Assembly: GCA_964424195.1 (NCBI GenBank)
Contig: CAYRHT010000002.1
Coordinates: 8,458 to 72,457, forward strand
Source: an uncultured Gammaproteobacteria bacterium
GTDB lineage: Bacteria; Patescibacteriota; Patescibacteriia; UBA1558; S5-K13
Length of the DNA stretch: 64,000 nt
Direction: 5' to 3'
In this document: one piece after another, positions 1 to 64,000 of the stretch
Position numbering within the stretch: the first letter of the stretch is position 1
Layout of the letters: each line of letters opens with the position of its first letter
Program-made: the position numbers and the translations under genes
The notes under the pieces: generated by a model
What the model was told of the DNA's origin: nothing
Databases searched by the model: none
What the model saw: the letters and a program-made list of their open reading frames with translations, nothing else

Positions 1-3000
1 GGTAATTCTAATTCTGGGGAAAATAGAGAATTAAGAGTTTATGGTTATTTAACTGCTGATACTGCTAGTCGCTATACCTCTTTAAAAGTAGATGATACTA
101 ATGATGAATTTTTAATTACTGTAGACCCTAGTATTTTAATGGGAGCAGCAATTCAATTAGCTGATGCAGCTGGAGCTACAGAATTTAGAGTTCGAGATAG
201 TGCTGGTACAGAAGTATTTTCTGTAGATAGTGATGGTGATGTTGAAGCTAATAAGGTTGGAATTAATGTTGCTCCTTCAGCTACTTTAGATATTCAAGGT
301 GATGCTGGTCAGACTAATGATTTATTTGCCATTGCTAGCTCCACTGGTCAAGAATATTTAGCAATGTCAAATTTAGGTAAAACTGTTATAACTGGCAAAG
401 TTGTTAATCCAAATCATGCTGGTGTGATTGAAGACGGTGATGGTGGAGCTGATTTGGAAGAGGCTTATACTGTGGCTGTTTCTGGAGATTATGCTTATGT
501 TGGCAATATGGGCGGTGAGTCTATTGAGATAGTTGATATATCAGATCCAACAAATCCAACCCATCTTTCTAATTTAGCTGACGGTGGTGTTTCTGCCCCT
601 TATTTTACTTCTACAGTATCTGTAGTTGTCTCCGGAGATTATTTGTATGTTTTGTCTTTAGATGGAAATGGAACTTTAAGTATTGTAGATATTTCTAATC
701 CGGCTAATCCTACTTTGAATGGATATATTAAAACTGGTAGTGGTGGAGCAAATTTTTTTAATTCTGATCAATTATATATTTACAAGAATTTTGCCTATAT
801 TACTTATAGTAGCGGATTAGCGATAATAAATGTTTCTGACCCTTATAATCCAACTTGGGCTGATAGTATTGACGATGGTGAGGGAGGAGCTCAATTAGAA
901 GGTGCTTACGGTCTCTATGTAACTAACGACTATGCTTATATAGGAGCTGATGATACTAATGCTTTCGAAATAGTTGATGTTTCTGATCCTTATAATCCAG
1001 TCCATGCTGGTTATTTAGCTGACGGTGGAGCTGGCGCTCCTTATATTGACAATACTTATTCAGTATATGTGTCTGGTAACTATGCTTATTTAGTAGATTA
1101 TACTAGCGGTGCTTTAGAAATAATAGACATTTCTGATCCAACTAGCCCTACTCATGTTGGTAGTTTATTAGATGGCGGAGGAAGTGCTCCTTATTTAAAT
1201 GGAGCGGCATCAATTAAAGTAGCTGGTAGTTATGCTTATATTTCTAGTGTTAGCGGTGCTTTAGAAATAATAGACATTTCTGATCCAGCTAATCCTACTC
1301 ATGTTGGTAGTTTATTAGATGGTGATGGAGGTGTTATGTTAGGGGGTTCTTATAATTTGGATATTTCTGGTAATTATGTTTATATGGTTGCCATGGATGA
1401 TAGTGCTTTAAATATTATAGATATTTCGGGAGTAGAAATATCAAATACAGAAATTGGTTCAGCTAAGATAGATTCATTACAAGTAATGAATAGAGCTCAA
1501 TTTAATCAAGAATTATATGTCAGAGATTCTTTAAGTGTTGGTGGCGGAGCTGGCTTTGGTGGGGCAGTAGTAATTAATATGACTACAACTTCTACAGAAA
1601 TGGGAATCTCTGCTTTGAGTGTCACAGCTACTACTTCTGATAGTTTAGTAAGTTTTAATCAAAAAGGAAGTGGAGATATATTTACTCTTCAAGATGCTGG
1701 AACAAATGTATTTACAGTCGCTGATGGTGGTAATGTTGATATTAGTGGCAATGTTGGTATTAGTACTTCAACACCTTGGGCTCATTTATCAGTAGAGAGT
1801 CAAGGTTCTTTGCCAGGCTTAGTTGTTTCAGATACTTCTAATAACACTGATTTTATTGTAGCTAGTGATGGTCGAGTCGGTATGGGAACTGCTAGTCTGG
1901 GGGAAAATAACTTATATGTTTATAATAGTGAAGCAAATGTAACATTTGGTGATGAGAATAATAGTATAAATTTTAATATCATAGATGAATGGCCTAAGAT
2001 AATTGGAGATTCTAGCTCTGTTGGAGATTGGGCACTTGGTGTTTATGATAGTCTCTCAGAAGAGCATGTGTCATTATCAACAACAAATGATTATGCACTT
2101 CTTTTTGGTACTAATGATAATGAAAGAATGCGTTTAGATACAAGTGGATATTTAGGAATAGCCACTACTACTCCTTGGGGGCAATTATCAGTAGAGGGAC
2201 AAGGTTCTTCACCTAGTTTTGTTATTTCAGACACTTCTAATAATACAGATTTGGTAGTTACTAATACAGGATTTGTAGGGATTGGAAAGTCCAATCCTTC
2301 TTATACTCTAGATGTCTATGCTGGCAGCGGAGTAAGATTTCATGATGATGCTCCTGATGATAGCTATTTAACCTTTGCTGAAGAATTAGGAGATCATTGG
2401 CCAAATATTAAAGGCTATTCAAATGGTAATGCTGATTGGATTTTAGGTGTTTATGAAGAATTTAGTGAAGAAATGAGTCTTTTAACTCATACTAATGATC
2501 CTTTACATTTGGGAACTAATAATACCCAGCGGTTGACAATTGAAGCTGGTGGCGATATTGGTATTGGTACTACTAATCCTCAATCCATGTTTGATGTTAA
2601 TAATCTTTTTCATGTTAGTTCTACTGGAGTAGTTTCAGCTTCAAGTACTTTAACAGCTTATGCCACTACAACTTTAGCTACAGATTTAAGAGTGGATACT
2701 GACACTTTAGTAGTTGATAGTTTTAATGATCGAGTTGGGATTGGCAATGCTAGTCCTTCTAGTGATTTACATATTGGTAGTTATGGTGTTGGAAATACTA
2801 CTTTTAGAATGGAGAGTAGTGGAAATGGATATTTTGGTATTTCGAATTATAGTGGAGAAACAAGATTCACTTCAGGAGCTGCTGCTACTAGTGATAATAT
2901 TATGACTTTTTATACTTCAGATGCTGGTTCAGAAGGTGAAGTTATGAGGATTGATCCTAGTGGTTATTTAGGTATTGGTACTTCATCTCCAACCATGCTT

Positions 3001-6000
3001 TTCCATGTTGGTTCATCTACACCTTCAAGTATAGCTTCAGCTAATTATTATAACTCTGCTTATGTAAGCGGAGATTTAGAAGTAGATGGAACTACTTATT
3101 TAGGAGGTTCTTTAAATATGGGTACTGGAGGTAATATAAATAATCTTCAAACTATAGCTTATAGTGAGGGTGATTCAACTGTATCACTTACTTCTGATTT
3201 TAATATTAAATTAGGTGATCCAGATGAAGCTAATAATGGAACTATTCTTTTTGTAGATGACGATAACGAAGAAGTATCAATAACAAAGAAATTAGTAGTA
3301 ACTGGTAATTTAGAGCTTGGTGGAAATGCAACTGTTACAGCTAGTACAGGAGATTTTACAACCGAAGGTAGATTATTAATTTCAGATGGTAGTGCAGCTT
3401 CTCCGTCTATAGCTTTTAAAGATGATTCTAATACTGGAATTTATCAATTATCAGATAATTCTATGGCTTTAGCCGTTAACGGATCAAGTGCGCTTTATTT
3501 AAATACAACTGCTATGCAAACTAAAGATCATTTACCATTTGTAAATAAATTTTATGATTTAGGCTCTTCTACTAGATATTGGCAAGAGTCTTATGCAGAG
3601 TTTTTATATCTTAATTCTGATTTAGATGCTAGTACTGCTAGTCCAGCCGTAGCTTTTGGTGATGGAGATACTGGTTTTTATGAAATAGCGGATGACCAAC
3701 TTTCTTTAGTAGCGGGAGCAAATGAATTAATAAGATTAGGTTATGATACTATTTCTTCTTCAACTCTAAGTGTGAATGAATTTTATATTAGTGGTTTAGT
3801 AGATTTAGATGTTTCTACAACTACTTATGCGATGAATATTTATAATACTTCTACTGATACTAGTGCTGGCGGATTATATGTTCAGAACGATGGTGGAGGA
3901 CTAGCTTTAGGAGTTTATGGAAATTCTGCTGAATCATTGTTTACTGTAGACTCTAATCAAACAAATATTTATAATCCAGTTAATTTTGAATCTACAGGTG
4001 ATGTTGGTATTGGTTCAGACTTAGTTTTCACAGGAACACCTGGTCACATTATTGGTGAAGGTTCCTTATATTTACAAACAGATTCTTCTTGGGAAGATTT
4101 AAATCTATATTTAAACGCATCTAATGATGGTCGAGTTTATGTTCAGGATATTTTAGAAGTTACTAGTACTACTTTAGCTATGACTGGAACTAGTACTTTT
4201 AGTGGAGGCAATGTTGGTATTGGTACTACTACTCCTTATGCTGCTTTATCCTTAGTTGATACCAACGCTGCAGTGAGTGATAATGTATTTGTAATTTCAA
4301 CTAGTACTAGTGGAGCTATATTCTCAGTTGACGGAGCTGGTAATTATTATTATGACGGTTCTGGTTCTACTCCAGCTGCTGATTATGCTGAGTACTATTA
4401 TACTAACGATACTGATTTAGAATCTGGTGAAGCAGTTTGTATTGATGTGACTCATAATAATGCAGTAGGTCGATGTATGAATGGAGCAGATGGAAATTTA
4501 ATGGGTATTGTTTCTACAGATCCTTCCATAGTTGGTAATGCTAAGCCTGGTTATGCTGAAGATGATCATTATGTAATTGTTGGTATGCTTGGACAAGTAC
4601 CAACTAGAGTTTCTAATGAAAATGGTGCAATTAGACCAGGTGATTCTTTAACTTCAGCTTCTTCAACTCCGGGATATGTAATGCGAGCTGATGCTGGAAA
4701 TCCAACTGTTGGTGTAGCTTTAGAAACATTAGAAGACGAAACTGGAGTTATTAATGTTTTAATTTCTCGAAGGAACAAGAGTTTAACTGTGGCTAAGGTA
4801 GAAGAAGTAATTATTGATCGAATAGCTCAGATGGAAATAGAGGATGAAGTAGCTATTTTAGTAGAACAGGCTGTTGGGGATTACAATTTTGCTTCAACTA
4901 CTGAGGCATTAATTGGAACAGAGATTGCTATCTTACAAGCCCAACTCGATGCTCAAGCTGAAGTTATTAATATATTACAAGGAGATGACTATACTAGTGA
5001 TGATCTTTGGGGTTTTGTAGGAGATGCTTTTGAAATTGGTGATTTTTATCAAGTAGATATTCAGGAAGCTAATTCCTATGCTATTGGTAATTTTAATGAT
5101 ATTTATGTAACCGGAGAAAATTCTGCTGGTTATGGAATTTATAATAAACTTTCTACTGCTAATGATGGTTTAGCTCAAACTGTATTTGGAAATTATAATC
5201 AATTACAGACTTCAAATCGAGAGGACACTGCTTTTGGTTCTTATATAGTCAGTTCAGTTGATACCTTAGATGGTATGCAAGTAGGACAGTATATTAATTT
5301 AGATAATTCTAATACTGAAAATTGGGCAATTATGGTTGATGCTGGTCAGACTTTCTTTGGTGATAATGTTTTAATAGGAGAACAAATGCCAGTGCTTTCT
5401 TGGTCAGATTTTAATTTAAATGGTGATGATTTATTTGTCCAAGGTGATGTAGGAATTGCTGGTAATTTATATATTGATGGTGAATTAAATGTTTTAGGAG
5501 ATGTTCAGTTCGTGGGAAATATTGAAGTAGGGGAGAATATTATTTTAGGTGGAATGCTTTTAAGCTCTAATTCTGGTTATGCAGAGATGTTAGATATTCT
5601 AGAAGATGATTATGAGTTTGGTGATCTAGTGGTAATGAATACTTCTTCGACTACTCGAGCTCGTTTAGCTGATCAAGCTAATAGTGAAATTATCTTAGGT
5701 GTCATTGCTCAAAACCCAGCTATTATAACTTCTAAAGATAAAGAGAATGGTCAGGCTGTAGTTATGTCGGGAACTACCTTGGTAAATGTTACAGCTGCTA
5801 ATGGCTTAATTAAAAAAGGTGATTATTTAACTACTGCTAATGAAATTGGTAAGGCTCAAAAAGTAACTAAAGACGGAGCTGGAATTTTAGGTATTGCTTT
5901 AGAAGACATGGAAGTGCCAACCTCTACTCCAAGTACCTTTGCTAATGATCAAATTTTAGTTCGAGTTCAATTAGGAAATTATTTTACTAGTGGAGCTAGA

Positions 6001-8682
6001 GTAGTAGAAGTTGCTAAATCTGGTGGAGATTTTTCTACTCTCACTGGTGCTTTAAGTTCAATTACTAATAACTCAGCCAAGAATAAATATATAGTTAAAG
6101 TTAAGGCTGGAGAATATGAAGATACTATTACTATGAAACCTTATGTTGATATTATTTGTGAGAATAAAGAAACAGTAAGTATTATTGCTGAAGATGCCCC
6201 AGTAGTAATTGGAGCTAATGATTCTCGAATTGAAGGATGTCATTTAATAGCTAGTGGTACTAATCTAACAGAACCAATTATAGTATCTATCAATAGTACT
6301 TCACCAATTATTTATAATAATATTTTAACTGCTTCAACTACCGAGTTAGCAATTGGTATTAATATTGAGAATACATTAGCTAGTTCTAAATTAGAACCTT
6401 TAATTTCTAATAATGAGTTTAGTTCTAATTTATATCAAGGAATTGTCAATTTTAGTGATGAAACAGAAGCTATTGTGATGAATAATAAATTAGATCAAGT
6501 GACTGGTCAGGCTTTGGCTAGTCTAGGTGGAATTATTAATTCTAATAATAATATATTTAGTGGACAATTGATTGATATTTATGTTAGCGAAGAGGCTAAA
6601 TTATATAGTCAAAATGATACTTATAATACTTTAGAAAATTCAGGAATATTTGTAGATGCTACTTTGAAGGGTGGAGTATTTAATAATTATATTGTTGATG
6701 GTTGGATAGTGTCTCAAGACCAAACAGAAGAAGATTCTTTTGCTATTAATATTAGTGCTGGTGAAGGATATTTAGATGGTATTCATGTGATGACTAGAGA
6801 ATTTAATGATATTCAATTATATGCTACTTCTACTAACTATATTTATATTAATGATGCCGGAGAGATAGAGATTAGTGTTAATAAAGAAGATACTCAGGGA
6901 ATATTATTAGCTGAAGCTCAAACAGATATAGAAAGTATTTTAGTTTTAAATAATGATCGGCAAAATGAAATTGTTGTTGCTAAACAAGGGGGAGACTTTA
7001 CTAGTATTAATGAAGCTTTAAATGCTATTAAATTGAATTCACCTAATAATAGATGGTTAATTACGGTGAAGCCTGGTATTTATAATGAACAAATTACTTT
7101 AAAACCTTATGTTGATTTAGTTGGTTCTGGTCAGAACAATACTAAAGTTACTCAAATCAATAATCCAGTTATTATTGGTGCTAGTCAGTCTTCAATTCAG
7201 AATATTGGTTTAGCATTATATGGTGATGAAATCGGTCAAGAAGTTGTTTCTTTAAATATTGTTAATGAGTTTGGTGAAGCTAATTCTATTGTTGACGGAA
7301 TTTATAAATTTGAAATTTCAGAAGTGTCAGTTGATTATAATAAATTAGAGAGTAGTGAAGTAGCTACTTCATCAGCTATTAAATTAGTGTCAGCTTTAGA
7401 TAATAATCAAGAGTTTGGAATAGCTTCTAGTACTGCTGAATTAGTAGATTTAAGATTAGATAGAGTTGAAATTAAGAATACTGATATTGGTTTAGATTGG
7501 AGTTTAATAGATGATAATTTTGTAGTTGCTACTGACAATTCAGCTACTAGTACAACAGAAATATTGATCAGCCAAGTAGATATTAGTAATTCAAGGTTTA
7601 ATACTAAATTATCAGATATTAGAACTCAAGCATTTATTTTAGAAGATTTTGAATTAAGTAATTATAGTGTAGCTTCTTCTACAACTTCTACTATTCAAGT
7701 TGATTACAATACTTTAATTACTTCTTCATATAATATGTATCTTGGTAGTGGAATAAGTTTTGATTTAGCTTTAGGTACTAAACTATCTACAAGTCATGAT
7801 AATTATGGTCAAGTTTTAGGCAATAATGCTTTAGTATTAGATGACTTTAATAGACAAATTGCTCAGTATGATGATTTATGGCTCTTACAAAATAATGATA
7901 AAGATGTAATTTCAGTTAATGGAGCTGGAAATATATTAATGAGTCCACAAAATGTAATGGTTGATAGTTTTGCTCTAAGTAATGATATTAGTTCTACTAC
8001 TTTGACTGTTTTAGCTATTGAAGATCACGAGGCTGCTCGTTTCTATGGTCCTTTAGTCATTGGTCCAGCTTTAACAGCAAGTTCTACAGCAACTAGTACC
8101 GGTCAAATAGCTGGTATTTCAGAATTAAGATTTTTAAGTGATGCTCAAATTTCTGCTACAGCAAGTTCCACTATTAAAGTCGGTCAAGCTGGTAATACTG
8201 TTGATTTAAATGTGGCCGGAGTAAACTATATTTTACCTGATTCAGCTATTAGAGATACAATTACAGCTTATGTTGATAGTCCTCGAAAAGGAGTTCATGT
8301 TTGGGGCAAGGGAACAAATTCTTGGCAACCTCCAGAAGATATTAAGATTTTGAAATTAAAAGCTCAGTATCATTGTGGTGAAGGTGGTAGTATCAACTTA
8401 AAATTAGAAGATGAGAATAACAGAGTTTTAGCTGAATTGAATGGTCAGAAATGTTCTAATAATTATATTAATATTGAGACAGATGATTTAGATATTAATT
8501 TGGATGAGAATGATGGAATGCATATTGTAATTTCTGAAGTTAAAGGTGGAAAACAAAAAGCTATTTATGGAAAAGAAGGTGAGGTTATTGGTAGAGGAGA
8601 GATTCAAGGAGCTCCTTCTCAATTAACTATGACCTTAGAGTATGTTTATAAAAGAGAATTAGAAAATGGAGGTATTAAATAA
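1..8682 (+). CDS. Giant secreted/cell-surface repeat protein, 5'-partial (more than 2,893 aa). It has LVIVD-type beta-propeller repeats, tail-fibre-like GIGTTxP repeats and two pectin-lyase-fold (pectinesterase-like) modules.
   Basis: Frame 1 is open from nt 1 through the annotated ATG at 139, so the gene begins upstream of the window. There are about 9 blades of the form 'YAYV...LEIVDISDPxNPT' in residues 100-450. There is a reiterated ~125-aa module with 'GNVGIGTTTPxxxLxV' in residues 500-1400. Residues ~1955-2010 ('AKSGGDFSTLTGAL..YIVKVKAGEYED') and ~2275-2330 ('AKQGGDFTSINEAL..WLITVKPGIYNE') resemble the start of pectinesterase/pectate-lyase beta-helices. Confidence 0.8.
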   Translation, partial: GNSNSGENRELRVYGYLTADTASRYTSLKVDDTNDEFLITVDPSILMGAAIQLADAAGATEFRVRDSAGTEVFSVDSDGDVEANKVGINVAPSATLDIQGDAGQTNDLFAIASSTGQEYLAMSNLGKTVITGKVVNPNHAGVIEDGDGGADLEEAYTVAVSGDYAYVGNMGGESIEIVDISDPTNPTHLSNLADGGVSAPYFTSTVSVVVSGDYLYVLSLDGNGTLSIVDISNPANPTLNGYIKTGSGGANFFNSDQLYIYKNFAYITYSSGLAIINVSDPYNPTWADSIDDGEGGAQLEGAYGLYVTNDYAYIGADDTNAFEIVDVSDPYNPVHAGYLADGGAGAPYIDNTYSVYVSGNYAYLVDYTSGALEIIDISDPTSPTHVGSLLDGGGSAPYLNGAASIKVAGSYAYISSVSGALEIIDISDPANPTHVGSLLDGDGGVMLGGSYNLDISGNYVYMVAMDDSALNIIDISGVEISNTEIGSAKIDSLQVMNRAQFNQELYVRDSLSVGGGAGFGGAVVINMTTTSTEMGISALSVTATTSDSLVSFNQKGSGDIFTLQDAGTNVFTVADGGNVDISGNVGISTSTPWAHLSVESQGSLPGLVVSDTSNNTDFIVASDGRVGMGTASLGENNLYVYNSEANVTFGDENNSINFNIIDEWPKIIGDSSSVGDWALGVYDSLSEEHVSLSTTNDYALLFGTNDNERMRLDTSGYLGIATTTPWGQLSVEGQGSSPSFVISDTSNNTDLVVTNTGFVGIGKSNPSYTLDVYAGSGVRFHDDAPDDSYLTFAEELGDHWPNIKGYSNGNADWILGVYEEFSEEMSLLTHTNDPLHLGTNNTQRLTIEAGGDIGIGTTNPQSMFDVNNLFHVSSTGVVSASSTLTAYATTTLATDLRVDTDTLVVDSFNDRVGIGNASPSSDLHIGSYGVGNTTFRMESSGNGYFGISNYSGETRFTSGAAATSDNIMTFYTSDAGSEGEVMRIDPSGYLGIGTSSPTMLFHVGSSTPSSIASANYYNSAYVSGDLEVDGTTYLGGSLNMGTGGNINNLQTIAYSEGDSTVSLTSDFNIKLGDPDEANNGTILFVDDDNEEVSITKKLVVTGNLELGGNATVTASTGDFTTEGRLLISDGSAASPSIAFKDDSNTGIYQLSDNSMALAVNGSSALYLNTTAMQTKDHLPFVNKFYDLGSSTRYWQESYAEFLYLNSDLDASTASPAVAFGDGDTGFYEIADDQLSLVAGANELIRLGYDTISSSTLSVNEFYISGLVDLDVSTTTYAMNIYNTSTDTSAGGLYVQNDGGGLALGVYGNSAESLFTVDSNQTNIYNPVNFESTGDVGIGSDLVFTGTPGHIIGEGSLYLQTDSSWEDLNLYLNASNDGRVYVQDILEVTSTTLAMTGTSTFSGGNVGIGTTTPYAALSLVDTNAAVSDNVFVISTSTSGAIFSVDGAGNYYYDGSGSTPAADYAEYYYTNDTDLESGEAVCIDVTHNNAVGRCMNGADGNLMGIVSTDPSIVGNAKPGYAEDDHYVIVGMLGQVPTRVSNENGAIRPGDSLTSASSTPGYVMRADAGNPTVGVALETLEDETGVINVLISRRNKSLTVAKVEEVIIDRIAQMEIEDEVAILVEQAVGDYNFASTTEALIGTEIAILQAQLDAQAEVINILQGDDYTSDDLWGFVGDAFEIGDFYQVDIQEANSYAIGNFNDIYVTGENSAGYGIYNKLSTANDGLAQTVFGNYNQLQTSNREDTAFGSYIVSSVDTLDGMQVGQYINLDNSNTENWAIMVDAGQTFFGDNVLIGEQMPVLSWSDFNLNGDDLFVQGDVGIAGNLYIDGELNVLGDVQFVGNIEVGENIILGGMLLSSNSGYAEMLDILEDDYEFGDLVVMNTSSTTRARLADQANSEIILGVIAQNPAIITSKDKENGQAVVMSGTTLVNVTAANGLIKKGDYLTTANEIGKAQKVTKDGAGILGIALEDMEVPTSTPSTFANDQILVRVQLGNYFTSGARVVEVAKSGGDFSTLTGALSSITNNSAKNKYIVKVKAGEYEDTITMKPYVDIICENKETVSIIAEDAPVVIGANDSRIEGCHLIASGTNLTEPIIVSINSTSPIIYNNILTASTTELAIGINIENTLASSKLEPLISNNEFSSNLYQGIVNFSDETEAIVMNNKLDQVTGQALASLGGIINSNNNIFSGQLIDIYVSEEAKLYSQNDTYNTLENSGIFVDATLKGGVFNNYIVDGWIVSQDQTEEDSFAINISAGEGYLDGIHVMTREFNDIQLYATSTNYIYINDAGEIEISVNKEDTQGILLAEAQTDIESILVLNNDRQNEIVVAKQGGDFTSINEALNAIKLNSPNNRWLITVKPGIYNEQITLKPYVDLVGSGQNNTKVTQINNPVIIGASQSSIQNIGLALYGDEIGQEVVSLNIVNEFGEANSIVDGIYKFEISEVSVDYNKLESSEVATSSAIKLVSALDNNQEFGIASSTAELVDLRLDRVEIKNTDIGLDWSLIDDNFVVATDNSATSTTEILISQVDISNSRFNTKLSDIRTQAFILEDFELSNYSVASSTTSTIQVDYNTLITSSYNMYLGSGISFDLALGTKLSTSHDNYGQVLGNNALVLDDFNRQIAQYDDLWLLQNNDKDVISVNGAGNILMSPQNVMVDSFALSNDISSTTLTVLAIEDHEAARFYGPLVIGPALTASSTATSTGQIAGISELRFLSDAQISATASSTIKVGQAGNTVDLNVAGVNYILPDSAIRDTITAYVDSPRKGVHVWGKGTNSWQPPEDIKILKLKAQYHCGEGGSINLKLEDENNRVLAELNGQKCSNNYINIETDDLDINLDENDGMHIVISEVKGGKQKAIYGKEGEVIGRGEIQGAPSQLTMTLEYVYKRELENGGIK
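1105..1323 (+). repeat. Two near-identical 72-nt copies, 147 nt apart, inside the giant gene (propeller-blade repeat).
   Basis: 'agcggtgctttagaaataatagacatttctgatcca..cctactcatgttggtagtttattagatgg' occurs at 1105-1176 and 1252-1323 with only about 5 mismatches. Confidence 0.8.
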
Positions 8683-8684
8683 TT

Positions 8685-11183
8685 ATGAATAGATTAAAAC
8701 AATTAAAATATAAATACTATATTGGTGTTATTATAGCTCTGACTATTGTTTTTAGTTCTATTAATTTTGTTCAAGCTGCTACTCCTACTTATGAAAATGC
8801 ACCAACAGCCTCTGAAGTTTTAATAGTTTATAATTCAGCTTATACTACTGATTCAGATACTGATGGTACTCAGGATAGTCAAGAAATAGCTGAATATTAT
8901 GTTACAAATAGACCAGGAGTTAATATTACTTCCATTTCTACTGTTACTAGTGAAACTATTTCTCGAACTAATTATAATTCTCAAATTAGAGATCCTTTAG
9001 AAGCTTATTTAACTGCTCAAGGTTTAACAGATTCTATTAAATTTATAGTTTTAGTCAAAGGTATTCCTTTAAAGATAGTTGCTACTAATGGTGGTTCTTA
9101 TGGTTCTACAGATTATTCTTCAGTAGATTCAGCAGTTTGTTTATTATACGAAGGAGATTATGTTATTAATTGGCGACACCCTAATCCTTATTATAACGCT
9201 GATCCTAGTTATACTAAGGCTTTCCGTTTTGATACTGATCACTTTACTAATGCTTCGGGAGTTACTTTAAATTATTTGGTAACTCGAATAGATGGATATT
9301 CAGTATCAAGTATGGAAGCGATAGTAGATAGAGGAGTGGGAGCTGATACTTCTGGAAATGGTTATTGGGTGATAGATGATAATTTAAAAACTTATGATCA
9401 AATGAGTACGGCTTATACTTATTTAAGTGATTTAAGTAGAAATGTTAATCCTGATCCTTGGTCAGACACTTCTTCTTATATTACAACTAATGCTAGTGGT
9501 TCTGTTATGGGTTACACTTCTCATGGAATTCATGCTTCTATGGGTGATGGTTATGTTTCTAATAGTCCAGTTAATGCTAACTATTTAGACTTTACATTAT
9601 TGAATGGAGCAGTATTCTCTACTTATGAATCATATAATGGATATGGTTTTACTGCTCCTACTCAATCAACTCACGGGCAAGTAGCAGAGTGGATAGAAAT
9701 TGGTGGTTCTGGTGGAGTTGGTAATGTTTATGAACCTTGGGCTTCTACTATCGCTCATGAAGAAATTTTTATGCCAGAATATACTATTGGTTATACTTGG
9801 GCAGAAGCAGCTTATATGTCTTTAGCTTATATGGATTTTGTTTCAGTGGTAATTGGTGATCCTTTAATGACTATTTCAGAAATTATTGCTCCAGCATCAG
9901 TAACAGCGACTAACGCCGTGAATGGAGATAATCAAGTAGCTTTTTCTTGGACTAATCCTGTTGACGCTGATTTTGTAGGAGTAAAAGTAGTTCGAAAGAC
10001 TGGATCTTATCCAGGACATAGTGCTGATGGAACTGTTATCTACAATGGAAGTAATGAATCATATATTGATACAGATGTTGTGAATAATACTACTTATTAT
10101 TACGCAATCTTTGCCTATGATGAAGTACCTAATTATTCTAGCTTAGGAGCTGGTTCCAAAGATAATGCTACACCATCTTCAGATACTACAGCACCAGATT
10201 CAGTAACTAGTATATTTGCTAATCCCGGAAATCATCAAGTAATTTTAACTTGGACTAATCCAACTAACGCTGATTTTGTGGGAGCGAGAGTAATGCGGAA
10301 AGAAGGTTCCTATTCTAGTACTTATGATGATGGAACTTTGGTTTATGATGGATCTAGTAATTCTTGTGTTAGTTCTGGTTTAACAAATGATGTAACTTAT
10401 TATTATACTATTTTTGCTTATGATGGAACTCCTAATTATGCTACTCCGGGAGCAGGAGCTAAGACAACATCTGCTCCTTATTTAACAGAATCAGGTGCAG
10501 AAATTGATGTTCAGCCTCCGGGATCTATTTACAGTTTTTCAGCAATTCCTGGGAATGCTCAAGTTTCTTTATCTTGGACAAATCCTGATGATAGCGACTT
10601 TTCTTTAGTTAAAGTCTTACGAAGAACAGATTATTATCCTCAAAGTTTTTCTAATGGTATTTTAATAACAAGTGTTAGTAGCACTACTACTTCATATACT
10701 GATACTGATGTAGTAAATGATACAACTTATTTCTATACTGCTTTTGCTTGTGATGTTTCTTTAAATTGTTCAGTGCTAACTTCTAATGCTCAAGATTATG
10801 CTACTCCTTGTGATGGTTCTTGTTCAGATACTAGTCCAGAAACAGCTCCTACTTATTCCCTATCTGAACCAGATATTTCTCCGCCAGTAGCTATTACAAA
10901 TTTTGACGCAGTTGCTGGTGATGAGAGTGCTAGTTTAACTTGGACAAATCCATTTGGAGATGATGATTGGGTTGGTACAATAGTAGTTAGAAAAACAGAT
11001 TCCTATCCTAATAGTTATACTGATGGTACTCAGATATATAACGGTCAAAATGGAGGATTTTATACTGATACAGGTTTAAGTAATGGAACTACTTATTATT
11101 ATGGAGCCTTTGCGTATGATACGGCTGGTAATTATACTGCTTCTAGTACTGACTCTAGTGATTTAGCAACACCAAGTGAATAA
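8685..11183 (+). CDS. Secreted protein with five fibronectin-type-III-like repeats and an N-terminal signal peptide.
   Basis: The leader 'MNRLKQLKYKYYIGVIIALTIVFSSINFVQA' ends in an AxA-like site. The unit 'W(T/S)NPxDxDFVGxxVxRKxGSYP...YxDTxxxNxTTYYYxxFAYD' is repeated five times. The start lies 2 nt after the stop of the giant gene. Confidence 0.75.
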   Translation: MNRLKQLKYKYYIGVIIALTIVFSSINFVQAATPTYENAPTASEVLIVYNSAYTTDSDTDGTQDSQEIAEYYVTNRPGVNITSISTVTSETISRTNYNSQIRDPLEAYLTAQGLTDSIKFIVLVKGIPLKIVATNGGSYGSTDYSSVDSAVCLLYEGDYVINWRHPNPYYNADPSYTKAFRFDTDHFTNASGVTLNYLVTRIDGYSVSSMEAIVDRGVGADTSGNGYWVIDDNLKTYDQMSTAYTYLSDLSRNVNPDPWSDTSSYITTNASGSVMGYTSHGIHASMGDGYVSNSPVNANYLDFTLLNGAVFSTYESYNGYGFTAPTQSTHGQVAEWIEIGGSGGVGNVYEPWASTIAHEEIFMPEYTIGYTWAEAAYMSLAYMDFVSVVIGDPLMTISEIIAPASVTATNAVNGDNQVAFSWTNPVDADFVGVKVVRKTGSYPGHSADGTVIYNGSNESYIDTDVVNNTTYYYAIFAYDEVPNYSSLGAGSKDNATPSSDTTAPDSVTSIFANPGNHQVILTWTNPTNADFVGARVMRKEGSYSSTYDDGTLVYDGSSNSCVSSGLTNDVTYYYTIFAYDGTPNYATPGAGAKTTSAPYLTESGAEIDVQPPGSIYSFSAIPGNAQVSLSWTNPDDSDFSLVKVLRRTDYYPQSFSNGILITSVSSTTTSYTDTDVVNDTTYFYTAFACDVSLNCSVLTSNAQDYATPCDGSCSDTSPETAPTYSLSEPDISPPVAITNFDAVAGDESASLTWTNPFGDDDWVGTIVVRKTDSYPNSYTDGTQIYNGQNGGFYTDTGLSNGTTYYYGAFAYDTAGNYTASSTDSSDLATPSE

Positions 11184-11185
11184 AT

Positions 11186-12163
11186 ATGAAATTAAACAAA
11201 CAAAAAATAGTTCTATTGATAATTTTAATGCTAATAGTAGTAATCTCTTTATTTTTTATATTCAAGAAAGAAAAATATTTTATACTATATATAGAAGGTT
11301 TAGATCAGGGAGTTTTAAAGCAATATTCAACAGAAGATTTACCAAATTTGAAGTCTTTGTTCAGTGCCGATTTAAATTCAGAAATTGCTTTAAACAAGGA
11401 GTCAAGTTTTTTAACAATTTTATCAGGGGAGTATAAATATGGATCTTTTGATCAGAAGGATCCAAATAAATATATTGTTAGTAAAAAAAAGGTAGATAAT
11501 TTAGGATTATTTTATCAAACAAATCTATATCAAAATGTTAGAGAAAATAATTTATCTTTTAGATTTTTAGAAAGAATAGAAAAAATTTTAAAGCTGGATA
11601 AATTTAAAGAGGATATAATTGTTTATTTAACTAATTTGGAAAATAATGATTTAAATTCTTATCAAGAGATTGATGGCTTAGTAGCTCAAATAGAAAAGAA
11701 AATCGGTTTTAACACTAGATTATTAATTATTACTCCTAATTATGAAGAAGAAAATAGTTTTAGAGAAATTAATGAAAACTTAATAGATAAAGGATTTTTA
11801 ACTTGTCCCGATAACTTTCAAGACTTGTCAGAATGTGATTTAGCTAATTCTTTTGCTTATAGTCCTGCTCCAGGTGAAGTATATATTAACAAAAAAGGTC
11901 GAGAAGAGTTGGGTCGAGTAGATTGGGATTATGAAGGAGTCATTGAAGATACAGCTTATGTTTTAACTTCTGAAATAGAAGAGAAAGATTTAAGGATGTA
12001 TAAGAGTAGAAATTATTTTCAACAAAAAGATGTACCAGAAATATTTGTTTTTGAAAAACAAAGGGAAGAAAAGGGTATAATGCTATCGAACAAAAAATTT
12101 ACTCAGGATAAATATGATTATTTAGAAATTTTAAACTTAATTAACTTAATTAAAAATGATTAA
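11186..12163 (+). CDS. Hypothetical membrane-anchored protein of the surface-protein operon.
   Basis: N-terminal 'MKLNKQK' followed by a hydrophobic helix. It is tightly coupled to its neighbours, lying 2 nt after the previous stop and overlapping the next gene by 8 nt. There is a weak, unverified resemblance to the N-terminal core of the alkaline-phosphatase superfamily. Confidence 0.5.
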   Translation: MKLNKQKIVLLIILMLIVVISLFFIFKKEKYFILYIEGLDQGVLKQYSTEDLPNLKSLFSADLNSEIALNKESSFLTILSGEYKYGSFDQKDPNKYIVSKKKVDNLGLFYQTNLYQNVRENNLSFRFLERIEKILKLDKFKEDIIVYLTNLENNDLNSYQEIDGLVAQIEKKIGFNTRLLIITPNYEEENSFREINENLIDKGFLTCPDNFQDLSECDLANSFAYSPAPGEVYINKKGREELGRVDWDYEGVIEDTAYVLTSEIEEKDLRMYKSRNYFQQKDVPEIFVFEKQREEKGIMLSNKKFTQDKYDYLEILNLINLIKND

Positions 12164-15100
12164 TAAATTAAAACAATTAGATTATCGTTATTATATTGGA
12201 ATAATAGTTATTGCTATTGCAATAGTTTTTGGTTTAATTTTTATTTTACGAGCTCCAAAGTCAGCTGAAGCTGAATGGTTTAATGATGGCTGGTATTATC
12301 GAAAATCTATTCCAGTCACTAATAATACTACAACAGAAATGAACGTTTATGTTTCTGTTACCATTGATACTTCAGATACTACTAAATTTCAAACAGATTG
12401 TGATGATGTGCGTTTTACTAATAGTGCTGGTAATAGATTTCCTTATTATCTTGTTTCAGGTTGTGGTACAGACACAACAGTAATTCATGTTTATTTTAAT
12501 AACCTTGATGCTGGTTTACAAAATATTTATTATTATTATGGTAATTCATCTGTAGAACAAGGTTCTGTTGGTTCAAATTTTTCTACGGTAGCTTCTGATT
12601 ATACAATTGGAACTATTACTAGTGAGGAACAATCTGAAGTACCAATAGCTTATTGGTCATTTGATGAAGGTTATGGAACTATTGCTCATGATAATACTTC
12701 TAGTAAAAATCATGGGACTTTAACAAATATGACCACCACTGGTATTTCTACAGCTTGGGTAGATGGTAAGTTCGGAAAAGGATTGAAGTTCGGTGATCAT
12801 AATTATGATAATTTAGCATTAGAAGAGGAGATAGGTTTTAGTGATGGAGATGAACATACTTTATCTTTTTGGATAAAGAATGATGGTACAAATACTTACA
12901 TCACTGTAGCTGGGAAAGAAACTGAGAATGGAAATTCAATTTATATTATTGATAATAGTGTAAATTATATATTTTATTTTCGAAGTGCAACTCAAAAACA
13001 ATTAGTGTCAGGAGTGGATACAACAGTTTTGTTTGATAAGAATTGGCATCAAGTTGTAATGACTGTGAATTCTAGTAAGCTATGTTCAGTTTATTTTGAT
13101 GGTAAATTACAGGGATCAGCAACTTTGACTACTTCAGATATGATTTATAGTTCTATTGGTTCAGGAATAAATGCTTTTCAAGTTGATGGCATAATGGACG
13201 AAGTTAAAATATATAATTATGTCTTATCAGCTTCGCAAGTTAAAAAATCTTATTCTTCTAGGTCTAAGAATTTTACAGCTATGAATTTATCTAAGTCAAA
13301 AAAAGATGCTCAGAATAAAAGAAATGTGGGTCTAGTTGGTTTCTGGAAAATGGATGAGGATTCTTGGGATAGTACAGCCAATGAAGTAATTGATTATTCA
13401 GGACTAGGAAATCATGGTACCAGTTATGCTGATGCTACTACAACTTCTAGTGCTAGATATAATAGAGCGGGAGAATTTGATGGAACGGGAGATTATATTA
13501 GTTGTGGTAGTGATAGTAGTTTAGATATGGGTGACGGCAGTTTAACTATTGGAACATGGATTAAAGCAGATAATGTGGATAATTATATGGGTATTATTAA
13601 TAAGAGTGCTTTGGGAGGTAGTCTTGGTTGGGGCATGGGAATAACTAATGGCAAAGTTAGATGTGAAATCCATGATGGAAGTAGAGCTTGGACTGAATAT
13701 GATACAACAATTGAAATCGATACTTGGTATTATATTATGGCTGTATTTGATAGAGGGGATGATAAAATAAAAGTTTATATTAACGGTAATAAAGAAAGTA
13801 CGGAGCTAGATATAACAGGTAAGGGATCAATAACTGGTTCTAACTGTTACATAGGTAGTCTTAATACTTCTGCTTGGATTTTCGATGGACAAGTTGATCA
13901 TGTTAAAGTTTGGAAACGAGCATTGACTACTAAAGAAATATCAGAAGAATATGTTACTGGACCAGCTCCAGTTGCTTATTGGTCCATGGATCAGATTGAC
14001 GGTACTACGGTTGTTGATCAGTCGGGAATGGGTAATGATTGTACTATGGATGGAGGAGTAACTAAAAATAATAATTGGAAGCCTGGGAAAGTAGGTCAGG
14101 CTTTATCATTTAAAGACGATGCTGATGCTCATCTTGATTGTGGTAATGATTCTAGTTTAGATATTACTGGAGCTATTACCATAGAATCTTGGGTTAAACC
14201 AGATTCATATGATTTTGCTTATCCTATGTTTCTTTCTAAGGCAGGATCATATTATAGAACTGGTTTAGCTGCTGCAGGTGATGGAAGAGTATTTTTTAGA
14301 GTGAGAGTTGGTGGTGCGTATAAAACAGCCTATTCCTCTTCAGACGTCCCTTTGAATGAATGGACTCATGTTATAGGAACTTATGATGGAGAATATATGA
14401 GAGTTTATGTAAATGGTATTTTAAATGGAACTCCCTTAGCTCTATCAGGTAATATTGAGACTAATGTTGCTTCATTAATAGTAGGTTCAGCTTCTTTTGA
14501 TGGAGATTTAGATGAAATTAAACTTTATAATTATGCTCTTACTCCATATCAAATAGCTCAAGCATATGGTAATGGAGCTCCACTTACTTATTGGTCATTT
14601 GATGAGGGACAAGGAACTACTGCTTATGATAGTTTAGGGAGTAAAAATCATGGAACTTTAACTAATATGACTACTACCGGAGTTTCTTCAGCTTGGGTAG
14701 ATGGAAAGTTTGGAAAGGGTTTGAGATTTGATGGTAGTGATGATTATATTGATGCAGGTGATTTTTTAGATAATGGTGAAACAACGGTTAGTTTATGGTT
14801 TAGAAGTAGTTATCAAGGAACACATAATGGTCTAATAGATTTTGCTGGATCTAGTGGTATTGGACATTTTGATTTTAATCATTCTGGAGACGATAGACCT
14901 ATTTTATATTTAGATTCTACTAATTTTCGTTATTTTGATGCTTCAGCCACAGATTATATGGATGGAGAATGGCATTATTTAGTACTATATATACCAGGGT
15001 CAGACATGGATGATGTTTCAAGTGCAACATTAAGTATTGATAATGTTAATATACCATCATCTAGCACATCTGCCGCCGGAACTCAGGATACTTGGAATGA

Positions 15101-17228
15101 TTTATATATTGGTAAAACTAATTATGGTTCTTTTAATGGTGATCTAGATGAAGTTAAAATATATAATTATCAACTTACTCCTTTTGATATTGAAAAAGAG
15201 TTTGTCTCTTCTAGAGGAAAGAAACAAACTGGGCTTAATTTATCTAAATCAGAACAAGATAATGAGAGTGCTCAAGTCGAAGGTTTAGTAGCTCATTGGA
15301 AAATGGATGAAGCTTCTTGGGATGGTACAGCTGATGAGGTAATAGATTATTCAGGCTTAGGAAATCATGGAGTGTCAGCAGATGATGCTCATACTACAAC
15401 TACTGCTAGGTATAATAGAGCGGGGGGATTTGATGGAACAGATGATAGGATTACGATTGCCAATGATGATTCTTTAAATCCATCATCGGCAATTACTATC
15501 TCAGCTTGGTTTTATGCTAATTCTTTTGATGGTGATAGTATTAGTGGCAATTGTATTTTATCAAAGGGTGCTAGTACTAATGGTTATTGGTTAGTTGTGG
15601 GTAGTGGAAAAGCTCATTTTAAATGGGGAAGTTATTTAACTAATGATCTTGATTCAGATACCTTTAATCCAACTACTGGAGAATGGCATCATATTTTAAT
15701 ATCTTATGATGGAAATCATGGTATTTTTTATTATGATGGAAATGAAGTTGGAGAAGGAGATATGACTAAGGGTGATAACAATACTAGTTCTATGTCTCTG
15801 GGTTATTATATTAGTCCAGTCCCAAATCATTTTGATGGAGCTTTAGATAATGTGAAGATTTGGAATCGTGCTTTGTCTCCTACAGAAGCAGTAAATGAAT
15901 ATCATAAAATATTATCTCCAGTTGGTTATTGGTCAATGGATAATATTGATGGAATTACAGTTACTGATGATTCAGGAATGGGAAATGATTGTACTATGGA
16001 TGGAGAATTAAACAAGGCTGATGATTGGAAGCCAGGAAAAGTAGGGCAATCTCTATTTTTTGAAAATTGTTATAATGGAGGTCAATGTGAAGGGCATCAC
16101 TTAGAATGTGGTAATGATTCTAGTTTAGATATCGAAGGGGCAATTACTGTTGAGCAATGGGTAAAACCAAACTCCTTTACTTATTATCCAATCTTTATGA
16201 GAAAACCAAGCGATCTTTATCGGATTGGTTTAAGAGGTACAAATCCTACAGAAAATTTAGGAGATGGTCGGGTATATTGGAGAATTAAGATTGGTGGAGT
16301 AGCTAAAGCTAAGAGTGGTGCTATTTATATTCCTTCAAATGAGTGGAGTCATGTAGTTGGGACTTATGATGGAGAATATATGAGGCTTTATATAAATGGT
16401 GTGTTAGACGGTGCACCTTATGCTGTGACTGGGGATATAGATGTTTCTACTTATGATTTGATAGTAGGCGCTTATAATCTTTCCGGTAATTATACTTTTG
16501 ATGGTGACATGGATGAAGTTAAACTTTATAATTATGCTCTTACTTCTCATCAAGTAGCTCAAGCATATAATAATGGTAAACCGATTGCTCATTGGACATT
16601 TAATGAAGGAGAAGGTGATGTAGTAAAAAATAAAATAAATAATACTTATCATGGAGATATAGTTAATGCTACTTATGTTTCTGGTAAATCTGATACTGCT
16701 TTAAATTTTGATGGAGATGGAGATTATATTGATTTTGATAATACTGAAGATGATACTTTTTATCCTACTACTACTTATGAATCAGTAACTATTGCTACTT
16801 GGATGAAATTAAATACAGCCAGTCAAGAATCAGCTGTGGTTGGAAGATTTGATTCAGTTGGATCTAATCATTGGTATAATTATGGTTCGGGTATAAAATA
16901 TGTTAATGGAGCTGTGAAAGTGATGGGAATGTCTAATGCAAATAATCCTTTATTAAGTTATGATTTAACAGATACAAGTTCTTGGCATCATGTTGTAGCT
17001 ATTGTGAATACAACAGATGGTAAGTTATATGTAGACGGTATTTTGAGAGATAGCGGAGATTTAAGTTCAAATGGCGGTTATGATTTTGCTATTGGAGCTC
17101 AAACTAATGCTGGAACTAGTTTTTACTTTGATGGGCAATTGGATGAAGTAAAAATATGGAATTATGGCTTAAGTCCATTAGATGTTCAAAATGATTATAA
17201 TCTAGGGAAAGGGGTGTTTTTTAAGTAG
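12156..17228 (+). CDS. Secreted giant protein made of seven concanavalin-A-like/LamG (Laminin_G_3-type) lectin domains.
   Basis: The leader 'MINKLKQLDYRYYIGIIVIAIAIVFGLIFILRAPKSAEA' is followed by repeated LamG signatures ('YWSFDEG', 'NHGTLTNMTTTG', 'WVDGKFGKGL', 'DGxLDEVK(I/L)YNYxLT'). A three-domain supermodule occurs twice. Confidence 0.75.
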   Translation: MINKLKQLDYRYYIGIIVIAIAIVFGLIFILRAPKSAEAEWFNDGWYYRKSIPVTNNTTTEMNVYVSVTIDTSDTTKFQTDCDDVRFTNSAGNRFPYYLVSGCGTDTTVIHVYFNNLDAGLQNIYYYYGNSSVEQGSVGSNFSTVASDYTIGTITSEEQSEVPIAYWSFDEGYGTIAHDNTSSKNHGTLTNMTTTGISTAWVDGKFGKGLKFGDHNYDNLALEEEIGFSDGDEHTLSFWIKNDGTNTYITVAGKETENGNSIYIIDNSVNYIFYFRSATQKQLVSGVDTTVLFDKNWHQVVMTVNSSKLCSVYFDGKLQGSATLTTSDMIYSSIGSGINAFQVDGIMDEVKIYNYVLSASQVKKSYSSRSKNFTAMNLSKSKKDAQNKRNVGLVGFWKMDEDSWDSTANEVIDYSGLGNHGTSYADATTTSSARYNRAGEFDGTGDYISCGSDSSLDMGDGSLTIGTWIKADNVDNYMGIINKSALGGSLGWGMGITNGKVRCEIHDGSRAWTEYDTTIEIDTWYYIMAVFDRGDDKIKVYINGNKESTELDITGKGSITGSNCYIGSLNTSAWIFDGQVDHVKVWKRALTTKEISEEYVTGPAPVAYWSMDQIDGTTVVDQSGMGNDCTMDGGVTKNNNWKPGKVGQALSFKDDADAHLDCGNDSSLDITGAITIESWVKPDSYDFAYPMFLSKAGSYYRTGLAAAGDGRVFFRVRVGGAYKTAYSSSDVPLNEWTHVIGTYDGEYMRVYVNGILNGTPLALSGNIETNVASLIVGSASFDGDLDEIKLYNYALTPYQIAQAYGNGAPLTYWSFDEGQGTTAYDSLGSKNHGTLTNMTTTGVSSAWVDGKFGKGLRFDGSDDYIDAGDFLDNGETTVSLWFRSSYQGTHNGLIDFAGSSGIGHFDFNHSGDDRPILYLDSTNFRYFDASATDYMDGEWHYLVLYIPGSDMDDVSSATLSIDNVNIPSSSTSAAGTQDTWNDLYIGKTNYGSFNGDLDEVKIYNYQLTPFDIEKEFVSSRGKKQTGLNLSKSEQDNESAQVEGLVAHWKMDEASWDGTADEVIDYSGLGNHGVSADDAHTTTTARYNRAGGFDGTDDRITIANDDSLNPSSAITISAWFYANSFDGDSISGNCILSKGASTNGYWLVVGSGKAHFKWGSYLTNDLDSDTFNPTTGEWHHILISYDGNHGIFYYDGNEVGEGDMTKGDNNTSSMSLGYYISPVPNHFDGALDNVKIWNRALSPTEAVNEYHKILSPVGYWSMDNIDGITVTDDSGMGNDCTMDGELNKADDWKPGKVGQSLFFENCYNGGQCEGHHLECGNDSSLDIEGAITVEQWVKPNSFTYYPIFMRKPSDLYRIGLRGTNPTENLGDGRVYWRIKIGGVAKAKSGAIYIPSNEWSHVVGTYDGEYMRLYINGVLDGAPYAVTGDIDVSTYDLIVGAYNLSGNYTFDGDMDEVKLYNYALTSHQVAQAYNNGKPIAHWTFNEGEGDVVKNKINNTYHGDIVNATYVSGKSDTALNFDGDGDYIDFDNTEDDTFYPTTTYESVTIATWMKLNTASQESAVVGRFDSVGSNHWYNYGSGIKYVNGAVKVMGMSNANNPLLSYDLTDTSSWHHVVAIVNTTDGKLYVDGILRDSGDLSSNGGYDFAIGAQTNAGTSFYFDGQLDEVKIWNYGLSPLDVQNDYNLGKGVFFK

Positions 17229-17331
17229 TATAGCTCTCTTTAAAAAAATAAAATTCTATGCTAATATAATAGTATATTTAAATAATTTACAATTAAATCC
17301 CTTATTTAAAGGGTAAAAGGAAGATAAAATT

Positions 17332-17808
17332 ATGGACAAAAAAATAACAGCAGATGTCAAAATTTCTGACTCTGGAAAGAAAAAAGGATTTTTTAGATGG
17401 TTAATTGTTTTAATCATTGTTCTTTTAATTATTCTTGCTGGTCTCTTTGTTGTTTCTAAAGTTACTGGTTGGGATATTTTAGGTTTTAATGAAAATGTTG
17501 ACGGAGAATGGCAAGCAGTATTCCTATCAAATGGCCAAGTCTATTTTGGACAAGCTAAGAATGAAAATTCAGATACGGTTAATTTAAAAGATATTTATTA
17601 TTTACAAGTTACTAAGGACTTGCAACCAGCAGAGGGTAATACTGAACAAAATGAATTATCTTTAGTTAAGTTAGGAAACGAATTACATGGACCGGAAGAT
17701 CAAATGAGAATCAATAGAGCTCATATTTTATTTATTGAAGATTTGAAACCAGAAGGTAAAGTAGTAAGGGCAATTCAAAAATATAAAGAAAATGAAGTAG
17801 TAGAGTAA
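17332..17808 (+). CDS. Hypothetical protein anchored by a single transmembrane helix.
   Basis: A basic N-terminus is followed by the hydrophobic helix 'WLIVLIIVLLIILAGLFVV'. A rho-independent terminator lies downstream. Confidence 0.45.
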   Translation: MDKKITADVKISDSGKKKGFFRWLIVLIIVLLIILAGLFVVSKVTGWDILGFNENVDGEWQAVFLSNGQVYFGQAKNENSDTVNLKDIYYLQVTKDLQPAEGNTEQNELSLVKLGNELHGPEDQMRINRAHILFIEDLKPEGKVVRAIQKYKENEVVE

Positions 17809-17825
17809 TCTATTTAAACTATATA

Positions 17826-17858
17826 AAACAGAGTCATTTATTTGACTCTGTTTTTTTA
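17826..17858 (+). terminator. Rho-independent terminator after the 17332 gene.
   Basis: 'aaacagagtcatttatttgactctgttttttt': a stem followed by a T-run. Confidence 0.7.
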
Positions 17859-17869
17859 TCTCTAACCAT

Positions 17870-17903
17870 AAAGTACAAAGTACTACTATATACTTTACAC
17901 TTT
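17870..17903 (+). promoter_or_regulatory. Imperfect 13-nt dyad, a candidate operator for the downstream MerR-like gene.
   Basis: 'AAAGTACAAAGTA' (17870-17882) and 'TACTTTACACTTT' (17891-17903) are reverse complements except for 2 positions. A TATAAT box follows at 17912-17917. Confidence 0.4.
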
Positions 17904-17965
17904 ATATATTTTATAATATAATTATAAACAGAGGAGAGGATAAATTTTTTATTTCTAATTTTCTA

Positions 17966-18193
17966 ATGCATTTATTAAAAATAGGACAATTAGCTCAAGA
18001 GATAGATAGATTACCATCAGCTATTCATTTCTATACTCAAGAAGGTTTGATTAAACCCAACTCATATACTAAAGGTGGGTATCGTTTGTATGAAAAAAAT
18101 CAGGCTATTAAAAGAATTAAATTAATAGAAAGGTTACAATTTCAAAAGAGATGGAGGATTGAAGAAATAAAAACTTACTTAAAAAATAAATAA
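17966..18193 (+). CDS. Small MerR-family HTH transcriptional regulator (75 aa).
   Basis: The N-terminal 'LKIGQLAQEIDRLPSAIHFYTQEGLIKP' fits the MerR HTH pattern. An imperfect 13-nt dyad lies upstream. Confidence 0.5.
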   Translation: MHLLKIGQLAQEIDRLPSAIHFYTQEGLIKPNSYTKGGYRLYEKNQAIKRIKLIERLQFQKRWRIEEIKTYLKNK

Positions 18194-18414
18194 TATAAGA
18201 ATATGAAAAAAAACTGTTATCAATGTGATAATTATGATTGGACTAAGCAAAAGATTAAAAATAGGACTACTATTGTTAGAAGTCATCGTTCTCAGAAGGC
18301 TAGTTTATTAGATCATATTAGGTCTTTGCTTTTCTAACTATTTATTTGCTTTATTGTTAATTTTGGTGTTAAATAAAGTAATTAATAGTAAATTTGTAAT
18401 ATAATATAATTTTT

Positions 18415-21285
18415 ATGAACGATGATAAACAAAATAAATCTTCAGACTTGTTTAAAAAAGAACAAGAGATTTTAAAATTTTGGGAAGATAATAAGATTTT
18501 TGAGAAATCTTTAGAAAAAGATAGTCCTCAAGGCGAGTATTCTTTTTATGATGGACCTCCCTTTGCTACTGGATTACCTCATTACGGACATATTGTAGCT
18601 TCTTTACTAAAAGATATTTTCCCACGATATAAAACTATGCAAGGTTATTCTGTGAAGAGAAAATGGGGCTGGGATTGTCATGGTTTACCAATAGAAAGTT
18701 TAGTTGAAAAAGATTTACAAATTAAATCTAAAGATGAAATTGAAGATAAAATTGGTGTTGATAAATTTAATGAATCTTGTCGATCTTGTGTGATGAAATA
18801 TGCTGATGAATGGAAGAAATTTATTCCAATGATTGGTCGATGGGTTGACATGGAAGATGATTACAAAACCATGGATCCTGAGTATATGGAATCTATTTGG
18901 TGGGTTTTTAAATCATTATGGGAAAAAGGTTTGATTTATGAAGGATATAAATCAATGCATATTTGTCCTCATTGTGAAACAACTCTTTCTAATTTTGAAG
19001 TAACTCAAGGGTATAAAGATATTAAAGACTTGTCAGTTATAGCTAAGTTTGAATTAGTCGATGAACCCGGAACTTTTATTTTAGCTTGGACAACTACTCC
19101 TTGGACTTTGCCAGGAAATGTAGCCTTAGCTGTTGGTAAAAAAATGGATTATGTAAAAGTAGAAGTAGATGGTTTAAAATATATTTTAGCTAAAGAATTA
19201 GTGGAACAAGTCTTTACTGAGAAAGAATATACTATAGTAGAGGAACTTAAGGGTAAAGATTTAGTCGGTAAAGCCTATCAGCCATTATTTGATTATTTTA
19301 AAGATGCTGAAAATAAAGAAAATGGTTGGAAAATATATGATGCTGATTTTGTAACTATTGAAGATGGTACTGGAATTGTGCATATTGCTCCAGCTTTTGG
19401 TGAAGATGATATGAATTTAGGTAAAGATAATAATTTACCATTTGTTCAGCATGTTCATGGTAATGGTAAGTTTATAGAAGATATGGGTGATTTTGCTGGA
19501 TTAGAAGTAAAGCCTAAAGAAGATACTCAGAAAACTGATGTAGAAATTATTAAATATTTAGCTACTAAAGACTTGTTATTTTCTAAATTAAAATATGAAC
19601 ATTCATATCCTCATTGTTGGCGTTGTGATGCTCCATTATTAAACTACGCTACTAAGTCTTGGTTTGTAAAAGTTACTGAAATTAAAGATAAAATTATTGC
19701 TAATAATAATAAAGTAAATTGGGTGCCAGCTAATTTTAAAGAAGGTCGAATGGGTAAGTGGCTAGAAGGAGCTCGGGATTGGTCTATTTCCCGACAAAGA
19801 TATTGGGGTTCAGTAATGCCTATTTGGAAATGTTCTTGTGGTGAAATGAAGGTAATTGGTTCTATTGAGGAATTAGAAAAACTCTCTGGAAAAAAAGTGG
19901 AGGATTTACATAAACATGTCGTGGATAAAATAACTATTAAATGTGAAAAGTGTGATCAGGAAATGAATAGAATTCCAGATGTATTAGATTGTTGGTTTGA
20001 ATCTGGTTCTATGCCCTATGCTTCAGTTCATTATCCTTTTGAAAACAAAGAGTGGTTTGAGAATAATTTTCCAGCTGAATTTATTGCCGAAGGACAAGAT
20101 CAAACCAGAGGATGGTTCTATACTTTATTAGTACTATCTACTGCTTTATTCGATCAGCCAGCATTTTCTAATGTAGTAGTGAATGGTATGGCTTTAGCTG
20201 AAGACGGTAAGAAAATGTCTAAGAGATTAAAAAATTATCCAGATCCTTCAGAAATGATTTATAAATACTCAGCTGATGCTTTACGATATTATTTGCTTTC
20301 TTCTCCAATTGTGAAAGCTGGTGATTTATGTTTTTCTGAAAAAGATTTATCAAGTATCTATTATCGATATATTTCTACTCTAATGAATGTGCTTTCTTTC
20401 TATAATATGTATGCTCAGGAAGATGATGCTAATTTTTTAGAGCCAGAGCATGTATTGGATAAGTGGATTTTAGCTAAGCTAAAAGAATTAAAAAAGAATA
20501 TTACTGATAACTTAGAGAAATATGAAGTAAAGAAATCTATGGATCCAATTGGAGAATTTATTCTAGAGTTATCTACTTGGTATTTAAGACGTTCTCGAGA
20601 TAGATTTAAAGAAGACGATGTTTTGGGAAGAAAAACTTTACATTATGTTATTTTAGAATTTAGTAAATTAATTTCTCCTTTTATGCCTTTCCTAGCAGAG
20701 GACCTATACAAACAGATGAAGGGCGAGAAAGAATCAGTTCATTTAGATTCGTGGCCAGAATTAGAGAAATTAAGTAAAGAAGAAGTTGCACTATTAGAAG
20801 ATATGGAAACTGCTCGAAAAGTAGTAGAGAAATCTCATAATTTAAGAGATCAGGCTGGAATGAAAGTTAGACAACCACTAGCTTCTATAAAATATCATTT
20901 TGATAAAAAAGCATTGAAATCAAAATTTGAACAAATCATTGCTGAAGAGGTTAATGTAAAAGTTGTAGAATTTTCTAAAGATGTAGCCGAAAATGAAGTG
21001 GATTTAGATACTAAGCTTACTCCAGAATTAAAAGATGAAGCTAATGTGCGAGAATTAGTGAGACAAATTAACTCTCTTCGAAAGAAAGCTAATTTAACTA
21101 TTAAAGACACGGTGAAAGTTTACTTCCAGAGTGATGATTTAGCTAAATTAATCTTAGAGAACAAAGAATTTCTACAAAAAAATACTTTAGCAGAAGATGT
21201 TATTAATGATAAAGTTAATGAAAGTTTGATAACTAAAGAGGTAGAAATTAACGAGTTTAAAGTAGAAATTAGTTTAGTTTCTTAA
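18415..21285 (+). CDS. ileS: Isoleucyl-tRNA synthetase, type 2 (archaeal/eukaryote-like).
   Basis: Motifs 'PPFATGLPHYGHI' (HIGH-type), 'GWDCHGLPIE' and KMSKS ('KMSKRLKNYPDP'). Confidence 0.9.
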   Translation: MNDDKQNKSSDLFKKEQEILKFWEDNKIFEKSLEKDSPQGEYSFYDGPPFATGLPHYGHIVASLLKDIFPRYKTMQGYSVKRKWGWDCHGLPIESLVEKDLQIKSKDEIEDKIGVDKFNESCRSCVMKYADEWKKFIPMIGRWVDMEDDYKTMDPEYMESIWWVFKSLWEKGLIYEGYKSMHICPHCETTLSNFEVTQGYKDIKDLSVIAKFELVDEPGTFILAWTTTPWTLPGNVALAVGKKMDYVKVEVDGLKYILAKELVEQVFTEKEYTIVEELKGKDLVGKAYQPLFDYFKDAENKENGWKIYDADFVTIEDGTGIVHIAPAFGEDDMNLGKDNNLPFVQHVHGNGKFIEDMGDFAGLEVKPKEDTQKTDVEIIKYLATKDLLFSKLKYEHSYPHCWRCDAPLLNYATKSWFVKVTEIKDKIIANNNKVNWVPANFKEGRMGKWLEGARDWSISRQRYWGSVMPIWKCSCGEMKVIGSIEELEKLSGKKVEDLHKHVVDKITIKCEKCDQEMNRIPDVLDCWFESGSMPYASVHYPFENKEWFENNFPAEFIAEGQDQTRGWFYTLLVLSTALFDQPAFSNVVVNGMALAEDGKKMSKRLKNYPDPSEMIYKYSADALRYYLLSSPIVKAGDLCFSEKDLSSIYYRYISTLMNVLSFYNMYAQEDDANFLEPEHVLDKWILAKLKELKKNITDNLEKYEVKKSMDPIGEFILELSTWYLRRSRDRFKEDDVLGRKTLHYVILEFSKLISPFMPFLAEDLYKQMKGEKESVHLDSWPELEKLSKEEVALLEDMETARKVVEKSHNLRDQAGMKVRQPLASIKYHFDKKALKSKFEQIIAEEVNVKVVEFSKDVAENEVDLDTKLTPELKDEANVRELVRQINSLRKKANLTIKDTVKVYFQSDDLAKLILENKEFLQKNTLAEDVINDKVNESLITKEVEINEFKVEISLVS

Positions 21286-21286
21286 T

Positions 21287-21928
21287 ATGGAATATATAGT
21301 TCACGGTATAATTCTTCGGGCTCAGGATTTTAAAGATGCAGACAGATTGTATTCTATTTTAACTTTAGAAAATGGCTTGATTAAAGCTAGCGCTAAGTCT
21401 GTAAAAAAAACAGAAAGTAAATTGTCAGGATTTCTTTTACCCTCTAATCAAGTAGTTTTAATGTTGGCTGGTGGAAAGTCAGGAATAAGTAGAATAGCTC
21501 AAGTAAAAGTGGAAGAAACATATTCTCAGATTGTAAAAGATCATGAGATTTTTTTATTATTTAGTCAGTCAGTAGAAGTTTTATTAAGTTCTTTTAAAGA
21601 AAATTCAGCAGAGCAAGATATTTATAGAATAACTTTATTATTTCTAAATGATTTGAATAGTGAAGATTTGAGTATAGAAAAGAAGAAAGTTCTACAACTA
21701 TCATATTTCTCTCAGCTTCTAAAAATGCTTGGTTTTCAAGCAATAAAATTTAACATTAAATCAAAAATACTGTCTAATTTCTTAGAATTAATGTTCAAAA
21801 ATGACTATTCAAAAAATAGGGATTTAATGCTAAAATTAAAGGTAAGAGAGAATGATTTCTCTGTTTTAAGAGAATGGTTTGTCGATTATTTGCAGAATAT
21901 TTTAGAAAGAAAATTAAATAGTTTTTAA
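21287..21928 (+). CDS. recO: DNA repair protein RecO.
   Basis: The N-terminal OB-fold pattern 'GIILRAQDFKDADRLYSILTLENGLI' is typical of RecO. Length is 213 aa. It lies directly after ileS. Confidence 0.6.
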   Translation: MEYIVHGIILRAQDFKDADRLYSILTLENGLIKASAKSVKKTESKLSGFLLPSNQVVLMLAGGKSGISRIAQVKVEETYSQIVKDHEIFLLFSQSVEVLLSSFKENSAEQDIYRITLLFLNDLNSEDLSIEKKKVLQLSYFSQLLKMLGFQAIKFNIKSKILSNFLELMFKNDYSKNRDLMLKLKVRENDFSVLREWFVDYLQNILERKLNSF

Positions 21929-21938
21929 TAATATAAAA

Positions 21939-24017
21939 ATGAAGAATAAGAAGAATATTTTAGATTTATCTAAGAGAAAAAAGAAATCTTTTTTTAGTTT
22001 AAAGTCAAAATCAGGAGTTGGTCCTAGACCTAATTTAAGTTTTGGAGTTAATGTTAAGAAAGTTAAGGGTGGTAAAAAAGTAAACAGTAGTATTAGACCA
22101 AGATTGTTAAATAAAAAGAAGATTAAAGGTATTAGAAAGAGAGGTTATGATACAGTAGATTCTTCTCATGAAATTGATGATATCTGGAAGAAGAATAAAA
22201 ATGTAGATAAATCAACTTTTGATCAAAGGCCAGCTGTTAAAAGTAAAACTATCCCAATTATTATTTTATTATTATCTCTCCTAGCTGTAACTAGTATAGC
22301 GGGTTGGTATTTTTTTGGTACTAGAGAGTTGAACGGAGAAGGAGTTGTCTTAGAAATTAAGGGAACAGAGAAGATAGTTTCTGGAGAGCAAGTTGAATTA
22401 GTAATTAAATACAAGAATAAAGAGAATGTTAAGGTAAAAAAGTTAGAATTAAGAATTAACTATCCCGAAGGTTTCCATTATATTTCTGCAGAACCTTATG
22501 CTAATACTTTATCATCTAATGTTTGGCAATTGGAAGATTTAAAAGCAGGAGAAACAGGAGAAGTTAAATTGATAGCTCAAGTTATTGGAGAGCTTGATCA
22601 AGAAATTGTTTTAGAACCAATTTTATTATATGAACCTTCTAACTTTAGCTCATCATTTGAATCAAAAACAACTAAAGTTTTTAAAGTTGAAGAATTGTTA
22701 ATGGATTTTAGAGTAGAAGCTCCAGAAGAAATAGGGAATAACAATAGAGTTACTTATAATATATTTTATAAAAATACATCTAATTTACCTTTAGATAACT
22801 TTAGATTAAGAATGGATTATCCGAGTAATTTTACTATTATTGAAACTGGAGGAGATGCTAAATTATTAACAGAAGATATTTGGCAGATTGATGAGATTAT
22901 GAAAGATGAAGAAAATGAAATTATAGTAACCGGGTTTTTTGATCTAGATCAGATTAGTTCTTCAACTATCAAAGCTATTTTAGAAATTAAATCAACTTTA
23001 GCAGAGATTCCTTTGATTGGGGAATCAAATCCTAATTGGTATCCATATTTAACAATTGAGAAAGATATTACTTTGTCTGAATTAGCTGCTAATTTAAAGA
23101 TGTCTGTGAATGGAGATAATAAAGATTCAGCTATTGATTGGGGTCAAGAATTAGAATATGTAATTAATTATAAGAATATTAGTGATTCAGACTTAGAAAA
23201 TGTTTCTATTGTTGCTATGTTAAATTCTGAGTATTTAGATTGGGATTCTTTAGATGATAATTTTAATGGTTTAGTTGATGAAGGAACAGGAATTATTACT
23301 TGGGATAAAAGAATTATTCCTTCTTTAGCAAAATTAGATATGGGACAAGAAGGTCGAATTAGTTTTAAGATTAAAGTAGTTGATTTTCAAGAAGAATTTT
23401 TAGAAGAAGAAAATCATACTATTAGTTCTAAAGCTCTTTTAGATTCTGATACTTTTGAAGCAATAGAAAGTGATGATGCTAGCGAAGAAACTAAAATAGT
23501 AGATTCTAATATTATTGTTAATAAGGTTAATAGTGTTGTTAATTTAACAACTAGAGCTAGATATTATGATGAAAGTGGTCAGGCTGTTGGTTCAGGACCA
23601 TTACCACCTTTTGTAGGGGAAACTACTAGTTATCAAATAGTTTGGGATCTAAAATCTTTAACTAGTGATTTGAAAGATGTGATAGTAAAGACAACTTTAC
23701 CTCCCGGAGTTGAGTGGGGACAAGGTATAGCTATTGAAGGACAAGATTTAATTTTTAATGATACAACTCGACAAGCAGTATGGAGAATAAGTGATTTAAC
23801 AAAGAATATTAATAATATAGCTAAGTTTAGTGTTCTAGTAACTCCAGATGAAAGCCAGATTGGTAAAATAATGACTTTAAATAATACTATAACATTAACA
23901 GCAGAAGATATTTATTCTAATGGAAGAATAAATTTAAGTAATAGTTATCTAACCACTGAATTAGAAGGTGATACTAAGGCAGCTGGTAATGAAAAAGTAG
24001 TTGATCTAGATTTATGA
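21939..24017 (+). CDS. Hypothetical membrane-anchored surface protein with a basic cytoplasmic tail and a long extracellular beta-rich region.
   Basis: A Lys/Arg-rich N-tail is followed by one transmembrane helix ('IPIIILLLSLLAVTSIAGWYFF') and then about 560 aa with repeated Ig-like/DUF11-like patterns. Confidence 0.45.
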   Translation: MKNKKNILDLSKRKKKSFFSLKSKSGVGPRPNLSFGVNVKKVKGGKKVNSSIRPRLLNKKKIKGIRKRGYDTVDSSHEIDDIWKKNKNVDKSTFDQRPAVKSKTIPIIILLLSLLAVTSIAGWYFFGTRELNGEGVVLEIKGTEKIVSGEQVELVIKYKNKENVKVKKLELRINYPEGFHYISAEPYANTLSSNVWQLEDLKAGETGEVKLIAQVIGELDQEIVLEPILLYEPSNFSSSFESKTTKVFKVEELLMDFRVEAPEEIGNNNRVTYNIFYKNTSNLPLDNFRLRMDYPSNFTIIETGGDAKLLTEDIWQIDEIMKDEENEIIVTGFFDLDQISSSTIKAILEIKSTLAEIPLIGESNPNWYPYLTIEKDITLSELAANLKMSVNGDNKDSAIDWGQELEYVINYKNISDSDLENVSIVAMLNSEYLDWDSLDDNFNGLVDEGTGIITWDKRIIPSLAKLDMGQEGRISFKIKVVDFQEEFLEEENHTISSKALLDSDTFEAIESDDASEETKIVDSNIIVNKVNSVVNLTTRARYYDESGQAVGSGPLPPFVGETTSYQIVWDLKSLTSDLKDVIVKTTLPPGVEWGQGIAIEGQDLIFNDTTRQAVWRISDLTKNINNIAKFSVLVTPDESQIGKIMTLNNTITLTAEDIYSNGRINLSNSYLTTELEGDTKAAGNEKVVDLDL

Positions 24018-25117
24018 TATTTAAAGTATTAAAGAAGTCCAAAAAATCACAAGCTCGTTTAGGTGTTTTAAATACCAAATCAGGTAAACTTAAAACGCCT
24101 TTTTTTATGCCGATTGCTACTAGAGGAGTGGTAAAGTCTTTGTCTTACCAAGATGTAGAAAGTTTAAATCCTCAAATTATCTTAGGAAATACTTACCATC
24201 TCTATCTTAAACCAGGATTGAAGATTATCAAGAAAGGCGGAGGAATATCTAAATTGATGAATAATAAGTTTCCTATTTTAACTGATTCTGGTGGTTTTCA
24301 AGTATTTTCTTTATCAAAGATTAGAAAATTATTAGATAATGGTGTTAAATTTCAATCTACTTATGATGGTTCTTGGCATTTATTTACTCCAGAGAAAGTA
24401 ATGAAAATTCAATCAGTTTTAGATTCAGATATTCAAATGGTTTTAGATGTTTGTTCAGATTCCAAATCAAGTGAGAAAAAAATACTAGAAGCTTTAAGGC
24501 TTACTACTAAATGGGCCCAGAAATGTAAGCAAGCTAAAAAGAAATTAGATCCTCAGAATAAGAATCTTTTATTCGGTATTATTCAGGGAGGACTGAATAA
24601 AGAATTAAGAATCAAGAGTTTGGAAGATTTAGAGAAGATAGGTTTTGATGGTTATGCTATTGGTGGATTAGCTGTTGGAGAAAGCAAAGAAGAAATGTAT
24701 CAAGTATTAGATTATCTTAGCCCATTTATGCCAGGAGATAAACCAAGATATTTAATGGGAGTTGGTTATCCAGAGAATATTATCGAAGCTGTAAAAAGAG
24801 GAGTAGACATGTTTGATTGTGTTATTCCTACTAGAGAAGCTCGACATGGACGACTTTACTTTAGAAAAGGAACTTCTTTAAAAGGTAATTTTTATGAGAC
24901 TATAAATATTATGAATTCTAAGTTTGCTCAGGATATGAAGTTGATAAATAAGAATTCTAAATTAGAAGTATTAAGAAAATACAATAAAGCCTATTTACAT
25001 CATTTATTTAAAATGCAAGATCCTTTAGCTTTGAAATTAGCTACTTTGAATAATATTGAATTCTATTTAAATTTAATGAATGATATTCGTAAGGGAATAG
25101 CTAACAATAGTTTTTAA
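24014..25117 (+). CDS. tgt: Queuine tRNA-ribosyltransferase.
   Basis: Motifs 'TPFFMPIATRGVVKS', 'ILGNTYHLYLKPG', 'FDGYAIGGLAVGE' and the zinc-site region. It overlaps the previous gene by 4 nt. Confidence 0.85.
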   Translation: MIFKVLKKSKKSQARLGVLNTKSGKLKTPFFMPIATRGVVKSLSYQDVESLNPQIILGNTYHLYLKPGLKIIKKGGGISKLMNNKFPILTDSGGFQVFSLSKIRKLLDNGVKFQSTYDGSWHLFTPEKVMKIQSVLDSDIQMVLDVCSDSKSSEKKILEALRLTTKWAQKCKQAKKKLDPQNKNLLFGIIQGGLNKELRIKSLEDLEKIGFDGYAIGGLAVGESKEEMYQVLDYLSPFMPGDKPRYLMGVGYPENIIEAVKRGVDMFDCVIPTREARHGRLYFRKGTSLKGNFYETINIMNSKFAQDMKLINKNSKLEVLRKYNKAYLHHLFKMQDPLALKLATLNNIEFYLNLMNDIRKGIANNSF

Positions 25118-25130
25118 GCTGATAAAACTA

Positions 25131-25159
25131 TTGACATGAAGAGAATATTGTTCTAGAAT
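25131..25159 (+). promoter_or_regulatory. Sigma70-like promoter for rplY: TTGACA, a 17-nt spacer, then TAGAAT.
   Basis: TTGACA at 25131-25136, a 17-nt spacer, TAGAAT at 25154-25159. This lies about 65 nt upstream of the rplY start. Confidence 0.55.
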
Positions 25160-25162
25160 AGT

Positions 25163-25189
25163 ATTAATCCTGTTTAAGACAGGATTAAT
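25163..25189 (+). promoter_or_regulatory. Perfect 11-bp stem-loop in the rplY 5' leader.
   Basis: 'attaatcctgt-ttaag-acaggattaat'. It sits downstream of the predicted promoter and is not followed by a T-tract. Confidence 0.45.
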
Positions 25190-25223
25190 TTAGTAAATTA
25201 TTCATTAATTCTATTATAATTAT

Positions 25224-25916
25224 ATGACAGAACTAACTTTAAAATCTGAGCCTAGATCAGAAATGAAGGGTGGAAATCCAAAGAGAATGCTTAAAGATGG
25301 TATTCTTCCAGCCGTTATTTATGGTCCAGATTCAAAAAATATCAATATCAAACTTAACTATCAAGAGTTCTTGAAAGTTTTTAAAATTGCCGGAGAATCA
25401 AAGGTAGTTAACTTAAGTGTTGGTGATAAAACAATCCAAGTTTTAACTCACAAAATACAGAAACATCCTGTTACTGACAACATCACTCATGTAGATTTTT
25501 ATCAGTTTAACAAGAACAAGAAATTTAGTGTTGAAGTTCCTATTAACTTTGTAGGTGAATCAAGAGCAGTTAAAGAAGAAAGTGGTATCTTAGTTACAAA
25601 TATTGATACTGTATTAGTAGAATGTCTTTATACTGATCTTATTTCAGAGATTAAAGTTGATTTATCAGCTTTAGAGAATTTAAATGATTCAATTTATGTT
25701 TCTGATTTAAAAGTCAGTGAAGGTGTAAACTTCTTAACAGGAGATGATCAAGTGATTATTAGTGTTAAGCCTATGAGAGTTCAGGAAGAAATAGTTGAAG
25801 AAACTCCAGAAGCAGAAGAAGGTGCTGAAGGAGAAGTTAAAGAAGAAGGTGCTGAAGGAGAAGTTAAAGAAGAAGGTGCTGAAGATAAACCTACTGAAGG
25901 AGAAAAGAAAGAATAA
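25224..25916 (+). CDS. rplY: 50S ribosomal protein L25 / general stress protein Ctc, with an acidic repetitive C-terminal tail.
   Basis: The N-terminal 'KGGNPKRMLKDGILPAVIYG' region. The C-terminus contains the tandem repeat 'EEGAEGEVK' (a 27-nt DNA repeat, 2.5 copies). Confidence 0.8.
   Translation: MTELTLKSEPRSEMKGGNPKRMLKDGILPAVIYGPDSKNINIKLNYQEFLKVFKIAGESKVVNLSVGDKTIQVLTHKIQKHPVTDNITHVDFYQFNKNKKFSVEVPINFVGESRAVKEESGILVTNIDTVLVECLYTDLISEIKVDLSALENLNDSIYVSDLKVSEGVNFLTGDDQVIISVKPMRVQEEIVEETPEAEEGAEGEVKEEGAEGEVKEEGAEDKPTEGEKKE
25818..25886 (+). repeat. 27-nt tandem repeat (2.5 copies) encoding the acidic 'EGAEGEVKE' tail of L25.
   Basis: 'gaaggtgctgaaggagaagttaaagaa' occurs twice exactly, followed by a partial third copy. 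Confidence 0.8.
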
Positions 25917-25935
25917 ATTATACTTTTATATATTA

Positions 25936-25965
25936 AACCCCACTTTTATAAAGTGGGGTTTTTTA
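25936..25965 (+). terminator. Rho-independent terminator after rplY.
   Basis: 'aaaccccacttttataaagtggggttttt': a GC-containing 8-bp stem followed by a T-run. Confidence 0.75.
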
Positions 25966-26010
25966 GTATAATAAATATAGAATGTTAAATTATTATTCCT
26001 TTTTAAACAA

Positions 26011-26508
26011 ATGAATCAAGAAAAAAACATAAATTCATTAATATCTATAATCTTTATTATAGTTATTATTATCTGTGGAATAATAGTTCTAGGTGTCTAT
26101 ATGAATGATCGATGGAAAAATATGAGAGATATTAGAAGGCAAGCAGATATTAAGAATACTATAAAAGCTGTTGATATATATTATTTAGACCATAGTAAGC
26201 TACCAGATAATGTTACCAATAATGAATGGGATTCTAGTTATGATTTAGCCAATAATAATCAAACTTTGTTTAAAGTATTGCGTGATAATAATCTTCTTTC
26301 TCAGATTTTTGATCCGAAGAATAATGAAGAATATCAGTATCGATATCATAAATTTAAAAGAGGGGAATATGGTTGTAGTAGGACATTTGCTATCTTTCAG
26401 GTAACTAAGTTTGAGACTGAAGTTGAAGATCATGGACAAGGAGAATGTTTAAGTAGAAATTTTGTTTTAGATGCTCCTAATGGATATACTTATATGTGGT
26501 TTGAATAG
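26011..26508 (+). CDS. Membrane-anchored protein with a pilin/pseudopilin-like globular region and no canonical prepilin signal.
   Basis: A transmembrane helix ('LISIIFIIVIIICGIIVLGVY') is followed by 'RDIRRQADIKNTIKAVDIYYLDHSKLP'. This matches the 'RDxQRxSD(I/L)xxIxxAxExYxxDxxxYP' pattern seen after the N-terminal helix of type IV pilin-like proteins, but the 'G-FTLIE' cleavage motif is absent. Confidence 0.4.
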   Translation: MNQEKNINSLISIIFIIVIIICGIIVLGVYMNDRWKNMRDIRRQADIKNTIKAVDIYYLDHSKLPDNVTNNEWDSSYDLANNNQTLFKVLRDNNLLSQIFDPKNNEEYQYRYHKFKRGEYGCSRTFAIFQVTKFETEVEDHGQGECLSRNFVLDAPNGYTYMWFE

Positions 26509-26527
26509 ATAGATATTATATATTATT

Positions 26528-26556
26528 AAAAATCTCCTTTGAAGGAGATTTTTTGT
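26528..26556 (+). terminator. Rho-independent terminator.
   Basis: 'aaaatctcctttgaaggagattttttg': a 10-bp stem followed by a T-run. Confidence 0.7.
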
Positions 26557-26658
26557 TTTAAGGCTTGACATAATTATGGTAGAGGAGTAAGTTAAAGATA
26601 GACGGCTGTCAATTAACCGACGGCTATAAAGGTAGTATCTTATTTATGAAATAAATAT

Positions 26659-27330
26659 ATGTGGATCAAGTTTTTAGTTTTAATGCTTGTCGCTGTGCTT
26701 AATATAGTTTTAGGTTTGATTATTTTAATGAAGAATAAAAATAGAGATAAATCTAAACTATATTTTTCATTAATGTATTTTAGTGCTGGATTATGGTCTG
26801 GTAGTATATCCTTATCTCTATTAATAATTAATGAAGATATTTTTTTATGGTTTGCAAAATTTTTCTTTATTTTTGCTACTATGATTTTTCTTTCTTTTTT
26901 ATTGTTTTGTATTGAATTTCCGTATAAAATGAAGAAATTGCCAGTTTTATTTAAGTACCTTATTATTTTAGCTACTATTTATATATTTTATATTAGCTTG
27001 TCTAATAGATTATTAATTGGTGTAGAAAGTTATAAATTTGGATTACGAGAAGTTGAAAATAGTTTTTATCATTTAATATATGGAATGTATTTTTTTATTT
27101 TATTGATCTATAGTTATTATTCATTATTTTATAAATATTTTAATAGTAGTGGAGTTAATAAATCAAGATTATTATGGATTATAGTAAGCACTTTGATTTC
27201 TTTTACATTGGGTATATTTTTTCGTTGGTATTTGCCTTATAAGGATGCATATGATTTTTATTGGTTAGCACCTATATTTATTATATTTATGAACTTTTCA
27301 ATAACTTATTTATTATTTAAGAAAGATTAA
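26659..27330 (+). CDS. Stand-alone 7TM sensor-type integral membrane protein (paralog A). It is homologous to the N-terminal membrane domain of the histidine kinase at 32392.
   Basis: Six to seven hydrophobic helices. The N-terminal 47 aa are nearly identical to the next gene. It shares 'LFLGLIIL-K-K-K', 'WS' and 'YW(L/I/V)GP(I/V)' with the histidine kinase N-terminus. Confidence 0.6.
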   Translation: MWIKFLVLMLVAVLNIVLGLIILMKNKNRDKSKLYFSLMYFSAGLWSGSISLSLLIINEDIFLWFAKFFFIFATMIFLSFLLFCIEFPYKMKKLPVLFKYLIILATIYIFYISLSNRLLIGVESYKFGLREVENSFYHLIYGMYFFILLIYSYYSLFYKYFNSSGVNKSRLLWIIVSTLISFTLGIFFRWYLPYKDAYDFYWLAPIFIIFMNFSITYLLFKKD

Positions 27331-27335
27331 AATAT

Positions 27336-28019
27336 ATGTGGATAAAATTTAGTATTTTAATATTCGTTGCTCTGTTTAATATTAGTTTAGGTTTGATTAT
27401 TTTGTTGAAGAATAAGAATAAAGATAAATCTAAGTTATATTTTTCTCTGATGTGTTTTAGTGCTGGATTATGGAGCTTTGTTTCTGCTTTAGTTCAGATT
27501 ACAACTAATATTCCTTATTATATTTGGATTGATAGATCTATTTATGTTTTTACAAGTTTTTCAGTTTTATTCTTTTTGTTTTTTAGCTATGAATTTCAAT
27601 ATAAAATTAGAAAGATACCTAATATATTAAAGTATTTTTTTATTATACTAACTTTTTTGATGATTTTATTAGTTTTGTCTAATAAATTTATTATTGGTGT
27701 TTATCATTATAATGAATTTTTGTATCAATTAGAAAATAAAGGTTTAAATTTAATTTATGGACTGTATTTTATGATGTTATTAATTTGTAGTTATTATTTA
27801 TTATTTTTTAAGTGTTTTAAATCTCAGGGAATTAATAAATCAGTATTAAAATATCTTATTTATTCTACTTTATTCCCTTTCATACTAGCTGTTTTATTTG
27901 CTTGGTATTTTCCTTATACAGGAAGACATTATTTATATTGGATTGGTCCAATTTTTACAATTATTATGAATTATTTAATATTTCGTTTATTTTTAGGAAA
28001 GACAAAATTAAATGAATAA
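27336..28019 (+). CDS. Stand-alone 7TM sensor-type integral membrane protein (paralog B).
   Basis: It starts 5 nt after paralog A with 'MWIKFSILIFVALFNISLGLIILLKNKNKDKSKLYFSLMCFSAGLWS'. The C-terminal half has diverged. Confidence 0.6.
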   Translation: MWIKFSILIFVALFNISLGLIILLKNKNKDKSKLYFSLMCFSAGLWSFVSALVQITTNIPYYIWIDRSIYVFTSFSVLFFLFFSYEFQYKIRKIPNILKYFFIILTFLMILLVLSNKFIIGVYHYNEFLYQLENKGLNLIYGLYFMMLLICSYYLLFFKCFKSQGINKSVLKYLIYSTLFPFILAVLFAWYFPYTGRHYLYWIGPIFTIIMNYLIFRLFLGKTKLNE

Positions 28020-28977
28020 AGTTTTATTAATCTTTTATGGAGGAACTAAACTTTCTAATAAGAAGGGAAGTTTTATTTTCGTAGAAAAGAAGTCTAATAT
28101 TGAAAGCTGGATGAAAGAGGTGCCAGAGATTTCATTAATGGCGGACGTAAAAACGCTCTTTATAGATAAAAATAGTAGAATCTTAGACAAAAATAATGTT
28201 CAAGAATTAATTCGTCAGATAGAGAATCATATGGATCAAGTTGATGGAGTAGTGATATTACATGATGTTGATACTATTCCTTTGTTAGCTAATCAATTAT
28301 TTTGGCAGATTCAAAACCCTTCTAAACCAATAGTAATTACTGGATCAAATGTAATTGAACAAGCTAATGAATATTTACCAGATTTATCATTTAAAGCTAA
28401 TATTATTAATGCTTTTCAAGTTGTAAATAGTAGTCTTCATGAGATTAGTGTTATTTATGGTAATAGAGTCATTTTAGCTTCTAAGATAGTTCGAACTAAA
28501 TTACATGATTTAAATATATTTAAGGCTATTGATAAAGAGTATTTAGCTAGAATTGATTTTGGATTGTCTATTAAATCTAAAAAGAAATACAAAGAGAAGG
28601 TTAAATATTATTATGATTTTAATTATGATTTTTTGTTTTTTAATTCTATTCCTAGTATAGAAATATTAGAAACATTATTAAGTAAAGATAGTGATTTAAA
28701 GGTTATTGTCTTTAAAGCTTTACCTAATCAGATTATAGAAAGAGAAAAATTAGTGAAAGTTTTTAACTTAGCTCAGAAAAATAAGAAATTAGTTATTTTT
28801 TATAATCAGATTGGTTTTTCTAAAGATTTCTTTAAAGATACAATTTTAACTGTTAGTAAAATTAGTCCAGAGTGTTTAAGTGCTAAGTTATCTTGGATTT
28901 TAGGGCAAACTAAGGATGAGGATAAGATTAGGAGTTTATTAAAGAAGGATATTCAAGGAGAGTTTTTGAATCTATAA
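28012..28977 (+). CDS. L-asparaginase/glutaminase-family protein with a divergent active site.
   Basis: It aligns with type I asparaginase: 'LLIFYGGT' ~ 'YTGGTIGM' and 'DGVVILHDVDTI...KPIVITGSNVI' ~ 'DGFVILHGTDTM...KPVIVTGSQIP'. The second catalytic Thr of the 'HGTDT' motif is replaced (HDVDT). It overlaps the upstream 7TM gene by 8 nt. Confidence 0.55.
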   Translation: MNKVLLIFYGGTKLSNKKGSFIFVEKKSNIESWMKEVPEISLMADVKTLFIDKNSRILDKNNVQELIRQIENHMDQVDGVVILHDVDTIPLLANQLFWQIQNPSKPIVITGSNVIEQANEYLPDLSFKANIINAFQVVNSSLHEISVIYGNRVILASKIVRTKLHDLNIFKAIDKEYLARIDFGLSIKSKKKYKEKVKYYYDFNYDFLFFNSIPSIEILETLLSKDSDLKVIVFKALPNQIIEREKLVKVFNLAQKNKKLVIFYNQIGFSKDFFKDTILTVSKISPECLSAKLSWILGQTKDEDKIRSLLKKDIQGEFLNL

Positions 28978-28981
28978 TTAT

Positions 28982-29593
28982 ATGAAACTATATTATTGTG
29001 CAAATTTAGACAAGATGAGTGATAAGAAGTGGGAGAAAAAGTATATTGCTATCCATAAGTTTTTAGTTAAGAGCGGAATTAGTCTAGTTTCAAATGTTGA
29101 AAAAAAGATGGTAAATGGTGAAAATGAAGCTCGGAAAAGTATTTCCTATGATCAAATTGAAGCAGTTATTATAGAAGGAACGCATATTGCTTCTGATACA
29201 GTATATATTATTGCTACAGCTTTGGCATATAAAAAGCCAGTTTTATATCTAATGGAAAAAGGTCATCAAATACCGGATCAATTATCATATATTAGAAAAG
29301 ATAAAAATCTAGGTAAGAATTTTTTTCTTAAATTTTACAAGTCAGAAGGAAAAGAGGCAGAAAAAATAATCTTTGATTTTTTAGGGTTATTAGAATCTGG
29401 TACTTTAGTAAGAGAAAAAGTTAATGTTAAATTTACTTTAAGAATATCTCCAAGAATAGAGAGATATTTAAATTGGAAAGCTACAAGAATAAAGAAACCT
29501 AAAGCTGAATATGTAAGGGATGTTTTGAATAAAACAGCTATAGAAGATAAGAGTTATAAGTCATTTTTAAAGAAAATAGAGCAAGATTTTTAA
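28982..29593 (+). CDS. Hypothetical protein with a possible C-terminal ribbon-helix-helix-like segment.
   Basis: The C-terminal 'RISPRIERYLNWKATRIKKPKAEYVRDVLNKTA' resembles RHH/CopG-type DNA-binding tails. I do not recognise the N-terminal alpha/beta domain. Confidence 0.3.
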   Translation: MKLYYCANLDKMSDKKWEKKYIAIHKFLVKSGISLVSNVEKKMVNGENEARKSISYDQIEAVIIEGTHIASDTVYIIATALAYKKPVLYLMEKGHQIPDQLSYIRKDKNLGKNFFLKFYKSEGKEAEKIIFDFLGLLESGTLVREKVNVKFTLRISPRIERYLNWKATRIKKPKAEYVRDVLNKTAIEDKSYKSFLKKIEQDF

Positions 29594-29658
29594 CTTTGGA
29601 AAGCCTTATTTTTGTGTTAGAATTAAGTATATAGTCTAATCTATGTACTTATTTTGTT

Positions 29659-31428
29659 ATGGAAAATAATGAGACAATTTATAGTCGTTTTCAAAAAAAT
29701 GTATTAAATAATGGAAAGAAAACGGCGCTAGCTTATGTTAATAATGAAGATTATGAGAAAATAAGTTACCAAGAATTAAATAATTTTGTATTACAGATTG
29801 TTAATTATTTTTTAAGTTTAAAATTGAAAAAGGGGGACAGAGTAATTATCTTAAGTGAGAATAGATGGGAATGGCCAGTGATAGATTTAGCAAGTAATTA
29901 TTTAGGTTTAATTTTAGTACCAATTCATACTACTTATGGCTATAAATACATTAATTATATTATTGAGAAGACTGATCCAAAATTAGTCTTTATTTCAAAT
30001 CAAAAGCTATTTGAAAACTTTAAAAAGATTGATAAGAATTTAATAGATAAATTTCAAGAAATAATTTTGTTAGATAATAATGTAAAGGATGATTTAACAT
30101 TAAAATATTGGTCAGATATTATTAGTAATTTTGATAGTAAAGTTAATATTGATCCGGTTTTAGATTTAGAAACAATCATGACTATTATTTATACATCTGG
30201 AACTACTGGAATGCCCAAGGGAGCTGTTTTAACTAATCATAATATTTTAGTTAATATTGATAATGTTTTGAAATATGTGCCAATATATTCTAATGATAGA
30301 TTTTTTTCTTTCTTACCATTATCACATGTTTTAGAAAGAGTTGCTGGTAATATAGTACCTTTGACATTAGGAGCTTCTATTTATTATAGTCGTAATCCAA
30401 AAACTTTAGTCGACGATATCAAAAAAGCTCAACCAACTATCATGGTCTCGGTTCCGAGAATTTTTGAAAAAATATTTGATAAAATTCATGATAAGTTAAG
30501 AGATGGTTCTAAATTTAAACATCAACTTTTTTATCATGCTTTAAAAGTTGTTAGTAAAATTAATGCTTCTAAAAGAAACAAAGAAAAACCTAATAAATTA
30601 ATATATTTACAATCTAAGGTTTTAGATAGTCTAGTCTTTAAGAAAATTAGGAGTATTTTTGGAGGTCATTTAAGATTGGCAATTTCTGGAGGTTCAAGTT
30701 TAGATAGAAAAATAGCTAGGTTTTTTGAAGACGTGGGAGTCCAAGTAATAGAGGGCTATGGTTTAACAGAAACTTCTCCAATTATTGCTGTGAATAAGAT
30801 AGATGATTATAAATTTGGTACTGTTGGTTCAGTTTTAGCAAATTTAGATTTAAAAATAAATGATGATAAAGAAATTTTGGTTAAAGGAAGCTCAGTGATG
30901 TCTGGTTATTGGCAAGACGAAGAGTCAACAAAGAATGCTCTTCAAGATGGATGGTTTTCTACTGGAGATCTTGGTTTCATGGATAAGGATGGTTTTTTAA
31001 ATATAATTGGTCGTAAGAAGGAAATGATAGTTTTATCAACTGGTAAGAATATTATTCCAGTGAATATTGAATTAGCTGTAAATTATGATCGGTTTATTAC
31101 TCAATCATTAGTTATTGGTTTAAATCGGAAATTTATTACGGCTTTGATTGTTCCCGATTTTGAAGAATTAAAAATATATTGTCAGCAGAATGATATTAAA
31201 TGTAGTGAAAATAAAGATTGTTTAGGAAATGAAAAAATACAGAAATTATATCAGAATCGGATTAATAAGTCTTTAAAAGGTTTTGCAGATTATGAACAGA
31301 TTAAAAGTTTTTATTTAGTAGATCGGGAATTTGATCAAGAACACGATGAATTAACGCCTACTTTGAAGTTGAAGAGGGAGAATATTAAGAGTAATTTCTT
31401 TCAAATAATTGATAAATTTTATGAGTAA
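29659..31428 (+). CDS. Long-chain acyl-CoA (or acyl-ACP) synthetase, AMP-dependent ligase family.
   Basis: AMP-binding signature 'IIYTSGTTGMPKGAVLTNHNIL', plus 'GYGLTETSP' and 'WFSTGDLGFMDKDGFLNIIGRKKEMI'. Confidence 0.85.
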   Translation: MENNETIYSRFQKNVLNNGKKTALAYVNNEDYEKISYQELNNFVLQIVNYFLSLKLKKGDRVIILSENRWEWPVIDLASNYLGLILVPIHTTYGYKYINYIIEKTDPKLVFISNQKLFENFKKIDKNLIDKFQEIILLDNNVKDDLTLKYWSDIISNFDSKVNIDPVLDLETIMTIIYTSGTTGMPKGAVLTNHNILVNIDNVLKYVPIYSNDRFFSFLPLSHVLERVAGNIVPLTLGASIYYSRNPKTLVDDIKKAQPTIMVSVPRIFEKIFDKIHDKLRDGSKFKHQLFYHALKVVSKINASKRNKEKPNKLIYLQSKVLDSLVFKKIRSIFGGHLRLAISGGSSLDRKIARFFEDVGVQVIEGYGLTETSPIIAVNKIDDYKFGTVGSVLANLDLKINDDKEILVKGSSVMSGYWQDEESTKNALQDGWFSTGDLGFMDKDGFLNIIGRKKEMIVLSTGKNIIPVNIELAVNYDRFITQSLVIGLNRKFITALIVPDFEELKIYCQQNDIKCSENKDCLGNEKIQKLYQNRINKSLKGFADYEQIKSFYLVDREFDQEHDELTPTLKLKRENIKSNFFQIIDKFYE

Positions 31429-32395
31429 TAAGTTTTTATTTACTACGCAATTAAGACATATAAACGATTTGGATATGAAATATTCATTTCTAAGATTCAT
31501 TCCAAGATGTATAAAATATTTTTTATTAAAAATATACCCTATTAAGTATAAAATATATCCTTTATTAGAAAAAGGGAATATTAAGGGATATTTATTAGTA
31601 TTTTTATACACATCAAAACAAATTATTTCTAATAAAAAATATTTTAGTACTTTATTTTTGAAGATTATTAAAAAAATTAAACGTAAAATGAATTTTTCTA
31701 TTGTTGGATTAGGTTCTTTTACTTCAGTTGTTTCTCATGGTGGTGTAGATTATCATAATTCTATAAAGGATGTGTCATTTACAAACGGTAATGCTTTGAC
31801 TACTTATGTTACTTTTAAGCATTTATTGCAAATACTTGATTTTTTAGATAAAAAAATAAGTATAGCTGTTATTGGCGCGAATGGTTCTATAGGATCAGCT
31901 ATCACAGCTTTAATATGTCAGTCTGGAATGTTTGGTGATGTAATGTGTATAGTTAGAAATAATACAAGTGTTTTAGATTCTTATAATTTAAATAATATTT
32001 TAATATCTTCTGATATTAATAAAATATCATCATATGATGTTATTGTTATGTGTACTTCAAGTAAAGAGGTTTTATTAGATAAAATAAATCTTAAACCTGG
32101 TGTGATTATTTATGATATTACTCAGCCGTCTAATATTTCTGATAATTTTAAACATAAAAAGAATGTTAAAGTTTTTACTGGGGGATTATTAAAATTAGGA
32201 TCAAACTTGAAATTGAATATTGATTTAGGATATGGTAAAGATATAATTTACGGTTGTTTAGGGGAAACAATTTTATTGTCAATGTTTAAATATGATCAAG
32301 ATTTTTCTTTAGGACATGTAACTATTGATAAAGTTGAACAAATAGGAAATATGTTAAATGAATCAGAAATAAAAGTAATAAAATTAAAATTATGA
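31409..32395 (+). CDS. NAD(P)-binding reductase homologous to cyanobacterial acyl-ACP reductase (AAR, fatty-aldehyde forming).
   Basis: It aligns with AAR: 'LGSFTSVV' ~ 'LGGFTSII', 'FTNGNALTTYVTF' ~ 'FTTGNTHTAYVIC', 'IAVIGANGSIGSAI' ~ 'VAVVGATGDIGSAV'. It overlaps the synthetase by 20 nt and the kinase by 4 nt. Confidence 0.55.
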   Translation: MINFMSNKFLFTTQLRHINDLDMKYSFLRFIPRCIKYFLLKIYPIKYKIYPLLEKGNIKGYLLVFLYTSKQIISNKKYFSTLFLKIIKKIKRKMNFSIVGLGSFTSVVSHGGVDYHNSIKDVSFTNGNALTTYVTFKHLLQILDFLDKKISIAVIGANGSIGSAITALICQSGMFGDVMCIVRNNTSVLDSYNLNNILISSDINKISSYDVIVMCTSSKEVLLDKINLKPGVIIYDITQPSNISDNFKHKKNVKVFTGGLLKLGSNLKLNIDLGYGKDIIYGCLGETILLSMFKYDQDFSLGHVTIDKVEQIGNMLNESEIKVIKLKL

Positions 32396-34590
32396 GATCC
32401 TTATTATTATTTTTAATAGCGTGTATAAATTTGTTTTTAGGATTGATTATTCTCACTAAAGGTAAAAGTAAAAAATATAATATTTATTATTTTTTAGTTG
32501 TTTTATCTTTGTCGTTTTGGTCGCTTGGAGTGGGGATGTTTTATTATAATACAGATATTAGTTTTTATGACGTTTTTTTTGTAAAAGTATTATATTTTTT
32601 TGGCTCACTTATATCTACTAGTTTTTTAGGATTTGTTTTATCTTTTCCTAAAGATAAGAAAATAAATTTAAAATGGAATGTATTACTATTTTCCCCTAAT
32701 TTTTTATTATTCTATTTAATCTTTATAACAAATAATGTTATAGATAGTGTATATATTGATACTTTTAAAAAAATAGCATATGGTAACTATTTATTTATTT
32801 TTAATATAGAATTTATACTTATATTATTGGTAGCATATCTAATTTTATTAAAAAAATATTTTTTAGTTAAAAATAAAAATTCTTTATTAAAAAAACAATT
32901 ACAGTATATTACTATAGGAACTTTGATTTCTGCAATGATTGGTTCTTTTTGTAATATTATATTACCGGCTTTAGGAAATTTTTCAGTATTTTGGGTTGGT
33001 CCAGTTTCTACAATATTTATGGTGGGTTTATTTACTTATGCTATTACGCGTTATCGTCTCATGGATATCCGTCTAGTGATATCTAAAAGTATTTTGTACG
33101 TAGCTTTGGTTGGTATTATTACTTTCTTGTTTACTACAGCCACTTTGTTAACTGGAGAAATCTTTGTTGATATACCAGGGGTATCAAAGACATTAATTAC
33201 TTTAGGTGTTTCTTTAATAATAGTTATAGGAATTGATCCTCTGAAAAGATTTTTAAATAATATTACTGATAAAGTATTCTATAGAGGTAAAATTGATTAT
33301 CAAGATGTTTTAAGAAAGTTAGGTGGAATCATTGCTAAAGAAATTGATCTAAAAAAACTACTTATTGATTTATCTCATAATATTGAAGAGTTATTAAAGT
33401 ATAAAGAGGTAGATTTTTTGTATAAGAGTAATAGTTCTGGAATTTACCGAGGAATTATTAATAATAATGAGGTGATCACAGATAAAGAAGAAATAGTTAA
33501 ATATTTAGAAGATTCACGGGAGATTATTCTTACTGAAGAATTAGAAATTAAAGCACGTGATAAGGGTGTAGAAGAAAAAAAATATCTTCTTTCTATAGCT
33601 AAACGTTTACGAACAATGAATATTGGATTAATAGCTCCAATAATATCAGAAAATAATATCATTGCTTTTTTGATTATTAATAAGAAGTTATCAGACGATG
33701 TTTTTTCTACTCCAGATTTAAATTTAATATCAGTAATGACTCCTCAAATTGCTAATGCTTTAGAAAAGGCTAAACTATATAGCGAAGTTCAAGAATTTAA
33801 TGTTAAATTACAAGAAAAGGTGGATAAAGCTACTGGAGAATTAAAACGTGCTAATATTGATTTAAAAGAAGCCAATGTTCATTTAAAGCAATTAGATGAG
33901 GCTAAATCAGAATTTTTATCAATTGCTTCTCATCAATTGAGAACTCCATTAACTGGAATAAAAGGATATTTATCTATGATTCTAGAGGGGGACTATGGAA
34001 AGATGGATAAAAAACAAGAAAAGATTATTCAAGATGTATTTAATGCTAGTGATCGAATGAGTAGATTAATTAATGTCTTCTTAAATGTTTCTCGAATTGA
34101 ATCTGGTCGTTTGAAATTAGACTATACAGATGTTAATTTAGGAAATCTAATTAATGAATGTATTAAAGACTTGCACTCAACTGCTCAAGAAAAAGGTTTA
34201 GAGTTGAATTTTAAGTATCAGAAGAATGAAATTCCGTTAGTAAGCGTTGATTCTGATAAAATGAAAGATGTAGTTTTAAATTTAATTGATAATGCTATTA
34301 AATATACCCATAAAGGTAGGATTGATATTAAATTATTAAAAGAAGGGGAGGATAAAATTTTAGTTCAAATTAAGGATACTGGTATAGGTTTAGATCAAGC
34401 TGGAATAGAAAAATTATTTAGTAAATTTTCTCGAGGGGATGGTATTTCTAAGATTAATACAGGCGGTTCTGGGTTAGGTCTTTATATCGTGAAAAGAATT
34501 ATTGAAGAACATGGTGGAAAAGCTTGGGTAGAGAGTGATGGAGTGGGTAAGGGAAGTACTTTTCAATTTACTCTACCGATTAATAAATAG
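32392..34590 (+). CDS. Sensor histidine kinase with an N-terminal 7TM sensor, a GAF-like region, HisKA and HATPase_c.
   Basis: H-box 'ASHQLRTPLTGIKGY'; N/G boxes 'LIDNAIKYT' and 'DTGIGL...GGSGLGLYIVKRIIEEHGG'. Seven N-terminal helices are paralogous to 26659 and 27336. No response regulator lies in the window. Confidence 0.85.
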   Translation: MRSLLLFLIACINLFLGLIILTKGKSKKYNIYYFLVVLSLSFWSLGVGMFYYNTDISFYDVFFVKVLYFFGSLISTSFLGFVLSFPKDKKINLKWNVLLFSPNFLLFYLIFITNNVIDSVYIDTFKKIAYGNYLFIFNIEFILILLVAYLILLKKYFLVKNKNSLLKKQLQYITIGTLISAMIGSFCNIILPALGNFSVFWVGPVSTIFMVGLFTYAITRYRLMDIRLVISKSILYVALVGIITFLFTTATLLTGEIFVDIPGVSKTLITLGVSLIIVIGIDPLKRFLNNITDKVFYRGKIDYQDVLRKLGGIIAKEIDLKKLLIDLSHNIEELLKYKEVDFLYKSNSSGIYRGIINNNEVITDKEEIVKYLEDSREIILTEELEIKARDKGVEEKKYLLSIAKRLRTMNIGLIAPIISENNIIAFLIINKKLSDDVFSTPDLNLISVMTPQIANALEKAKLYSEVQEFNVKLQEKVDKATGELKRANIDLKEANVHLKQLDEAKSEFLSIASHQLRTPLTGIKGYLSMILEGDYGKMDKKQEKIIQDVFNASDRMSRLINVFLNVSRIESGRLKLDYTDVNLGNLINECIKDLHSTAQEKGLELNFKYQKNEIPLVSVDSDKMKDVVLNLIDNAIKYTHKGRIDIKLLKEGEDKILVQIKDTGIGLDQAGIEKLFSKFSRGDGISKINTGGSGLGLYIVKRIIEEHGGKAWVESDGVGKGSTFQFTLPINK

Positions 34591-34607
34591 ATTGATTATT
34601 TTGAGAT

Positions 34608-35078
34608 ATGTATATTATTCATGAACAAAAACAAAGATCTAGTATTATAGTTATATTAATATATATTATTTCTTCTATAATTCTATTATTAGTTGTTATT
34701 AATCCAAGATTCTTAAGTTTACCGGAATTAACAAAAGTTTCTAGAATAGTTTTAATTATAGTTTTATTAATTGATATCTTTTTTTTAGAAAGTTTTTACG
34801 AATTGAAATTTAAAATAACTAATGAAGGTTTAGAATTTGGTTATGGTTTATTGAAGAATAAAATTAGTAAAAATAGTATTAAATCAATCTCAATTTATAG
34901 TTCTAAAGGCAATTTTTTTGGTTATGGTATTAGGTTTAATAAAAGTAAGGTAATGGGATTTATAGCTCAACATGGTGAAGGTTTAGAAATAACTCATAAA
35001 GACCAAAGGAAGTTTTTTATTACTATGAATAATCCACAAGAAGCCTTAGATATTATTAAAGAAAATAACTATGTATAA
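34608..35078 (+). CDS. Hypothetical membrane protein (bacterial PH-like?).
   Basis: An N-terminal hydrophobic helix followed by a small soluble domain. It overlaps pgk by 8 nt. Confidence 0.35.
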   Translation: MYIIHEQKQRSSIIVILIYIISSIILLLVVINPRFLSLPELTKVSRIVLIIVLLIDIFFLESFYELKFKITNEGLEFGYGLLKNKISKNSIKSISIYSSKGNFFGYGIRFNKSKVMGFIAQHGEGLEITHKDQRKFFITMNNPQEALDIIKENNYV

Positions 35079-36264
35079 ATTTAAGAGCATTAGAAAAATA
35101 GGGGATTTACAGGGCAAAAAAGTTTTGTTGAAGTTAGATTTGAATTTATCTTTAGATAAAACTGGAACAGTTAATGAAGATTCTGTATTAAGGATTGAAT
35201 CAGTATTGCCAACTATAAATTATTTAATGGATAAAGGATCTAGAATAATAATAATTTCCTATTTAGGTCGACCAGCTGGTAAATTTGTAGAAGAATTAAA
35301 GATGAATCCAGTAGCAGAGCTATTATCAAAATATGTAAATAAAGAAGTAAAGAAATTAGATTCTAGTATGGTTCAAAATACAAAGAAAGATATTGATAAT
35401 ATGGGAGATTCCGATATTATTTTGTTGGAAAATATTAGATTCTATAAAGAAGAAAAAGAAAATGATGAGAAAATGGCAGAATCCTTAGCTAAATTATTTG
35501 ATATTTATGTTAATGATTCATTTTCTAATGCTCATCGAAAACATATGTCATCCTGTGCAATTACGAACTTTTTACCTAGTTATATGGGATTTAAATTCCA
35601 AGAAGAAATAGAAAATTTAAATAATATTTTAGAAATGGATTGTTCTAATCGCTTATTAATTTTAGGAGGAGCTAAACTTAAAACTAAGTTAGTTTTAATT
35701 GAAAAATTGAAAGATAAGTTTGATAAGATATTATTAGGTGGAGTAATGGCTAATACTTTTTTAAAGGCTAGAGGAATGGATATTGGTAAATCTATTTTTG
35801 AAGAGGAGTGTTTAGAAAAAGCAAAAAATATTGATAGCGACAAAATTATTCTTCCAATAGATATTTTAGTTTCCAAAGAGATTAACAATGAGTCATCTAT
35901 TTTAACTAAAGACATAGAAGAGATAAATTCAGATGAATTAATTTTAGACATAGGTCCTAAAACAATTAAATTATTTTTAGATTATATTAAGAGTACTGAT
36001 TTAATACTTTGGAATGGTCCGATGGGATATTTTGAATTAAATCAATTTAAAAATGGAACTCAAGAATTAATTACAGCTATGGTTAGTTCTAAAGCAAAAA
36101 TATATACTGGAGGAGGGGAGACTATTACTGTTTTAAATGAAATGAAGATGAATCAAGATTTTAATTTTGTTTCTACTGGAGGAGGAGCAATGCTAGAATT
36201 TTTAGCTGGGAATGAACTACCAGCTTTACAAGCTTTAGAAGATAATGTTTTAAAATTTAAGTAA
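35071..36264 (+). CDS. pgk: Phosphoglycerate kinase.
   Basis: 'KKVLLKLDLN', 'ENIRFYKEEKEN', the 'GGGA' C-terminal hinge and 397 aa length. Confidence 0.9.
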   Translation: MYKFKSIRKIGDLQGKKVLLKLDLNLSLDKTGTVNEDSVLRIESVLPTINYLMDKGSRIIIISYLGRPAGKFVEELKMNPVAELLSKYVNKEVKKLDSSMVQNTKKDIDNMGDSDIILLENIRFYKEEKENDEKMAESLAKLFDIYVNDSFSNAHRKHMSSCAITNFLPSYMGFKFQEEIENLNNILEMDCSNRLLILGGAKLKTKLVLIEKLKDKFDKILLGGVMANTFLKARGMDIGKSIFEEECLEKAKNIDSDKIILPIDILVSKEINNESSILTKDIEEINSDELILDIGPKTIKLFLDYIKSTDLILWNGPMGYFELNQFKNGTQELITAMVSSKAKIYTGGGETITVLNEMKMNQDFNFVSTGGGAMLEFLAGNELPALQALEDNVLKFK

Positions 36265-36283
36265 ATAAATTAAATATAAAAAT

Positions 36284-37543
36284 ATGCCTAAAATTGAGAA
36301 AATAATTGCGCGAGAAATTCTAGATTCTCGAGGTAATCCAACTGTTAGTGCTACGGTATTTTTAACTGATGGTAAATATTATTTCGCTTCTGCTCCATCT
36401 GGAGCTTCTACTGGAAGTTCAGAAGCTTATGAACTAAGAGATCAAGATAATTCTCGATATCATGGTTTAGGAGTTTTAAAAGCAATAGAGAATATTAATA
36501 CTAAAATAAACGAAGAGTTGAAAGGTTTAGATATTAGTGATCCGAGGAGTTTAGATAAAAAGATGATTGATCTTGATGCTAGTGATAACAAGATGAATTT
36601 AGGAGCTAACGCTATAATTGCTGTTTCTTTAGCTATTAATAAAGCAGCAGCTGGTAGTAGTAATTTACCTTTGTATAAATTTATTAACGAATATTATGAT
36701 TTTGCATCTGACCCTAAATTACCAATACCTTTGGTAAACATTTTTAATGGCGGAAAGCATGCTAGTACTAATTTAGATTTTCAAGAATTATGGATAATTC
36801 CAGAGAAATTTAGTAATTTTCAAGAAAGACTAAGAGTAAGCTCAGAAATTTTTCATGAATTTGGCAAGGTTTTGTCTGAGAATGCTTATGATACAGATTT
36901 AGGCAATGAAGGTGGTTATGCTCCAGATTTGAAGGAAACTGATGATTCTTGGGAGATGATCCTCCAAGCTATCAAGAGAGCTGGTTATGAGGGTAAAATT
37001 AGCCTAGGATTAGATGCTGGAGCTACTACTTTCTATAATAAGCATTCTAAGAAATATAAGATAAAATTAGATAAAAAAGATTTGAATTCTACAGAAATGA
37101 TAAATTATTATATGAATTGGCTTAAGAAATATCCTATTAAATATATTGAAGACCCTTTAGATGAAGATGATTGGAATAATTGGAAAGAACTTAAAAAAAC
37201 TATGGATTTATCTCGGAAAGATATAATTATTATTGGAGATGATTTATTCACTACTAATGTAAAGAGATTACAAAGAGGAATAGATGAAAATAGTGCTAAT
37301 GGAATTATTATCAAACCAAACCAAATTGGAACTATTAGTGAAACTATTGATTGTATTAAATTAGCACAAGATAACAAGTTCTCAATAATTATTTCACATC
37401 GAAGCGGTGAAACTTGTGATGATTTTATTGCTGATTTAGCAGTTGGTTCTGGAGCTGAACATATTAAAACTGGCTCTATTTCTCGAGGAGAAAGAGTTTG
37501 TAAATATAATAGATTATTAGCAATTGAAGGAGAATTATTATGA
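36284..37543 (+). CDS. eno: Enolase.
   Basis: 'IIAREILDSRGNPTVSATV', 'SHRSGETCD' and 419 aa length. Confidence 0.92.
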   Translation: MPKIEKIIAREILDSRGNPTVSATVFLTDGKYYFASAPSGASTGSSEAYELRDQDNSRYHGLGVLKAIENINTKINEELKGLDISDPRSLDKKMIDLDASDNKMNLGANAIIAVSLAINKAAAGSSNLPLYKFINEYYDFASDPKLPIPLVNIFNGGKHASTNLDFQELWIIPEKFSNFQERLRVSSEIFHEFGKVLSENAYDTDLGNEGGYAPDLKETDDSWEMILQAIKRAGYEGKISLGLDAGATTFYNKHSKKYKIKLDKKDLNSTEMINYYMNWLKKYPIKYIEDPLDEDDWNNWKELKKTMDLSRKDIIIIGDDLFTTNVKRLQRGIDENSANGIIIKPNQIGTISETIDCIKLAQDNKFSIIISHRSGETCDDFIADLAVGSGAEHIKTGSISRGERVCKYNRLLAIEGELL

Positions 37544-39093
37544 AGAAAAAACAAGTAATTTTAGCTATCTTAGACGGTTGGGGTATAACAAAAGCTTCTA
37601 AGGGTAATGTTATAACATTAGCAAAGACTCCTACTTATGATTGTCTATTAAAACATTATCCTAATACAAAATTAGTTGCTAGTGGCGCTAAGGTTGGTTT
37701 ACCTAGTACTCAAGATGGTAATTCTGAAGCTGGTCATATGAATATTGGAGCAGGAAGAGTTATTAAGCAAGATGATATGTATATTACTAGTGCTATTAAA
37801 AATGGTACATTCTTAAAGAATCCAGCTTTTTTAGAAGCCATTCATCATGCCAAGGAAAATAAATCTAGTATTCATTTAATAGGTTTATTGACTGGGATTC
37901 AAAGTGCTCATGTTAATCCGGAACATTTAAATCAATTATTAGGTCTTTTAAAGAAAGAGAAAGTAGAGAAAGTTTATTTACATTTATTTAGTGATGGTCG
38001 AGATGCTCCTAAATATGAAAGTGTGAATTATCTCAAAAAATTAAAATCTAAATTTAGAAATGGAGAAAAAATAGCTAGCATTAGTGGTAGATTCTTTGCT
38101 ATGGATCGGAATAAGAAATGGGTAAATAGTGAGAAAGCATATAAAGCTATGGTGAATGGTAAGGGGCGAGAAGCAAAGTCTGCTGAGGAAGCTATAACTC
38201 AAGCTTATAATAGTGGTGAATCAGATGAGTTTATTACTCCAACGGTTATTGTGAATAATAAGAAACCAGTTGGGAAAATAGAGGATAATGATGCTATTAT
38301 TTTCTTTAATTTAAGATCAGATAGAGCCAGGCAATTGACCAAATTATTTGTTCAGAAGAATATTTGTGATCGGAATAAAACTTGTAGAATTAATCGAAAT
38401 AAATTAAAGAATATTAAATTTGTTTCCATGAGTGATTTTGGACCAGACCTAGATGATATTTTAACTGCTTTTCCATCGCGTGATTTATTAGAAACTTTAC
38501 CAATGCAGTTGAAGGAGTATCGACAACTATATATGGCTGAAAGTGAAAAATATGCTCATGTAACTTACTTTTTTAATGGTGGGTATAAAGATCCAGTAGC
38601 TGGAGAAGCTAGAGAAATGATTCCTTCACCAGATGTTGATTCTTATGATCAAAAACCAGAAATGAGTTCTCATAAGATTGTTAGGAAGTTAAAAAGTTAT
38701 ATTAAAAATGATAAGTATGATTTTTATGTTGTTAATTTTGCTAGTCCAGATATGGTAGCTCATACTGGTAATTTAGAAGCGGGAATTAAAGCAGTAGAAG
38801 ACGTTGATAGGTGTTTGAAAGAATTATGTGAAGTGGTTAAGAAGAAAAGGAATATGAGTATGATTATAACTTCAGATCATGGTAATGTGGAAGAGATGAT
38901 TAAGTTAGAAACTGGTGAAATTGATACTAAGCATTCTAGTAATCCAGTACCTTTTATTTTAGTTGATAGTCAATTAAAGAATAAGAAGTTACGCCAAGGT
39001 ATTTTAGGTGATATTGCTCCAACTATTTTAGATATTATGGGCATAACAAAACCTAAATTAATGTCTGGTAAAAGTTTATTAAAAAATAGATAA
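37540..39093 (+). CDS. gpmI: 2,3-bisphosphoglycerate-independent phosphoglycerate mutase.
   Basis: 'LAILDGWGI', 'GNSEAGHMNIGAGR', 'DMVAHTG' and 'SDHGN'. It overlaps eno by 4 nt. Confidence 0.9.
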   Translation: MKKKQVILAILDGWGITKASKGNVITLAKTPTYDCLLKHYPNTKLVASGAKVGLPSTQDGNSEAGHMNIGAGRVIKQDDMYITSAIKNGTFLKNPAFLEAIHHAKENKSSIHLIGLLTGIQSAHVNPEHLNQLLGLLKKEKVEKVYLHLFSDGRDAPKYESVNYLKKLKSKFRNGEKIASISGRFFAMDRNKKWVNSEKAYKAMVNGKGREAKSAEEAITQAYNSGESDEFITPTVIVNNKKPVGKIEDNDAIIFFNLRSDRARQLTKLFVQKNICDRNKTCRINRNKLKNIKFVSMSDFGPDLDDILTAFPSRDLLETLPMQLKEYRQLYMAESEKYAHVTYFFNGGYKDPVAGEAREMIPSPDVDSYDQKPEMSSHKIVRKLKSYIKNDKYDFYVVNFASPDMVAHTGNLEAGIKAVEDVDRCLKELCEVVKKKRNMSMIITSDHGNVEEMIKLETGEIDTKHSSNPVPFILVDSQLKNKKLRQGILGDIAPTILDIMGITKPKLMSGKSLLKNR

Positions 39094-39094
39094 T

Positions 39095-39883
39095 ATGAAT
39101 GAGTTTATAAGACCAAAACCTCTATGTTTAATTGTAATTAGTGGATTACATGTTAATCAGTTATTTGAAAGTAAAACTTCTAATATTAAAGCTCTAATTA
39201 ACAATTACCCCTTTTTAATTCTAAACTCAGATAAGAGAAATGTTGATAATTTTCAAGATTCTTATATTGAATTAGGTAGTGGGTCTAGTATTAGTGAAGA
39301 TAATAAGATTACTTTATCAAAAGTAATCAGTGATGCAGGATTAAGTCAATTACATTTAGCTGATACAGAATCTTATGCTTACAATACTTACTTTTTTAAT
39401 AATCAGAATAAAGTAAAGCATAAGAAGGAGGTTTGGCTTAAGAAATCTTTGTTAAAAGTTGATTCTCATTTAGAGCATATTGATGCAATGCATAGTAAAA
39501 TAACTAAAGATTTAATTAAAGAAATTAATAAACAAGACCATGATTTTATTGTTGTTAATTATAACGATCTCTTAGTCAATACGGACAAGGTTAAAACTAT
39601 TAATAATTTAGATAAGAATATAAAAGATATAATTGATATTGTGTTATCTTTTAATGGAGCAGTTTTAATAACATCAAACAGTAGTTTAAATAGTTTAGAT
39701 AATAGAGTACCTTTCTTTTTAATTGGTAAGCAGTGGCAGAATAAAAGTTATGTAGATTTTGATTTTAGAAAAAAAATTAATGAGCAAGATATTGGTGGTG
39801 ATATTACTCAAATTTCTCCTACAGTATTAAAAATACTTGGATTATCTAAACCTAGAGAAATGAAAACAAATTCTTTAATTTAA
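39095..39883 (+). CDS. Degenerate iPGM phosphatase-domain paralog: it lacks the transferase insertion and the metal and catalytic residues, so it is a probable pseudoenzyme.
   Basis: It aligns with both the N- and C-terminal segments of the adjacent gpmI: 'LIVISGLHV' ~ 'LAILDGWGI', 'YAYNTYFFN' ~ 'YAHVTYFFN', 'DHDFIVVNYNDLLVNTD' ~ 'KYDFYVVNFASPDMVAHTG', 'ITSNSS' ~ 'ITSDHGN', 'ISPTVLKILGLSKP' ~ 'IAPTILDIMGITKP'. The Asp/His metal ligands are replaced. Confidence 0.6.
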   Translation: MNEFIRPKPLCLIVISGLHVNQLFESKTSNIKALINNYPFLILNSDKRNVDNFQDSYIELGSGSSISEDNKITLSKVISDAGLSQLHLADTESYAYNTYFFNNQNKVKHKKEVWLKKSLLKVDSHLEHIDAMHSKITKDLIKEINKQDHDFIVVNYNDLLVNTDKVKTINNLDKNIKDIIDIVLSFNGAVLITSNSSLNSLDNRVPFFLIGKQWQNKSYVDFDFRKKINEQDIGGDITQISPTVLKILGLSKPREMKTNSLI

Positions 39884-39884
39884 A

Positions 39885-39910
39885 AAGTCCTGTTAATTAA
39901 CAGGACTTTA
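39885..39910. terminator. Bidirectional hairpin terminator between convergent genes.
   Basis: 'aaagtcctgttaattaacaggacttt': a perfect 10-bp stem flanked by A/T runs on both sides. Confidence 0.65.
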
Positions 39911-39926
39911 TTAGAATCAGATATAA

Positions 39927-40358
39927 TTATAATAGATAGAGTAGAAAGTAGGTTAAAATAAATCCAGTGATAACCCCAGTAATTACTTGAGTAACTGTAT
40001 GAGAAATTCTTTCATTTAAAGTTTTATATTTATATTCTAGTTCATCTGGAAGATCAATGATTAATTTATTTATAGCTCTACTGTGTTCTGTTAAATATCC
40101 TCTAAAACCAATAGCATCAGTTATAACAATAAGAGCAAAGAAGAAACTTACTGCAAAAGCTGAACTATTTAGACCTTCTTGAAAACCAATCACTGTAGCT
40201 AAAGAAGTAACTAGAGCACTATGAGCAGAAGGCATTCCACCATAGGCTAGTAAGTTCTTCCAAGAAAATTTACCTCTAATTGCTTCAATTAGTTGTTTGA
40301 TTACTAATTGAGTTAAAAGAGCTATTCCCAAAGGTATTAAAATGAATTGATAGAGCAT
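39927..40358 (-). CDS. Divergent-PAP2 family membrane protein (YuiD/DUF212-like).
   Basis: The 'GGMPSAHSA' motif and four transmembrane helices. Confidence 0.65.
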   Translation of the reverse strand: MLYQFILIPLGIALLTQLVIKQLIEAIRGKFSWKNLLAYGGMPSAHSALVTSLATVIGFQEGLNSSAFAVSFFFALIVITDAIGFRGYLTEHSRAINKLIIDLPDELEYKYKTLNERISHTVTQVITGVITGFILTYFLLYLL

Positions 40359-40418
40359 GGTATTAAATTAATATATAAAAGTATAGTATAATTATAGTAA
40401 GAAATTAACAACTATTCA

Positions 40419-41219
40419 ATGATTATTTATCTCAATACAATATTATTAGCATTAGTTCAGGCGATGACTGAATTTTTACCAGTTTCTAGCTCTGGGCATT
40501 TGATTTTATTTCATAATTTATTAGATTCAGATATTTTAAATACTTTAGCTTTTGATGTTGCTCTACATGGTGGTAGCTTATTAGCAATCATAATATTTTT
40601 CTATAAAAATATTAAGAAAGCAGTAGATAATTTTGTAATTAATTTAAAGAATAAAACATTAAAGAAAGATTTAGTATTAATTATTCTTATTTCTATTATT
40701 CCGGCTGGTTTGATAGGTTTATTTTTAGAAGATTTTATAGATAGTTTTTTAAGAAAACCTATTATTGTTGCTGGAGCATTAATATTTGGTTCAATATTAT
40801 TTATTCTTGTTGAAAAACTATATAAACCAAAAAAAGAGTTATCAAATGTAAGTATTTCTAATGGTATTTTTATTGGAATTATGCAGTGTTTAGCATTCAT
40901 TCCTGGTATGTCTAGAAGTGGTATTACTATTGTAGCTGGTATGAATAGAGGACTAACTAGAACTGATGCTGCTAGGTTCTCCTTTTTGTTAGCAATTCCT
41001 TTGTTATTAGGAGCTTTTATTAAAAAAACAGCCGATGTTTTAACATCCACTGCTCAATTCAATTTTTATTTTGTTTTAGGTTTTTTTATGGCATTTATTT
41101 TTAGCTTACTGGCTATTAGAATCTTAATGAAATTGTTAAGAGCTAAATCTGCTTTGTATGGTTTTGCAATCTATAGAATAATTCTAGCTTTAATTATAAT
41201 TTTCTTAGTTTTAAACTAA
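40419..41219 (+). CDS. uppP: Undecaprenyl-diphosphatase.
   Basis: 'MTEFLPVSSSGHLIL', 'PGMSRSGITI', eight transmembrane helices and 266 aa length. Confidence 0.88.
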   Translation: MIIYLNTILLALVQAMTEFLPVSSSGHLILFHNLLDSDILNTLAFDVALHGGSLLAIIIFFYKNIKKAVDNFVINLKNKTLKKDLVLIILISIIPAGLIGLFLEDFIDSFLRKPIIVAGALIFGSILFILVEKLYKPKKELSNVSISNGIFIGIMQCLAFIPGMSRSGITIVAGMNRGLTRTDAARFSFLLAIPLLLGAFIKKTADVLTSTAQFNFYFVLGFFMAFIFSLLAIRILMKLLRAKSALYGFAIYRIILALIIIFLVLN

Positions 41220-41819
41220 ATGATTTTGTTCAGAATGGATAATTAATCTATTATTCTCATTAGTATAGAGAATAAGATTTTCAGAAAGGTGATCTCCAAT
41301 AGTTTCTTTTAATGATAATGGTATAATCTCTGGTCTAGCAAATATTTGAACTACAATATTGTTATAAATAGCTATTCCAGTTTCAGTAAAATCATCATTT
41401 AAAATGTTTTCTCGATGTCCTGGTGATTTAAGCCAGGCTTTTATTATTGATTCATTGTCTGAAAAATCTTTAGCTAAATTTTCTCCAATAAGAGAATATT
41501 TATAGCCAGTTTCTTTAATCCAAGAAGAGAATTTTTTACCCTCTTTTGATTCATGACTGAAATAGTTATTTTCTGCTAAATCTTTTACTTTATTAATAGC
41601 AGCTTGAGTCAATTTATTATTTAAAGTTAGAGGAGTAATATTATCTTTAACTCTTCTTTCATTTACTAATTCAAATACTTGAGCTTCAGAAAGAGGAGAT
41701 ATAGCGATAACTGTTTCTATGCTAGTAAAAAAAACTAGTCCTGATGTAAGAAAGAGGATTGTTAGGAATTTAATAGATTTTTTAATTGTATTTTTCATAA
41801 TTGGTATATAAAAAAGCAC
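41211..41819 (-). CDS. Secreted CAP/SCP/PR-1 domain protein.
   Basis: A signal-like N-terminus, then 'NYFSHES' and 'GHRENILNDDFTETGIAI' (CAP motifs). Confidence 0.65.
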   Translation of the reverse strand: MLFYIPIMKNTIKKSIKFLTILFLTSGLVFFTSIETVIAISPLSEAQVFELVNERRVKDNITPLTLNNKLTQAAINKVKDLAENNYFSHESKEGKKFSSWIKETGYKYSLIGENLAKDFSDNESIIKAWLKSPGHRENILNDDFTETGIAIYNNIVVQIFARPEIIPLSLKETIGDHLSENLILYTNENNRLIIHSEQNHLV

Positions 41820-42036
41820 TTTATCAAAATCAAAGTACTTTATAACGAATAATCTAAAAAGTCAATATCTATCTTATGTTTTTGTTTACCTTGACCTTCA
41901 TCATAGGTATTTTGATTTTGTTTTTTTGTTTTTTTAAGCTATTTTTAGCCTATAACTTAAGTATAGCATGGATATTGACTCTTGTCAAGAGGGAGGAGGG
42001 TTTTAAACTTGATTAAGTAATCCAATTGTTTTAATA

Positions 42037-42045
42037 TGGTATAAT
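42037..42045 (+). promoter_or_regulatory. Extended -10 promoter element (TGgTATAAT) for the manC-like gene.
   Basis: TGn-TATAAT lies 27 nt upstream of the ATG at 42072, in a 250-nt divergent intergenic region. Confidence 0.45.
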
Positions 42046-42071
42046 ACTAATATATAAAATATTATAAATTT

Positions 42072-43145
42072 ATGAATATAGTTATCTTAGCAGGAGGTCA
42101 TGGTACTAGATTATGGCCAGTTTCTAGAAAAAATCAGCCTAAACAAGCGGAGTGTTTTTTTGATAATCAAACATTATTACAGTTAACTTACAAAAGAGTA
42201 TTGAAAGGTTTTAAAAAAGAAGACATATATATATCTTGTGGTCAGGATCAATTTAATCTTTTAAACAAACAAGTTAAAGTTAATAAAAGTAATTTTATAT
42301 TAGAACCAGAAGCTAAGGGTACAGCTATGGCTATTGGCTTGGCTTGTGTTAAATTATATCGGAAAGATAAAGATGCGGTTTTAGCTATGGCTAATTCAGA
42401 TCATTATATTAAAAATGAAAAGGAATATTTAAGAATATTAAAATTAGCTAATAAAGTTGTTCAGGAAAATCCAGACCATTTAACTTTAATTGGAATAAAA
42501 CCTGCTTATCCGGAAACAGGGTATGGATATATTGAATCTGGTAAATTATTTGAGAAGAGTGGTAAAGATGTGATTTATAAAATGAAACAATTCAAAGAAA
42601 AGCCAGATTTGAAAACAGCAGAGAAATATTTGAAGAGTGATAAATTTTTATGGAATCCGGCTTGGTTTGTTTTTAAAGCAGAGACTATGTTAAAGTTATT
42701 TCAGAAACATCTTCCTAAACATTATCAAGCTTTAAAAAATATTGAGCAAAAAATTGGTACAAGAGATGAAGTTAAGGTTTTAGCTACTGAATTCAAAAAA
42801 GTACCTCCAATTTCTATTGATTACGGTATTATGGAAAAGGCTTCTAAAATGTTAGTAATACCATCCAAGGTGGAATGGAAAGATATTGGTTCTTGGGATG
42901 CAGTGGGCGATGCTTTTGAGGATAAATTGAAAAAAACTTCAGACAATACTCTTGTTCTTAATTCAAAGAATAATTTAATTATTAACAAGAATAAAGAGAA
43001 ATTAATATCTATTCTAGGAGTTGATGATTTAATAGTTGTGGACACTAAAGATGCTTTAATGATTTGTCCTAAATCAAAATCACAAGAAGTTAAGAAAATT
43101 ACTGAAGAGCTAAAAAAGAATAAGAAATTAAATAAATACTTATAA
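42072..43145 (+). CDS. Mannose-1-phosphate guanylyltransferase / sugar-nucleotidyltransferase.
   Basis: 'IVILAGGHGTRLWPVSRKNQPKQ', 'YGYIE' and 357 aa length. Confidence 0.75.
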   Translation: MNIVILAGGHGTRLWPVSRKNQPKQAECFFDNQTLLQLTYKRVLKGFKKEDIYISCGQDQFNLLNKQVKVNKSNFILEPEAKGTAMAIGLACVKLYRKDKDAVLAMANSDHYIKNEKEYLRILKLANKVVQENPDHLTLIGIKPAYPETGYGYIESGKLFEKSGKDVIYKMKQFKEKPDLKTAEKYLKSDKFLWNPAWFVFKAETMLKLFQKHLPKHYQALKNIEQKIGTRDEVKVLATEFKKVPPISIDYGIMEKASKMLVIPSKVEWKDIGSWDAVGDAFEDKLKKTSDNTLVLNSKNNLIINKNKEKLISILGVDDLIVVDTKDALMICPKSKSQEVKKITEELKKNKKLNKYL

Positions 43146-44152
43146 TGAGAAAAATAAAGTTCATAATTATTGTTTTAATAGTATTGGGAATATTTTCCTT
43201 GTTTTTTTATTCCAATCAAATAAATTATCCTTTAGCTAAAGAGGGTGAAGAGATATCTTTTGTTATTGAAAGTGGCCAATCTCCTCAAGAAATAGCAGAA
43301 GCATTAGAAGAGCAAGGAATAATTAAAAGTAGTTTCTGGTTAAGATATCATTTAAAAACAAAGAAGTTAGCTAATAAAGTAATTGCGGGAACTTTTACTT
43401 TATCTCCAACAATGAGTATTAGTCAAATAGCTAAAGAAATAACTACTGTTAATTCAACTGGTGTAGAAGATGAGATTATTTTAATAGAAGGTTGGAATAG
43501 TACTGAAATTGGAGAGTATTTAGAGACTAAAGACTTTTGTAGTCAAAAAGAATGGTTAAATTTAGTAAATAAATATGAGAATAGTAATTATGATTTTTTA
43601 AAGGATAAACCTCGAGCAAATGATTTAGAAGGATATTTATTCCCAGATACTTATCGAATTTATAAAGATTCAAGTTGTGAAGATATTTTAGTAAAGTTAT
43701 TAAATAATTTTGATAGAAAACTTTCTAAAGAAATGAAGAAAGATATCAAGTCTCAAAATAAAAGTATTTTTGAAATAATTACTATGGCTTCCGTTATAGA
43801 GAAAGAAGTTACTAGTATTAAAGATATGAAAATAGTCTCTGGTTTATTTTGGGATAGAATAAAAAATAGACAAGCTTTAGAATCTTGTGCTACCTTAGCT
43901 TATATCCTTGGAGAGAATAAAGCTCAATACTCTTTAGAAGACACTCAGATAAGTTCACCCTATAACACCTATCGAAACAGAGGACTACCGCCGGGACCAA
44001 TTACTAATCCTGGACTAAATGCTATTCAAGCAGCTATTTATCCAACTCATACAGAATATAATTACTTTCTGTCTGATCCAAAAACAGGTAATACCATTTG
44101 GAGTAAAACTTTTGAAGAACATATTCAAAATAAGTGGAAGTATTTAAATTAG
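43145..44152 (+). CDS. mltG: Endolytic murein transglycosylase MltG (YceG family).
   Basis: An N-terminal transmembrane helix, then 'GYLFPDTY' and 'GLPPGPITNPGLNAIQAA'. Confidence 0.85.
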   Translation: MRKIKFIIIVLIVLGIFSLFFYSNQINYPLAKEGEEISFVIESGQSPQEIAEALEEQGIIKSSFWLRYHLKTKKLANKVIAGTFTLSPTMSISQIAKEITTVNSTGVEDEIILIEGWNSTEIGEYLETKDFCSQKEWLNLVNKYENSNYDFLKDKPRANDLEGYLFPDTYRIYKDSSCEDILVKLLNNFDRKLSKEMKKDIKSQNKSIFEIITMASVIEKEVTSIKDMKIVSGLFWDRIKNRQALESCATLAYILGENKAQYSLEDTQISSPYNTYRNRGLPPGPITNPGLNAIQAAIYPTHTEYNYFLSDPKTGNTIWSKTFEEHIQNKWKYLN

Positions 44153-45756
44153 TATTGTTTTACAAAATTATATCCAATATACTCAAAGACATCTTCATCG
44201 GAGATGTCTTTATAAAATATGGGTTCATCAATAAAATGATTAACATATTTAAAGTTGTAAATATCATAATTGTAATCGTCAGTAACTAACAAAACATTTT
44301 CAATTTCTTCATTAATAGGAATATATGATTGGTAAAGAAGTCGCATTTGATCTTGGTAATATGAATAGTATCTAGTTGGACCAGAGCGATCATTAAAAAT
44401 ATAGTAGATTTGATATTCTGGTAAATAATAATTTAAATGTCGTCCATTTTTAATAAAGTTTGTTCGAGTTTTAATATATGGACTATCACCCTCAGTAATT
44501 AAAATAGTCTTTTGAGGATCATACTCTTTAATTGTTTCTGTTATTTGTTCTAAACGCTGATCATTATTTTTTAAATTTACAGCATTAATAGTATAAGGGG
44601 AGACATTGATTAATAATTTACTATTTTTAACTAAACCTTCTGTGTTGAATAGAAAGCTAAGGCATTGAAAAATAATAATAATTGAGATGATTAGATATTT
44701 ATTTTTAATAGATTTCATTCTGTAAATAGCAGTAATTCCTAATATTAATATTAAAGGAACTATGGTCATAATATAGCCAGCTTTACCTAAATGAATAAAG
44801 GAATAGAAAAGAAAAGATGGTAAGAACCAAAACCATAAGATTGCTCTAATTTTTTTATGAAATTTAAGCTTTTTCTTTAAAAGAGAAAAGATTATAAATA
44901 TTGATAAGATCCCCCCAGAATAGAAAAATAATTTTAAAGTATTTCCAGTTTGTTTTAAGGCACTAGCTATTTTTGATAAAGAGAAGAATCCAGTAGCTAT
45001 GGTTGAGGTGAAATATTGGTTTTTAGTGATTATAAAGAATTCTTTAAATCCACCACTTAGAATAGAAGTAGGAATTAACCATAATAAAGTTGTAGAGATT
45101 AGGATTATGGAGTTAGATAATATATTCTGGAAATAATGTTTTTCTCTTTTTAAATAACAATAGGCTGTGAATAAATAAAGAGGAATAAAGAAAATTAATA
45201 AACTTTGTCGAAAACCAATTCCTAAAGCAAATAAAAAACTAAACTTGTAGAGCCAATCTTTTTTTTCTTTAATTATTGAATAACTTAAATAAAAATAAAC
45301 AAGAGCAAATAGTGAATCAATTATATAAATGTTTACAAATTCCCCATGAAACCAAATAAAAGGGTTAGTTATAAAAATTATAGCCGAAAGGATTGATAAC
45401 TTTTTATCTTTAAATATTCTTAAAGCAATGTTGTAAAATAATAAAGCTGCAATAATTGTAAAGAAAATATTAATAATTATTAAAGAATAGTTAGCATTGC
45501 CAATAAATTTATTTACAATTTTACCTAAATAAACATAAAAGAAATATCCTGGAGGATGAGGTTGATGTTGAAGAACATTAAAATTCCTCATACCGAGAGC
45601 TAATTGGACAGAGTCCCATTCAAATAGATATTTAGTGGTAAATAATATTCTAGTAAAGATAGTAGTAACAATTAGAATAAAATAAGTTAGATTCTTATTA
45701 TCACTATCATCTTTATAAAATAGGTTTTTAGTATAGTTTAAGCTTTTTTTAATCAT
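44149..45756 (-). CDS. Polytopic membrane glycosyltransferase, GT39/ArnT/PMT-like (GT-C fold).
   Basis: About 12 transmembrane helices in the N-terminal 350 aa and a soluble C-terminal domain; the overall layout resembles dolichyl/undecaprenyl-phosphate-sugar-dependent transferases. I could not verify the catalytic DE motif. Confidence 0.4.
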   Translation of the reverse strand: MIKKSLNYTKNLFYKDDSDNKNLTYFILIVTTIFTRILFTTKYLFEWDSVQLALGMRNFNVLQHQPHPPGYFFYVYLGKIVNKFIGNANYSLIIINIFFTIIAALLFYNIALRIFKDKKLSILSAIIFITNPFIWFHGEFVNIYIIDSLFALVYFYLSYSIIKEKKDWLYKFSFLFALGIGFRQSLLIFFIPLYLFTAYCYLKREKHYFQNILSNSIILISTTLLWLIPTSILSGGFKEFFIITKNQYFTSTIATGFFSLSKIASALKQTGNTLKLFFYSGGILSIFIIFSLLKKKLKFHKKIRAILWFWFLPSFLFYSFIHLGKAGYIMTIVPLILILGITAIYRMKSIKNKYLIISIIIIFQCLSFLFNTEGLVKNSKLLINVSPYTINAVNLKNNDQRLEQITETIKEYDPQKTILITEGDSPYIKTRTNFIKNGRHLNYYLPEYQIYYIFNDRSGPTRYYSYYQDQMRLLYQSYIPINEEIENVLLVTDDYNYDIYNFKYVNHFIDEPIFYKDISDEDVFEYIGYNFVKQY

Positions 45757-45850
45757 TTTTTTATTATAATCCTATTGATTTTTTACTTAAAAGTAAGTAG
45801 TATGATGTTAGAGTGTTTTTGATACTTAATATATATATTTTACACTTTTT

Positions 45851-47371
45851 ATGCTAATAAAGCTATTAAAATTTCTAAGAGTTCCTGAGAGTTCTTTAGA
45901 CAGAACAGAACTAAGAATATATGAAATGATACCTGGATTATTAATTTGGGTAACTTTTATTTTAGCGATAGTTTTATCAATATTTAGATCTCTGTGGGTT
46001 ATTTATTTTGTGATAGTTTTAGATGTGTACTGGGTTATTAGAATCTGGTACTTATTTTTTTATTTAATGGTTTCTTGGTTTAGATACATTAGATCTACTA
46101 GAGTTGATTGGCAAAAAAAAGTTAGGGAATTTTCTAATTGGCAAGAGTATATTCATTTGATAACTTTACCAACCTATAAGGAGCCCTATGAGGTAGTCCG
46201 AGATACTTTTGATAAATTATTGGAGTCAGATTATCCTAAGGATAAAATGGTAATAGTTTTGGGTGGAGAAGAGATGGATCAAGAAAATTTTCTAGAAATA
46301 GCTAATAGAATAAAGCTAGAATATGGTAATAAATTCCAAGATTTATTAATAACCGTGCATCCTAAAGATTTACCAGATGAAATTCCAGGTAAGGGATCTA
46401 ATATGCATTGGATCGGTGTGAAAGCAGCTGAATATTTTAAAGAAAAAGGAGTTGATTATTCTCAAGTGATTATTTCTATGTTTGATATTGAAACTTGGCC
46501 AGATCCTCATTATTTTAATGCTTTGACTTATTATTATTTATCTAATGATCGACCAGAGCATTTTTCTTATCAACCCTTAGTTTTATTTAATAATAATATT
46601 TGGAAATCAAATATTTTAGTAAGAGTTGTGGCAAATTCAACAACTTTTTGGTTATTAACTGATATGTCTAGGTCTGAAAGACTATTTACATTTTCTTCTC
46701 ATAGCATGAGTTTTAATACTTTGGTTAACGTTGGTTTTCATCCTAAAGATATCGTGACCGAAGATACTAGAATATTTTTACATTGCCTAGATCATTTTGA
46801 CGGTGATTATCGAGCTCAACCAATCTTTGTACCAGTTTCAATGCAAACAGTAGATATTGGTAACTTATGGGATTCTTTTAAGAATCAATATACTCAGATA
46901 AGAAGATGGGGTTGGGGAGTAGAGCATTTTCCTTGGATGATGTTAAATTTAGTGAAGAACAAGAAGGTGTCTTGGAAAAGAAAGATTCAATATCTTTGGA
47001 ATCAAGCAGAAGGAGTTTATACTTGGGCAACTTTACCAATATTAATATTACTTCTAGGTTATTTCCCAGTTTGGATTGCTGATATAACTATTCATTATAA
47101 TGTTTTAATTCATAATACACCACAAATCCTAGAAAGAATAATGAATTTTGGTTTAGCAGGTATTATGTTCATCTCTCTTTTGAATATAGGATTTTTACCA
47201 CCTAAACCCAAAGATGTGCATTGGATTAAATATCCCTTGATGATTTTACAATGGGTACTGTTTCCAATCACAATGATTTTGTTTGGTTCAATACCATCTA
47301 TAGAAGCTCAAACTAGATTAATGCTTGGTGGTAAATATAGATTAGGATTTCAAGTAACTAAAAAGAAATAA
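45851..47371 (+). CDS. Processive family-2 glycosyltransferase (cellulose/chitin-synthase-like), membrane-embedded.
   Basis: Two N-terminal transmembrane helices, a GT-A domain with D-containing motifs ('VLGGEEMDQ', 'FDIETWPD'), a 'TEDTRIF' motif (TED), 'QIRRWGWG' (QxxRW), and C-terminal transmembrane helices. Confidence 0.6.
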   Translation: MLIKLLKFLRVPESSLDRTELRIYEMIPGLLIWVTFILAIVLSIFRSLWVIYFVIVLDVYWVIRIWYLFFYLMVSWFRYIRSTRVDWQKKVREFSNWQEYIHLITLPTYKEPYEVVRDTFDKLLESDYPKDKMVIVLGGEEMDQENFLEIANRIKLEYGNKFQDLLITVHPKDLPDEIPGKGSNMHWIGVKAAEYFKEKGVDYSQVIISMFDIETWPDPHYFNALTYYYLSNDRPEHFSYQPLVLFNNNIWKSNILVRVVANSTTFWLLTDMSRSERLFTFSSHSMSFNTLVNVGFHPKDIVTEDTRIFLHCLDHFDGDYRAQPIFVPVSMQTVDIGNLWDSFKNQYTQIRRWGWGVEHFPWMMLNLVKNKKVSWKRKIQYLWNQAEGVYTWATLPILILLLGYFPVWIADITIHYNVLIHNTPQILERIMNFGLAGIMFISLLNIGFLPPKPKDVHWIKYPLMILQWVLFPITMILFGSIPSIEAQTRLMLGGKYRLGFQVTKKK

Positions 47372-47372
47372 T

Positions 47373-47942
47373 ATGGAAGAGATAGAAGTAAAATTTTTAG
47401 ATATTGATTCCAAAGTTCTAATTAAAAAGTTAGAGAGTTTAGGAGCTAAAAGAATTTTCGAGAGATTATATCGAAGAAGAGTTTTTGATTATTCAGATTT
47501 AAGATTAAATCAAAATAATTCTTGGGTTAGATTAAGGGATGAAGGTGATCAAATAACTTTAGCTTTCAAACAAAGAATTAAGCCTGGAGCAGAGGGTGAG
47601 AATGATCAGGGTATGCAAGAGAACGAGATTGTAGTTAGTGATTTTGATCAAACTACAAATATTTTATTTAAAATGGGTTTAATTGAAAAAGGTTATCAAG
47701 AAAATAAAAGGATTCGCTATATTTTAAATGATGTTGAATTTGATATTGATTCTTGGCCAAAGATTCCAACCTATTTAGAAATTGAGGCAGATTCTTGGGA
47801 GAAGGTTGAACGAGCTACTGAATTATTAGAATTAAATTATGATGATAAAAAAATATTCTCAACGACCCAAGTCTATGAGAATTATGGAATTGATTTAGCT
47901 ACCTATAAGAAAGCTACTTTTGAGGAGATGGTTTTAAAATAG
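47373..47942 (+). CDS. CYTH-domain protein (CyaB/thiamine-triphosphatase-like).
   Basis: N-terminal 'EIEVKFL' and 'WVRLRDEGDQITLAFKQR' followed by acidic motifs. It starts 1 nt after the GT2 stop. Confidence 0.55.
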   Translation: MEEIEVKFLDIDSKVLIKKLESLGAKRIFERLYRRRVFDYSDLRLNQNNSWVRLRDEGDQITLAFKQRIKPGAEGENDQGMQENEIVVSDFDQTTNILFKMGLIEKGYQENKRIRYILNDVEFDIDSWPKIPTYLEIEADSWEKVERATELLELNYDDKKIFSTTQVYENYGIDLATYKKATFEEMVLK

Positions 47943-48864
47943 TTCCTATAAAATCTTTGTAGCCATTAATAAATGGATTGATATCCATTTTTTGTTTTCC
48001 TTCAATTTGAACTACTAGAGGACAGAGGAGTCCTTTTTTAGTTTGAATAGCTATTTTGTCATCTTCTAAAAATATTTCACCAAGTTGATGATCAGTATTT
48101 CCTTCTTTAATTTCAGCTTTAATTATTTTTAGTAATTTGTCATTGAAATGAGTATAAGCTCCAGGCCAGTTATAGAAAGCTCTAATTTTATTATTTATTT
48201 TTTCAGCTGAATCTTCCCAATTTATCAAACCATCTTCTTTTTTTATCATTTCTGCGTAAGTAGCTTGGTTATTATCTTGAGAATGAGTTTCAATTTCTTT
48301 ATCAATATACTTTTGGAGATTATCTAATAGTAATTTATTACCTAGAGAAAATAATTTATTATTTAAAGTTTCATGATTATCTTCTAATTCTACTTTGATT
48401 TTTTCTTGAGCAATTATCGGTCCAGCATCCATTTCTTTAACTAAAAGCATGATACTTACTCCAGCTTCTTGATCTCCATTTAACAGAGTTGTTTGGACTG
48501 GAGAAGGTCCTCGATATTTAGGTAAAAGAGAAGGATGAATATTAATAATTCCTAATGGGAAAGAATCTAATATCTCTTGAGGAATCATTGTTCCATAAGA
48601 GAGGAGGATAGCTAAATTAGCTTCAGTGTTTTTAAGGATCTCAATTGATTCTGGATCATTAAGTCTGTCTTTCTCTGCTATTTTAATATTACTTTGCTCA
48701 GCTACTTTTTTAACTGGATTTTGTTTTTGAGAACGACCAGTTTTTTTACTAGTTTTAGTAACTACTAATTCAATATTGTATTCAGCTTGAATTAACTCAG
48801 CTAGTAACTTAGCTGAGTTTTCATCTGATCCAAAAAATACTATTTTATTATTATTTTTCATCAT
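47914..48864 (-). CDS. fmt: Methionyl-tRNA formyltransferase.
   Basis: 'KIVFFGSDENSAKLLAEL', 'GIINIHPSLLPKYRGPSP' and 316 aa length. Confidence 0.88.
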   Translation of the reverse strand: MMKNNNKIVFFGSDENSAKLLAELIQAEYNIELVVTKTSKKTGRSQKQNPVKKVAEQSNIKIAEKDRLNDPESIEILKNTEANLAILLSYGTMIPQEILDSFPLGIINIHPSLLPKYRGPSPVQTTLLNGDQEAGVSIMLLVKEMDAGPIIAQEKIKVELEDNHETLNNKLFSLGNKLLLDNLQKYIDKEIETHSQDNNQATYAEMIKKEDGLINWEDSAEKINNKIRAFYNWPGAYTHFNDKLLKIIKAEIKEGNTDHQLGEIFLEDDKIAIQTKKGLLCPLVVQIEGKQKMDINPFINGYKDFIGTILKPSPQK

Positions 48865-49354
48865 TTTTAGCTTGTTTCTTTAATTCTTTAAATTTATCTT
48901 CACCAGCAGTAAATTTTTTAATTTTATCTGTAAAAATAATACCATTAATATGATCTAATTCGTGTTGGAAAACTGTAGCCATCAAATTTTTAGCTTCTAT
49001 CTTTTTTTTATTTCCATTTTCATCTTGATATTCTAAAGTTACTTTTTTAGGACGAGAGACCCAACCAGTAATTTCTGGAAAAGAAAGACAACCTTCATCA
49101 AATTTTTGTTTAAGAAGTGATTTTCTTTTTATACAAGGGTTAATAAAAATCTGAGGACCTTTTTCAGTATTAATAACAATAAGTCTCATATTTAAACCAG
49201 CCTGATTAGCAGCTAAACCAACACCATCATACTTAAACATTAAACGAGTCATTTCTTTGATAATTTTAGGTAATTGGGGATCGTTAAAATTATCAACTTT
49301 TTTCAACTTGGTTCTTAATAGCTTATTAGGATAAGTTACAATGTTTAATTTCAT
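48851..49354 (-). CDS. def: Peptide deformylase.
   Basis: 'EGCLSFPE' and 'HELDHINGI' (metal-binding motifs). Confidence 0.9.
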   Translation of the reverse strand: MKLNIVTYPNKLLRTKLKKVDNFNDPQLPKIIKEMTRLMFKYDGVGLAANQAGLNMRLIVINTEKGPQIFINPCIKRKSLLKQKFDEGCLSFPEITGWVSRPKKVTLEYQDENGNKKKIEAKNLMATVFQHELDHINGIIFTDKIKKFTAGEDKFKELKKQAKNDEK

Positions 49355-51201
49355 AATTTAAAGTAATTTTTATCAATTATATCTATTTTATCTAATAATG
49401 CTTCTAGTGATTTTAAATCATTAGCTTGTTCATATTTTAACATTATATATTTTAAATAAAAAGAGAAGGTTTTATTAATTTTTGGTTCAATGATTGGCAT
49501 TAATTCAACTTGTTCTGATTTATTCTTTTCAATTTCAGAATAGAGTTCATTTGTTTTTTGATCTAAGATCTTCTGATCCTTATCTTTCACTGTAATTTTT
49601 AACATATTGTAGAAAGGAGGATATTTAAAAAGTTTTCTAAATTCTAATTCATCCTTAATCATCTGGTGATATTTCTGATTTCTAACATGGTCGTATATTT
49701 TTGATTCATTTAATACTTGGAGGATTAACTTTCTAGGTTTTAGGGATATTAAACGAGAAGTGAATTGATAGAATTTTTCATTAGAATTAAAGTTGCTATT
49801 TAGGAATTGATGAGTTAAAGGAAGAATTATTAAATCAAATTCTTCTTCCTGGAGATGATCAAGAATAACTTTAGTAGCAATAATTATCTGGTTTTCTTTA
49901 ACTAGATTCAAGTTATTTTCATGTTCTTTATCAATCATAATACTAGAATATTTAGGAAAGCTTTCTTTCATCTTAGAATGTAATTGAGTAATTCCAATAC
50001 CTCTGGTTTTAAGGTTAGAATTGGCACATTTTGGACATTTAAGAGGTATTTCTATCTCTTTCTGACAAGTATGGCAATAGAGCTTATTTTCTTCTCTGAA
50101 GCCTGGAATTCCACTACAATCGGGACATTTGAAAACTAGTTTACAATCAGGACATATTAAACTTTTACTATATCCTTTCTTGTTTACTAAAAACAGAATT
50201 TTACCTTTATTTTCTAAAGTTTTGTTAATATCTTCTTCGGTATTAAAATGAATCTGATTTTCAAAATACTTTACATTCATTTCGGGAATTGTAATTTCAG
50301 TAGTGAATTTAGTTTTAGATTCTAAAAGTTTTATTTTTTTCTCTTGAGCTAGATGATAGAGGTTAGAGGGAGGAGTATAGGAAGTTAAAATTAATTGGCA
50401 ATCATTAATTTTAGAAAGTTCTAAGATATTTGGTAGGAATTCAAAACGAGGATTGATATCAGTTTGATTATGATTCTCATTCTCTATCTCATCAATTATT
50501 ATACTATTAACGTTCTGAGTAGGATAGAAAATACTAACCTTAGTTCCTAAAATTATTTTAACTTTATTATCTTGAATATCATGCCAAACTTTATTATGTT
50601 TAGTCTTATTTAAGTGAGTATAGCCAGTAATAATGGCTATTTCTTCTTTTTTGTAGAAGTTTAGTAAATGAGAATATATTTTTTCTAAATGTAGTTTAGT
50701 GGGAGAGATTATTAAAGTTTGTTTTTTGTTTTGATCAATAGTTTTTTTAATTAAAGATATTTTTTCAGAGAAGTGAGTATGTTTGAAAATAAATTGTCTG
50801 TTTTTAAGAATTGAGTCAGGAATGTTCTTTAATTTCCAATCAATTTTGTTCACATTTATCTTTTCTTCTTTACTTTGGGTTTTTCTTTTGAGGGGTAGAG
50901 GAGTGATATTGTTTAAAAAGTTTAGTGAACTAAAATTGTGTTTAATAAAGAAGTTATAAAATTCTATTTGTTGAGGAGAAAAAAGAAGAGTAGGAGTAAT
51001 AATTTCACTAACTGGTTTTAGAATATGTTTTGGTTGGTTAGTAGTTTTTTTAATATCAAAAACCACTCCGTAGATATTACGGTTTCGAAAAGGGATTTCT
51101 ACTAATTGCCCAGGTTTAACTTTTAAGTTATTAGGCACAATGTAGTCGAGGAGATTAAGCTCCTTTTTAAGCTTGATTAATGGTTTTATATTAGCGTACA
51201 T
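49351..51201 (-). CDS. priA: Primosomal protein N' (PriA) homolog with degenerate ATPase motifs.
   Basis: Zinc-binding CxxC pairs 'CPDCKLVFKCPDCSG...CHTCQ...CPKCAN'. The helicase-core alignment gives 'HTHFSEKIS' where the Walker A 'GVTGSGKT' is expected, and 'DEIE' where 'DEEH' is expected. Confidence 0.65.
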   Translation of the reverse strand: MYANIKPLIKLKKELNLLDYIVPNNLKVKPGQLVEIPFRNRNIYGVVFDIKKTTNQPKHILKPVSEIITPTLLFSPQQIEFYNFFIKHNFSSLNFLNNITPLPLKRKTQSKEEKINVNKIDWKLKNIPDSILKNRQFIFKHTHFSEKISLIKKTIDQNKKQTLIISPTKLHLEKIYSHLLNFYKKEEIAIITGYTHLNKTKHNKVWHDIQDNKVKIILGTKVSIFYPTQNVNSIIIDEIENENHNQTDINPRFEFLPNILELSKINDCQLILTSYTPPSNLYHLAQEKKIKLLESKTKFTTEITIPEMNVKYFENQIHFNTEEDINKTLENKGKILFLVNKKGYSKSLICPDCKLVFKCPDCSGIPGFREENKLYCHTCQKEIEIPLKCPKCANSNLKTRGIGITQLHSKMKESFPKYSSIMIDKEHENNLNLVKENQIIIATKVILDHLQEEEFDLIILPLTHQFLNSNFNSNEKFYQFTSRLISLKPRKLILQVLNESKIYDHVRNQKYHQMIKDELEFRKLFKYPPFYNMLKITVKDKDQKILDQKTNELYSEIEKNKSEQVELMPIIEPKINKTFSFYLKYIMLKYEQANDLKSLEALLDKIDIIDKNYFKL

Positions 51202-51258
51202 ATTAATAGTATAGTAGATAAAGGGAAAAGTATAAAGGGGGTTTTAGGAAAAAATAAA

Positions 51259-51288
51259 ATGCAGAGTCCAAATGAGGATTCTGCATTG
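51259..51288 (-). terminator. Rho-independent terminator for the small minus-strand gene.
   Basis: The hairpin 'aatgcagagtcc..ggattctgcatt' is followed on the minus strand by a T-run (the A-run 51250-51258 on the + strand). Confidence 0.5.
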
Positions 51289-51291
51289 TGT

Positions 51292-51567
51292 TTAATATTC
51301 TCCGATGAAACTGGTGTTTACTTTGTAAATATTAAATTTTTGTTCTTGTTTTGATTGTTTTTCCCAAACATCTTCATAATTATGATCTTCTATTGCTTTC
51401 TTAAATAATCGCAACTGTTCTTTTTTTAATTCTTTAATTTTCTTTTCTAAGTCATAAGATGAGTCTGACTTTATTAAACCTATTTTTGGAAAATATGATA
51501 ATATGGTGAAAAAGATTAAATTCACAATTATCATAAATCCAACGAAATAATTTAAAAAATTTTCCAT
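51292..51567 (-). CDS. Small hypothetical membrane protein (91 aa).
   Basis: An N-terminal transmembrane helix ('FVGFMIIVNLIFFTILSYF') and a charged C-terminus. It has its own terminator. Confidence 0.35.
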   Translation of the reverse strand: MENFLNYFVGFMIIVNLIFFTILSYFPKIGLIKSDSSYDLEKKIKELKKEQLRLFKKAIEDHNYEDVWEKQSKQEQKFNIYKVNTSFIGEY

Positions 51568-51640
51568 TTTTCCTCCCTTTATTTTTTTATATCTTAGTAC
51601 TTTTGATTTATTTTGTCAATCTTTAAAATATATTTAGAAA

Positions 51641-51649
51641 TGATATAAT
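51641..51649 (+). promoter_or_regulatory. Extended -10 element (TGaTATAAT) upstream of lysS.
   Basis: TGnTATAAT lies about 60 nt upstream of the lysS ATG, in the divergent intergenic region. Confidence 0.4.
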
Positions 51650-51708
51650 TATAGTAATAAAAGTGCATATAAATGCATATATTTTTAGATTAATTTTAAT
51701 AAAATATT

Positions 51709-53196
51709 ATGACTGAAAAACAAGCAATAAATCCTAGTGATGAATACAAAATTAGAATAGAGCGTTTAAAGAAGATTAGGGAAAAAGGAATCGATCCTTA
51801 TCCAGCGGTTTCTAAAAGAACTCATATGATTAATGAGGTTTTAGGTGATTTTAAAGCTTTAGAAAAATCTGCTAAGGATATTTTTTTATGCGGGCGTTTA
51901 AGAACTATTCGTTCTCATGGGAATTTAAGCTTTACTCAATTACAAGATGATTCAGGAATGATGCAATTAGCCTTTTCTAAAAAAGAAATGGACCCAGAAC
52001 ATTACAAAGAGTTTGTGAAGTTAATTGATATTGGAGACTTTCTTCAAGTAAACGGAGTTCCTTTTGTTACTCACAAAGGAGAGGAGAGTTTAATGGTTAA
52101 AGATTGGAAATTATTAACTAAAACTCTAAGGCCTTTACCAGAAAAATATCATGGACTTCAAGATGAAGAAGAAAAGTTTAGAAAAAGATACTTAGATATT
52201 TTAACTAATCTAGAGGTTAAAGAGATGTTTATTAAAAAAGGGAAGTTTTGGAATTCTATTAGAAACTTTTTAACTGAGAAGAGTTTTATAGAAGTTCAAA
52301 CTCCAGCCTTAGAAGTTAGTGCTGGTGGGGCTGATGCTCGTCCTTTTATAACTCATCATAATGCCTTAGATATGGATGTATATTTAAGAATATCAACAGG
52401 TGAATTATGGCAAAAGAAACTAATGGTTGCTGGTTTTGAGAAAACTTTTGAAATTGGTCGTCAATTTAGAAATGAAGGTATGGATGCTGAGCATCTTCAA
52501 GACTATACTCAAATGGAATTCTATTGGGCTTATGCTGATTACAGAAAGGGAATGGAGCTAGTAGAAGAGATGTACAAGTATGTAGCTCAAGAAACTTTTG
52601 GAACTACTAAATTTAAGATTAAAGAATTTGATATAGATTTAGATAAAAAATGGGAAGTTTATGATTATGTTGAGATTATTAAAAAAAGAACTAAGATTAA
52701 TATTTTAGATACTGATATTAAAGAAATGGAAAGTAAACTACAAGAGTTGAAAATTCAGTATGATAAAAAAGGATTTAATATTACTAGAGCTATTGATAAT
52801 TTATGGAAATATTGTCGGAAGCAAATTGGTGGTCCAGGATTTTTAATTAATGTTCCGGTCACTATGGAACCTTTAGCTAAAAGGGATGACAAGAATAAAG
52901 ATATAGTACAACGTTTTCAAATTATTTTAGCTGGATCAGAAATGGGGAAAGGCTATAGTGAGTTGAATGATCCAATTGATCAGGCTGATAGATTTGAAAA
53001 GCAAGAAAAATTAAGATTGGCTGGTGATGAAGAGGCTCAAATGAATGATAAAGATTTTGTGGAAGCTTTAGAACATGGTATGCCACCAACTTGTGGTTTT
53101 GGTCTAAGTGAAAGACTATTTAGTTTTTTAATGAATAAACCAGCGAGAGAGTGTCAAATATTTCCTTTGATGAGACCTAAGGATGAAAATAAATAA
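51709..53196 (+). CDS. lysS: Lysyl-tRNA synthetase (class II).
   Basis: An N-terminal OB domain, then class II motifs 'FEIGRQFRNEG' and 'GFGLSERL'. Confidence 0.9.
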   Translation: MTEKQAINPSDEYKIRIERLKKIREKGIDPYPAVSKRTHMINEVLGDFKALEKSAKDIFLCGRLRTIRSHGNLSFTQLQDDSGMMQLAFSKKEMDPEHYKEFVKLIDIGDFLQVNGVPFVTHKGEESLMVKDWKLLTKTLRPLPEKYHGLQDEEEKFRKRYLDILTNLEVKEMFIKKGKFWNSIRNFLTEKSFIEVQTPALEVSAGGADARPFITHHNALDMDVYLRISTGELWQKKLMVAGFEKTFEIGRQFRNEGMDAEHLQDYTQMEFYWAYADYRKGMELVEEMYKYVAQETFGTTKFKIKEFDIDLDKKWEVYDYVEIIKKRTKINILDTDIKEMESKLQELKIQYDKKGFNITRAIDNLWKYCRKQIGGPGFLINVPVTMEPLAKRDDKNKDIVQRFQIILAGSEMGKGYSELNDPIDQADRFEKQEKLRLAGDEEAQMNDKDFVEALEHGMPPTCGFGLSERLFSFLMNKPARECQIFPLMRPKDENK

Positions 53197-53213
53197 TAAT
53201 TAAGATATATATT

Positions 53214-53864
53214 ATGAAAAAAGTATTACTTTTATGTGGAATTATTCTATTATTAACAGCTTGTGTTAATAGTACGGTTCAGAATGAAGAAAGTGCTCCA
53301 GGAGATTCTATTTCTCTAGAAGAAAAAGAAGAATCTATTCCTGAAGAGGAAGAAGATATAAATAATAAAGAAGAAAATATGTTGGTAACTATTAAAACTA
53401 ATAAGGGAGATATTGAATTAGAGCTTTATGAAAAAGCAGCTCCAATTACAGTAGCTAACTTTTTAAAATTAATTAAAGAAGATTATTATAATGATATTAA
53501 ATTTCATCGAGTTATTGGTGATTTCATGATTCAAACTGGAGATCCTCAAAGCAAAGGAAAAGTGGATGTTGATTTTGTTTATGATGCTTACAATAATCCT
53601 AAGAATCTTCCAATTGCTGGAACTGGTGGACCAGGTTATAATTTTGAAGATGAATTTAATAATGGTTATGTATTCGATAAAGCTGGTATTTTAGCAATGG
53701 CTAACGCTGGTCCAAATACTAATGGTTCTCAAATTTTTATTACTCATCTTCCTACTCCTCATTTAAATAATAAACATACTATCTTTGGTCAAGTTGTTAA
53801 TGGAATGGATATTGTGAATGCTATTGAACAAGGTGATGTTATTAGTGAGATTATAGTTAAATAA
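53214..53864 (+). CDS. Cyclophilin-type peptidyl-prolyl cis-trans isomerase, probable lipoprotein.
   Basis: Lipobox 'LLTAC', then 'FHRVIGDFMIQTGDP' and 'GILAMANAGPNTNGSQFFI'. Confidence 0.85.
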   Translation: MKKVLLLCGIILLLTACVNSTVQNEESAPGDSISLEEKEESIPEEEEDINNKEENMLVTIKTNKGDIELELYEKAAPITVANFLKLIKEDYYNDIKFHRVIGDFMIQTGDPQSKGKVDVDFVYDAYNNPKNLPIAGTGGPGYNFEDEFNNGYVFDKAGILAMANAGPNTNGSQIFITHLPTPHLNNKHTIFGQVVNGMDIVNAIEQGDVISEIIVK

Positions 53865-53887
53865 TTTATATATAATCTTTAAAATAT

Positions 53888-55132
53888 ATGTTGGATATAA
53901 ATAAAATTAGAGAGAATAAGGAAGAGATTAAAAAGGCTCTCTTGAAAAGAGTTCCAGATGTTAATCTAGATGAGATTTTAGAATTAGATGAACAAAGAAA
54001 AAAGTTGATTACTAAAGTTGATGAATTGAAAGCAGAGCGAAACAAACATTCTAAAACCAAACCATCTCCAGAAATTATTGAGCAAATGAAAAAGCTTGGT
54101 GGTGATATCAAGGATGCAGAAGAAGAATCTAATAAGATTCAGAGTTTATACAATGATAAATTATCAAGTCTACCAAATATTCCTGCAGAAGATGTAAAAG
54201 CTGGAAATAAAGAGAATAATGAGGTTATTAGTACTTATGGAAAGAAGCCAGAGTTTAAATCTAAAGCTAAGGACCATGTAGAATTAGCAACTTCTTTAGG
54301 TTTAATTGATTATGAACGAGCTACTAAAATGTCTGGTGCTGGTTTTTGGGCTTATACTAATGAAGGAGCTTTATTAGAGTGGGCTTTATTAAATTATTTT
54401 AAAGATTTTCATCAAAAGAATAAATATACTTTCTTATTATTACCTTATTTATTAAATCAAGACTCAGCTTATGCTTCCGGACACCTTCCAAAGTTTAAAG
54501 AAGATTTGTTTTGGACTAATGATGAAAAACTTTGTTTGAATGCTACTAGTGAAATGATGTTATTAAATTATCATCGGAAAGAGACTTTAGATATAAAAGA
54601 TTTACCTTTAAAATATTATGCTTTCTCAACTTGTTTTAGAAAAGAGGCAGGAGCATATCGAACTGAAGAAAGAGGAATGATTAGAGGTCATCAATTTAAC
54701 AAGATTGAAATGTTCCAATTCACAAAACCAGAGGAGTCTTGGACTATTTTTGAAGAAATGGTTAAGAATGTTGAGGAGCTAGTTAAAGGATTGGGATTAC
54801 ATTTTCAAACTGTAAAATTAGCAGCTCAAGATGCTAGTGCAGCGATGGCTAAAACTATTGATATAGAAGTTTGGTTACCGAGCATGAATTCCTATAAAGA
54901 AGTATCTAGTGCTTCTAATGCTTTAGATTATCAAGCCCGGAGAGCTAATATTAAATTTAAAGATAAGGATGGTAAATCAGAGTTTGTTCATACTTTGAAT
55001 GCTTCTGGTTTAGCAACTTCTCGAATATTACCAGCAATACTAGAGCAAAATCAACAAGCCGATGGTTCAGTTAAAGTACCAAAAGCATTACGAAAGTATT
55101 TACCATTTAAAGTAATTAAAGCTAAAAAATAA
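53888..55132 (+). CDS. serS: Seryl-tRNA synthetase.
   Basis: An N-terminal coiled coil, then class II core motifs 'FRKEAGAYRTEERGMIRGHQFNKIEMF' and 'LNASGLATSR'. Confidence 0.9.
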   Translation: MLDINKIRENKEEIKKALLKRVPDVNLDEILELDEQRKKLITKVDELKAERNKHSKTKPSPEIIEQMKKLGGDIKDAEEESNKIQSLYNDKLSSLPNIPAEDVKAGNKENNEVISTYGKKPEFKSKAKDHVELATSLGLIDYERATKMSGAGFWAYTNEGALLEWALLNYFKDFHQKNKYTFLLLPYLLNQDSAYASGHLPKFKEDLFWTNDEKLCLNATSEMMLLNYHRKETLDIKDLPLKYYAFSTCFRKEAGAYRTEERGMIRGHQFNKIEMFQFTKPEESWTIFEEMVKNVEELVKGLGLHFQTVKLAAQDASAAMAKTIDIEVWLPSMNSYKEVSSASNALDYQARRANIKFKDKDGKSEFVHTLNASGLATSRILPAILEQNQQADGSVKVPKALRKYLPFKVIKAKK

Positions 55133-56295
55133 TGTTTCATCATTCATGGATTGAAATTTCTAAAGAGAATTTGATTCATAATATTAAAGCGCACTATAAA
55201 TTTTTAGACAAAGGAGTAAAACTTAGTCCGGTTGTCAAAAGTAACGCCTATGGACATGGGATGATTTTAGTTTCTAAAGTTCTGGATAAAATGAAAGAGA
55301 TTGGTTTTCTTTCAGTAGTTAATTTAGAAGAAGCAATAATTTTAAGAAAGAATAAAATAAAGAAAGCAATTTTAGTTTTAAGTTATTATGGAGTAGGGGG
55401 GAGCGAGAAAGAATTTATAGAACAAATTAAATTTGCTATTCAAAATAATATTTCTTTAATGGTCTATGATTTAACTCAGATTAAATTATTAAATGAAATT
55501 GCTGGTAAATTAAAGAAAAATATTAAAATACATATTAAGGTAGAAACTGGAATGGCTCGAGTAGGAGTTCCTTATGAACAAGCTTTAGATTTTATACAAA
55601 AGATTAATAAATTAGATAATGTAATGATAGAAGGATTAGCTTCTCATTTTGCAACAACAGAGGAGAGTAATCAATATTTTGCTAAATTTCAATTGAATAA
55701 TTTTAAAGAGCTTATTAAGAAATTAGATGAATTAAATATTAATATTCCCATAAAACATATGGCTGCTAGTGCAGCAATTACATTGTCAAAAGAGAATCAT
55801 TTTAATGCAGTTCGATTAGGAATTGCTATGTATGGTTTGTGGCCTTCAAAAGAGAATAAAAAAGTTATTAATAAAAAATATCCGCAGTTTAATTTAAAAC
55901 CAGTTCTATCTTGGAAAACTAAATTATTTCAAATTAAAAAGTTAAAAGCAAATATGCCAGTTGGTTATGGTTGTACTTATCGAACTACAAAGAGTATTAC
56001 TATGGGTTTAATTCCTGTAGGTTATTTCGAAGGCTTAGATCGTAAATTCTCTAATAAAGGTTATGCTTTAATTAAAGGTCAAAAATGCCCAATTATTGGG
56101 GCAATTTGTATGAATATTGCTATGCTTGATATTTCTAAAGTAAAAGGTGCTAAAGTGGGGGAGGATGTAACTTTAATTGGTAAGTCTGGAAAGAAAGAAA
56201 TAAAAGCTGATGATTTAGCTCTAGAAATCAATACAATTAATTATGAATTAGTAACTAGATTAAATCCAGAAATTCAAAGAAAATTAATAAGATAA
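55132..56295 (+). CDS. alr: Alanine racemase.
   Basis: PLP-lysine motif 'VVKSNAYGHG', a C-terminal beta domain and 387 aa length. Confidence 0.85.
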   Translation: MFHHSWIEISKENLIHNIKAHYKFLDKGVKLSPVVKSNAYGHGMILVSKVLDKMKEIGFLSVVNLEEAIILRKNKIKKAILVLSYYGVGGSEKEFIEQIKFAIQNNISLMVYDLTQIKLLNEIAGKLKKNIKIHIKVETGMARVGVPYEQALDFIQKINKLDNVMIEGLASHFATTEESNQYFAKFQLNNFKELIKKLDELNINIPIKHMAASAAITLSKENHFNAVRLGIAMYGLWPSKENKKVINKKYPQFNLKPVLSWKTKLFQIKKLKANMPVGYGCTYRTTKSITMGLIPVGYFEGLDRKFSNKGYALIKGQKCPIIGAICMNIAMLDISKVKGAKVGEDVTLIGKSGKKEIKADDLALEINTINYELVTRLNPEIQRKLIR

Positions 56296-56304
56296 TAGAG
56301 GAGT

Positions 56305-57372
56305 ATGAGAACAAAGTATCCAATGAGGTCAAAAAATAAATATCAGAAGATTCGTCGTTCAGCTATGAGGAAGAGACATTTTAATAGAGGAAATATTAAT
56401 GAATATTTTCATAAGAAAAAGAGTGCTAATACTTGGCAGAGTAGAGTAGTCTTTTTATTTCTAGCATTCATTGTAGTCTATATTATTTTCTTTTTCTTCT
56501 TTTCTACTCATTTCAAGATTAATCAAATTATTATTGATGGTAATGAAGAAATTACCAATTCAGAAATAAAAGATAAAGTTAATGAGTTATTAAATAAGCG
56601 TAAGCTTTTATTTATAAAAAATAATAATTACTTTTTGTTCAATGTTAACGATGTAGCGGAAAGATTATCTCAAGATTATCTTTTTGAAAAATTAGAAGTA
56701 GAAAAAAAGTATTTTTCAACTATATTTATAACTCTAGAAGAAAAACCTCATAAGTTATTTTATGTAATTGATGATAGCAGCTTTTTAATAGATGAGAAGG
56801 GGATAGTTATTTCTCGTTTTGATTATCAAGAACTTGATTTAAATAGTTCAACAGAGAGTAGTGATGAAATTATAGTTAAAGAAACACCTAAGCAAGTAGT
56901 TATTAATCAAGAAGAGGTTGATGAACAGAATAAAAAGATTGTTAAAGATCATGAACTATATGAATCTACTAATAGTACTTCTACTGTATTCATTTGGGAA
57001 AATAGTAGTGAAGGTATGATAGTTAAAGAAGTTGATGTTATTGAAGCGATAATAGAAGATGTTTATCCAGATAATCCAGAAATAGGTTCTAAGATTTTTT
57101 CTGGAGATGTGGTTAGAAAAATACTGTATTTAGATAGTGATTATAATCATAAATTTGGTGATCAGAGAGAATATTATGAATTAGAATGTGAAGATGGAGA
57201 ATTTTTAAATATGAAAACAAAAGATGATTTTAAAATATATTTTAAATTAAATGAATCTGTTGATAGTCAATTATCAAATCTATACAGATATTTAATAGAG
57301 GAGAATAATGGTAAATTAGATAATATTGAATATATAGATCTAAGACAAGATAATCAAATTATTATTAAATAA
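56305..57372 (+). CDS. FtsQ/DivIB-like cell-division protein with a POTRA domain.
   Basis: A basic cytoplasmic tail, one transmembrane helix, then 'FKINQIIIDGNEEITNSEIKDKVNELL...FITLEEKPHKLFYVIDDSSFLIDEKGIVI' (POTRA-like). Confidence 0.5.
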   Translation: MRTKYPMRSKNKYQKIRRSAMRKRHFNRGNINEYFHKKKSANTWQSRVVFLFLAFIVVYIIFFFFFSTHFKINQIIIDGNEEITNSEIKDKVNELLNKRKLLFIKNNNYFLFNVNDVAERLSQDYLFEKLEVEKKYFSTIFITLEEKPHKLFYVIDDSSFLIDEKGIVISRFDYQELDLNSSTESSDEIIVKETPKQVVINQEEVDEQNKKIVKDHELYESTNSTSTVFIWENSSEGMIVKEVDVIEAIIEDVYPDNPEIGSKIFSGDVVRKILYLDSDYNHKFGDQREYYELECEDGEFLNMKTKDDFKIYFKLNESVDSQLSNLYRYLIEENNGKLDNIEYIDLRQDNQIIIK

Positions 57373-57383
57373 AAATAAAGAAT

Positions 57384-58157
57384 ATGAAAAAGAAAATTGG
57401 AATTATGGGTTTTGGAGAAATTGGTCAATCAGTTGCTAGATTATATCCAAAATCAAAGTATCAAATTTTATCTAAAGATTTAAAACATGATTCTCTAAAA
57501 GAGGAGAGGGTTGATGTTTTGCATATAGCTATCCCATATAGCAGTGATTTTATTAAAGACGTTGTAAAACAAGTTAAATTAAATCAACCAGAATTTGTAA
57601 TTATAGAATCAACTACTAATGTAGGAGTTACTAGTAAGATTAATAGTAAATTAAAAAAGAAAATAGTAGTTCATAGTCCAGTTCGAGGAATGCATCCTAA
57701 CTTGACAAAAAGCTTAAAATGTTTCATAAAGTATATTGGAGCAGATAATAAGAATATTGGGGAGAGAGCAGTGAGGCATTATCAAGCTATTGGAGTTAAA
57801 TCTAAACTTTTTATGCCATCTGAGTCAACTGAACTAAATAAAATATTATCAACTTCTTATTATGGAATTTGTATTGCTTGGGCTGCAGAAATTAAAAGAT
57901 TATGTGATCAGCACGGTGTAGATTATAAATCATTTGAAGATTTTAATAATTCTTATAATGAAGGTTACCTTAAGATGGGATTAAAAAATGTAGTTCGTCC
58001 GACTCTATATCCACCAAAAAATGGTATTGGAGGTCATTGTGTATGGGAAAATGCAACTATGTTTAATCCCCGAGCTAAATCAAAGTTTTTAGATTTAATA
58101 TTAGATGCTGGTAAAGATAAATCTGCTAAAACATTAAAGTTAAAAAAGAAAAGTTAA
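57384..58157 (+). CDS. NAD(P)-binding Rossmann-fold oxidoreductase (short UDP-glucose/GDP-mannose dehydrogenase-like?).
   Basis: N-terminal 'KIGIMGFGEIGQSVA' (GxGxxG) and 'GIGGHCV'. The family assignment is uncertain. Confidence 0.35.
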   Translation: MKKKIGIMGFGEIGQSVARLYPKSKYQILSKDLKHDSLKEERVDVLHIAIPYSSDFIKDVVKQVKLNQPEFVIIESTTNVGVTSKINSKLKKKIVVHSPVRGMHPNLTKSLKCFIKYIGADNKNIGERAVRHYQAIGVKSKLFMPSESTELNKILSTSYYGICIAWAAEIKRLCDQHGVDYKSFEDFNNSYNEGYLKMGLKNVVRPTLYPPKNGIGGHCVWENATMFNPRAKSKFLDLILDAGKDKSAKTLKLKKKS

Positions 58158-58221
58158 TTTGTTTGGTTCTATTTAGTATGATATACTCTTAATAGAGTAT
58201 CCTTTTATGGATAATGATAAG

Positions 58222-58249
58222 AGTTCGCATAATATAGGTTAATCGAACT
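58222..58249. promoter_or_regulatory. 28-bp dif-like palindromic site immediately upstream of the Xer recombinase gene.
   Basis: 'AGTTCGCATAA-TATAGG-TTAATCGAACT': the outer 6-nt arms are perfect inverted repeats, and the left arm matches the XerC-arm consensus 'TGCGCATAA'. It lies 30 nt upstream of the xer ATG. Confidence 0.4.
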
Positions 58250-58278
58250 AACATATAACAATTCATCTAAAACAAGCT

Positions 58279-59235
58279 ATGAAGTCTAATTTGCCTATCC
58301 TCCACCATTTAAATGATTTTTTAGATTATTTAGATATTGAAAAAGGTTTAGCTAATAATTCTCAGAAGAATTATAATCTTTTTTTAAATAAGTTTTTTAA
58401 TTGGTTAAAGGAAAATGATAAATCTAAGTTAAAACCTCATGAATTAACTTATAAGCATGTTTGGGATTATAAGTTATATTTATCTCGTTCTCAGTCTTTG
58501 ACAACTCATAAGAATTTAAAAAGAAAAACTCAAAATTATTATTTAATAGCTTTAAGATCGTTGTTAGATTTTTTTGCAGATCGAGATATAGACACTCTCC
58601 CCTCTTCGAAGATAAAACTACCCAAAGTAAGTAAGGATAAAGTTCCTAATTTTTTAACAATAGAAGATGTAGAAAAATTATTATCAGAACCAGATGTTGA
58701 TAATAAGATAGGTTTAAGAGATAAATCTATTTTAGAAGCTTTTTTTTCTACAGGTATGAGAATAGCAGAATTAACTTCTTTAAATAGAGATCAGTTTAAT
58801 CATTTAAAAATGGAAGAAGGTTTGGAAATGACTATTATTGGTAAAGGTGATAAGCCGAGAACTGTTTATTTTTCAAAAAGGTCATTAAAATGGTTAAAAG
58901 AATATTTAGATACTAGAACAGATTTAGATAAATCTTTATTTATTCGTTATTCAGGAAATAAATCTGATTCCAGAAGACTTTCAATTAGATCAATAGAGAA
59001 ATTAGTAAAAAAATACGCTAAATTAGCTGGATTACCAATAGATATAACTCCTCATACTCTGAGACATTCTTATGCTACTGATCTTTTAACTCAAGGAGTT
59101 GATTTAAGGACTGTGCAGGAATTCTTGGGACATAGCAATATTTTAACAACTCAAATATATACTCATGTTACTAATAAGAGGTTGAGAGATGTTCATAAAA
59201 AATATCATAGTGGTAATCGTTTAAAAGATAATTAA
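58279..59235 (+). CDS. xerC: Tyrosine site-specific recombinase XerC/XerD family.
   Basis: 'HTLRHSYATDLL' and 'LGHSNILTTQIYTHV' (R-H-R-Y catalytic motif region), 318 aa. Confidence 0.85.
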   Translation: MKSNLPILHHLNDFLDYLDIEKGLANNSQKNYNLFLNKFFNWLKENDKSKLKPHELTYKHVWDYKLYLSRSQSLTTHKNLKRKTQNYYLIALRSLLDFFADRDIDTLPSSKIKLPKVSKDKVPNFLTIEDVEKLLSEPDVDNKIGLRDKSILEAFFSTGMRIAELTSLNRDQFNHLKMEEGLEMTIIGKGDKPRTVYFSKRSLKWLKEYLDTRTDLDKSLFIRYSGNKSDSRRLSIRSIEKLVKKYAKLAGLPIDITPHTLRHSYATDLLTQGVDLRTVQEFLGHSNILTTQIYTHVTNKRLRDVHKKYHSGNRLKDN

Positions 59236-59261
59236 AACAATTGTACCTATGAATTTTGTAT

Positions 59262-60479
59262 TTAATTTCCTAAGTAATTTAAAGGATTAGTGGGAGTTCC
59301 ATTTATTCTAACTTCAAAATGTAAATGAGGTGCGGTTGTTAAACGACCAGCACCTTTTGTGCCTGGCATACCACCAGATTTACCAATAATATCTCCTTGA
59401 AGAACAAAATCTCCGGGAGATACATTCATTTGAGAAACATGTCCGTAAACAGTAGATAATCCATTATTATGCACTAGCATGATATAGCTATAACCATAAC
59501 CATTATCTTTAGCTACGGCTACATATCCAGAACCAGCAGCTTTAAGAGGTGTTCCTTGTCCAGCCCTAATATCTATAGCTGGATGTTCAAATATTCTTCG
59601 AAAAGGATAGTCAGGATCATGGAAATAGGCAGTGACATGTTTTGATGGAACTGGCCAGATTAAAACACCATCATCATCCGGAATTCTACCACTTTGTTCA
59701 GCTAATAATCTTCGAGCTTGATTTTCATATTGAGTAATTAAGTTGTTAGCTTCTTCTTGTTCAGCTCTTAATTCTGCTAAGAGGTTATAGAATTGAGCTT
59801 CATCATGTTCAGTCCGAGCTAGGAACATAAATTTAACATCTTGTTCTTCTTTTAGTTTATATTGGTCAATTGTTAATTTCTTATACAAACTTTCTAATTC
59901 AGCTTTTGATTTTACTAAACTAGAATTCTTTTGTTCTAACCATTCTTTAAGTTGATTTAAACTATCTGTTTTTTTCTTCAAATCTGATTGAATAGATTTA
60001 AACTTATTAATCTCATCAAAAAAATCACTTAAATTATCATAGAGTAATAATACTTTTAAATATCCACCTTTTTCTTCTTCTCGGTATAGATTTTGAAGAG
60101 AATTTTTAATTCTTTCCTTATTGATCTCAATTTCGTTTTCTTTTCTTTCAATTTCTAAATTTACAGATTTAATCTCTAGATTCATATTTTCAACCTGTAA
60201 ATTTGTTGATTCAATCCCTAGAGTTCGGGAAGCTATTTTACTGTTTAATATGGAAATTTCATTACTAAGACTAGCAGATTCTTGTTGTTTTTGCTTTATT
60301 TTCTGTTGATATACTTTTTGTTGATTATTTAATTCACTAATGATCTTTTGTTTATCAGAAATCATACCTTTTAAATCAGAAATATTCTCGGAATGAGAAT
60401 TATTGAATGGTAAAAAAATATTAGCAATTACAAAAATTCCAATTAAAGTTTTTGTTATCTTTTTATTTTTGTTTAACAT
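59262..60479 (-). CDS. M23-family metallopeptidase with a long N-terminal coiled coil (EnvC-like).
   Basis: A signal peptide, about 250 aa of coiled coil, and C-terminal 'HLHFEVRINGTPTNPLNYL' (M23 HxH). Confidence 0.8.
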   Translation of the reverse strand: MLNKNKKITKTLIGIFVIANIFLPFNNSHSENISDLKGMISDKQKIISELNNQQKVYQQKIKQKQQESASLSNEISILNSKIASRTLGIESTNLQVENMNLEIKSVNLEIERKENEIEINKERIKNSLQNLYREEEKGGYLKVLLLYDNLSDFFDEINKFKSIQSDLKKKTDSLNQLKEWLEQKNSSLVKSKAELESLYKKLTIDQYKLKEEQDVKFMFLARTEHDEAQFYNLLAELRAEQEEANNLITQYENQARRLLAEQSGRIPDDDGVLIWPVPSKHVTAYFHDPDYPFRRIFEHPAIDIRAGQGTPLKAAGSGYVAVAKDNGYGYSYIMLVHNNGLSTVYGHVSQMNVSPGDFVLQGDIIGKSGGMPGTKGAGRLTTAPHLHFEVRINGTPTNPLNYLGN

Positions 60480-60498
60480 GTATTAATTATATCACGAA

Positions 60499-61923
60499 TT
60501 AAGAGTTTAATTTTTCCAAGGCTTTATCGATTCTACTTAAACTTTCTTCTTTCTCTAGAATCCATAGTATTTCAGCTGGACTAGGGCTTTTATCTAATCC
60601 AGATAAAGCGAATCGTAATGGCCAAAATACATCTCCAGGATTTAATTCACTTCCATTAACTATTTCTTTTAGTAAATTATCTAATTCTTCTAAACTCCAT
60701 TTACTAAAGTCATTTAATTTTTCTTTAACAAGTTTTAATCCTTTAATTGTTTTTTCTTGATCACTTTTTTTGAATATTAACATTTTAGAATCATAATCAG
60801 GTAATTCAAAAATAAACTTACTAGGCTCCTCTAGTTCAGATAGATAATTTAATCTACTTGACAAAACTATGAATATGTTTTCTAATTTATTTTTATCTAA
60901 ATCTTGAGGAAAATACTTTTTAATTTCTTCTAATAATTTTTGATATCTTTTACCTTTTTCTTTAACTATCTGACGAACATATTCAGCATTAAACCAATTA
61001 AGTTTTTCAACATTAAATATAGCTCCCGCTTTATTTATCTTAGCAACATCAAAGTCTTTGATTAACTCCTCTACTGAGTAGATTTCTTTAGTAGTTTTAG
61101 GATTCCAGCCTAAGAAAGCTATGTAGTTTAAGATAGCTTCTGGGAGATAACCTTTCTTTAAGAAGTCCTCTGCTGCTACATCTCCTTGTCGCTTAGATAA
61201 TTTAGATTTATCTGGGTTTAATAACAAAGGTAAGTGAATAAATTCTGGAGCTTTCCAGTTAAACATTTTGTAAAGTAAAATATGCTTAGGAGTTGATGGT
61301 AACCACTCTTCGCCTCTGATAATATGAGTAACGTCCATTTCATGATCATCTACTACAACAGCTAAGTGATAGGTTGGATAACCATCAGATTTTAATAAAA
61401 CCTGATCATCCATGTCATTAGTATTAATCTTAACTTCACCATAAACACCATCTTTAAAGATAATATCTTGATTGTCTGGGAGTCTTAATCTGATTACATA
61501 AGATTCTTTATTCTCTAGTTTTTTGCTTATTTCTTCTTTAGATAGATTTAGACAATGACGATCATATTTAGGAATTCTTTTTTCAGCTTGCTGTGCTGTT
61601 CTCATTTCATCAAGTCTCTCTTTAGTACAAAAACAATAATATGCTTTATCTTCTTTAATTAATTGTTCAACATACTTCTTATATATATCTAATCTTTTTG
61701 ATTGATAAAAAGGTCCTTCATCAAAATCAATTCCAAAAGTTTTTAGAGTTTCAATAATTTGTTGGTCAGCTTTTTCTACATATCTACTTTGATCAGTATC
61801 TTCTATTCGTAACAAGAATTTAGCTTTATTATTTTTAGCAAATAGATAGTTGTATAGTGCGGTTCTTAATCCGCCGATATGCAGGTATCCAGTTGGTGAT
61901 GGTGCAAATCTTACTTTATTCAT
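60499..61923 (-). CDS. gltX: Glutamyl-tRNA synthetase.
   Basis: 'VRFAPSPTGYLHIGGLRTAL' and 'KLSKRQG' (KMSKS). Confidence 0.9.
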   Translation of the reverse strand: MNKVRFAPSPTGYLHIGGLRTALYNYLFAKNNKAKFLLRIEDTDQSRYVEKADQQIIETLKTFGIDFDEGPFYQSKRLDIYKKYVEQLIKEDKAYYCFCTKERLDEMRTAQQAEKRIPKYDRHCLNLSKEEISKKLENKESYVIRLRLPDNQDIIFKDGVYGEVKINTNDMDDQVLLKSDGYPTYHLAVVVDDHEMDVTHIIRGEEWLPSTPKHILLYKMFNWKAPEFIHLPLLLNPDKSKLSKRQGDVAAEDFLKKGYLPEAILNYIAFLGWNPKTTKEIYSVEELIKDFDVAKINKAGAIFNVEKLNWFNAEYVRQIVKEKGKRYQKLLEEIKKYFPQDLDKNKLENIFIVLSSRLNYLSELEEPSKFIFELPDYDSKMLIFKKSDQEKTIKGLKLVKEKLNDFSKWSLEELDNLLKEIVNGSELNPGDVFWPLRFALSGLDKSPSPAEILWILEKEESLSRIDKALEKLNS

Positions 61924-61924
61924 A

Positions 61925-63157
61925 TTATTTAATATATTTATTAATTTCTTTTAACATTATATTTAATGACTGATGTCGGATGATGTGGATATGATCTTTT
62001 AATTCTTCTTTTTTAACCCACTTGTGATTTTGAAGTTCTTCTTGAGGATTTGGTTCTTCATTTTCAGTTTGTTTTAGAATAAATATTCTTTGATTCTGAC
62101 CAGCAGTTTTGTAATAATGAGGCATTCGTTCAGATTTAGGCTTAATCATTTCCGGCATAAAATAGTATTTATGCAATTCATCTAATTTTTTGATTATTTT
62201 AACTTTTTTTAATCCAGTTTCTTCATAGACTTCTTTTAAAATTGCCTCTTCTTCGCTTTCATCTTTTTCTACACCACCTTGAGGAAATTGCCAATGATTA
62301 GGATCGTCTTTTCTATTTAAAACTAGAAATTCATTATTTTGATTCAATATTACTCCTAAGACGTTTTTTCTAAAAGATTTTTGAATATGAATAGACCATA
62401 ATATTAAATACCAAGAGTATTTAAGAGTGGCATTTAGAATTCTATTAATTCTGCTTGGTTCTATAAATAATCGCCATAACCATTCTATTCCTACTTTTCT
62501 GAATGCTTGAGGAGCTCGGAGTATTTTTCCAGATATGAAATCAAATGTTCCTCCAACTCCCATAGCTATTTTAATATTAGGTATTTTTGATATGTTTTCC
62601 CAAATCCATTTTTCTTGCCAAGGAGCTCCATAGGCTACTAATAATATCTGAGCTTGGCTATCTTTAATCTTTTCAATAATTCTATTATTCTCTTCAGGAG
62701 TTATTTTTTGAATATTTGAAAAGCCCTCCTCTGCTCCAACTATATTTAATCCTTTGTACTTTAATTCTAATTTAGTTTTTGATGTCTCTGCTGACCCTTC
62801 TCTCCCGCCTAAGAGAAATACTTTATATCCTTTATGAGCTGCTAATTCATTAATTTTGTAAGTTAAATCTATTCCAGTTACTCGATGATAGAGAGGGTCT
62901 CCCAAAAACCAAGAACCTAAGATTAATCCAAATCCATCTGCTAGAGATAGACTAGCATTATTTAATATTCCTCGGTAATAGATATCTCGACTAGCTTTGA
63001 GTATTATTTCTGGATTGGGAGTCACTATATAATGTTGTTTTTGATCAGCAACAAACTCCTCTATTTTTAATAGAGTTTCTTGATAGTTTATTTTATTTAT
63101 TTCTGTTCCAAGAATGTTAACTTTAACCATGATTTTAACATTAAAATTACACATCAA
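61925..63157 (-). CDS. Fusion protein: N-terminal WecB/TagA/CpsF-family glycosyltransferase (GT26) and C-terminal Nudix hydrolase.
   Basis: The N-terminal ~250 aa ('VNILGTEINKINYQETL...ADGFGLIL...VFLLGG') are GT26-like. The C-terminus carries a Nudix box 'GGVEKDESEEEAILKEVYEETGL' (Gx5Ex7KEVxEExGL). Confidence 0.6.
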   Translation of the reverse strand: MMCNFNVKIMVKVNILGTEINKINYQETLLKIEEFVADQKQHYIVTPNPEIILKASRDIYYRGILNNASLSLADGFGLILGSWFLGDPLYHRVTGIDLTYKINELAAHKGYKVFLLGGREGSAETSKTKLELKYKGLNIVGAEEGFSNIQKITPEENNRIIEKIKDSQAQILLVAYGAPWQEKWIWENISKIPNIKIAMGVGGTFDFISGKILRAPQAFRKVGIEWLWRLFIEPSRINRILNATLKYSWYLILWSIHIQKSFRKNVLGVILNQNNEFLVLNRKDDPNHWQFPQGGVEKDESEEEAILKEVYEETGLKKVKIIKKLDELHKYYFMPEMIKPKSERMPHYYKTAGQNQRIFILKQTENEEPNPQEELQNHKWVKKEELKDHIHIIRHQSLNIMLKEINKYIK

Positions 63158-63187
63158 AGTGTGTTTATATCTTTATTTTAGCATATA

Positions 63188-63213
63188 AAAACAGGCTCAG
63201 AAAGAGCCTGTTT
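63188..63213 (-). terminator. Hairpin terminator downstream of ahcY (minus strand).
   Basis: 'aaacaggctcagaaagagcctgttt': a 10-bp GC-containing stem with A/T flanks. Confidence 0.6.
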
Positions 63214-63236
63214 AACAATTTAAACTAAATAATAAT

Positions 63237-64000
<764 letters not shown>

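What the first reader, a model, noticed from the sequence alone, without database searches (positions are those of the whole stretch)
29659..34590. Operon coupling an acyl-CoA/ACP synthetase, a cyanobacterial-AAR-like acyl reductase and a sensor histidine kinase
The 328-aa protein aligns along its length with cyanobacterial acyl-ACP reductase, the fatty-aldehyde-forming enzyme of the alkane pathway: 'LGSFTSVV'/'LGGFTSII', 'FTNGNALTTYV'/'FTTGNTHTAYV', 'IAVIGANGSIGSA'/'VAVVGATGDIGSA'. It overlaps the upstream AMP-dependent fatty-acid-activating enzyme by 20 nt and the downstream orphan histidine kinase by 4 nt. In cyanobacteria, Aas plus AAR activate and reduce fatty acids to aldehydes. An episymbiont-type genome without fatty-acid synthesis may use the same pairing to convert scavenged host fatty acids into fatty aldehydes or alcohols, under control of a membrane sensor. 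AAR homologs outside cyanobacteria are rarely discussed.
Basis: partly seen in the sequence, partly recalled or inferred. Interest (0 to 1): 0.65.

Follow-up and report, generated by a model that had tools for sequence, protein, structure and literature searches.

The report
Acyl-thioester reductase paired with membrane sensor
A small symbiont-type bacterium encodes a fatty-acid-activating enzyme, a relative of the cyanobacterial fatty-aldehyde-forming reductase and a membrane sensor kinase as three overlapping genes, and the reductase–sensor pair recurs across its bacterial group (Patescibacteria), which suggests that lipid processing is wired to signalling there.

Summary
Three overlapping + strand genes encode a long-chain acyl-CoA-synthetase-type enzyme (29659-31428), a 324/328-aa reductase (31409 or 31421 to 32395) and a 732-aa histidine kinase (32392-34590).

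What is new is the context. In at least 22 distinct Patescibacteria loci (27-58 % GC) the reductase is followed directly by a HisKA_7TM-GAF kinase; this happens in 0 of 50 loci from other phyla. In one other lineage the same 7TM-GAF sensor carries an HD-GYP output instead. The usual upstream gene is a PlsC/Aas-type acyltransferase, sometimes fused to the reductase. The synthetase seen here is a minority variant. PilZ-reductase fusions also exist.

Best reading: an acyl-thioester reductase that is functionally coupled to a membrane sensor. The aldehyde product, the direction of the coupling and the absence of fatty-acid synthesis remain untested. This is a new variant of a known kind, of moderate interest.

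The parts
29659..31428 (+). Long-chain fatty-acid--CoA ligase-type adenylate-forming enzyme (589 aa). Motifs: TSGTTGMPKG at aa 179-188 (nt 30193-30222), GYGLTE at aa 366, STGDLG at aa 437.
   Evidence: Pfam AMP-binding 253.8 bits plus AMP-binding_C_3. Best NCBIfam hit is FadD11, aligned end to end, at 296 bits against a cut-off of 950. Motifs. Public name 'long-chain acyl-CoA synthetase'.
31409..32395 (+). AAR / PigE-N-type acyl-thioester reductase (328 aa from TTG 31409; 324 aa from ATG 31421, the more likely start).
32255..32257 (+). Codon TGT for Cys283, the predicted acyl-enzyme nucleophile (equivalent to AAR C294 and PigE C296).
   Evidence: Aligned with the catalytic Cys of AAR and PigE. 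Invariant in 124 of 124 family members. Coordinates.
31874..31894 (+). Dinucleotide-binding loop GANGSIG (aa 156-162), equivalent to AAR 162-GATGDIG-168.
   Evidence: Role taken from PMC7089970.
31781..31792 (+). TNGN motif (aa 125-128) at the junction of the N-terminal and Rossmann domains, equivalent to AAR TTGN and the TAD Thr-Thr-Gly motif.
   Evidence: Role in TAD from bioRxiv 10.1101/2024.10.28.620694.
31448..31450 (+). Gln14 where 119 of 124 family members have His (motif F-x-F-I-x-H-P). A lineage-specific substitution of unknown consequence.
   Evidence: Shared by the 81 %-identical relative P0001.
32392..34590 (+). Sensor histidine kinase (732 aa): 7TM bundle (aa 2-220), two further long helices (227-296), GAF domain (303-440), signalling helix, HisKA (504-572, phospho-acceptor His514 at nt 33931-33933), HATPase_c (620-730).
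   Evidence: Pfam HisKA_7TM 52.4, HisKA 63.8 and HATPase_c 100.9 bits. AF2 model pLDDT 85.7. GAF fold matches. Homologs carry Pfam GAF. Coordinates.
26659..27330 (+). Stand-alone HisKA_7TM protein (223 aa), a paralog of the kinase's sensor domain with no output domain. Possibly part of the same system.
   Evidence: Pfam HisKA_7TM 43.6 bits. 31 % identity to the kinase N-terminus, E 1e-20. Similar stand-alone copies lie next to the reductase in L022 and L113.
27336..28019 (+). Second stand-alone HisKA_7TM protein (227 aa), 49 % identical to the first.
29596..29623 (+). Promoter-like site TTGGAA-16 nt-TAGAAT (with TG) in the 65-nt gap before the synthetase gene. Weak evidence only.
   Evidence: Promoter-like sites in the region are no more frequent than in shuffled sequence (78 found, 74.4 expected).

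Best explanation
This is a lipid-handling enzyme pair wired to a membrane sensor, in a Patescibacteria-type genome.

Step 1 (inferred from family): the synthetase adenylates a free long-chain fatty acid and makes an acyl thioester, probably acyl-CoA.

Step 2 (first half shown by homology, second half inferred): the reductase takes the acyl group onto Cys283, as AAR and PigE do. It then reduces the thioester with NAD(P)H bound at GANGSIG and releases a fatty aldehyde.

Step 3 (the coupling is shown by comparative genomics; the mechanism is inferred): the reductase works together with the 7TM-GAF histidine kinase encoded immediately downstream and translationally coupled to it. Characterised relatives hand the aldehyde straight to a partner protein: ADO for AAR, and a fused aminotransferase for PigE, KecF and TamH. 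Here the constant partner is the 7TM sensor. So either the hydrophobic product (or the enzyme's acylation state) reports fatty-acid supply to the sensor, or the sensor gates the enzyme.

In most relatives the acyl thioester pool is linked to a PlsC/Aas-type lysophospholipid acyltransferase rather than to a synthetase. The module therefore sits at the branch between re-acylating scavenged lipids and reducing acyl groups.
For: Enzyme class:
- Foldseek TM 0.78 to AAR.
- HMM hits to the PigE N-domain and to AAR.
- C283, E286, T287, GAxGSIG, TxGN, D236 and P240 are conserved across 124 members.
- R183 matches AAR R189 of the 2'-phosphate / CoA-phosphate pocket.
- P0001 is 81 % identical with 91 % positives over 192 aligned residues, which is consistent with purifying selection.

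Lipid substrate:
- A FadD11/ACSL-type synthetase lies directly upstream in the window and in L069.
- A PlsC/Aas-type acyltransferase lies upstream in most Patescibacteria loci.
- Acyltransferase-reductase fusions exist: P0011, P0023, P0098, P0103.
- SRPBCC lipid-binding fusions exist: L020 and P0147.
- L148 has synthetase-ACP-KS-reductase.
- AAR accepts acyl-CoA as well as acyl-ACP (PMC9743570 and PMC7089970).

Aldehyde chemistry in relatives: an aminotransferase sits directly upstream in Alkaliphilus-type genomes. PigE and KecF are described in PMC8341465 and PMC6498172.

Coupling to the sensor:
- The kinase is immediately downstream on the same strand, with gaps of -29 to +49 nt, in 22 distinct Patescibacteria loci of 27-58 % GC with varied flanking genes. 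It is so in 0 of 50 loci from other phyla.
- A 7TM protein sits at +1 in 34 of the 35 loci that have one.
- 27 of 29 sensor-linked reductases fall in one clade.
- L168 has the same 7TM-GAF module, collinear at E 2.4e-28, with an HD-GYP output instead of a kinase.
- PilZ-reductase fusions show the family is repeatedly tied to signalling.
- The stop and start codons overlap as ATGA.
Against: - No activity was measured. The superfamily includes TAD, where the Cys-thioester may be resolved without net reduction.
- The window protein is divergent. It differs at 27 of 71 strongly conserved columns and is the only one of 124 with Gln at the near-universal His.
- Only one of AAR's three phosphate-pocket arginines is kept.
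- No enzyme that would use an aldehyde (ADO, aminotransferase, alcohol dehydrogenase, wax synthase) was found in the window.
- The synthetase pairing is rare.
- The sensor family is not exclusive to the reductase. Relatives follow an unrelated protein of about 455 aa (L170, L173) or a different lipid-type cluster (L172).
- No response regulator is nearby, so the output of the kinase is unknown.
- The carrier (CoA or ACP) and the absence of fatty-acid synthesis in this genome were not testable.
Confidence: 0.5

Rival explanations
1. The protein uses only the first half of AAR chemistry. It takes the acyl group from acyl-CoA onto Cys283 and passes it on without reduction, for example to phosphate (making acyl-phosphate for PlsY, in place of the missing PlsX) or to the neighbouring PlsC/Aas-type acyltransferase. 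It would thus act as an acyl relay in organisms that lack ACP.
For: The usual neighbour and fusion partner is a glycerolipid acyltransferase. Probst et al. 2020 found PlsY and PlsC but no PlsX and no ACP-related enzymes in CPR genomes (PMC7242380). TAD shows that this fold may resolve the Cys-thioester with a nucleophile other than hydride. Two of AAR's three NADPH-phosphate arginines are not conserved. No aldehyde-consuming enzyme is in the window.
Against: The dinucleotide loop GAxGSIG is invariant in 124 of 124 members and R183 is kept, which argues for a bound nicotinamide cofactor. The closest characterised relatives by sequence (PigE N-domain, AAR) are reductases. No precedent for phosphorolysis in this family was found.
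Confidence: 0.2
2. The reductase and the kinase are neighbours only through inherited gene order. The kinase has nothing to do with the enzyme.
For: Many of the Patescibacteria loci share a longer syntenic block, grpE-dnaK-dnaJ-x-acyltransferase-reductase-kinase-trpS-aspS, so part of the conservation is shared ancestry. Relatives of the sensor occur without the reductase.
Against: The pair persists where the flanks differ: the window, L069, L022, L012, L017, L019, L061, L078, L087 and L090. It spans 27-58 % GC and reductases only 28-37 % identical. Gaps run from -29 to +49 nt. In L168 the same sensor module follows the reductase with a different output domain.
Confidence: 0.1
3. It is a true ortholog of cyanobacterial AAR working in an alkane pathway: acyl-ACP to aldehyde to alkane.
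For: Full-length fold match and conserved Cys. Public annotation uses that name.
Against: It scores 74.3 bits against the TIGR04058 cut-off of 449.7 and is 17-20 % identical to AAR in the structural alignments. No ADO-like protein is in the window. Its clade is defined by a different partner.
Confidence: 0.03
4. It is a shikimate-, semialdehyde- or amino-acid-dehydrogenase-like enzyme, or a GluTR-like enzyme, acting on a non-lipid substrate.
For: Pfam reports only Shikimate_DH (26.4 bits) and DapB_N. Older annotations say 'predicted amino acid dehydrogenase'. tRNA-synthetase genes lie nearby in relatives.
Confidence: 0.04

Closest known systems
Cyanobacterial acyl-ACP reductase AAR (Synechococcus elongatus orf1594; PDB 6JZQ/6JZU; NCBIfam TIGR04058)
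   Different: 17-20 % identity and far below the family cut-off. No ADO partner. Two of three phosphate-pocket arginines are missing, and the N-terminal His is replaced by Gln. The conserved partner is a 7TM-GAF sensor, with acyltransferase or synthetase upstream.
N-terminal thioester-reductase domain of PigE (prodigiosin), with the related TamH and KecF
   Same: Best curated-model hit (117 bits, E 6.7e-34) and best PDB sequence hit (4ppm, E 2.9e-16), with the Cys conserved. These are described as reducing an acyl thioester to an aldehyde that is passed to a partner domain (PMC8341465, PMC6498172, PMC9594044).
   Different: Those are fused to a class-III aminotransferase and sit in natural-product clusters. 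No aminotransferase is in the window. The split aminotransferase-plus-reductase form occurs in other branches such as Alkaliphilus.
Terminal amidation domain TAD of CarI (carmabin; PDB 9E4S)
   Different: TAD is the C-terminal domain of an NRPS, is NAD-specific through an Asp, and is thought to amidate rather than release an aldehyde. It is 12-15 % identical in the structural alignments.
LuxCDE fatty-acid reductase complex of luminous bacteria (own knowledge)
   Same: Same logic: an ATP-dependent synthetase activates a fatty acid, a reductase with an acyl-Cys intermediate makes the aldehyde with NADPH, and an acyl-transferase supplies the acyl groups.
   Different: Analogous rather than homologous. 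LuxC is an aldehyde-dehydrogenase-type protein and LuxD an alpha/beta hydrolase. The aldehyde feeds luciferase, not a sensor.
E. coli Aas and the chlamydial CT775/CT776 pair (lysophospholipid acyltransferase plus acyl-ACP synthetase)
   Same: The acyltransferases next to the reductase best match the acyltransferase part of Aas, and the window synthetase matches its ligase part. Both are devices for re-using exogenous fatty acids (PMC5693948; the rest is own knowledge).
   Different: Aas has no reductase and no sensor. Here each half occurs separately beside the reductase.
HisKA_7TM (PF16927) sensor kinases, and membrane-state sensors such as DesK (own knowledge)
   Same: A polytopic membrane sensor with no large extracytoplasmic domain, encoded next to lipid-modifying genes.
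   Different: No ligand is known for PF16927. The only papers found merely list the domain. No solved structural relative exists. No adjacent response regulator is present here.

Membership tests
Cyanobacterial long-chain acyl-ACP reductase (TIGR04058 equivalog) | Score above the curated family cut-off (449.7 bits) | tested here: not met
   74.3 bits, E 1.1e-20.
Cyanobacterial long-chain acyl-ACP reductase (TIGR04058 equivalog) | Catalytic Cys (C294) forming the acyl-enzyme | tested here: met
   C283 aligns with C294 and is invariant in 124 of 124 relatives.
Cyanobacterial long-chain acyl-ACP reductase (TIGR04058 equivalog) | Dinucleotide recognition loop GX(1-3)GX(1-2)G (162-GATGDIG-168) | tested here: met
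   156-GANGSIG-162.
Cyanobacterial long-chain acyl-ACP reductase (TIGR04058 equivalog) | Three-arginine pocket for the NADPH 2'-phosphate or CoA 3'-phosphate (R189, R193, R314) | tested here: inconclusive
   R183 matches R189. V188 stands at R193, and R314 falls in a gap. This rests on a sequence alignment only.
Cyanobacterial long-chain acyl-ACP reductase (TIGR04058 equivalog) | Works with aldehyde-deformylating oxygenase (ADO), usually encoded nearby | tested here: not met
   No ADO-like or ferritin-like protein among the window's ORFs scanned with Pfam.
Cyanobacterial long-chain acyl-ACP reductase (TIGR04058 equivalog) | NADPH-dependent formation of fatty aldehyde from acyl-ACP or acyl-CoA | not testable with these tools
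   Needs an enzyme assay.
AAR / PigE-N / TAD superfamily (COG5322-type Cys-dependent thioester-processing Rossmann enzymes) | Two-lobed AAR fold over the full length | tested here: met
AAR / PigE-N / TAD superfamily (COG5322-type Cys-dependent thioester-processing Rossmann enzymes) | Invariant Cys at the start of the C-terminal helix, plus the T-x-G motif at the domain junction | tested here: met
   C283 within YGCLGETILL, and T125-N-G127-N128.
PigE-type bifunctional reductase-aminotransferase (NF053554) | Class-III aminotransferase fused or adjacent; score above 850 bits | tested here: not met
   117.3 bits, N-domain only. No aminotransferase in the window.
ANL-superfamily long-chain fatty-acid--CoA ligase (FadD11/ACSL type) | AMP-binding domain with the adenylation motifs | tested here: met
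   PF00501 at 253.8 bits (cut-off 29.9) and PF23562. Motifs TSGTTGMPKG, GYGLTE and STGDLG.
ANL-superfamily long-chain fatty-acid--CoA ligase (FadD11/ACSL type) | Score above a specific curated cut-off (FadD11, 950 bits), and known substrate and carrier | tested here: not met
   296.3 bits, aligned end to end. Chain length and the choice of CoA or ACP cannot be read from the sequence.
HisKA-type sensor histidine kinase with HisKA_7TM input | HisKA with phospho-acceptor His, HATPase_c, and an N-terminal PF16927 7TM region | tested here: met
   63.8, 100.9 and 52.4 bits, all above their cut-offs. His514 lies in SHQLRTP. GAF fold between the 7TM region and HisKA.
HisKA-type sensor histidine kinase with HisKA_7TM input | Cognate response regulator encoded nearby | tested here: not met
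   No receiver domain in the window. Among relatives only L015 and L017 have one nearby.

The most novel reading that the evidence does not exclude
The reductase is the input device of the sensor. It converts the cytoplasmic acyl-thioester pool (the supply of fatty acids scavenged from the host) into a membrane-soluble aldehyde, or into its own acylated state, and the 7TM-GAF module reads this directly. This would be an enzyme-coupled lipid-sensing system that is characteristic of Patescibacteria and that can be re-wired to c-di-GMP outputs (HD-GYP, PilZ) in other phyla. It would give the first ligand and logic for HisKA_7TM sensors, and a handle on how episymbionts monitor host-derived lipids.
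Probability: 0.25. Interest if true: 0.8.

Novelty: new variant of a known kind. Interest (0 to 1): 0.55.

Why it matters
Patescibacteria (CPR) are reported to be unable to make their own membrane lipids, and how they handle scavenged lipids is an open question (PMC7242380). This module links a thioester-processing enzyme of a known mechanistic class to lipid re-acylation genes and to an otherwise ligand-less family of membrane sensors, and it does so across the phylum. That makes it a concrete, cloneable entry point for two questions. First, do these episymbionts make fatty aldehydes, fatty alcohols or ether lipids from host fatty acids? Second, what do HisKA_7TM sensors detect? At family level, the recurrent fusions to PilZ, acyltransferase and lipid-binding domains suggest that AAR-like reductases outside cyanobacteria are regulated lipid-remodelling enzymes rather than hydrocarbon-pathway enzymes.

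Tried and rejected
- **Shikimate / semialdehyde dehydrogenase reading:** rejected. Only the Rossmann half matches.
- **AAR ortholog / alkane pathway:** rejected. The score is below the cut-off and there is no ADO.
- **PigE-like amine pathway:** rejected for this locus because it has no aminotransferase, though that arrangement is present in other branches.
- **Response regulator search:** a jackhmmer search with CheY, PhoB and Spo0F receivers found none in the window.
- **Operon boundaries:** the consensus scans were uninformative. Promoter-like sites occur at chance frequency, and the only terminator-like site inside the unit is a weak 5-bp hairpin within the synthetase gene. A good terminator lies far upstream at 26528-26553. 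Transcription may run on into the 156-aa gene and pgk-eno-gpmI downstream.
- **Reverse test from the sensor:** partly negative. L170 and L173 have an unrelated ~455-aa upstream gene. L171 has only a 14-bit reductase-like remnant. L172 has a different lipid-type cluster.
- **Role of the substituted His:** the AAR structure paper says nothing about it.
- **7TM fold search:** only weak GPCR-like matches.
- **Literature:** searches for Patescibacteria plus acyl-ACP reductase or lipid activation found no prior description.
- **AlphaFold-database fold library:** not available.
- **Whole-genome checks:** fab, acpP, plsX/Y/C, ADO and the response-regulator count could not be checked, because only flanks of the 953-kb contig are retrievable.

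Full report
**Observation.** The window is a low-GC (23-36 %) stretch packed with co-directional housekeeping genes and giant surface-type ORFs. The three ORFs of the finding are present as described: 29659-31428 (589 aa), 31409-32395 (328 aa from TTG) and 32392-34590 (732 aa). The synthetase stops at 31426-31428. The reductase can start at TTG 31409 (20-nt overlap) or at ATG 31421 (8-nt overlap). The public gene call (324 aa) and the N-terminus of the 81 %-identical relative P0001 favour the ATG. The reductase stop and the kinase start share ATGA at 32392-32395.

**What the reductase is.** Pfam sees only a Rossmann-type Shikimate_DH match (26 bits), but every more specific test points elsewhere.
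- NCBIfam gives the PigE N-terminal domain (117 bits, E 6.7e-34) and the cyanobacterial AAR model (74 bits, E 1.1e-20). Both are far below their equivalog cut-offs of 850 and 449.7 bits.
- An AlphaFold model built on 17 sequences is confident (pLDDT 87.7, pTM 0.89).

The Cys that carries the acyl-enzyme intermediate in AAR (C294) and PigE (C296) aligns with C283 (PMC7089970, PMC8341465). That Cys is invariant in 124 family members. So are G156, A157, G159, I161 and G162 of the dinucleotide loop, G127 of the TxGN motif, D236 and P240. Of AAR's three arginines around the NADPH 2'-phosphate / CoA 3'-phosphate, only the first is kept, as R183.

The window copy is a divergent member. It differs at 27 of 71 strongly conserved columns and is the only sequence with Gln at a His present in 119 of 124 members. 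Its closest relative shares the Gln and is 81 % identical, so the gene is maintained rather than decaying.

The protein is a superfamily member, though, not an AAR ortholog.

**How widespread the family is.** A profile search of 1.84 billion representatives finds 4,359 clusters at E ≤ 1e-3 and 1,674 at E ≤ 1e-30. Genome and metagenome scans returned relatives from Saccharibacteria, Parcubacteria/Paceibacteria, Omnitrophota, Bacillota, Armatimonadota, Anaerolineae and others. Published members outside cyanobacteria are PigE, TamH and KecF, which are thioester reductases that feed a fused aminotransferase, and TAD. Public annotation already labels the window protein "fatty aldehyde-generating acyl-ACP reductase", the synthetase "long-chain acyl-CoA synthetase" and the kinase "signal transduction histidine kinase". 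The enzyme call itself is therefore not new.

**The conserved context.** I called ORFs in 169 fetched loci and labelled them with phmmer and jackhmmer probes.
- Of 155 loci with a reductase ORF, 75 carry an uncharacterised ~300-aa protein at -1 or fused. This protein has no Pfam, NCBIfam or PDB match.
- 35 loci carry a HisKA_7TM protein, and in 34 of them it sits at +1.
- The two sets do not overlap.
- The sensor-linked loci are those titled Saccharibacteria, Parcubacteria, Paceibacteria, Yonathbacteria or Patescibacteria group, plus their unnamed look-alikes.
- There are 22 distinct loci of this kind. They span 27-58 % GC, have reductase-to-kinase gaps of -29 to +49 nt, and have varied flanking genes. 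None of 50 loci from other phyla has the arrangement.
- In a neighbour-joining tree, 27 of the 29 sensor-linked reductases fall in one clade of 28.

**The link is to the sensor domain, not the kinase output.** In L168 (GC 0.40, outside that clade) the order is synthetase, B12-radical-SAM protein, reductase, then an 845-aa protein with HisKA_7TM + GAF + GAF + HD-GYP. Its first 460 residues are collinear with the window kinase (E 2.4e-28). So the association is with the 7TM-GAF sensor module whatever its output. The window also has two stand-alone 7TM paralogs upstream, at 26659-28019. L022 and L113 have similar ones.

**Lipid connection.** In most Patescibacteria loci the gene upstream of the reductase is a PF01553 acyltransferase. 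Its best curated matches are the acyltransferase half of Aas and the PlsC family. The synthetase takes that place in the window and in L069. It lies two or three genes upstream in L168 and L148, and in L148 an ACP and a ketosynthase fragment accompany it. Fusions tell the same story:
- acyltransferase + reductase (P0011, P0023, P0098, P0103);
- SRPBCC lipid-binding + reductase (L020);
- PilZ + reductase (P0085, P0120, P0151);
- PilZ + SRPBCC + reductase (P0147).

The window synthetase has intact adenylation motifs and aligns end to end with the FadD11 model, but below its cut-off.

**The kinase.** Pfam finds HisKA_7TM, HisKA and HATPase_c. The phospho-acceptor is His514 in SHQLRTP. A model of residues 1-480 (pLDDT 85.7) shows seven TM helices with a short external hairpin, two further long helices, a GAF domain and a signalling helix. 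GAF structures are the only good matches, and the 7TM bundle has no solved relative. No receiver domain is encoded in the window. Among relatives only L015 and L017 have one nearby.

**The reverse test.** Starting from sensor homologs shows that the dependency is asymmetric. L171 is syntenic with the window (pgk and eno further downstream) and has only a 14-bit reductase-like remnant upstream. L172 (Omnitrophica) places the sensor after an ACP, dehydratase, ketosynthase and SDR-type reductase cluster. L170 and L173 have an unrelated ~455-aa gene upstream.

**Mechanism and what is inferred.**
- Shown: homology, fold, conserved catalytic and cofactor residues, the overlapping gene arrangement, and the phylum-wide reductase-sensor pair with lipid-enzyme neighbours.
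- Inferred from the characterised relatives: acyl transfer onto Cys283 and hydride transfer from NAD(P)H, giving a fatty aldehyde. AAR accepts acyl-CoA as well as acyl-ACP.
- Inferred from context: a long-chain acyl substrate, and functional coupling to the sensor.

In AAR, PigE, KecF and TamH the aldehyde is handed directly to a partner. Here the constant partner is a 7TM-GAF sensor, so I favour a model in which the enzyme and the sensor act together. Either the product (or the acylation state) signals to the sensor, or the sensor gates the enzyme. The PilZ fusions show that signal-controlled versions of the enzyme exist, and the direction here is open.

**The main rival.** The enzyme could act as a non-reductive acyl relay, for example producing acyl-phosphate in place of the missing PlsX. 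This is suggested by the acyltransferase partners, by the reported lack of ACP and PlsX in CPR genomes and by the TAD precedent. The invariant nicotinamide-cofactor loop argues against it.

**Verdict.** The alkane-pathway analogy and the emphasis on the synthetase pairing are not the conserved biology. The finding worth carrying forward is the Patescibacteria-wide pairing of an AAR-like thioester reductase with a 7TM-GAF sensor, next to lipid re-acylation genes. This is a new variant of a known kind, of moderate interest, and directly testable.

Noticed in passing
window 26659-27330 and 27336-28019: Two tandem stand-alone HisKA_7TM proteins with no output domain. They are 49 % identical to each other and 29-31 % identical to the kinase's sensor domain. 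Similar stand-alone copies flank the reductase in L022 and L113.
   Followed up: partly
window 28012-28977: An asparaginase-fold protein (Pfam Asparaginase, 80 bits; far below the type I, type II and GatD cut-offs). It keeps the GGT nucleophile motif (YGGT), but the canonical HGTDT motif reads HDVDT, so it may not be a normal asparaginase. It lies in the same gene string, two genes upstream of the synthetase.
   Followed up: no
L055 6000-6899, L054 5825-6745; fusions P0081, P0128, P0132: A conserved ~300-aa protein with no Pfam, NCBIfam or PDB match is the immediate upstream neighbour, or the N-terminal fusion partner, of the AAR-like reductase in 75 of 155 loci (Bacillota, Armatimonadota and others). 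It never co-occurs with the 7TM sensor.
   Followed up: partly
P0085, P0120, P0147, P0151 (family members, not in the window): PilZ (c-di-GMP receptor) domains are fused to the N-terminus of AAR-like reductases, once together with an SRPBCC lipid-binding domain. This suggests c-di-GMP-controlled versions of the enzyme.
   Followed up: partly
L170 3622-4986 and L173 753-2120: An unannotated ~455-aa protein family (42 % identical between the two loci) sits directly upstream of 7TM-GAF kinases related to the window's. A single-domain response regulator is encoded on the opposite strand upstream.
   Followed up: partly
L001 11379-13059: A called gene of 665 aa combines GlutR_N, a weak Shikimate_DH match and a class-II tRNA-synthetase core (PF00152). 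This is an unusual fusion of a GluTR-like domain to an aminoacyl-tRNA synthetase in a Patescibacteria-type contig.
   Followed up: no
window about 58000-60500: GC skew is positive from 1 to about 58 kb and turns negative from about 60 kb. Gene orientation flips at the same place: + strand genes run up to 59235 and - strand genes start at 59262. A XerC/D-type tyrosine recombinase sits at 58279-59235. Together these look like a replication terminus / dif region.
   Followed up: no
window 139-8682 and 12156-17228: Giant ORFs of 2847 aa (LVIVD repeats and a pectinesterase-like segment) and 1690 aa (seven Laminin_G_3 / concanavalin-like domains). They are probably surface or adhesion proteins of an episymbiont.
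   Followed up: no
window 34608-35078: A 156-aa protein with hydrophobic N-terminal segments and only faint bacterial-PH-domain matches. It starts 18 nt after the kinase stop and overlaps the pgk start by 8 nt, so the transcription unit may continue into pgk-eno-gpmI.
   Followed up: no
L172 1-5008: In an Omnitrophica contig, a 7TM-GAF-HATPase sensor follows an ACP, FabA/ApeP-like dehydratase, ketosynthase, NAD_binding_4 (SDR-type acyl reductase), nitroreductase and amine-oxidase cluster. This is a non-homologous acyl-reductase context for the same sensor type.
   Followed up: no

What the first reader, a model, noticed from the sequence alone, without database searches (positions are those of the whole stretch)
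39095..39883. Miniaturised, catalytically dead paralog of the iPGM phosphatase domain directly downstream of gpmI
The 262-aa protein aligns with both the N-terminal (~80 aa) and C-terminal (~180 aa) parts of the adjacent gpmI, but lacks the central phosphotransferase domain. Metal and catalytic residues are replaced: 'LDGWG' becomes 'ISGLH', 'SDHGN' becomes 'TSNSS', 'DMVAHTG' becomes 'DLLVNTD'. It starts 2 nt after gpmI and ends at a strong hairpin terminator. It is a retained pseudoenzyme derived from tandem duplication, possibly a regulatory or binding partner of iPGM or a repurposed phosphoester-binding protein.
Basis: seen in the sequence. Interest (0 to 1): 0.55.

Follow-up and report, generated by a model that had tools for sequence, protein, structure and literature searches.

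The report
Dead, domain-less phosphoglycerate mutase paralog
Right after a normal glycolytic phosphoglycerate mutase gene sits a small, well-conserved gene for a shrunken copy that has lost its substrate-binding domain and nearly all catalytic residues yet is kept by natural selection, and it belongs to an apparently undescribed group of such shortened copies in the tiny-celled Patescibacteria.

Summary

It is not decaying. There are 14+ orthologs (42-100% identity), dN/dS is 0.12-0.16 (gpmI 0.08-0.12), and synteny holds in 14/14 loci.

It is not a copy of the adjacent gpmI ("A"). Related Patescibacteria carry two intact full-length iPGMs in tandem (A, B), and the mini occupies slot B. It aligns better to B copies (scores 278-299 vs 134-197), shares B-only characters (6 vs 0), and is closer to B in 500/500 bootstraps.

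A wider set of 255-306-aa transferase-less iPGM homologs (9/9 to 0/9 catalytic residues) fills the same post-enolase slot in other Patescibacteria, often without full-length gpmI. I found no curated model or paper describing them.

Function is inferred, not shown. Most likely it is a non-catalytic binding or regulatory protein made together with the lower-glycolysis enzymes. The pseudoenzyme call is supported; "recent tandem duplicate" is not.

The parts
39095..39883 (+). Gene for the 262-aa 'mini-iPGM': a stand-alone, catalytically dead alkaline-phosphatase-type core descended from iPGM copy B
39095..39295 (+). N-terminal segment (about residues 1-67), equivalent to iPGM residues ~1-78. Ser16 replaces the metal ligand Asp12, the Ser62 nucleophile region is lost, and invariant Tyr57 replaces His66.
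   Evidence: N-terminal profile hits the first 100 aa of full-length iPGMs in 150 of 155 hits, best E 2.8e-7. Catalytic table.
39296..39880 (+). C-terminal segment (residues 68-262), equivalent to residues 317-531 of the B-type iPGM P0204. The junction with the N-terminal segment marks the clean excision of the ~235-aa transferase domain (PF06415).
   Evidence: hhalign of A1 vs P0204: 40% identity over 193 columns, E 3.6e-29. BLASTP vs the neighbour gpmI, E 2e-18.
39728..39790 (+). B-type 'long loop' (residues ~212-232, motif K212-x-W214-x-x-K217). It is absent from the adjacent gpmI and conserved in B-type iPGMs and the mini clade.
   Evidence: Loop length 38-39 residues vs 25-28. K212, W214 and K217 are shared only with B-type copies.
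37540..39093 (+). gpmI copy A: full-length, catalytically intact iPGM (517 aa), one base upstream of the mini
   Evidence: TIGR01307 568.6 bits (cutoff 330.65). 16/16 catalytic and substrate-binding residues.
36284..37543 (+). Enolase gene, overlapping the gpmI start by 4 nt; same operon
   Evidence: ORF. Enolase Pfam domains on the orthologous genes. Synteny tally.
35071..36264 (+). Phosphoglycerate kinase gene, first recognisable glycolytic gene of the co-oriented block
   Evidence: ORF. PGK Pfam domain on the orthologous genes. Synteny tally.
39884..39909 (.). Perfect 11-bp hairpin with an AATT loop, starting right after the mini's stop codon and lying between convergent genes; a likely bidirectional transcription stop
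   Evidence: dG -15.7 kcal/mol, z -4.25. Not listed by the consensus terminator scan, because the U-tract is weak.
39927..40358 (-). DUF212 (divergent PAP2 family) gene, convergent with the mini. It is the conserved downstream neighbour of the mini, short-form or B slot in nearly all lineages sampled (context, not shown to be functionally linked).
   Evidence: PF02681, 114.7 bits. Synteny.

Best explanation
**What it is (shown)**
- The gene encodes a folded, stand-alone alkaline-phosphatase-type core.
- It is the descendant of the second ('B') of two ancient tandem iPGM paralogs found in a group of Patescibacteria.
- In this Komeilibacteria-like lineage, copy B lost its ~235-aa phosphotransferase (substrate-binding) domain. 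It also lost the Ser nucleophile and all, or all but one, of the Mn2+ ligands and catalytic residues.
- It therefore cannot act as a metal-dependent mutase or phosphatase of the iPGM type.
- It is nevertheless kept under purifying selection about as strong as that on the neighbouring active enzymes.

**How it is expressed (inferred from layout)**
- It is the last gene of the co-oriented pgk-eno-gpmI(A)-mini block.
- It starts one base after gpmI here and overlaps gpmI by 14-17 nt in relatives, so it is probably co-transcribed and translationally coupled.
- A hairpin lies immediately after its stop codon.

**What it does (inferred, not shown)**
- It most likely acts non-catalytically, as a binding, regulatory or scaffold protein tied to the lower-glycolysis enzymes it is made with.
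- It would use surfaces inherited from copy B, such as the conserved K-x-W-x-x-K long loop, rather than the old active site.

**Confidence split**
- Identity and evolutionary origin: about 0.9.
- Non-catalytic partner of lower-glycolysis enzymes: about 0.3.
For: **Fold and homology**
- PF01676 above cutoff and no PF06415.
- Model pLDDT 93.7, pTM 0.92.

**Loss of catalysis**
- 0/9 catalytic residues by MAFFT.
- 1/9 at most by hhalign (Asp158, which is D or N across the clade).
- Ser16 aligns to Asp12.

**Selection**
- 14 orthologs with 63 invariant columns.
- dN/dS 0.12-0.16, vs 0.08-0.12 for gpmI and 0.09-0.11 for enolase, at dS 0.47-0.69.
- Intact ORF and identical synteny in 14/14 loci.

**Origin from copy B**
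- L019 and L020 carry pgk-eno-A-B-DUF212 with both copies 16/16 intact.
- The mini scores 278-299 against B-type copies and 134-197 against A copies.
- Its own neighbour ranks 117/176 by distance.
- 6 B-only vs 0 A-only shared characters, 500/500 bootstraps closer to B, and no rate asymmetry (A-outgroup 0.564, B-outgroup 0.557).
- It has the B-type long loop.

**Coupling**
- 1-nt gap here; 14-nt and 17-nt overlaps in L009 and L015.

**Retained B-specific surface residues**
- K212, W214, K217, K246, I247 and G249.

**Precedents (function by analogy only)**
- The PbgA/YejM domain, whose PDB entry titles call it an LPS-binding protein and cardiolipin transporter, appears among the structural matches.
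- The inactive paralog GMPPA regulates the active GMPPB (PMC11228364 abstract).
Against: - No direct evidence of any interaction or expression; no complex prediction could be run.
- Gaps of 57-220 nt separate gpmI and the mini in L001, L003 and L004, so tight translational coupling is not universal.
- Independently dead or near-dead short forms (P0130 0/9, P0044 2/9, P0027 4/9) sit after enolase with no adjacent full-length gpmI. A partner role specifically for iPGM-A therefore cannot be the general reason such proteins are kept.
- Bacterial iPGMs are, to my knowledge, monomers, so there is no precedent for an iPGM-iPGM complex.
- Several residues at the former active site are themselves strongly conserved in the clade (Tyr57 and Tyr94 in all 21 mini-clade sequences, Tyr96 invariant in the 14-sequence alignment, Ser93 and Ser196 86%). 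That is also compatible with a repurposed pocket.
Confidence: 0.55

Rival explanations
1. Repurposed pocket. The former active-site cleft, now lined by Ser16, Tyr57, Ser93, Tyr94, Tyr96, Asn195, Ser196 and Asn203, binds a small molecule without metal (a sensor or carrier) or supports a new metal-independent reaction.
For: - Tyr57 and Tyr94 are conserved in all 21 mini-clade sequences and Tyr96 is invariant in the 14-sequence alignment; Ser93 and Ser196 are conserved at 86%.
- 16 residues are newly fixed in the mini clade at positions that vary in iPGMs.
- Purifying selection is strong.
Against: - The nine former catalytic positions are on average no more conserved (~0.7) than the protein as a whole (mean column identity 67%).
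- Ser62, Asp403, Asp444 and His462 equivalents vary within the clade.
- Most 3-PG/2-PG-binding residues of iPGM lie in the deleted domain.
- No candidate nucleophile/base pair is invariant: His19 is Asn in some members.
Confidence: 0.2
2. The function relates to the cell-envelope genes downstream (DUF212/PAP2-like and BacA/UppP) rather than to glycolysis. Alkaline-phosphatase-fold domains often handle lipid-linked phosphates, and PbgA/YejM is deposited as an LPS-binding protein.
For: - DUF212 is the conserved immediate downstream neighbour of the mini, short-form or B slot in nearly every lineage sampled, and BacA often follows.
- PbgA/YejM, LtaS and EptA-type domains are among the structural matches.
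Against: - DUF212 is on the opposite strand (convergent), so it is not co-transcribed.
- The same adjacency holds for intact full-length copy B (L020), which looks like ordinary conserved gene order.
- The mini has no signal peptide or membrane segment beyond the beta-1 strand (sequence; model).
Confidence: 0.1
3. Decaying duplicate: a pseudogene remnant with an accidentally open frame and no function.
For: - All catalytic residues and a whole domain are gone.
- It evolves faster than its neighbours (66%/48% identity vs 78%/67% for gpmI).
- Its GC content is lower than gpmI's (24.7 vs 30.9%).
Against: - dN/dS is 0.12-0.16.
- Full-length intact ORFs of 255-278 aa occur in every ortholog, down to 42% identity.
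- There are 63 invariant columns.
- The fold prediction is confident.
- Synteny holds in 14/14 loci.
Confidence: 0.03
4. Recent lineage-specific tandem duplicate of the adjacent gpmI, followed by an internal deletion.
For: Adjacency and the same orientation, and significant similarity to the neighbour.
Against: - The neighbour ranks 117/176 by distance (59, 165 and 169 in the orthologous pairs).
- Alignment scores to B copies are roughly twice those to A copies.
- The long-loop indel and 6 vs 0 shared characters point to B; 500/500 bootstraps agree.
- Full-length A+B tandems exist in relatives, with B in the mini's slot.
Confidence: 0.03
5. Still an active metalloenzyme, or one half of a split iPGM that works with a separately encoded transferase domain.
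For: Some members of the wider short family keep 9/9 phosphatase-domain residues (P0076, P0112, P0120, P0167).
Against: - This protein keeps 0-1 of 9.
- No second PF06415-like ORF exists anywhere in the 64-kb window (tblastn).
Confidence: 0.02

Closest known systems
Cofactor-independent phosphoglycerate mutase (GpmI/iPGM; TIGR01307; e.g. Geobacillus stearothermophilus 1EJJ/1O98, T. brucei 3NVL)
   Same: - Same operon position next to enolase and pgk.
- It keeps 31 core residues shared with all iPGMs.
   Different: - It lacks the inserted transferase domain (PF06415).
- It lacks the Ser62 nucleophile, His66, Lys336 and the Mn ligands.
- It scores 78.7 bits against a curated cutoff of 330.65.
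- It cannot be filed as an iPGM.
B-type ('long-loop') second tandem iPGM of Patescibacteria (P0193 in a Komeilibacteria MAG, P0204; uncurated group seen here)
   Same: - Same genomic slot: after gpmI-A and before the convergent DUF212.
- Closest full-length relatives, at 40-43% identity.
- It shares the 38-39-residue loop and the K-x-W-x-x-K motif.
   Different: The B copies are 528-531 aa with 16/16 catalytic and substrate-binding residues intact. The mini has lost the domain and the chemistry.
Other transferase-domain-less iPGM homologs of Patescibacteria (255-306 aa; e.g. P0112, P0105, P0027, P0044, P0130; no curated family)
   Same: - Same architecture, with N- and C-terminal phosphatase segments joined directly.
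- Same post-enolase, pre-DUF212 slot.
- Many have the long loop.
   Different: - They range from 9/9 to 0/9 catalytic residues.
- Many have no adjacent full-length gpmI.
- Whether they share one domain-loss event with the mini clade is unresolved (deep NJ bootstrap is about 0).
PbgA/YejM periplasmic domain (alkaline-phosphatase-superfamily domain; PDB 6XLP, 6VAT)
   Different: A membrane-anchored, periplasmic, lipid-binding protein with no specific sequence relationship. This is an analogy of principle only.
Inactive paralogs that regulate their active sibling (e.g. GMPPA-GMPPB, PMC11228364; HisZ-HisG and the AdoMetDC prozyme, from my own knowledge)
   Same: A dead paralog retained under selection and encoded with, or next to, the active enzyme.
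   Different: No interaction has been shown here. Dead short forms also occur without an adjacent active iPGM.

Membership tests
iPGM / GpmI (TIGR01307, EC 5.4.2.12) | Whole-protein score at or above the curated equivalog cutoff | tested here: not met
   78.7 bits vs cutoff 330.65. NF003897 gives 45.1 vs 862. The neighbour gpmI scores 568.6.
iPGM / GpmI (TIGR01307, EC 5.4.2.12) | Two-domain architecture: phosphatase core (PF01676) with the inserted phosphotransferase domain (PF06415, iPGM_N) | tested here: not met
   Only PF01676 is found. Residues equivalent to about 80-316 of iPGM are absent. No PF06415-like ORF exists elsewhere in the window.
iPGM / GpmI (TIGR01307, EC 5.4.2.12) | Ser62 nucleophile and Mn2+ ligands Asp12, Asp403, His407, Asp444, His445, His462, plus His66 and Lys336 | tested here: not met
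   Signature 0/9 by MAFFT. At most Asp158 = Asp403 by hhalign. Ser16 aligns to Asp12.
iPGM / GpmI (TIGR01307, EC 5.4.2.12) | Mutase activity on 3-PG/2-PG | not testable with these tools
   Needs an enzyme assay. Activity is predicted absent from the residue losses.
Pfam PF01676 Metalloenzyme / alkaline-phosphatase superfamily (fold level) | Score above the gathering threshold and an alkaline-phosphatase-type alpha/beta core | tested here: met
   [not shown]
Pseudoenzyme (working definition as in PMC5106787, PMC10211241) | Homolog of an enzyme family that lacks the conserved catalytic motifs | tested here: met
Pseudoenzyme (working definition as in PMC5106787, PMC10211241) | Retained as a functional gene (purifying selection, conserved orthologs) | tested here: met
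   dN/dS 0.12-0.16. 14+ orthologs. Synteny in 14/14 loci.
Pseudoenzyme (working definition as in PMC5106787, PMC10211241) | Experimentally shown lack of the ancestral activity | not testable with these tools
   Requires purified protein.
Transferase-domain-less iPGM homologs of Patescibacteria (uncurated group defined here) | 255-306 aa, with collinear N- and C-terminal phosphatase segments and no PF06415 | tested here: met
Transferase-domain-less iPGM homologs of Patescibacteria (uncurated group defined here) | Located downstream of enolase (with or without gpmI-A) and upstream of a convergent DUF212 | tested here: met
   Window. Others. Exceptions: L010 has no glycolytic context, and L016 has no DUF212.
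Transferase-domain-less iPGM homologs of Patescibacteria (uncurated group defined here) | Single common origin (one domain-loss event) | tested here: inconclusive
   Deep nodes of the NJ tree have bootstrap of about 0. The mini clade's nearest relatives by distance are full-length B copies, not other short forms, which hints at repeated loss.

The most novel reading that the evidence does not exclude
The window protein is the fully degenerate end of a widespread, undescribed Patescibacteria family of transferase-domain-less iPGM homologs. The family occupies the phosphoglycerate-mutase slot of the pgk-eno operon and persists whether or not catalytic residues, or a full-length iPGM, are present. 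Its selected function would therefore be non-catalytic, for example an obligatory partner of enolase or PGK. On this reading the family underlies the reported 'missing or too-divergent PGM' of several Parcubacteria clades (PMC7304191). In this genome the mini would modulate or organise the PGK/iPGM-A/enolase steps.
Probability: 0.25. Interest if true: 0.75.

Novelty: new variant of a known kind. Interest (0 to 1): 0.6.

Why it matters
**1. Metabolic reconstruction**
- JGI annotates these proteins as iPGM, while NCBI calls them hypothetical.
- In genomes that carry only a dead short form, the PGM step is either wrongly credited or unexplained.
- Jaffe et al. [quoted passage not shown] The short forms are concrete candidates for that gap.

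**2. Evolution**
- The loci give an unusually complete series within one conserved genomic slot: two intact tandem paralogs, then a domain-deleted but catalytically intact copy, then partly dead copies, then a fully dead copy under selection.
- That makes it a natural system for studying how a metabolic enzyme becomes a pseudoenzyme.

**3. Biochemistry**
- I found no report of a stand-alone iPGM phosphatase domain, whether active (9/9 forms) or dead.
- Finding its partner or ligand could reveal how glycolysis is organised in ultra-small symbiotic bacteria.

Tried and rejected
- **First structure prediction.** Using only the 14 close orthologs, the model was too poor to use (pLDDT 53). It was replaced by a 48-sequence alignment of diverse short forms (pLDDT 93.7).
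- **Long loop as a short-form marker.** My idea that the ~12-residue longer loop before 'APTIL' marks short forms was wrong. 118 of 176 full-length Patescibacteria iPGMs also have it. It marks the B type, not the short architecture.
- **NJ tree.** The tree of 243 phosphatase-domain sequences did not resolve deep nodes (bootstrap about 0). The number of domain-loss events remains open.
- **Genome-contig scan.** It returned only 3 loci.
- **Profile word-index search with the short-family alignment.** It returned mostly full-length iPGMs.
- **afdb50 fold library.** Unavailable.
- **Other libraries.** PADLOC gave no hit. NCBIfam has no dedicated model for any short form. There is no tRNA or Rfam element in the window.
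- **Literature.** Four searches found no description of a domain-less or dead iPGM.
- **Split-enzyme idea.** Rejected within this window, because there is no second transferase-domain ORF in the 64 kb.
- **Fusion or frameshift with gpmI.** Rejected. The genes are in different frames, and 57-220-nt gaps separate them in orthologous loci.
- **Not possible with these tools.** Surface-conservation mapping on the model could not be done because the coordinates are not exposed. No heteromer prediction could be run.
Full report
**1. The observation**

The ORF at 39095-39883 (+) is real. It is 262 aa, starts with ATG, and begins one base after the TAA of a 517-aa gpmI at 37540-39093.

- BLASTP against that neighbour aligns residues 85-262 to gpmI 329-514 (30% identity, E=2e-18). 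Residues 26-77 align weakly to gpmI 28-86 (E=0.04).
- Pfam finds only PF01676 (44.5 bits, cutoff 24.3). The neighbour has PF01676 with PF06415 (iPGM_N, residues 82-300) inserted in it.
- NCBIfam's iPGM equivalog TIGR01307 scores 78.7 bits against a cutoff of 330.65.
- The N-terminal homology is solid at profile level. An HMM of mini residues 1-72 places 150 of its 155 hits in the first 100 residues of full-length iPGMs (best E=2.8e-7). It aligns Ser16 to the metal ligand Asp12.
- An AlphaFold2 model built on 48 diverse relatives is confident (pLDDT 93.7, pTM 0.92).

The protein is therefore a complete, stand-alone iPGM phosphatase core with the transferase domain cleanly excised.

**2. Catalytic residues**

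Numbering follows the G. stearothermophilus enzyme. The window gpmI has all sixteen catalytic and substrate-binding residues. The mini compares as follows:

| iPGM residue | State in the mini |
|---|---|
| Asp12 | Ser16 |
| Ser62 (nucleophile) | Region lost; a variable Phe or other residue aligns there |
| His66 | Tyr57, invariant in the clade |
| Lys336 | Ser93 |
| Asp403 | Asp158 by hhalign; D or N across orthologs, and shifted in MAFFT |
| His407 | Asn162 |
| Asp444 | Asn195 |
| His445 | Ser196 |
| His462 | Lost |

That leaves 0-1 of 9. All seven substrate-binding residues of the transferase domain are gone with the domain. The exception is 'SDHGN', which corresponds to 'SNSSL' rather than 'TSNSS', a one-residue offset.

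**3. Hairpin**

An 11-bp perfect stem (39884-39894 / 39899-39909) with an AATT loop begins right after the stop codon. Folding of 39870-39930 gives -15.7 kcal/mol and z=-4.25. It sits between the mini and a convergent DUF212 gene at 39927-40358(-). The U-tract is weak and the consensus terminator scan did not report it.

**4. Not a decaying gene**

- A search of 5.8 billion proteins found 14 full-length relatives of 255-278 aa at 47-100% identity. The exhaustive HMM search added P0019-P0022, which are 36-42% identical to the window protein.
- The 14-sequence alignment has 63 invariant columns.
- Nei-Gojobori dN/dS between moderately diverged pairs (L002, L003, L004; dS 0.47-0.69) is 0.12-0.16 for the mini. 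It is 0.08-0.12 for the adjacent gpmI and 0.09-0.11 for enolase.
- The mini evolves faster than its neighbours: 66% and 48% identity to L001 and L003/L004, against 78% and 67% for gpmI. It is still clearly constrained.
- In all 14 loci that carry a mini-clade gene, a full-length gpmI lies immediately upstream and DUF212 lies convergent downstream.

**5. Origin: copy B, not the neighbour**

- On a 243-sequence alignment of phosphatase-domain parts, the mini's own neighbour ranks only 117th of 176 full-length iPGMs by distance. The ranks are 59th, 165th and 169th for the orthologous pairs.
- The nearest full-length proteins are P0209, P0204, P0215 and P0201. P0193, from a Komeilibacteria MAG, is among the nearest for the L001 ortholog.
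- Context look-ups for P0193 and P0204 were decisive. L019 and L020 read pgk-eno-iPGM(518-519 aa)-iPGM(528-531 aa)-DUF212(-), that is, two full-length iPGMs in tandem. Both have 16/16 key residues.
- The second copy ('B') sits exactly where the mini sits in the window. The first copy ('A') is the ortholog of the window gpmI (51-53% identity to A copies against 45% to B copies).
- The mini's local alignment scores are 278-299 against B-type copies and 134-197 against A copies, its own neighbour included.
- hhalign of the mini family against P0204 gives 40% identity over 193 columns (E=3.6e-29).
- B-type proteins and the mini share a loop of 38-39 residues between 'NPVPF' and 'APTIL'. A-type proteins have 25-28.
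- Characters conserved in the mini clade and shared with only one copy number 6 for B and 0 for A. The mini is closer to B in 500 of 500 bootstrap replicates. A and B are equidistant from an outgroup (0.564 and 0.557), which excludes a rate artefact.

'Tandem duplication' is therefore right only in an ancient sense. The mini is the remnant of paralog B, not a fresh copy of the adjacent gene.

**6. A wider, apparently undescribed family**

The exhaustive HMM search found 1,578 hits at E<=1e-3. Among the best 150, about 45 are representatives (at the 50% identity level) of 255-306 aa that align over the whole mini profile. Their sequences show the same architecture and a graded catalytic signature:

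| Catalytic residues kept | Examples |
|---|---|
| 9/9 | P0076, P0112, P0120, P0167 |
| 8/9 (Ser62 -> Cys) | P0104, P0105 |
| 6/9 | P0025, P0026 |
| 4/9 | P0027 |
| 2/9 | P0044 |
| 0/9 | P0130, P0156, and the mini clade |

Their genomic contexts are:

- L016: TIM-FBA-GAPDH-PGK-ENO-[P0112, 9/9]-PfkB.
- L007: eno-[P0076, 9/9].
- L018: eno-x-gpmI-[P0105, 8/9], with DUF212 and BacA further downstream.
- L011, L013, L030: PDZ-pgk-eno-[4/9, 2/9, 0/9]-DUF212(-)-gyrB(-), with no adjacent full-length gpmI.
- L010 is the only sampled case without glycolytic neighbours.

All named sources are Patescibacteria. No NCBIfam model covers these proteins. JGI labels them iPGM and NCBI labels them hypothetical. 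Four literature searches found no description. Jaffe et al. [quoted passage not shown]

Whether the domain was lost once or repeatedly is unresolved, because deep bootstrap support is about 0. The mini clade is nearest to full-length B copies rather than to other short forms, which hints at repeated loss.

**7. What the protein keeps**

Among positions at least 90% conserved in the 21-member mini clade:

- 31 are shared with all iPGMs. These are core strands and helices, e.g. Y38-P39, Q85-L86, Y94, F101-N102, D150-F151, N155, V205-P206 and P242-T243-I244-L245.
- 12 are shared only with B-type copies. They include K212, W214 and K217 in the B-specific loop, and K246, I247 and G249 around the C-terminal helix.
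- 16 are newly fixed (C11, L18, W114, Y156, K177, S218, F219, Q231 and others).

The nine former catalytic positions are on average as conserved as the rest of the protein (about 0.7), neither relaxed nor specially constrained. This does not separate a 'scaffold' role from a 'repurposed pocket'.

**8. Mechanism**

*Shown:* a folded, non-metal-binding, nucleophile-less alkaline-phosphatase core under purifying selection. It is encoded as the last gene of the co-oriented pgk-eno-gpmI block, with a 1-nt gap here and 14-17-nt overlaps in L009 and L015.

*Inferred:*
- It is co-transcribed and often translationally coupled with iPGM-A.
- It acts non-catalytically, most plausibly by binding a protein of lower glycolysis through B-derived surfaces.

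I put about 0.9 on the identity and origin and about 0.3 on this mechanism. The main rivals are:

- A repurposed metal-free ligand pocket (0.2).
- A role linked to the envelope genes DUF212/BacA (0.1). The argument against it is the convergent orientation.
- Decaying pseudogene, recent duplicate of the neighbour, or active/split enzyme (each 0.03 or less). These are contradicted and 27/68 respectively.

A caution for the partner-of-iPGM-A idea is that dead short forms also persist without an adjacent gpmI.

**9. Comparison and novelty**

- It is a member of the PF01676/alkaline-phosphatase superfamily by score and by fold.
- It fails every iPGM-defining test: cutoff score, architecture and catalytic residues.
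- It meets the sequence-level definition of a pseudoenzyme.
- PbgA/YejM is a superfamily domain deposited as a lipid-binding protein rather than an enzyme. GMPPA-GMPPB is a precedent for a dead paralog regulating its active sibling (PMC11228364). Both are analogies only.
- I rate it a new variant of a known kind. Interest is 0.6. The function is still unknown, but the locus series from A+B to A+mini, and to mini alone, is a clean natural record of an enzyme becoming a pseudoenzyme. It also bears directly on the unexplained PGM gap in Parcubacteria.

Noticed in passing
window 34608-35078 (+): A 156-aa ORF with no Pfam match and a hydrophobic N-terminal half overlaps the pgk start by 8 nt. It is conserved in the same position in L001 (69% identity) and L004 (57%), but the ORFs upstream of pgk in L019 and L020 are unrelated. 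It may be an uncharacterised first gene of the operon.
   Followed up: partly
L016 7001-7882 (and L017): A 293-aa transferase-domain-less iPGM homolog (P0112) with all 9 phosphatase-domain catalytic residues ends a complete TIM-FBA-GAPDH-PGK-ENO operon, with no full-length iPGM adjacent. This raises the question of whether a stand-alone phosphatase domain can be an enzyme.
   Followed up: partly
L030 7001-7852; L013 7001-7915; L011 7001-7897: Short forms with 0/9, 2/9 and 4/9 catalytic residues sit in PDZ-pgk-eno-[short]-DUF212(-)-gyrB(-) with no adjacent full-length gpmI. Whether these genomes have any phosphoglycerate mutase elsewhere could not be checked.
   Followed up: partly
L019 5440-8587; L020 5442-8596: Two full-length, catalytically intact iPGM genes lie in tandem (A 518-519 aa, B 528-531 aa; 42-45% identical to each other) in Komeilibacteria-related genomes. 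Why a reduced genome keeps two intact iPGMs is unexplained.
   Followed up: partly
L002, L003 (records CAZXCJ010000040.1, CAZAOE010000004.1): The records are titled 'uncultured Gammaproteobacteria bacterium' MAGs but carry the same pgk-eno-gpmI-mini-DUF212-BacA block as the Patescibacteria loci. They are probably mis-binned or mislabelled.
   Followed up: no
window 39927-40358 (-) and 40419-41219 (+): DUF212 (divergent PAP2) and BacA/UppP follow the mini. DUF212 convergent to the mini, short-form or B slot is conserved across nearly all lineages sampled, which is unusually stable gene order across deep divergence.
   Followed up: partly
window 1-64000: There are no tRNA genes and no Rfam family above threshold in 64 kb. 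Overall GC is 29.0% (mini 24.7%, gpmI 30.9%).
   Followed up: yes
window 139-8682, 12156-17228, 18415-21285 (+): Very large ORFs (2847, 1690 and 956 aa) lie upstream on the same strand. They were not examined.
   Followed up: no
window 32392-34590 (+): A HisKA_7TM-type histidine kinase lies just upstream of the glycolytic block. A similar kinase lies upstream in L020.
   Followed up: no
Annotations of P0001, P0008, P0044, P0130: JGI names the dead short proteins '2,3-bisphosphoglycerate-independent phosphoglycerate mutase', while NCBI PGAP calls them 'hypothetical protein'. Pathway reconstructions that rely on the JGI name would credit a PGM step that these proteins cannot perform.
   Followed up: yes

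What the first reader, a model, noticed from the sequence alone, without database searches (positions are those of the whole stretch)
58222..58249. 28-bp dif-like palindrome directly upstream of the Xer recombinase gene (XerS/XerH-style arrangement)
'AGTTCGCATAATATAGGTTAATCGAACT' has perfect 6-nt inverted outer arms around a 16-nt core. The left half (TTCGCATAAT) resembles the XerC-binding arm of dif (TGCGCATAA), and the length is 28 bp as for dif. It sits 30 nt upstream of the recombinase start codon, with only a single Xer gene nearby. This mirrors single-recombinase systems such as XerS/difSL in streptococci and XerH/difH in Helicobacter, where dif is adjacent to the recombinase gene. That suggests a single-Xer chromosome-dimer-resolution system in this organism.
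Basis: partly seen in the sequence, partly recalled or inferred. Interest (0 to 1): 0.5.

Follow-up and report, generated by a model that had tools for sequence, protein, structure and literature searches.

The report
Candidate dif site beside Patescibacteria xer
The 28-bp palindrome upstream of the recombinase gene is very probably the chromosome-dimer-resolution (dif) site of an ultrasmall CPR bacterium, because it is conserved next to that gene across many related genomes and sits where replication ends; no such system turned up in the literature I could search for this large bacterial group.

Summary
AGTTCGCATAATATAGGTTAATCGAACT lies at 58222-58249. It has two 11-nt arms (9/11 complementary) around a 6-nt centre, is unique in the window, and ends 29 nt before a 318-aa Xer-like tyrosine recombinase gene.

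- **Conservation:** 69 of 73 related Patescibacteria loci carry a homologous 28-bp site within 700 nt upstream of the orthologous gene (79 PWM hits in 1.2 Mb against 1 in a reversed-sequence control).
- **Terminus:** GC skew switches + to - at the site in 33 of 34 loci, and genes converge there. In the window the cumulative maximum is at 59,338.
- **Single recombinase:** the outer arm positions co-vary. In a close relative (82-84% identical flanks) window 58155-59260 is replaced by a different recombinase (34% identity) with its own 28-bp 11-6-11 site. These look like interchangeable gene-plus-site modules.
- **Phages:** several phage contigs lacking any recombinase in the DNA held carry full copies of either site type near their terminase genes.

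The protein misses the curated XerD, XerC, XerA and XerS cut-offs, so this is a new member of the single-recombinase Xer/dif kind. Whole-genome uniqueness, absence of a second partner, FtsK dependence and biochemistry are untested.

The parts
58222..58249 (+). 28-bp dif-like recombination site (type 1), 11-6-11 layout
   Evidence: Sequence read. Unique in the window. Arms defined. Homologous sites in 69 of 73 related loci. Phylogenetic footprint. Scores 33.4 bits on the family PWM.
58222..58232 (+). Left arm AGTTCGCATAA (resembles the XerC-side arm of E. coli dif)
   Evidence: T4, C5, A10 and A11 are invariant, and G6 is nearly so (67 of 68), across 68 sites. Outer positions 2 and 3 co-vary with 27 and 26.
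58233..58238 (+). 6-bp central region TATAGG, the inferred site of strand exchange
   Evidence: The family consensus is TGTAGG or TATAGG. The cleavage positions are inferred by analogy with dif (review PMC5357621).
58239..58249 (+). Right arm TTAATCGAACT, an imperfect inverted copy of the left arm (9/11)
   Evidence: T18 and A21 are invariant, and A20 is nearly so (66 of 68).
58279..59235 (+). xer: 318-aa Xer-like tyrosine recombinase (type 1), inferred to act on the adjacent site
   Evidence: Pfam Phage_integrase plus SAM-like N-terminal domain. NCBIfam XerD 239.2, XerC 229.4 and XerA 199.3 bits, all below cut-off. Best solved relative is E. coli XerD 1a0p, with the R-K-H-R-H-Y catalytic positions aligned. 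R161, K189, H259, R262, H285 and Y294 are invariant in 20 orthologs.
58155..59260 (.). The exchangeable cassette (intergenic DNA, site and xer) between conserved flanks
   Evidence: In L132 the flanks align at 82-84% up to window 58154 and from window 59261. The stretch between is replaced by a different 28-bp site plus a recombinase 34% identical to Xer1.
59236..59340 (.). Convergent gene junction and local cumulative G-C maximum, the inferred replication terminus
   Evidence: xer (+) ends at 59235 and the M23 peptidase gene (-) ends at 59262. The cumulative G-C maximum is at 59,338 and the two-segment change point at 59,340 in window plus L001. Relatives L004 and L136 carry a small-ORF plus second-recombinase insertion between window 59239 and 59261.

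Best explanation
The 28-bp sequence is the dif-equivalent site of this Patescibacteria (CPR) chromosome. The adjacent gene encodes the one Xer-type tyrosine recombinase that acts on it. Gene and site together form a self-contained module at the replication terminus.

Inferred mechanism, by analogy with XerA, XerH and XerS: two recombinase protomers bind the two 11-bp arms. Two dif copies on a chromosome dimer synapse into a tetramer. The catalytic tyrosine (Y294) cleaves at the edges of the 6-bp centre. Two sequential pairs of strand exchanges through a Holliday junction then turn the dimer into monomers before division.

Because the site lies in the xer 5' region, Xer binding probably also limits xer expression. 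This is a secondary inference.

Shown here: the architecture of the site, its conservation, its linkage to xer, its position at the skew and gene-orientation switch, co-variation of the arms, exchange of the whole module, and copies of the site on phage contigs. Inferred only: binding, cleavage, any need for FtsK, and the absence of a partner recombinase elsewhere in the genome.
For: 1. **Architecture.** 11-6-11 layout with 9/11 complementary arms.
2. **Active recombinase next door.** It has Phage_integrase and SAM-like domains, and the R-K-H-R-H-Y positions align with E. coli XerD and are invariant in 20 orthologs.
3. **Conservation.**
   - A PWM built from the family finds 79 sites of at least 14 bits in 1.2 Mb of related loci plus the window, against 1 in reversed sequences.
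   - 69 of 73 loci with enough upstream DNA have one within 700 nt of xer.
   - The median gap is 47 nt (range 9-646), and 7 of 72 sites are inverted relative to xer. That does not fit a fixed promoter or operator geometry.
4. **Terminus.**
   - Mean GC skew is positive in all nine 1-kb bins left of the site (+0.07 to +0.14) and negative in all ten to the right (-0.06 to -0.13). 33 of 34 loci switch + to -.
   - 96% of coding bases to the left are on the + strand and 84% to the right are on the - strand. GC3 skew flips whatever the gene strand.
   - In the window, minus-strand genes have + strand skew +0.08 to the left and -0.14 to the right. The cumulative maximum is at 59,338.
5. **One recombinase.**
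   - Pair 3-26 switches G-C to T-A together (0 of 1000 shuffles reach the observed value) and pair 2-27 also co-varies (9 of 1000).
   - There is no second recombinase in the window, and only 2 of 80 related loci have a second full-length one within 10 kb.
6. **Module exchange.**
   - L132, L141 and L149 keep the same neighbouring genes but carry a second recombinase family, here called YR2 (34% identical to Xer1), with its own 28-bp site ACTGAGTGTAA-GGGATA-TTATACTCAGT.
   - Tandem intermediates hold only one intact site (L004 and L136 type 1, L140 type 2).
7. **Phage copies.**
   - Full type-1-like sites occur on IMG/VR phage contigs L086, L092, L103 and L091. Type-2-like sites occur on L143-L147 and L148.
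   - None has a tyrosine recombinase in the DNA held. The sites lie upstream of, and within about 700 nt of, the large-terminase gene.
   - The reversed control for the type-2 pattern gave 0 hits against 6.
Against: - There is no biochemical or genetic evidence.
- Only 69 kb of the ~952-kb contig could be read. Genome-wide uniqueness of the site, its position opposite the origin, and the absence of a distant second Xer are therefore unverified.
- In the window the skew maximum is 1.1 kb right of the site. Genes to the right have GC3 skew near 0 rather than the mirror image of the left side.
- The inner arm positions differ consistently between the two arms (CAYAA against the complement of TWAAK). 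This is also what a two-recombinase site would look like.
- Related loci are phylogenetically linked, so shuffle statistics overstate independence.
- A broad type-1 pattern is not enriched in viral contigs against its reversed control (20 against 26). Only the top scores stand out (38.0, 35.2 and 33.2 against a control maximum of 29.1).
Confidence: 0.8

Rival explanations
1. It is a true dif site served by two different recombinases, as in XerC/XerD. The adjacent gene would be the XerD-like partner, and a XerC-like partner (for example a YR2-type gene) would be encoded elsewhere in the genome.
For: - The two arms differ consistently in their inner 4-5 nt, as XerC and XerD arms do.
- A second Xer-like family that scores slightly better on XerC than on XerD (201.8 against 187.9 bits) is conserved at 60-65% identity across Patescibacteria.
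- That family sits in tandem with Xer1 in L004, L136 and L140.
- Most of the genome is unseen.
Against: - YR2 has its own, different 28-bp site and occupies the same syntenic slot instead of Xer1 in L132, L141, L149 and L133.
- No YR2 hit of 69% identity or more lies on the window's 952/953-kb contig, although close relatives' orthologs are listed. Reciprocally, no Xer1 hit lies on L132's contig.
- 78 of 80 type-1 loci have no second full-length recombinase within 10 kb.
- The outer arms co-vary as if read by one protein.
Confidence: 0.12
2. The palindrome is only a promoter or operator element controlling xer, with no role in recombination.
For: - It lies in the 5' region of xer.
- In type-2 loci the equivalent site ends 7-8 nt before the ATG, so some regulatory effect is plausible.
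Against: - The distance to xer varies from 9 to 646 nt, and 7 of 72 sites are inverted.
- The consensus promoter scan finds nothing above chance (8 found against 10.0 expected).
- An operator would not explain why the locus sits at the skew and gene-orientation switch in 33 of 34 genomes.
- An operator would not explain full copies on phage contigs that have no xer.
Confidence: 0.03
3. Gene plus site is the integration module of a mobile element (an integrase with its attachment site), not a housekeeping dimer-resolution system.
For: - The module is exchanged as a unit between close relatives.
- Small recombinase cassettes are inserted next to it in some genomes.
- Phages carry the same sites.
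Against: - The recombinase is a near-universal gene with 59-64% identity across several candidate phyla, and appears once per MAG among the 80 best loci apart from one pair that looks like a binning duplicate.
- It is always flanked by housekeeping genes (serS, alr, an FtsQ-like POTRA gene, an M23 peptidase gene, gltX).
- There is no tRNA or flanking direct repeat in the window.
- It always sits at the terminus.
Confidence: 0.04

Closest known systems
XerS/difSL of streptococci and lactococci
   Same: One recombinase with its site immediately beside the gene, acting as a single module at the terminus (PMC5357621; PMC2731167 abstract).
   Different: difSL is 31 bp with an 11-bp centre; here the site is 28 bp with a 6-bp centre. 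The protein scores 114.3 bits on the XerS equivalog against a cut-off of 267 and is 318 aa against 356 aa.
XerA/dif of archaea
   Same: A single XerC/D-like recombinase. The T. kodakarensis dif is two 11-bp imperfect inverted repeats with a 6-bp spacer, and in Halobacterium salinarum a dif-like sequence lies upstream of the xerA operon (PMC11840125). XerA structures 4a8e and 5hxy are the second and fourth best solved relatives.
   Different: This is a bacterial lineage. The XerA equivalog scores 199.3 bits against a cut-off of 220. Independence from FtsK is unknown here.
XerC/XerD with dif (E. coli, B. subtilis)
   Same: 28-bp 11-6-11 site at the terminus. The left arm and centre are close to E. 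coli dif (18 of 28 positions, own comparison). The best solved relative is XerD 1a0p at 138.7 bits.
   Different: There is no evidence for two recombinases. The XerD and XerC equivalog scores (239.2 and 229.4) are below their cut-offs (329.6 and 335.15). The right arm is an inverted copy of the left arm, not a XerD-type arm. The gene is linked to the site.
XerH/difH of Helicobacter and Campylobacter
   Same: Single recombinase with two imperfect inverted arms.
   Different: The difH arms (AGTTATGAAAA and AAAAGTTTGA) are unrelated apart from AGTT. XerH is a distant solved relative at 61.4 bits.
XerL/dif of Legionellales with the dif-mimicking element LME-1
   Same: A lineage-specific single-recombinase dif/Xer system, where a mobile element with a dif mimic integrates at dif (PMC9765430 abstract). 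That parallels the phage contigs found here.
   Different: Different recombinase family and site. Here the carriers are tailed-phage contigs with terminase, portal and head genes, and integration has not been shown.
'Cand' subgroup of simple tyrosine recombinases (Smyshlyaev et al. 2021)
   Same: Described as Xer-related recombinases from unclassified candidate phyla, among the simple recombinases that may compensate for Xer function (PMC8138268). It probably includes this protein.
   Different: In the passages I read that paper gives no recombination site, genomic position or module structure. Membership could not be tested because the subgroup HMM is not available here.
XDS sites (XerD-binding dif-like sequences) of B. 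subtilis
   Same: Extra dif-like sequences bound by XerD in the terminus region that unload SMC complexes (cited in PMC11840125). They resemble the polar left-arm half-sites flanking dif-xer in Paceibacteria-type loci.
   Different: These half-sites are absent from the window itself. Their function is untested, and I do not know of the strict outward polarity being described for XDS.

Membership tests
dif (generic Xer chromosome-dimer-resolution site) | About 28 bp: two 11-bp imperfect inverted arms around a 6-8 bp centre | tested here: met
   Arms 58222-58232 and 58239-58249, 9/11 complementary, with a 6-nt centre.
dif (generic Xer chromosome-dimer-resolution site) | Lies at the replication terminus (GC-skew shift point) | tested here: met
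   Window: sign change at 58-59.3 kb and cumulative maximum at 59,338, with a strand-independent component. Related loci: 33 of 34 switch + to - at the site, and genes converge there. The position relative to oriC was not testable.
dif (generic Xer chromosome-dimer-resolution site) | Single copy per chromosome | tested here: inconclusive
   Unique in the 64-kb window. Related loci have essentially one full site per 20 kb.
dif (generic Xer chromosome-dimer-resolution site) | Conserved in related genomes | tested here: met
   69 of 73 loci; 79 PWM hits against 1 in the control. Footprint alignment.
dif (generic Xer chromosome-dimer-resolution site) | Bound and recombined by the Xer recombinase | not testable with these tools
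   Needs EMSA, cleavage or in vivo deletion assays.
XerC/XerD two-recombinase system | Two paralogous recombinases, each binding one arm | tested here: inconclusive
   There is only one recombinase in the window plus 5 kb, and no YR2 ortholog on the 953-kb contig among the listed hits. Most of the genome is unseen.
XerC/XerD two-recombinase system | Protein passes the curated XerD (TIGR02225) or XerC (TIGR02224) equivalog cut-off | tested here: not met
   239.2 bits against 329.6, and 229.4 bits against 335.15.
XerS/difSL | Protein passes the XerS equivalog NF003462 | tested here: not met
   114.3 bits against a cut-off of 267, matching the C-terminal half only.
XerS/difSL | 31-bp site with an 11-bp central region | tested here: not met
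   The site is 28 bp with a 6-bp centre. The difSL description is from PMC5357621.
XerS/difSL | Site immediately adjacent to the recombinase gene (single module) | tested here: met
   29 nt from the ATG in the window. The median is 47 nt in 72 sites.
XerA/dif (archaeal) | Protein passes the XerA equivalog NF040815 | tested here: not met
   199.3 bits against a cut-off of 220.
XerA/dif (archaeal) | Recombination independent of FtsK | not testable with these tools
   There is no ftsK gene in the window (searches cover part of it), and no functional assay is possible.
XerH/difH | XerH-type protein and difH-type arms | tested here: not met
   XerH (5jjv) scores 61.4 bits against 138.7 for XerD. 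The difH arms given in PMC5357621 do not match.
IMEX (mobile elements exploiting Xer): applies to the phage contigs, not to the window | The element carries a dif mimic and no recombinase of its own | tested here: inconclusive
   Full sites lie on phage contigs L086, L092, L103, L091, L145 and L148 with no recombinase by tblastn in the DNA held. The contigs are incomplete, and no integrated copy at a host dif was found.

The most novel reading that the evidence does not exclude
Patescibacteria resolve chromosome dimers with self-contained 'recombinase gene plus dif' cassettes of at least two unrelated-site types, and three further features would follow.
- **Cassette swapping.** The cassettes replace each other at one fixed terminus slot, even between relatives with about 83% identical flanks.
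- **Polar half-sites.** In one large clade the cassette is bracketed by outward-pointing Xer half-sites whose polarity flips at dif. This would be an XDS-like or fork-trap-like architecture built from a recombinase.
- **Phage use.** Tailed phages of these bacteria place mimics of either dif type next to their terminase genes, to borrow the host Xer for integration or for resolving genome multimers.
Probability: 0.4. Interest if true: 0.75.

Novelty: new member of a known kind. Interest (0 to 1): 0.6.

Why it matters
- **Fills a gap.** Patescibacteria (CPR) make up a large share of bacterial diversity, yet no paper in the searchable library links them to chromosome dimer resolution or to a dif site.
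- **Practical marker.** A defined 28-bp site beside a near-universal gene gives a sequence marker for the replication terminus. That helps with curating and closing CPR genomes and with replication-rate estimates from coverage; the GRiD method turned up in the 'dif site' search (PMC6251912; not read).
- **Possible genetic tool.** It is a natural candidate for site-specific integration in a group that is hard to manipulate genetically.
- **Evolution of Xer systems.** The clean exchange of gene-plus-site cassettes between close relatives shows how single-recombinase Xer systems can displace one another.
- **Phage biology.** The phage-borne copies suggest a so far undescribed way in which CPR phages use host machinery.

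Tried and rejected
- **Genome-wide uniqueness.** A metagenome scan for the 22-nt core returned only two relatives' contigs (L084, L085) and not the source contig, so it says nothing about other copies in this genome.
- **Promoter or terminator reading.** The consensus scan of 57900-59500 found promoter-like sites at chance level (8 against 10.0 expected) and no terminator.
- **RNA element or tRNA-linked integrase.** There are no Rfam matches and no tRNA genes in the window.
- **Broad type-1 pattern in IMG/VR.**
  - It gave 20 hits against 26 for its reversed control, so there is no overall enrichment and most hits are chance.
  - Only the PWM top tail (38.0, 35.2 and 33.2 against a control maximum of 29.1) and the recurring position near terminase genes carry weight.
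  - L090 and L094 (64% GC, site inside an ORF) were left unresolved.
- **Weaker second PWM hits near xer** (L029, L030, L032, L033, L062, L064). I first read these as possible junctions left by integrated elements, but did not establish that. Some belong to the polar half-site class instead.
- **Literature.** The first word-start search was useless. The Karaboja et al. XDS paper is not held.
- **Not attempted.** I did not run structure prediction, judging that it would not separate the hypotheses. Locating dnaA on the contig is blocked by the tool restrictions.

Full report
**1. What is in the window**

The window is identical to part of JGI metagenome contig Ga0233431_1000003 (952,420 bp), record positions 572,225-636,224. 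It has about 28% GC. Its genes are typical of Patescibacteria (CPR): housekeeping genes plus giant surface proteins. The closest named relative is a Candidatus Komeilibacteria MAG, with 96% identical Xer and about 86% nucleotide identity.

The reported 28-mer AGTTCGCATAATATAGGTTAATCGAACT is at 58222-58249.
- It is unique in the window even with 3 mismatches allowed, and none appeared in 100 shuffles.
- The repeat finder resolves it into two 11-nt arms (58222-58232 and 58239-58249, 82% complementary) separated by 6 nt. This is the layout described for E. coli and B. subtilis dif (review PMC5357621).
- It ends 29 nt before ORF 58279-59235.

**2. The adjacent gene**

- The 318-aa product has the SAM-like N-terminal domain and the Phage_integrase catalytic domain.
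- It scores 239.2 bits on the XerD equivalog, 229.4 on XerC, 199.3 on archaeal XerA and 114.3 on XerS. All are below the curated cut-offs.
- Its best solved relatives are E. coli XerD (1a0p, 138.7 bits), Pyrococcus XerA (4a8e) and, far behind, XerH (61.4 bits). In the XerD alignment the R, K, H-x-x-R, H and Y catalytic positions are all present. R161, K189, H259, R262, H285 and Y294 are invariant in an alignment of 20 orthologs.
- It is the only tyrosine recombinase detectable in the window and in 5 kb beyond it.
- Orthologs at 59-64% identity are abundant in Patescibacteria. The protein probably belongs to the 'Cand' subgroup of Xer-related recombinases from candidate phyla. In the passages I read, Smyshlyaev et al. 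describe that subgroup without any site (PMC8138268).

**3. Conservation of the site**

I fetched 80 related loci from species-representative genomes. They include Komeili-, Kuenen-, Falkow-, Specht-, Nealson- and Staskawiczbacteria and Paceibacterota.
- Almost every one has a related 28-mer upstream of xer.
- An iteratively built PWM gives the consensus ATGTCGCACAATGTAGGTAAAGCGACAT. T4, C5, A10, A11, T18 and A21 are invariant, and G6 and A20 nearly so. The window site scores 33.4 bits.
- Over 1.2 Mb (both strands) there are 79 hits of at least 14 bits, against 1 in reversed-sequence controls. 69 of 73 loci with at least 150 nt of upstream sequence have a site within 700 nt of xer.
- The median gap to xer is 47 nt (range 9-646), and 7 of 72 sites are inverted relative to xer.
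- In relatives whose Xer is only 70-73% identical, the 28-mer is the only alignable block of the intergenic region.

**4. Position at the replication terminus**

*In the window.*
- The + strand GC skew is +0.1 to +0.36 over nearly all of the first 58 kb and negative from 59 kb to at least 69 kb.
- Gene orientation flips at the same point.
- The switch is not only a coding-strand effect. Minus-strand genes left of the site have + strand skew +0.08 (GC3 +0.26), against -0.14 (GC3 -0.01) for minus-strand genes to the right.
- The cumulative G-C maximum is at 59,338, which is 1.1 kb right of the site.

*In the related loci.*
- Mean skew is positive in all nine 1-kb bins left of the site and negative in all ten to the right. 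33 of 34 loci with 5 kb on each side switch + to -.
- 96% of coding bases to the left are on the + strand and 84% to the right are on the - strand. GC3 skew flips irrespective of gene strand.
- A + to - switch with converging genes marks a terminus rather than an origin, by the established link between leading strands, G over C excess and gene co-orientation.

**5. One recombinase or two**

The inner arm positions differ consistently between the two arms, so a XerC/D-like pair had to be considered.

*Evidence for a single recombinase.*
- The outer positions of the two arms co-vary. Pair 3-26 changes from G-C to T-A together (0 of 1000 shuffles reach the observed value), and pair 2-27 also co-varies (9 of 1000). 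Relatedness inflates these numbers.
- Only 2 of 80 loci hold a second full-length recombinase within 10 kb.

*The second recombinase family.* That second recombinase (YR2) turned out to be informative.
- It is 34-36% identical to Xer1.
- It is conserved at 60-65% identity across other Patescibacteria.
- In L132, L141, L149 and the Buchananbacteria loci L133-L135 it occupies the same syntenic slot as Xer1, after serS, alr and an FtsQ-like gene and converging on the M23 peptidase gene and gltX.
- It carries its own 28-bp 11-6-11 site, ACTGAGTGTAA-GGGATA-TTATACTCAGT, with variants, 7-350 nt upstream.
- Those loci show the same + to - skew switch.

*A clean cassette replacement.* L132 aligns with the window at 82-84% identity up to 58154 and again from 59261. 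Only the cassette between is different.

*Tandem intermediates.*
- L004 and L136 have type-1 site, Xer1, small ORF(s) and YR2, with no type-2 site.
- L140 has an intact type-2 site with YR2, followed by a Xer1-like gene preceded only by two type-1 left half-sites.
- Each genome therefore keeps one intact site.

*Reciprocal absence.* No close YR2 ortholog is listed on the window's 953-kb contig, and no close Xer1 ortholog is listed on L132's contig.

Together this favours interchangeable single-recombinase modules. A distant partner elsewhere in the genome is not excluded.

**6. Copies on phage contigs**

*Type-1-like sites.*
- A strict type-1 pattern found one IMG/VR contig, L086, with the full site ACTTCGCATAATATAGGTTAAGCGAAGT. 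This is 25 of 28 identical to the window site and has the same centre.
- The site lies in a 1-kb gap between a terminase, portal and head module and a primase module.
- A broader pattern was not enriched over its reversed control (20 against 26).
- Its best PWM scores (38.0, 35.2, 33.2 and 29.1) exceed the control maximum except for one tie at 29.1. Those best sites are intergenic, or nearly so, in phage contigs L091, L086, L103 and L092.

*Type-2-like sites.*
- A type-2 pattern found 6 contigs representing two distinct phages, against 0 for its reversed control.

*Shared features.*
- None of these loci encodes a tyrosine recombinase in the DNA held.
- In L086, L092, L103, L145 and L148 the site lies upstream of, and within about 700 nt of, the large-terminase gene.
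- This points to phages borrowing host Xer, either to integrate at dif (as IMEX elements and Legionella LME-1 do; PMC5357621; PMC9765430) or to resolve multimers. It is independent support that the 28-mers are recombination targets.
- The numbers are small, and no integrated copy was found.

**7. An unexplained extra in related loci**

In the Paceibacteria-type loci, extra copies of the left-arm half-site only flank the module. Their consensus is (A/T)TGTCGCACAATAWTA.
- There are 62 copies outside dif, against 0 in reversed controls.
- Left of dif, none is on the + strand and 20 are on the - strand. Right of dif, 39 are on the + strand and 3 on the - strand.
- In 30-33 loci a copy sits 0-155 nt after the xer stop codon.
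- Right-arm-type half-sites are not enriched.
- The window's lineage lacks these copies.
- They recall the XerD-bound XDS sequences that unload SMC at the B. subtilis terminus (cited in PMC11840125). Their function here is open.

**8. Comparison with known systems and novelty**

- The arrangement matches XerS/difSL and, in part, archaeal XerA: one recombinase, with the site next to the gene, at the terminus.
- The protein fails every curated equivalog cut-off, and the site is neither difSL nor difH.
- Searches of the held literature found no paper linking Patescibacteria, CPR or Saccharibacteria with chromosome dimers, dif or Xer.
- I therefore file the window's feature as a new member of the single-recombinase Xer/dif kind.
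- The cassette exchange, the polar half-sites and the phage mimics are the parts that go beyond what has been described for the known systems.

**9. Verdict**

- Confidence that this is the dif-equivalent site served by the adjacent recombinase: about 0.8.
- Confidence that a single recombinase suffices: about 0.7.
- Binding, cleavage, control by FtsK and genome-wide uniqueness remain to be shown.

Noticed in passing
L132 9966-10975; also L141, L149, L140, L133-L135, L138, L150, L151: A second Xer-like family (YR2, 34-36% identical to the window's Xer) has its own 28-bp 11-6-11 site (ACTGAGTGTAAGGGATATTATACTCAGT and variants). It occupies the same terminus slot in other Patescibacteria. In L132 it replaces window 58155-59260 between flanks that are 82-84% identical.
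   Followed up: yes
window 59239/59261 junction; L004 2818-4257; L136 8525-10115; L034 about 10950-12436; L151 6578-8942: Close relatives carry an insertion right after xer that holds small ORF(s) followed by YR2; in L004 it is one 167-aa ORF with no family match. No type-2 site accompanies it in L004 and L136. The small ORF is homologous in L004, L136, L034 and L151, and its function is unknown.
   Followed up: partly
L086 10844-10871; L092 2792-2819; L103 8306-8333; L091 1595-1622; L145 8417-8444; L148 13303-13330: IMG/VR phage contigs carry full type-1-like or type-2-like dif sites but no tyrosine recombinase in the DNA held. Terminase, portal or head genes were identified on L086, L092, L103, L145 and L148. 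On those five contigs the site lies upstream of, and within about 700 nt of, the large-terminase gene. The phages may use host Xer.
   Followed up: partly
Related loci L009-L081, for example L032 8850 (-) and 11000 (+), L029 10995 (+), L037 9172 (-) and 10964/10988 (+): Polar left-arm half-sites ((A/T)TGTCGCACAATAWTA, with no right arm) flank the dif-xer module. There are 0 on + and 20 on - to the left of dif, and 39 on + and 3 on - to the right, against 0 in reversed controls. They often sit directly after the xer stop codon. They are absent from the window's lineage.
   Followed up: partly
L140 about 12290-12340, upstream of the gene at 12424-13383: Two tandem type-1 left half-sites (ACGTCGCACAATGTT and ATGTCGCACAATGTT) precede a Xer1-like gene in a locus whose intact site is type 2. 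This looks like a decayed type-1 dif.
   Followed up: partly
window 59262-63995 and L001 up to about window 69,235: Genes right of the terminus have GC3 skew near 0 on the + strand, not the mirror image of the strongly skewed left side (+0.41). xer itself has left-type GC3 skew (+0.56). In other genomes xer already shows right-side skew (-0.15). The cause may be a recent shift of the termination point or a rearrangement.
   Followed up: no
window 58183-58200: A 7-bp stem with a 4-nt loop (ATACTCT TAAT AGAGTAT) followed by CCTTTTAT lies 26 nt after the upstream gene. It is conserved in the closest relatives and may be its terminator. It is too AT-rich for the terminator scan.
   Followed up: no
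window 139-8682 and 12156-17228: There are two giant predicted surface proteins. One is 2,847 aa with LVIVD repeats and a pectinesterase-like stretch. The other is 1,690 aa with seven Laminin_G_3 (concanavalin-like) domains.
   Followed up: no
L133 18921-20358; L135 13325-14702; L141 2538-4402: A bAvd gene plus reverse-transcriptase gene pair (looks like a diversity-generating retroelement) lies within about 10 kb of the terminus module in several YR2-type loci.
   Followed up: no
L078 17345-17470: A 42-aa fragment 62% identical to the Xer C-terminus lies 7.3 kb downstream of the intact xer. It is probably a pseudogene remnant.
   Followed up: no
L090 1726-1753 and L094 2973-3000: An AT-rich type-1-like 28-mer (GTGTCGCAAAATATATGTTAAGCGATAC) sits in 64% GC viral contigs, inside a 170-aa ORF. 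It is unlikely by composition, and both host and meaning are unknown.
   Followed up: no
PDB chain 9i5v_14: A 401-aa chain labelled 'Ribosome-associated translation inhibitor RaiA' matches the Xer protein over nearly its full length (85 bits). The molecule name looks wrong for that chain.
   Followed up: no
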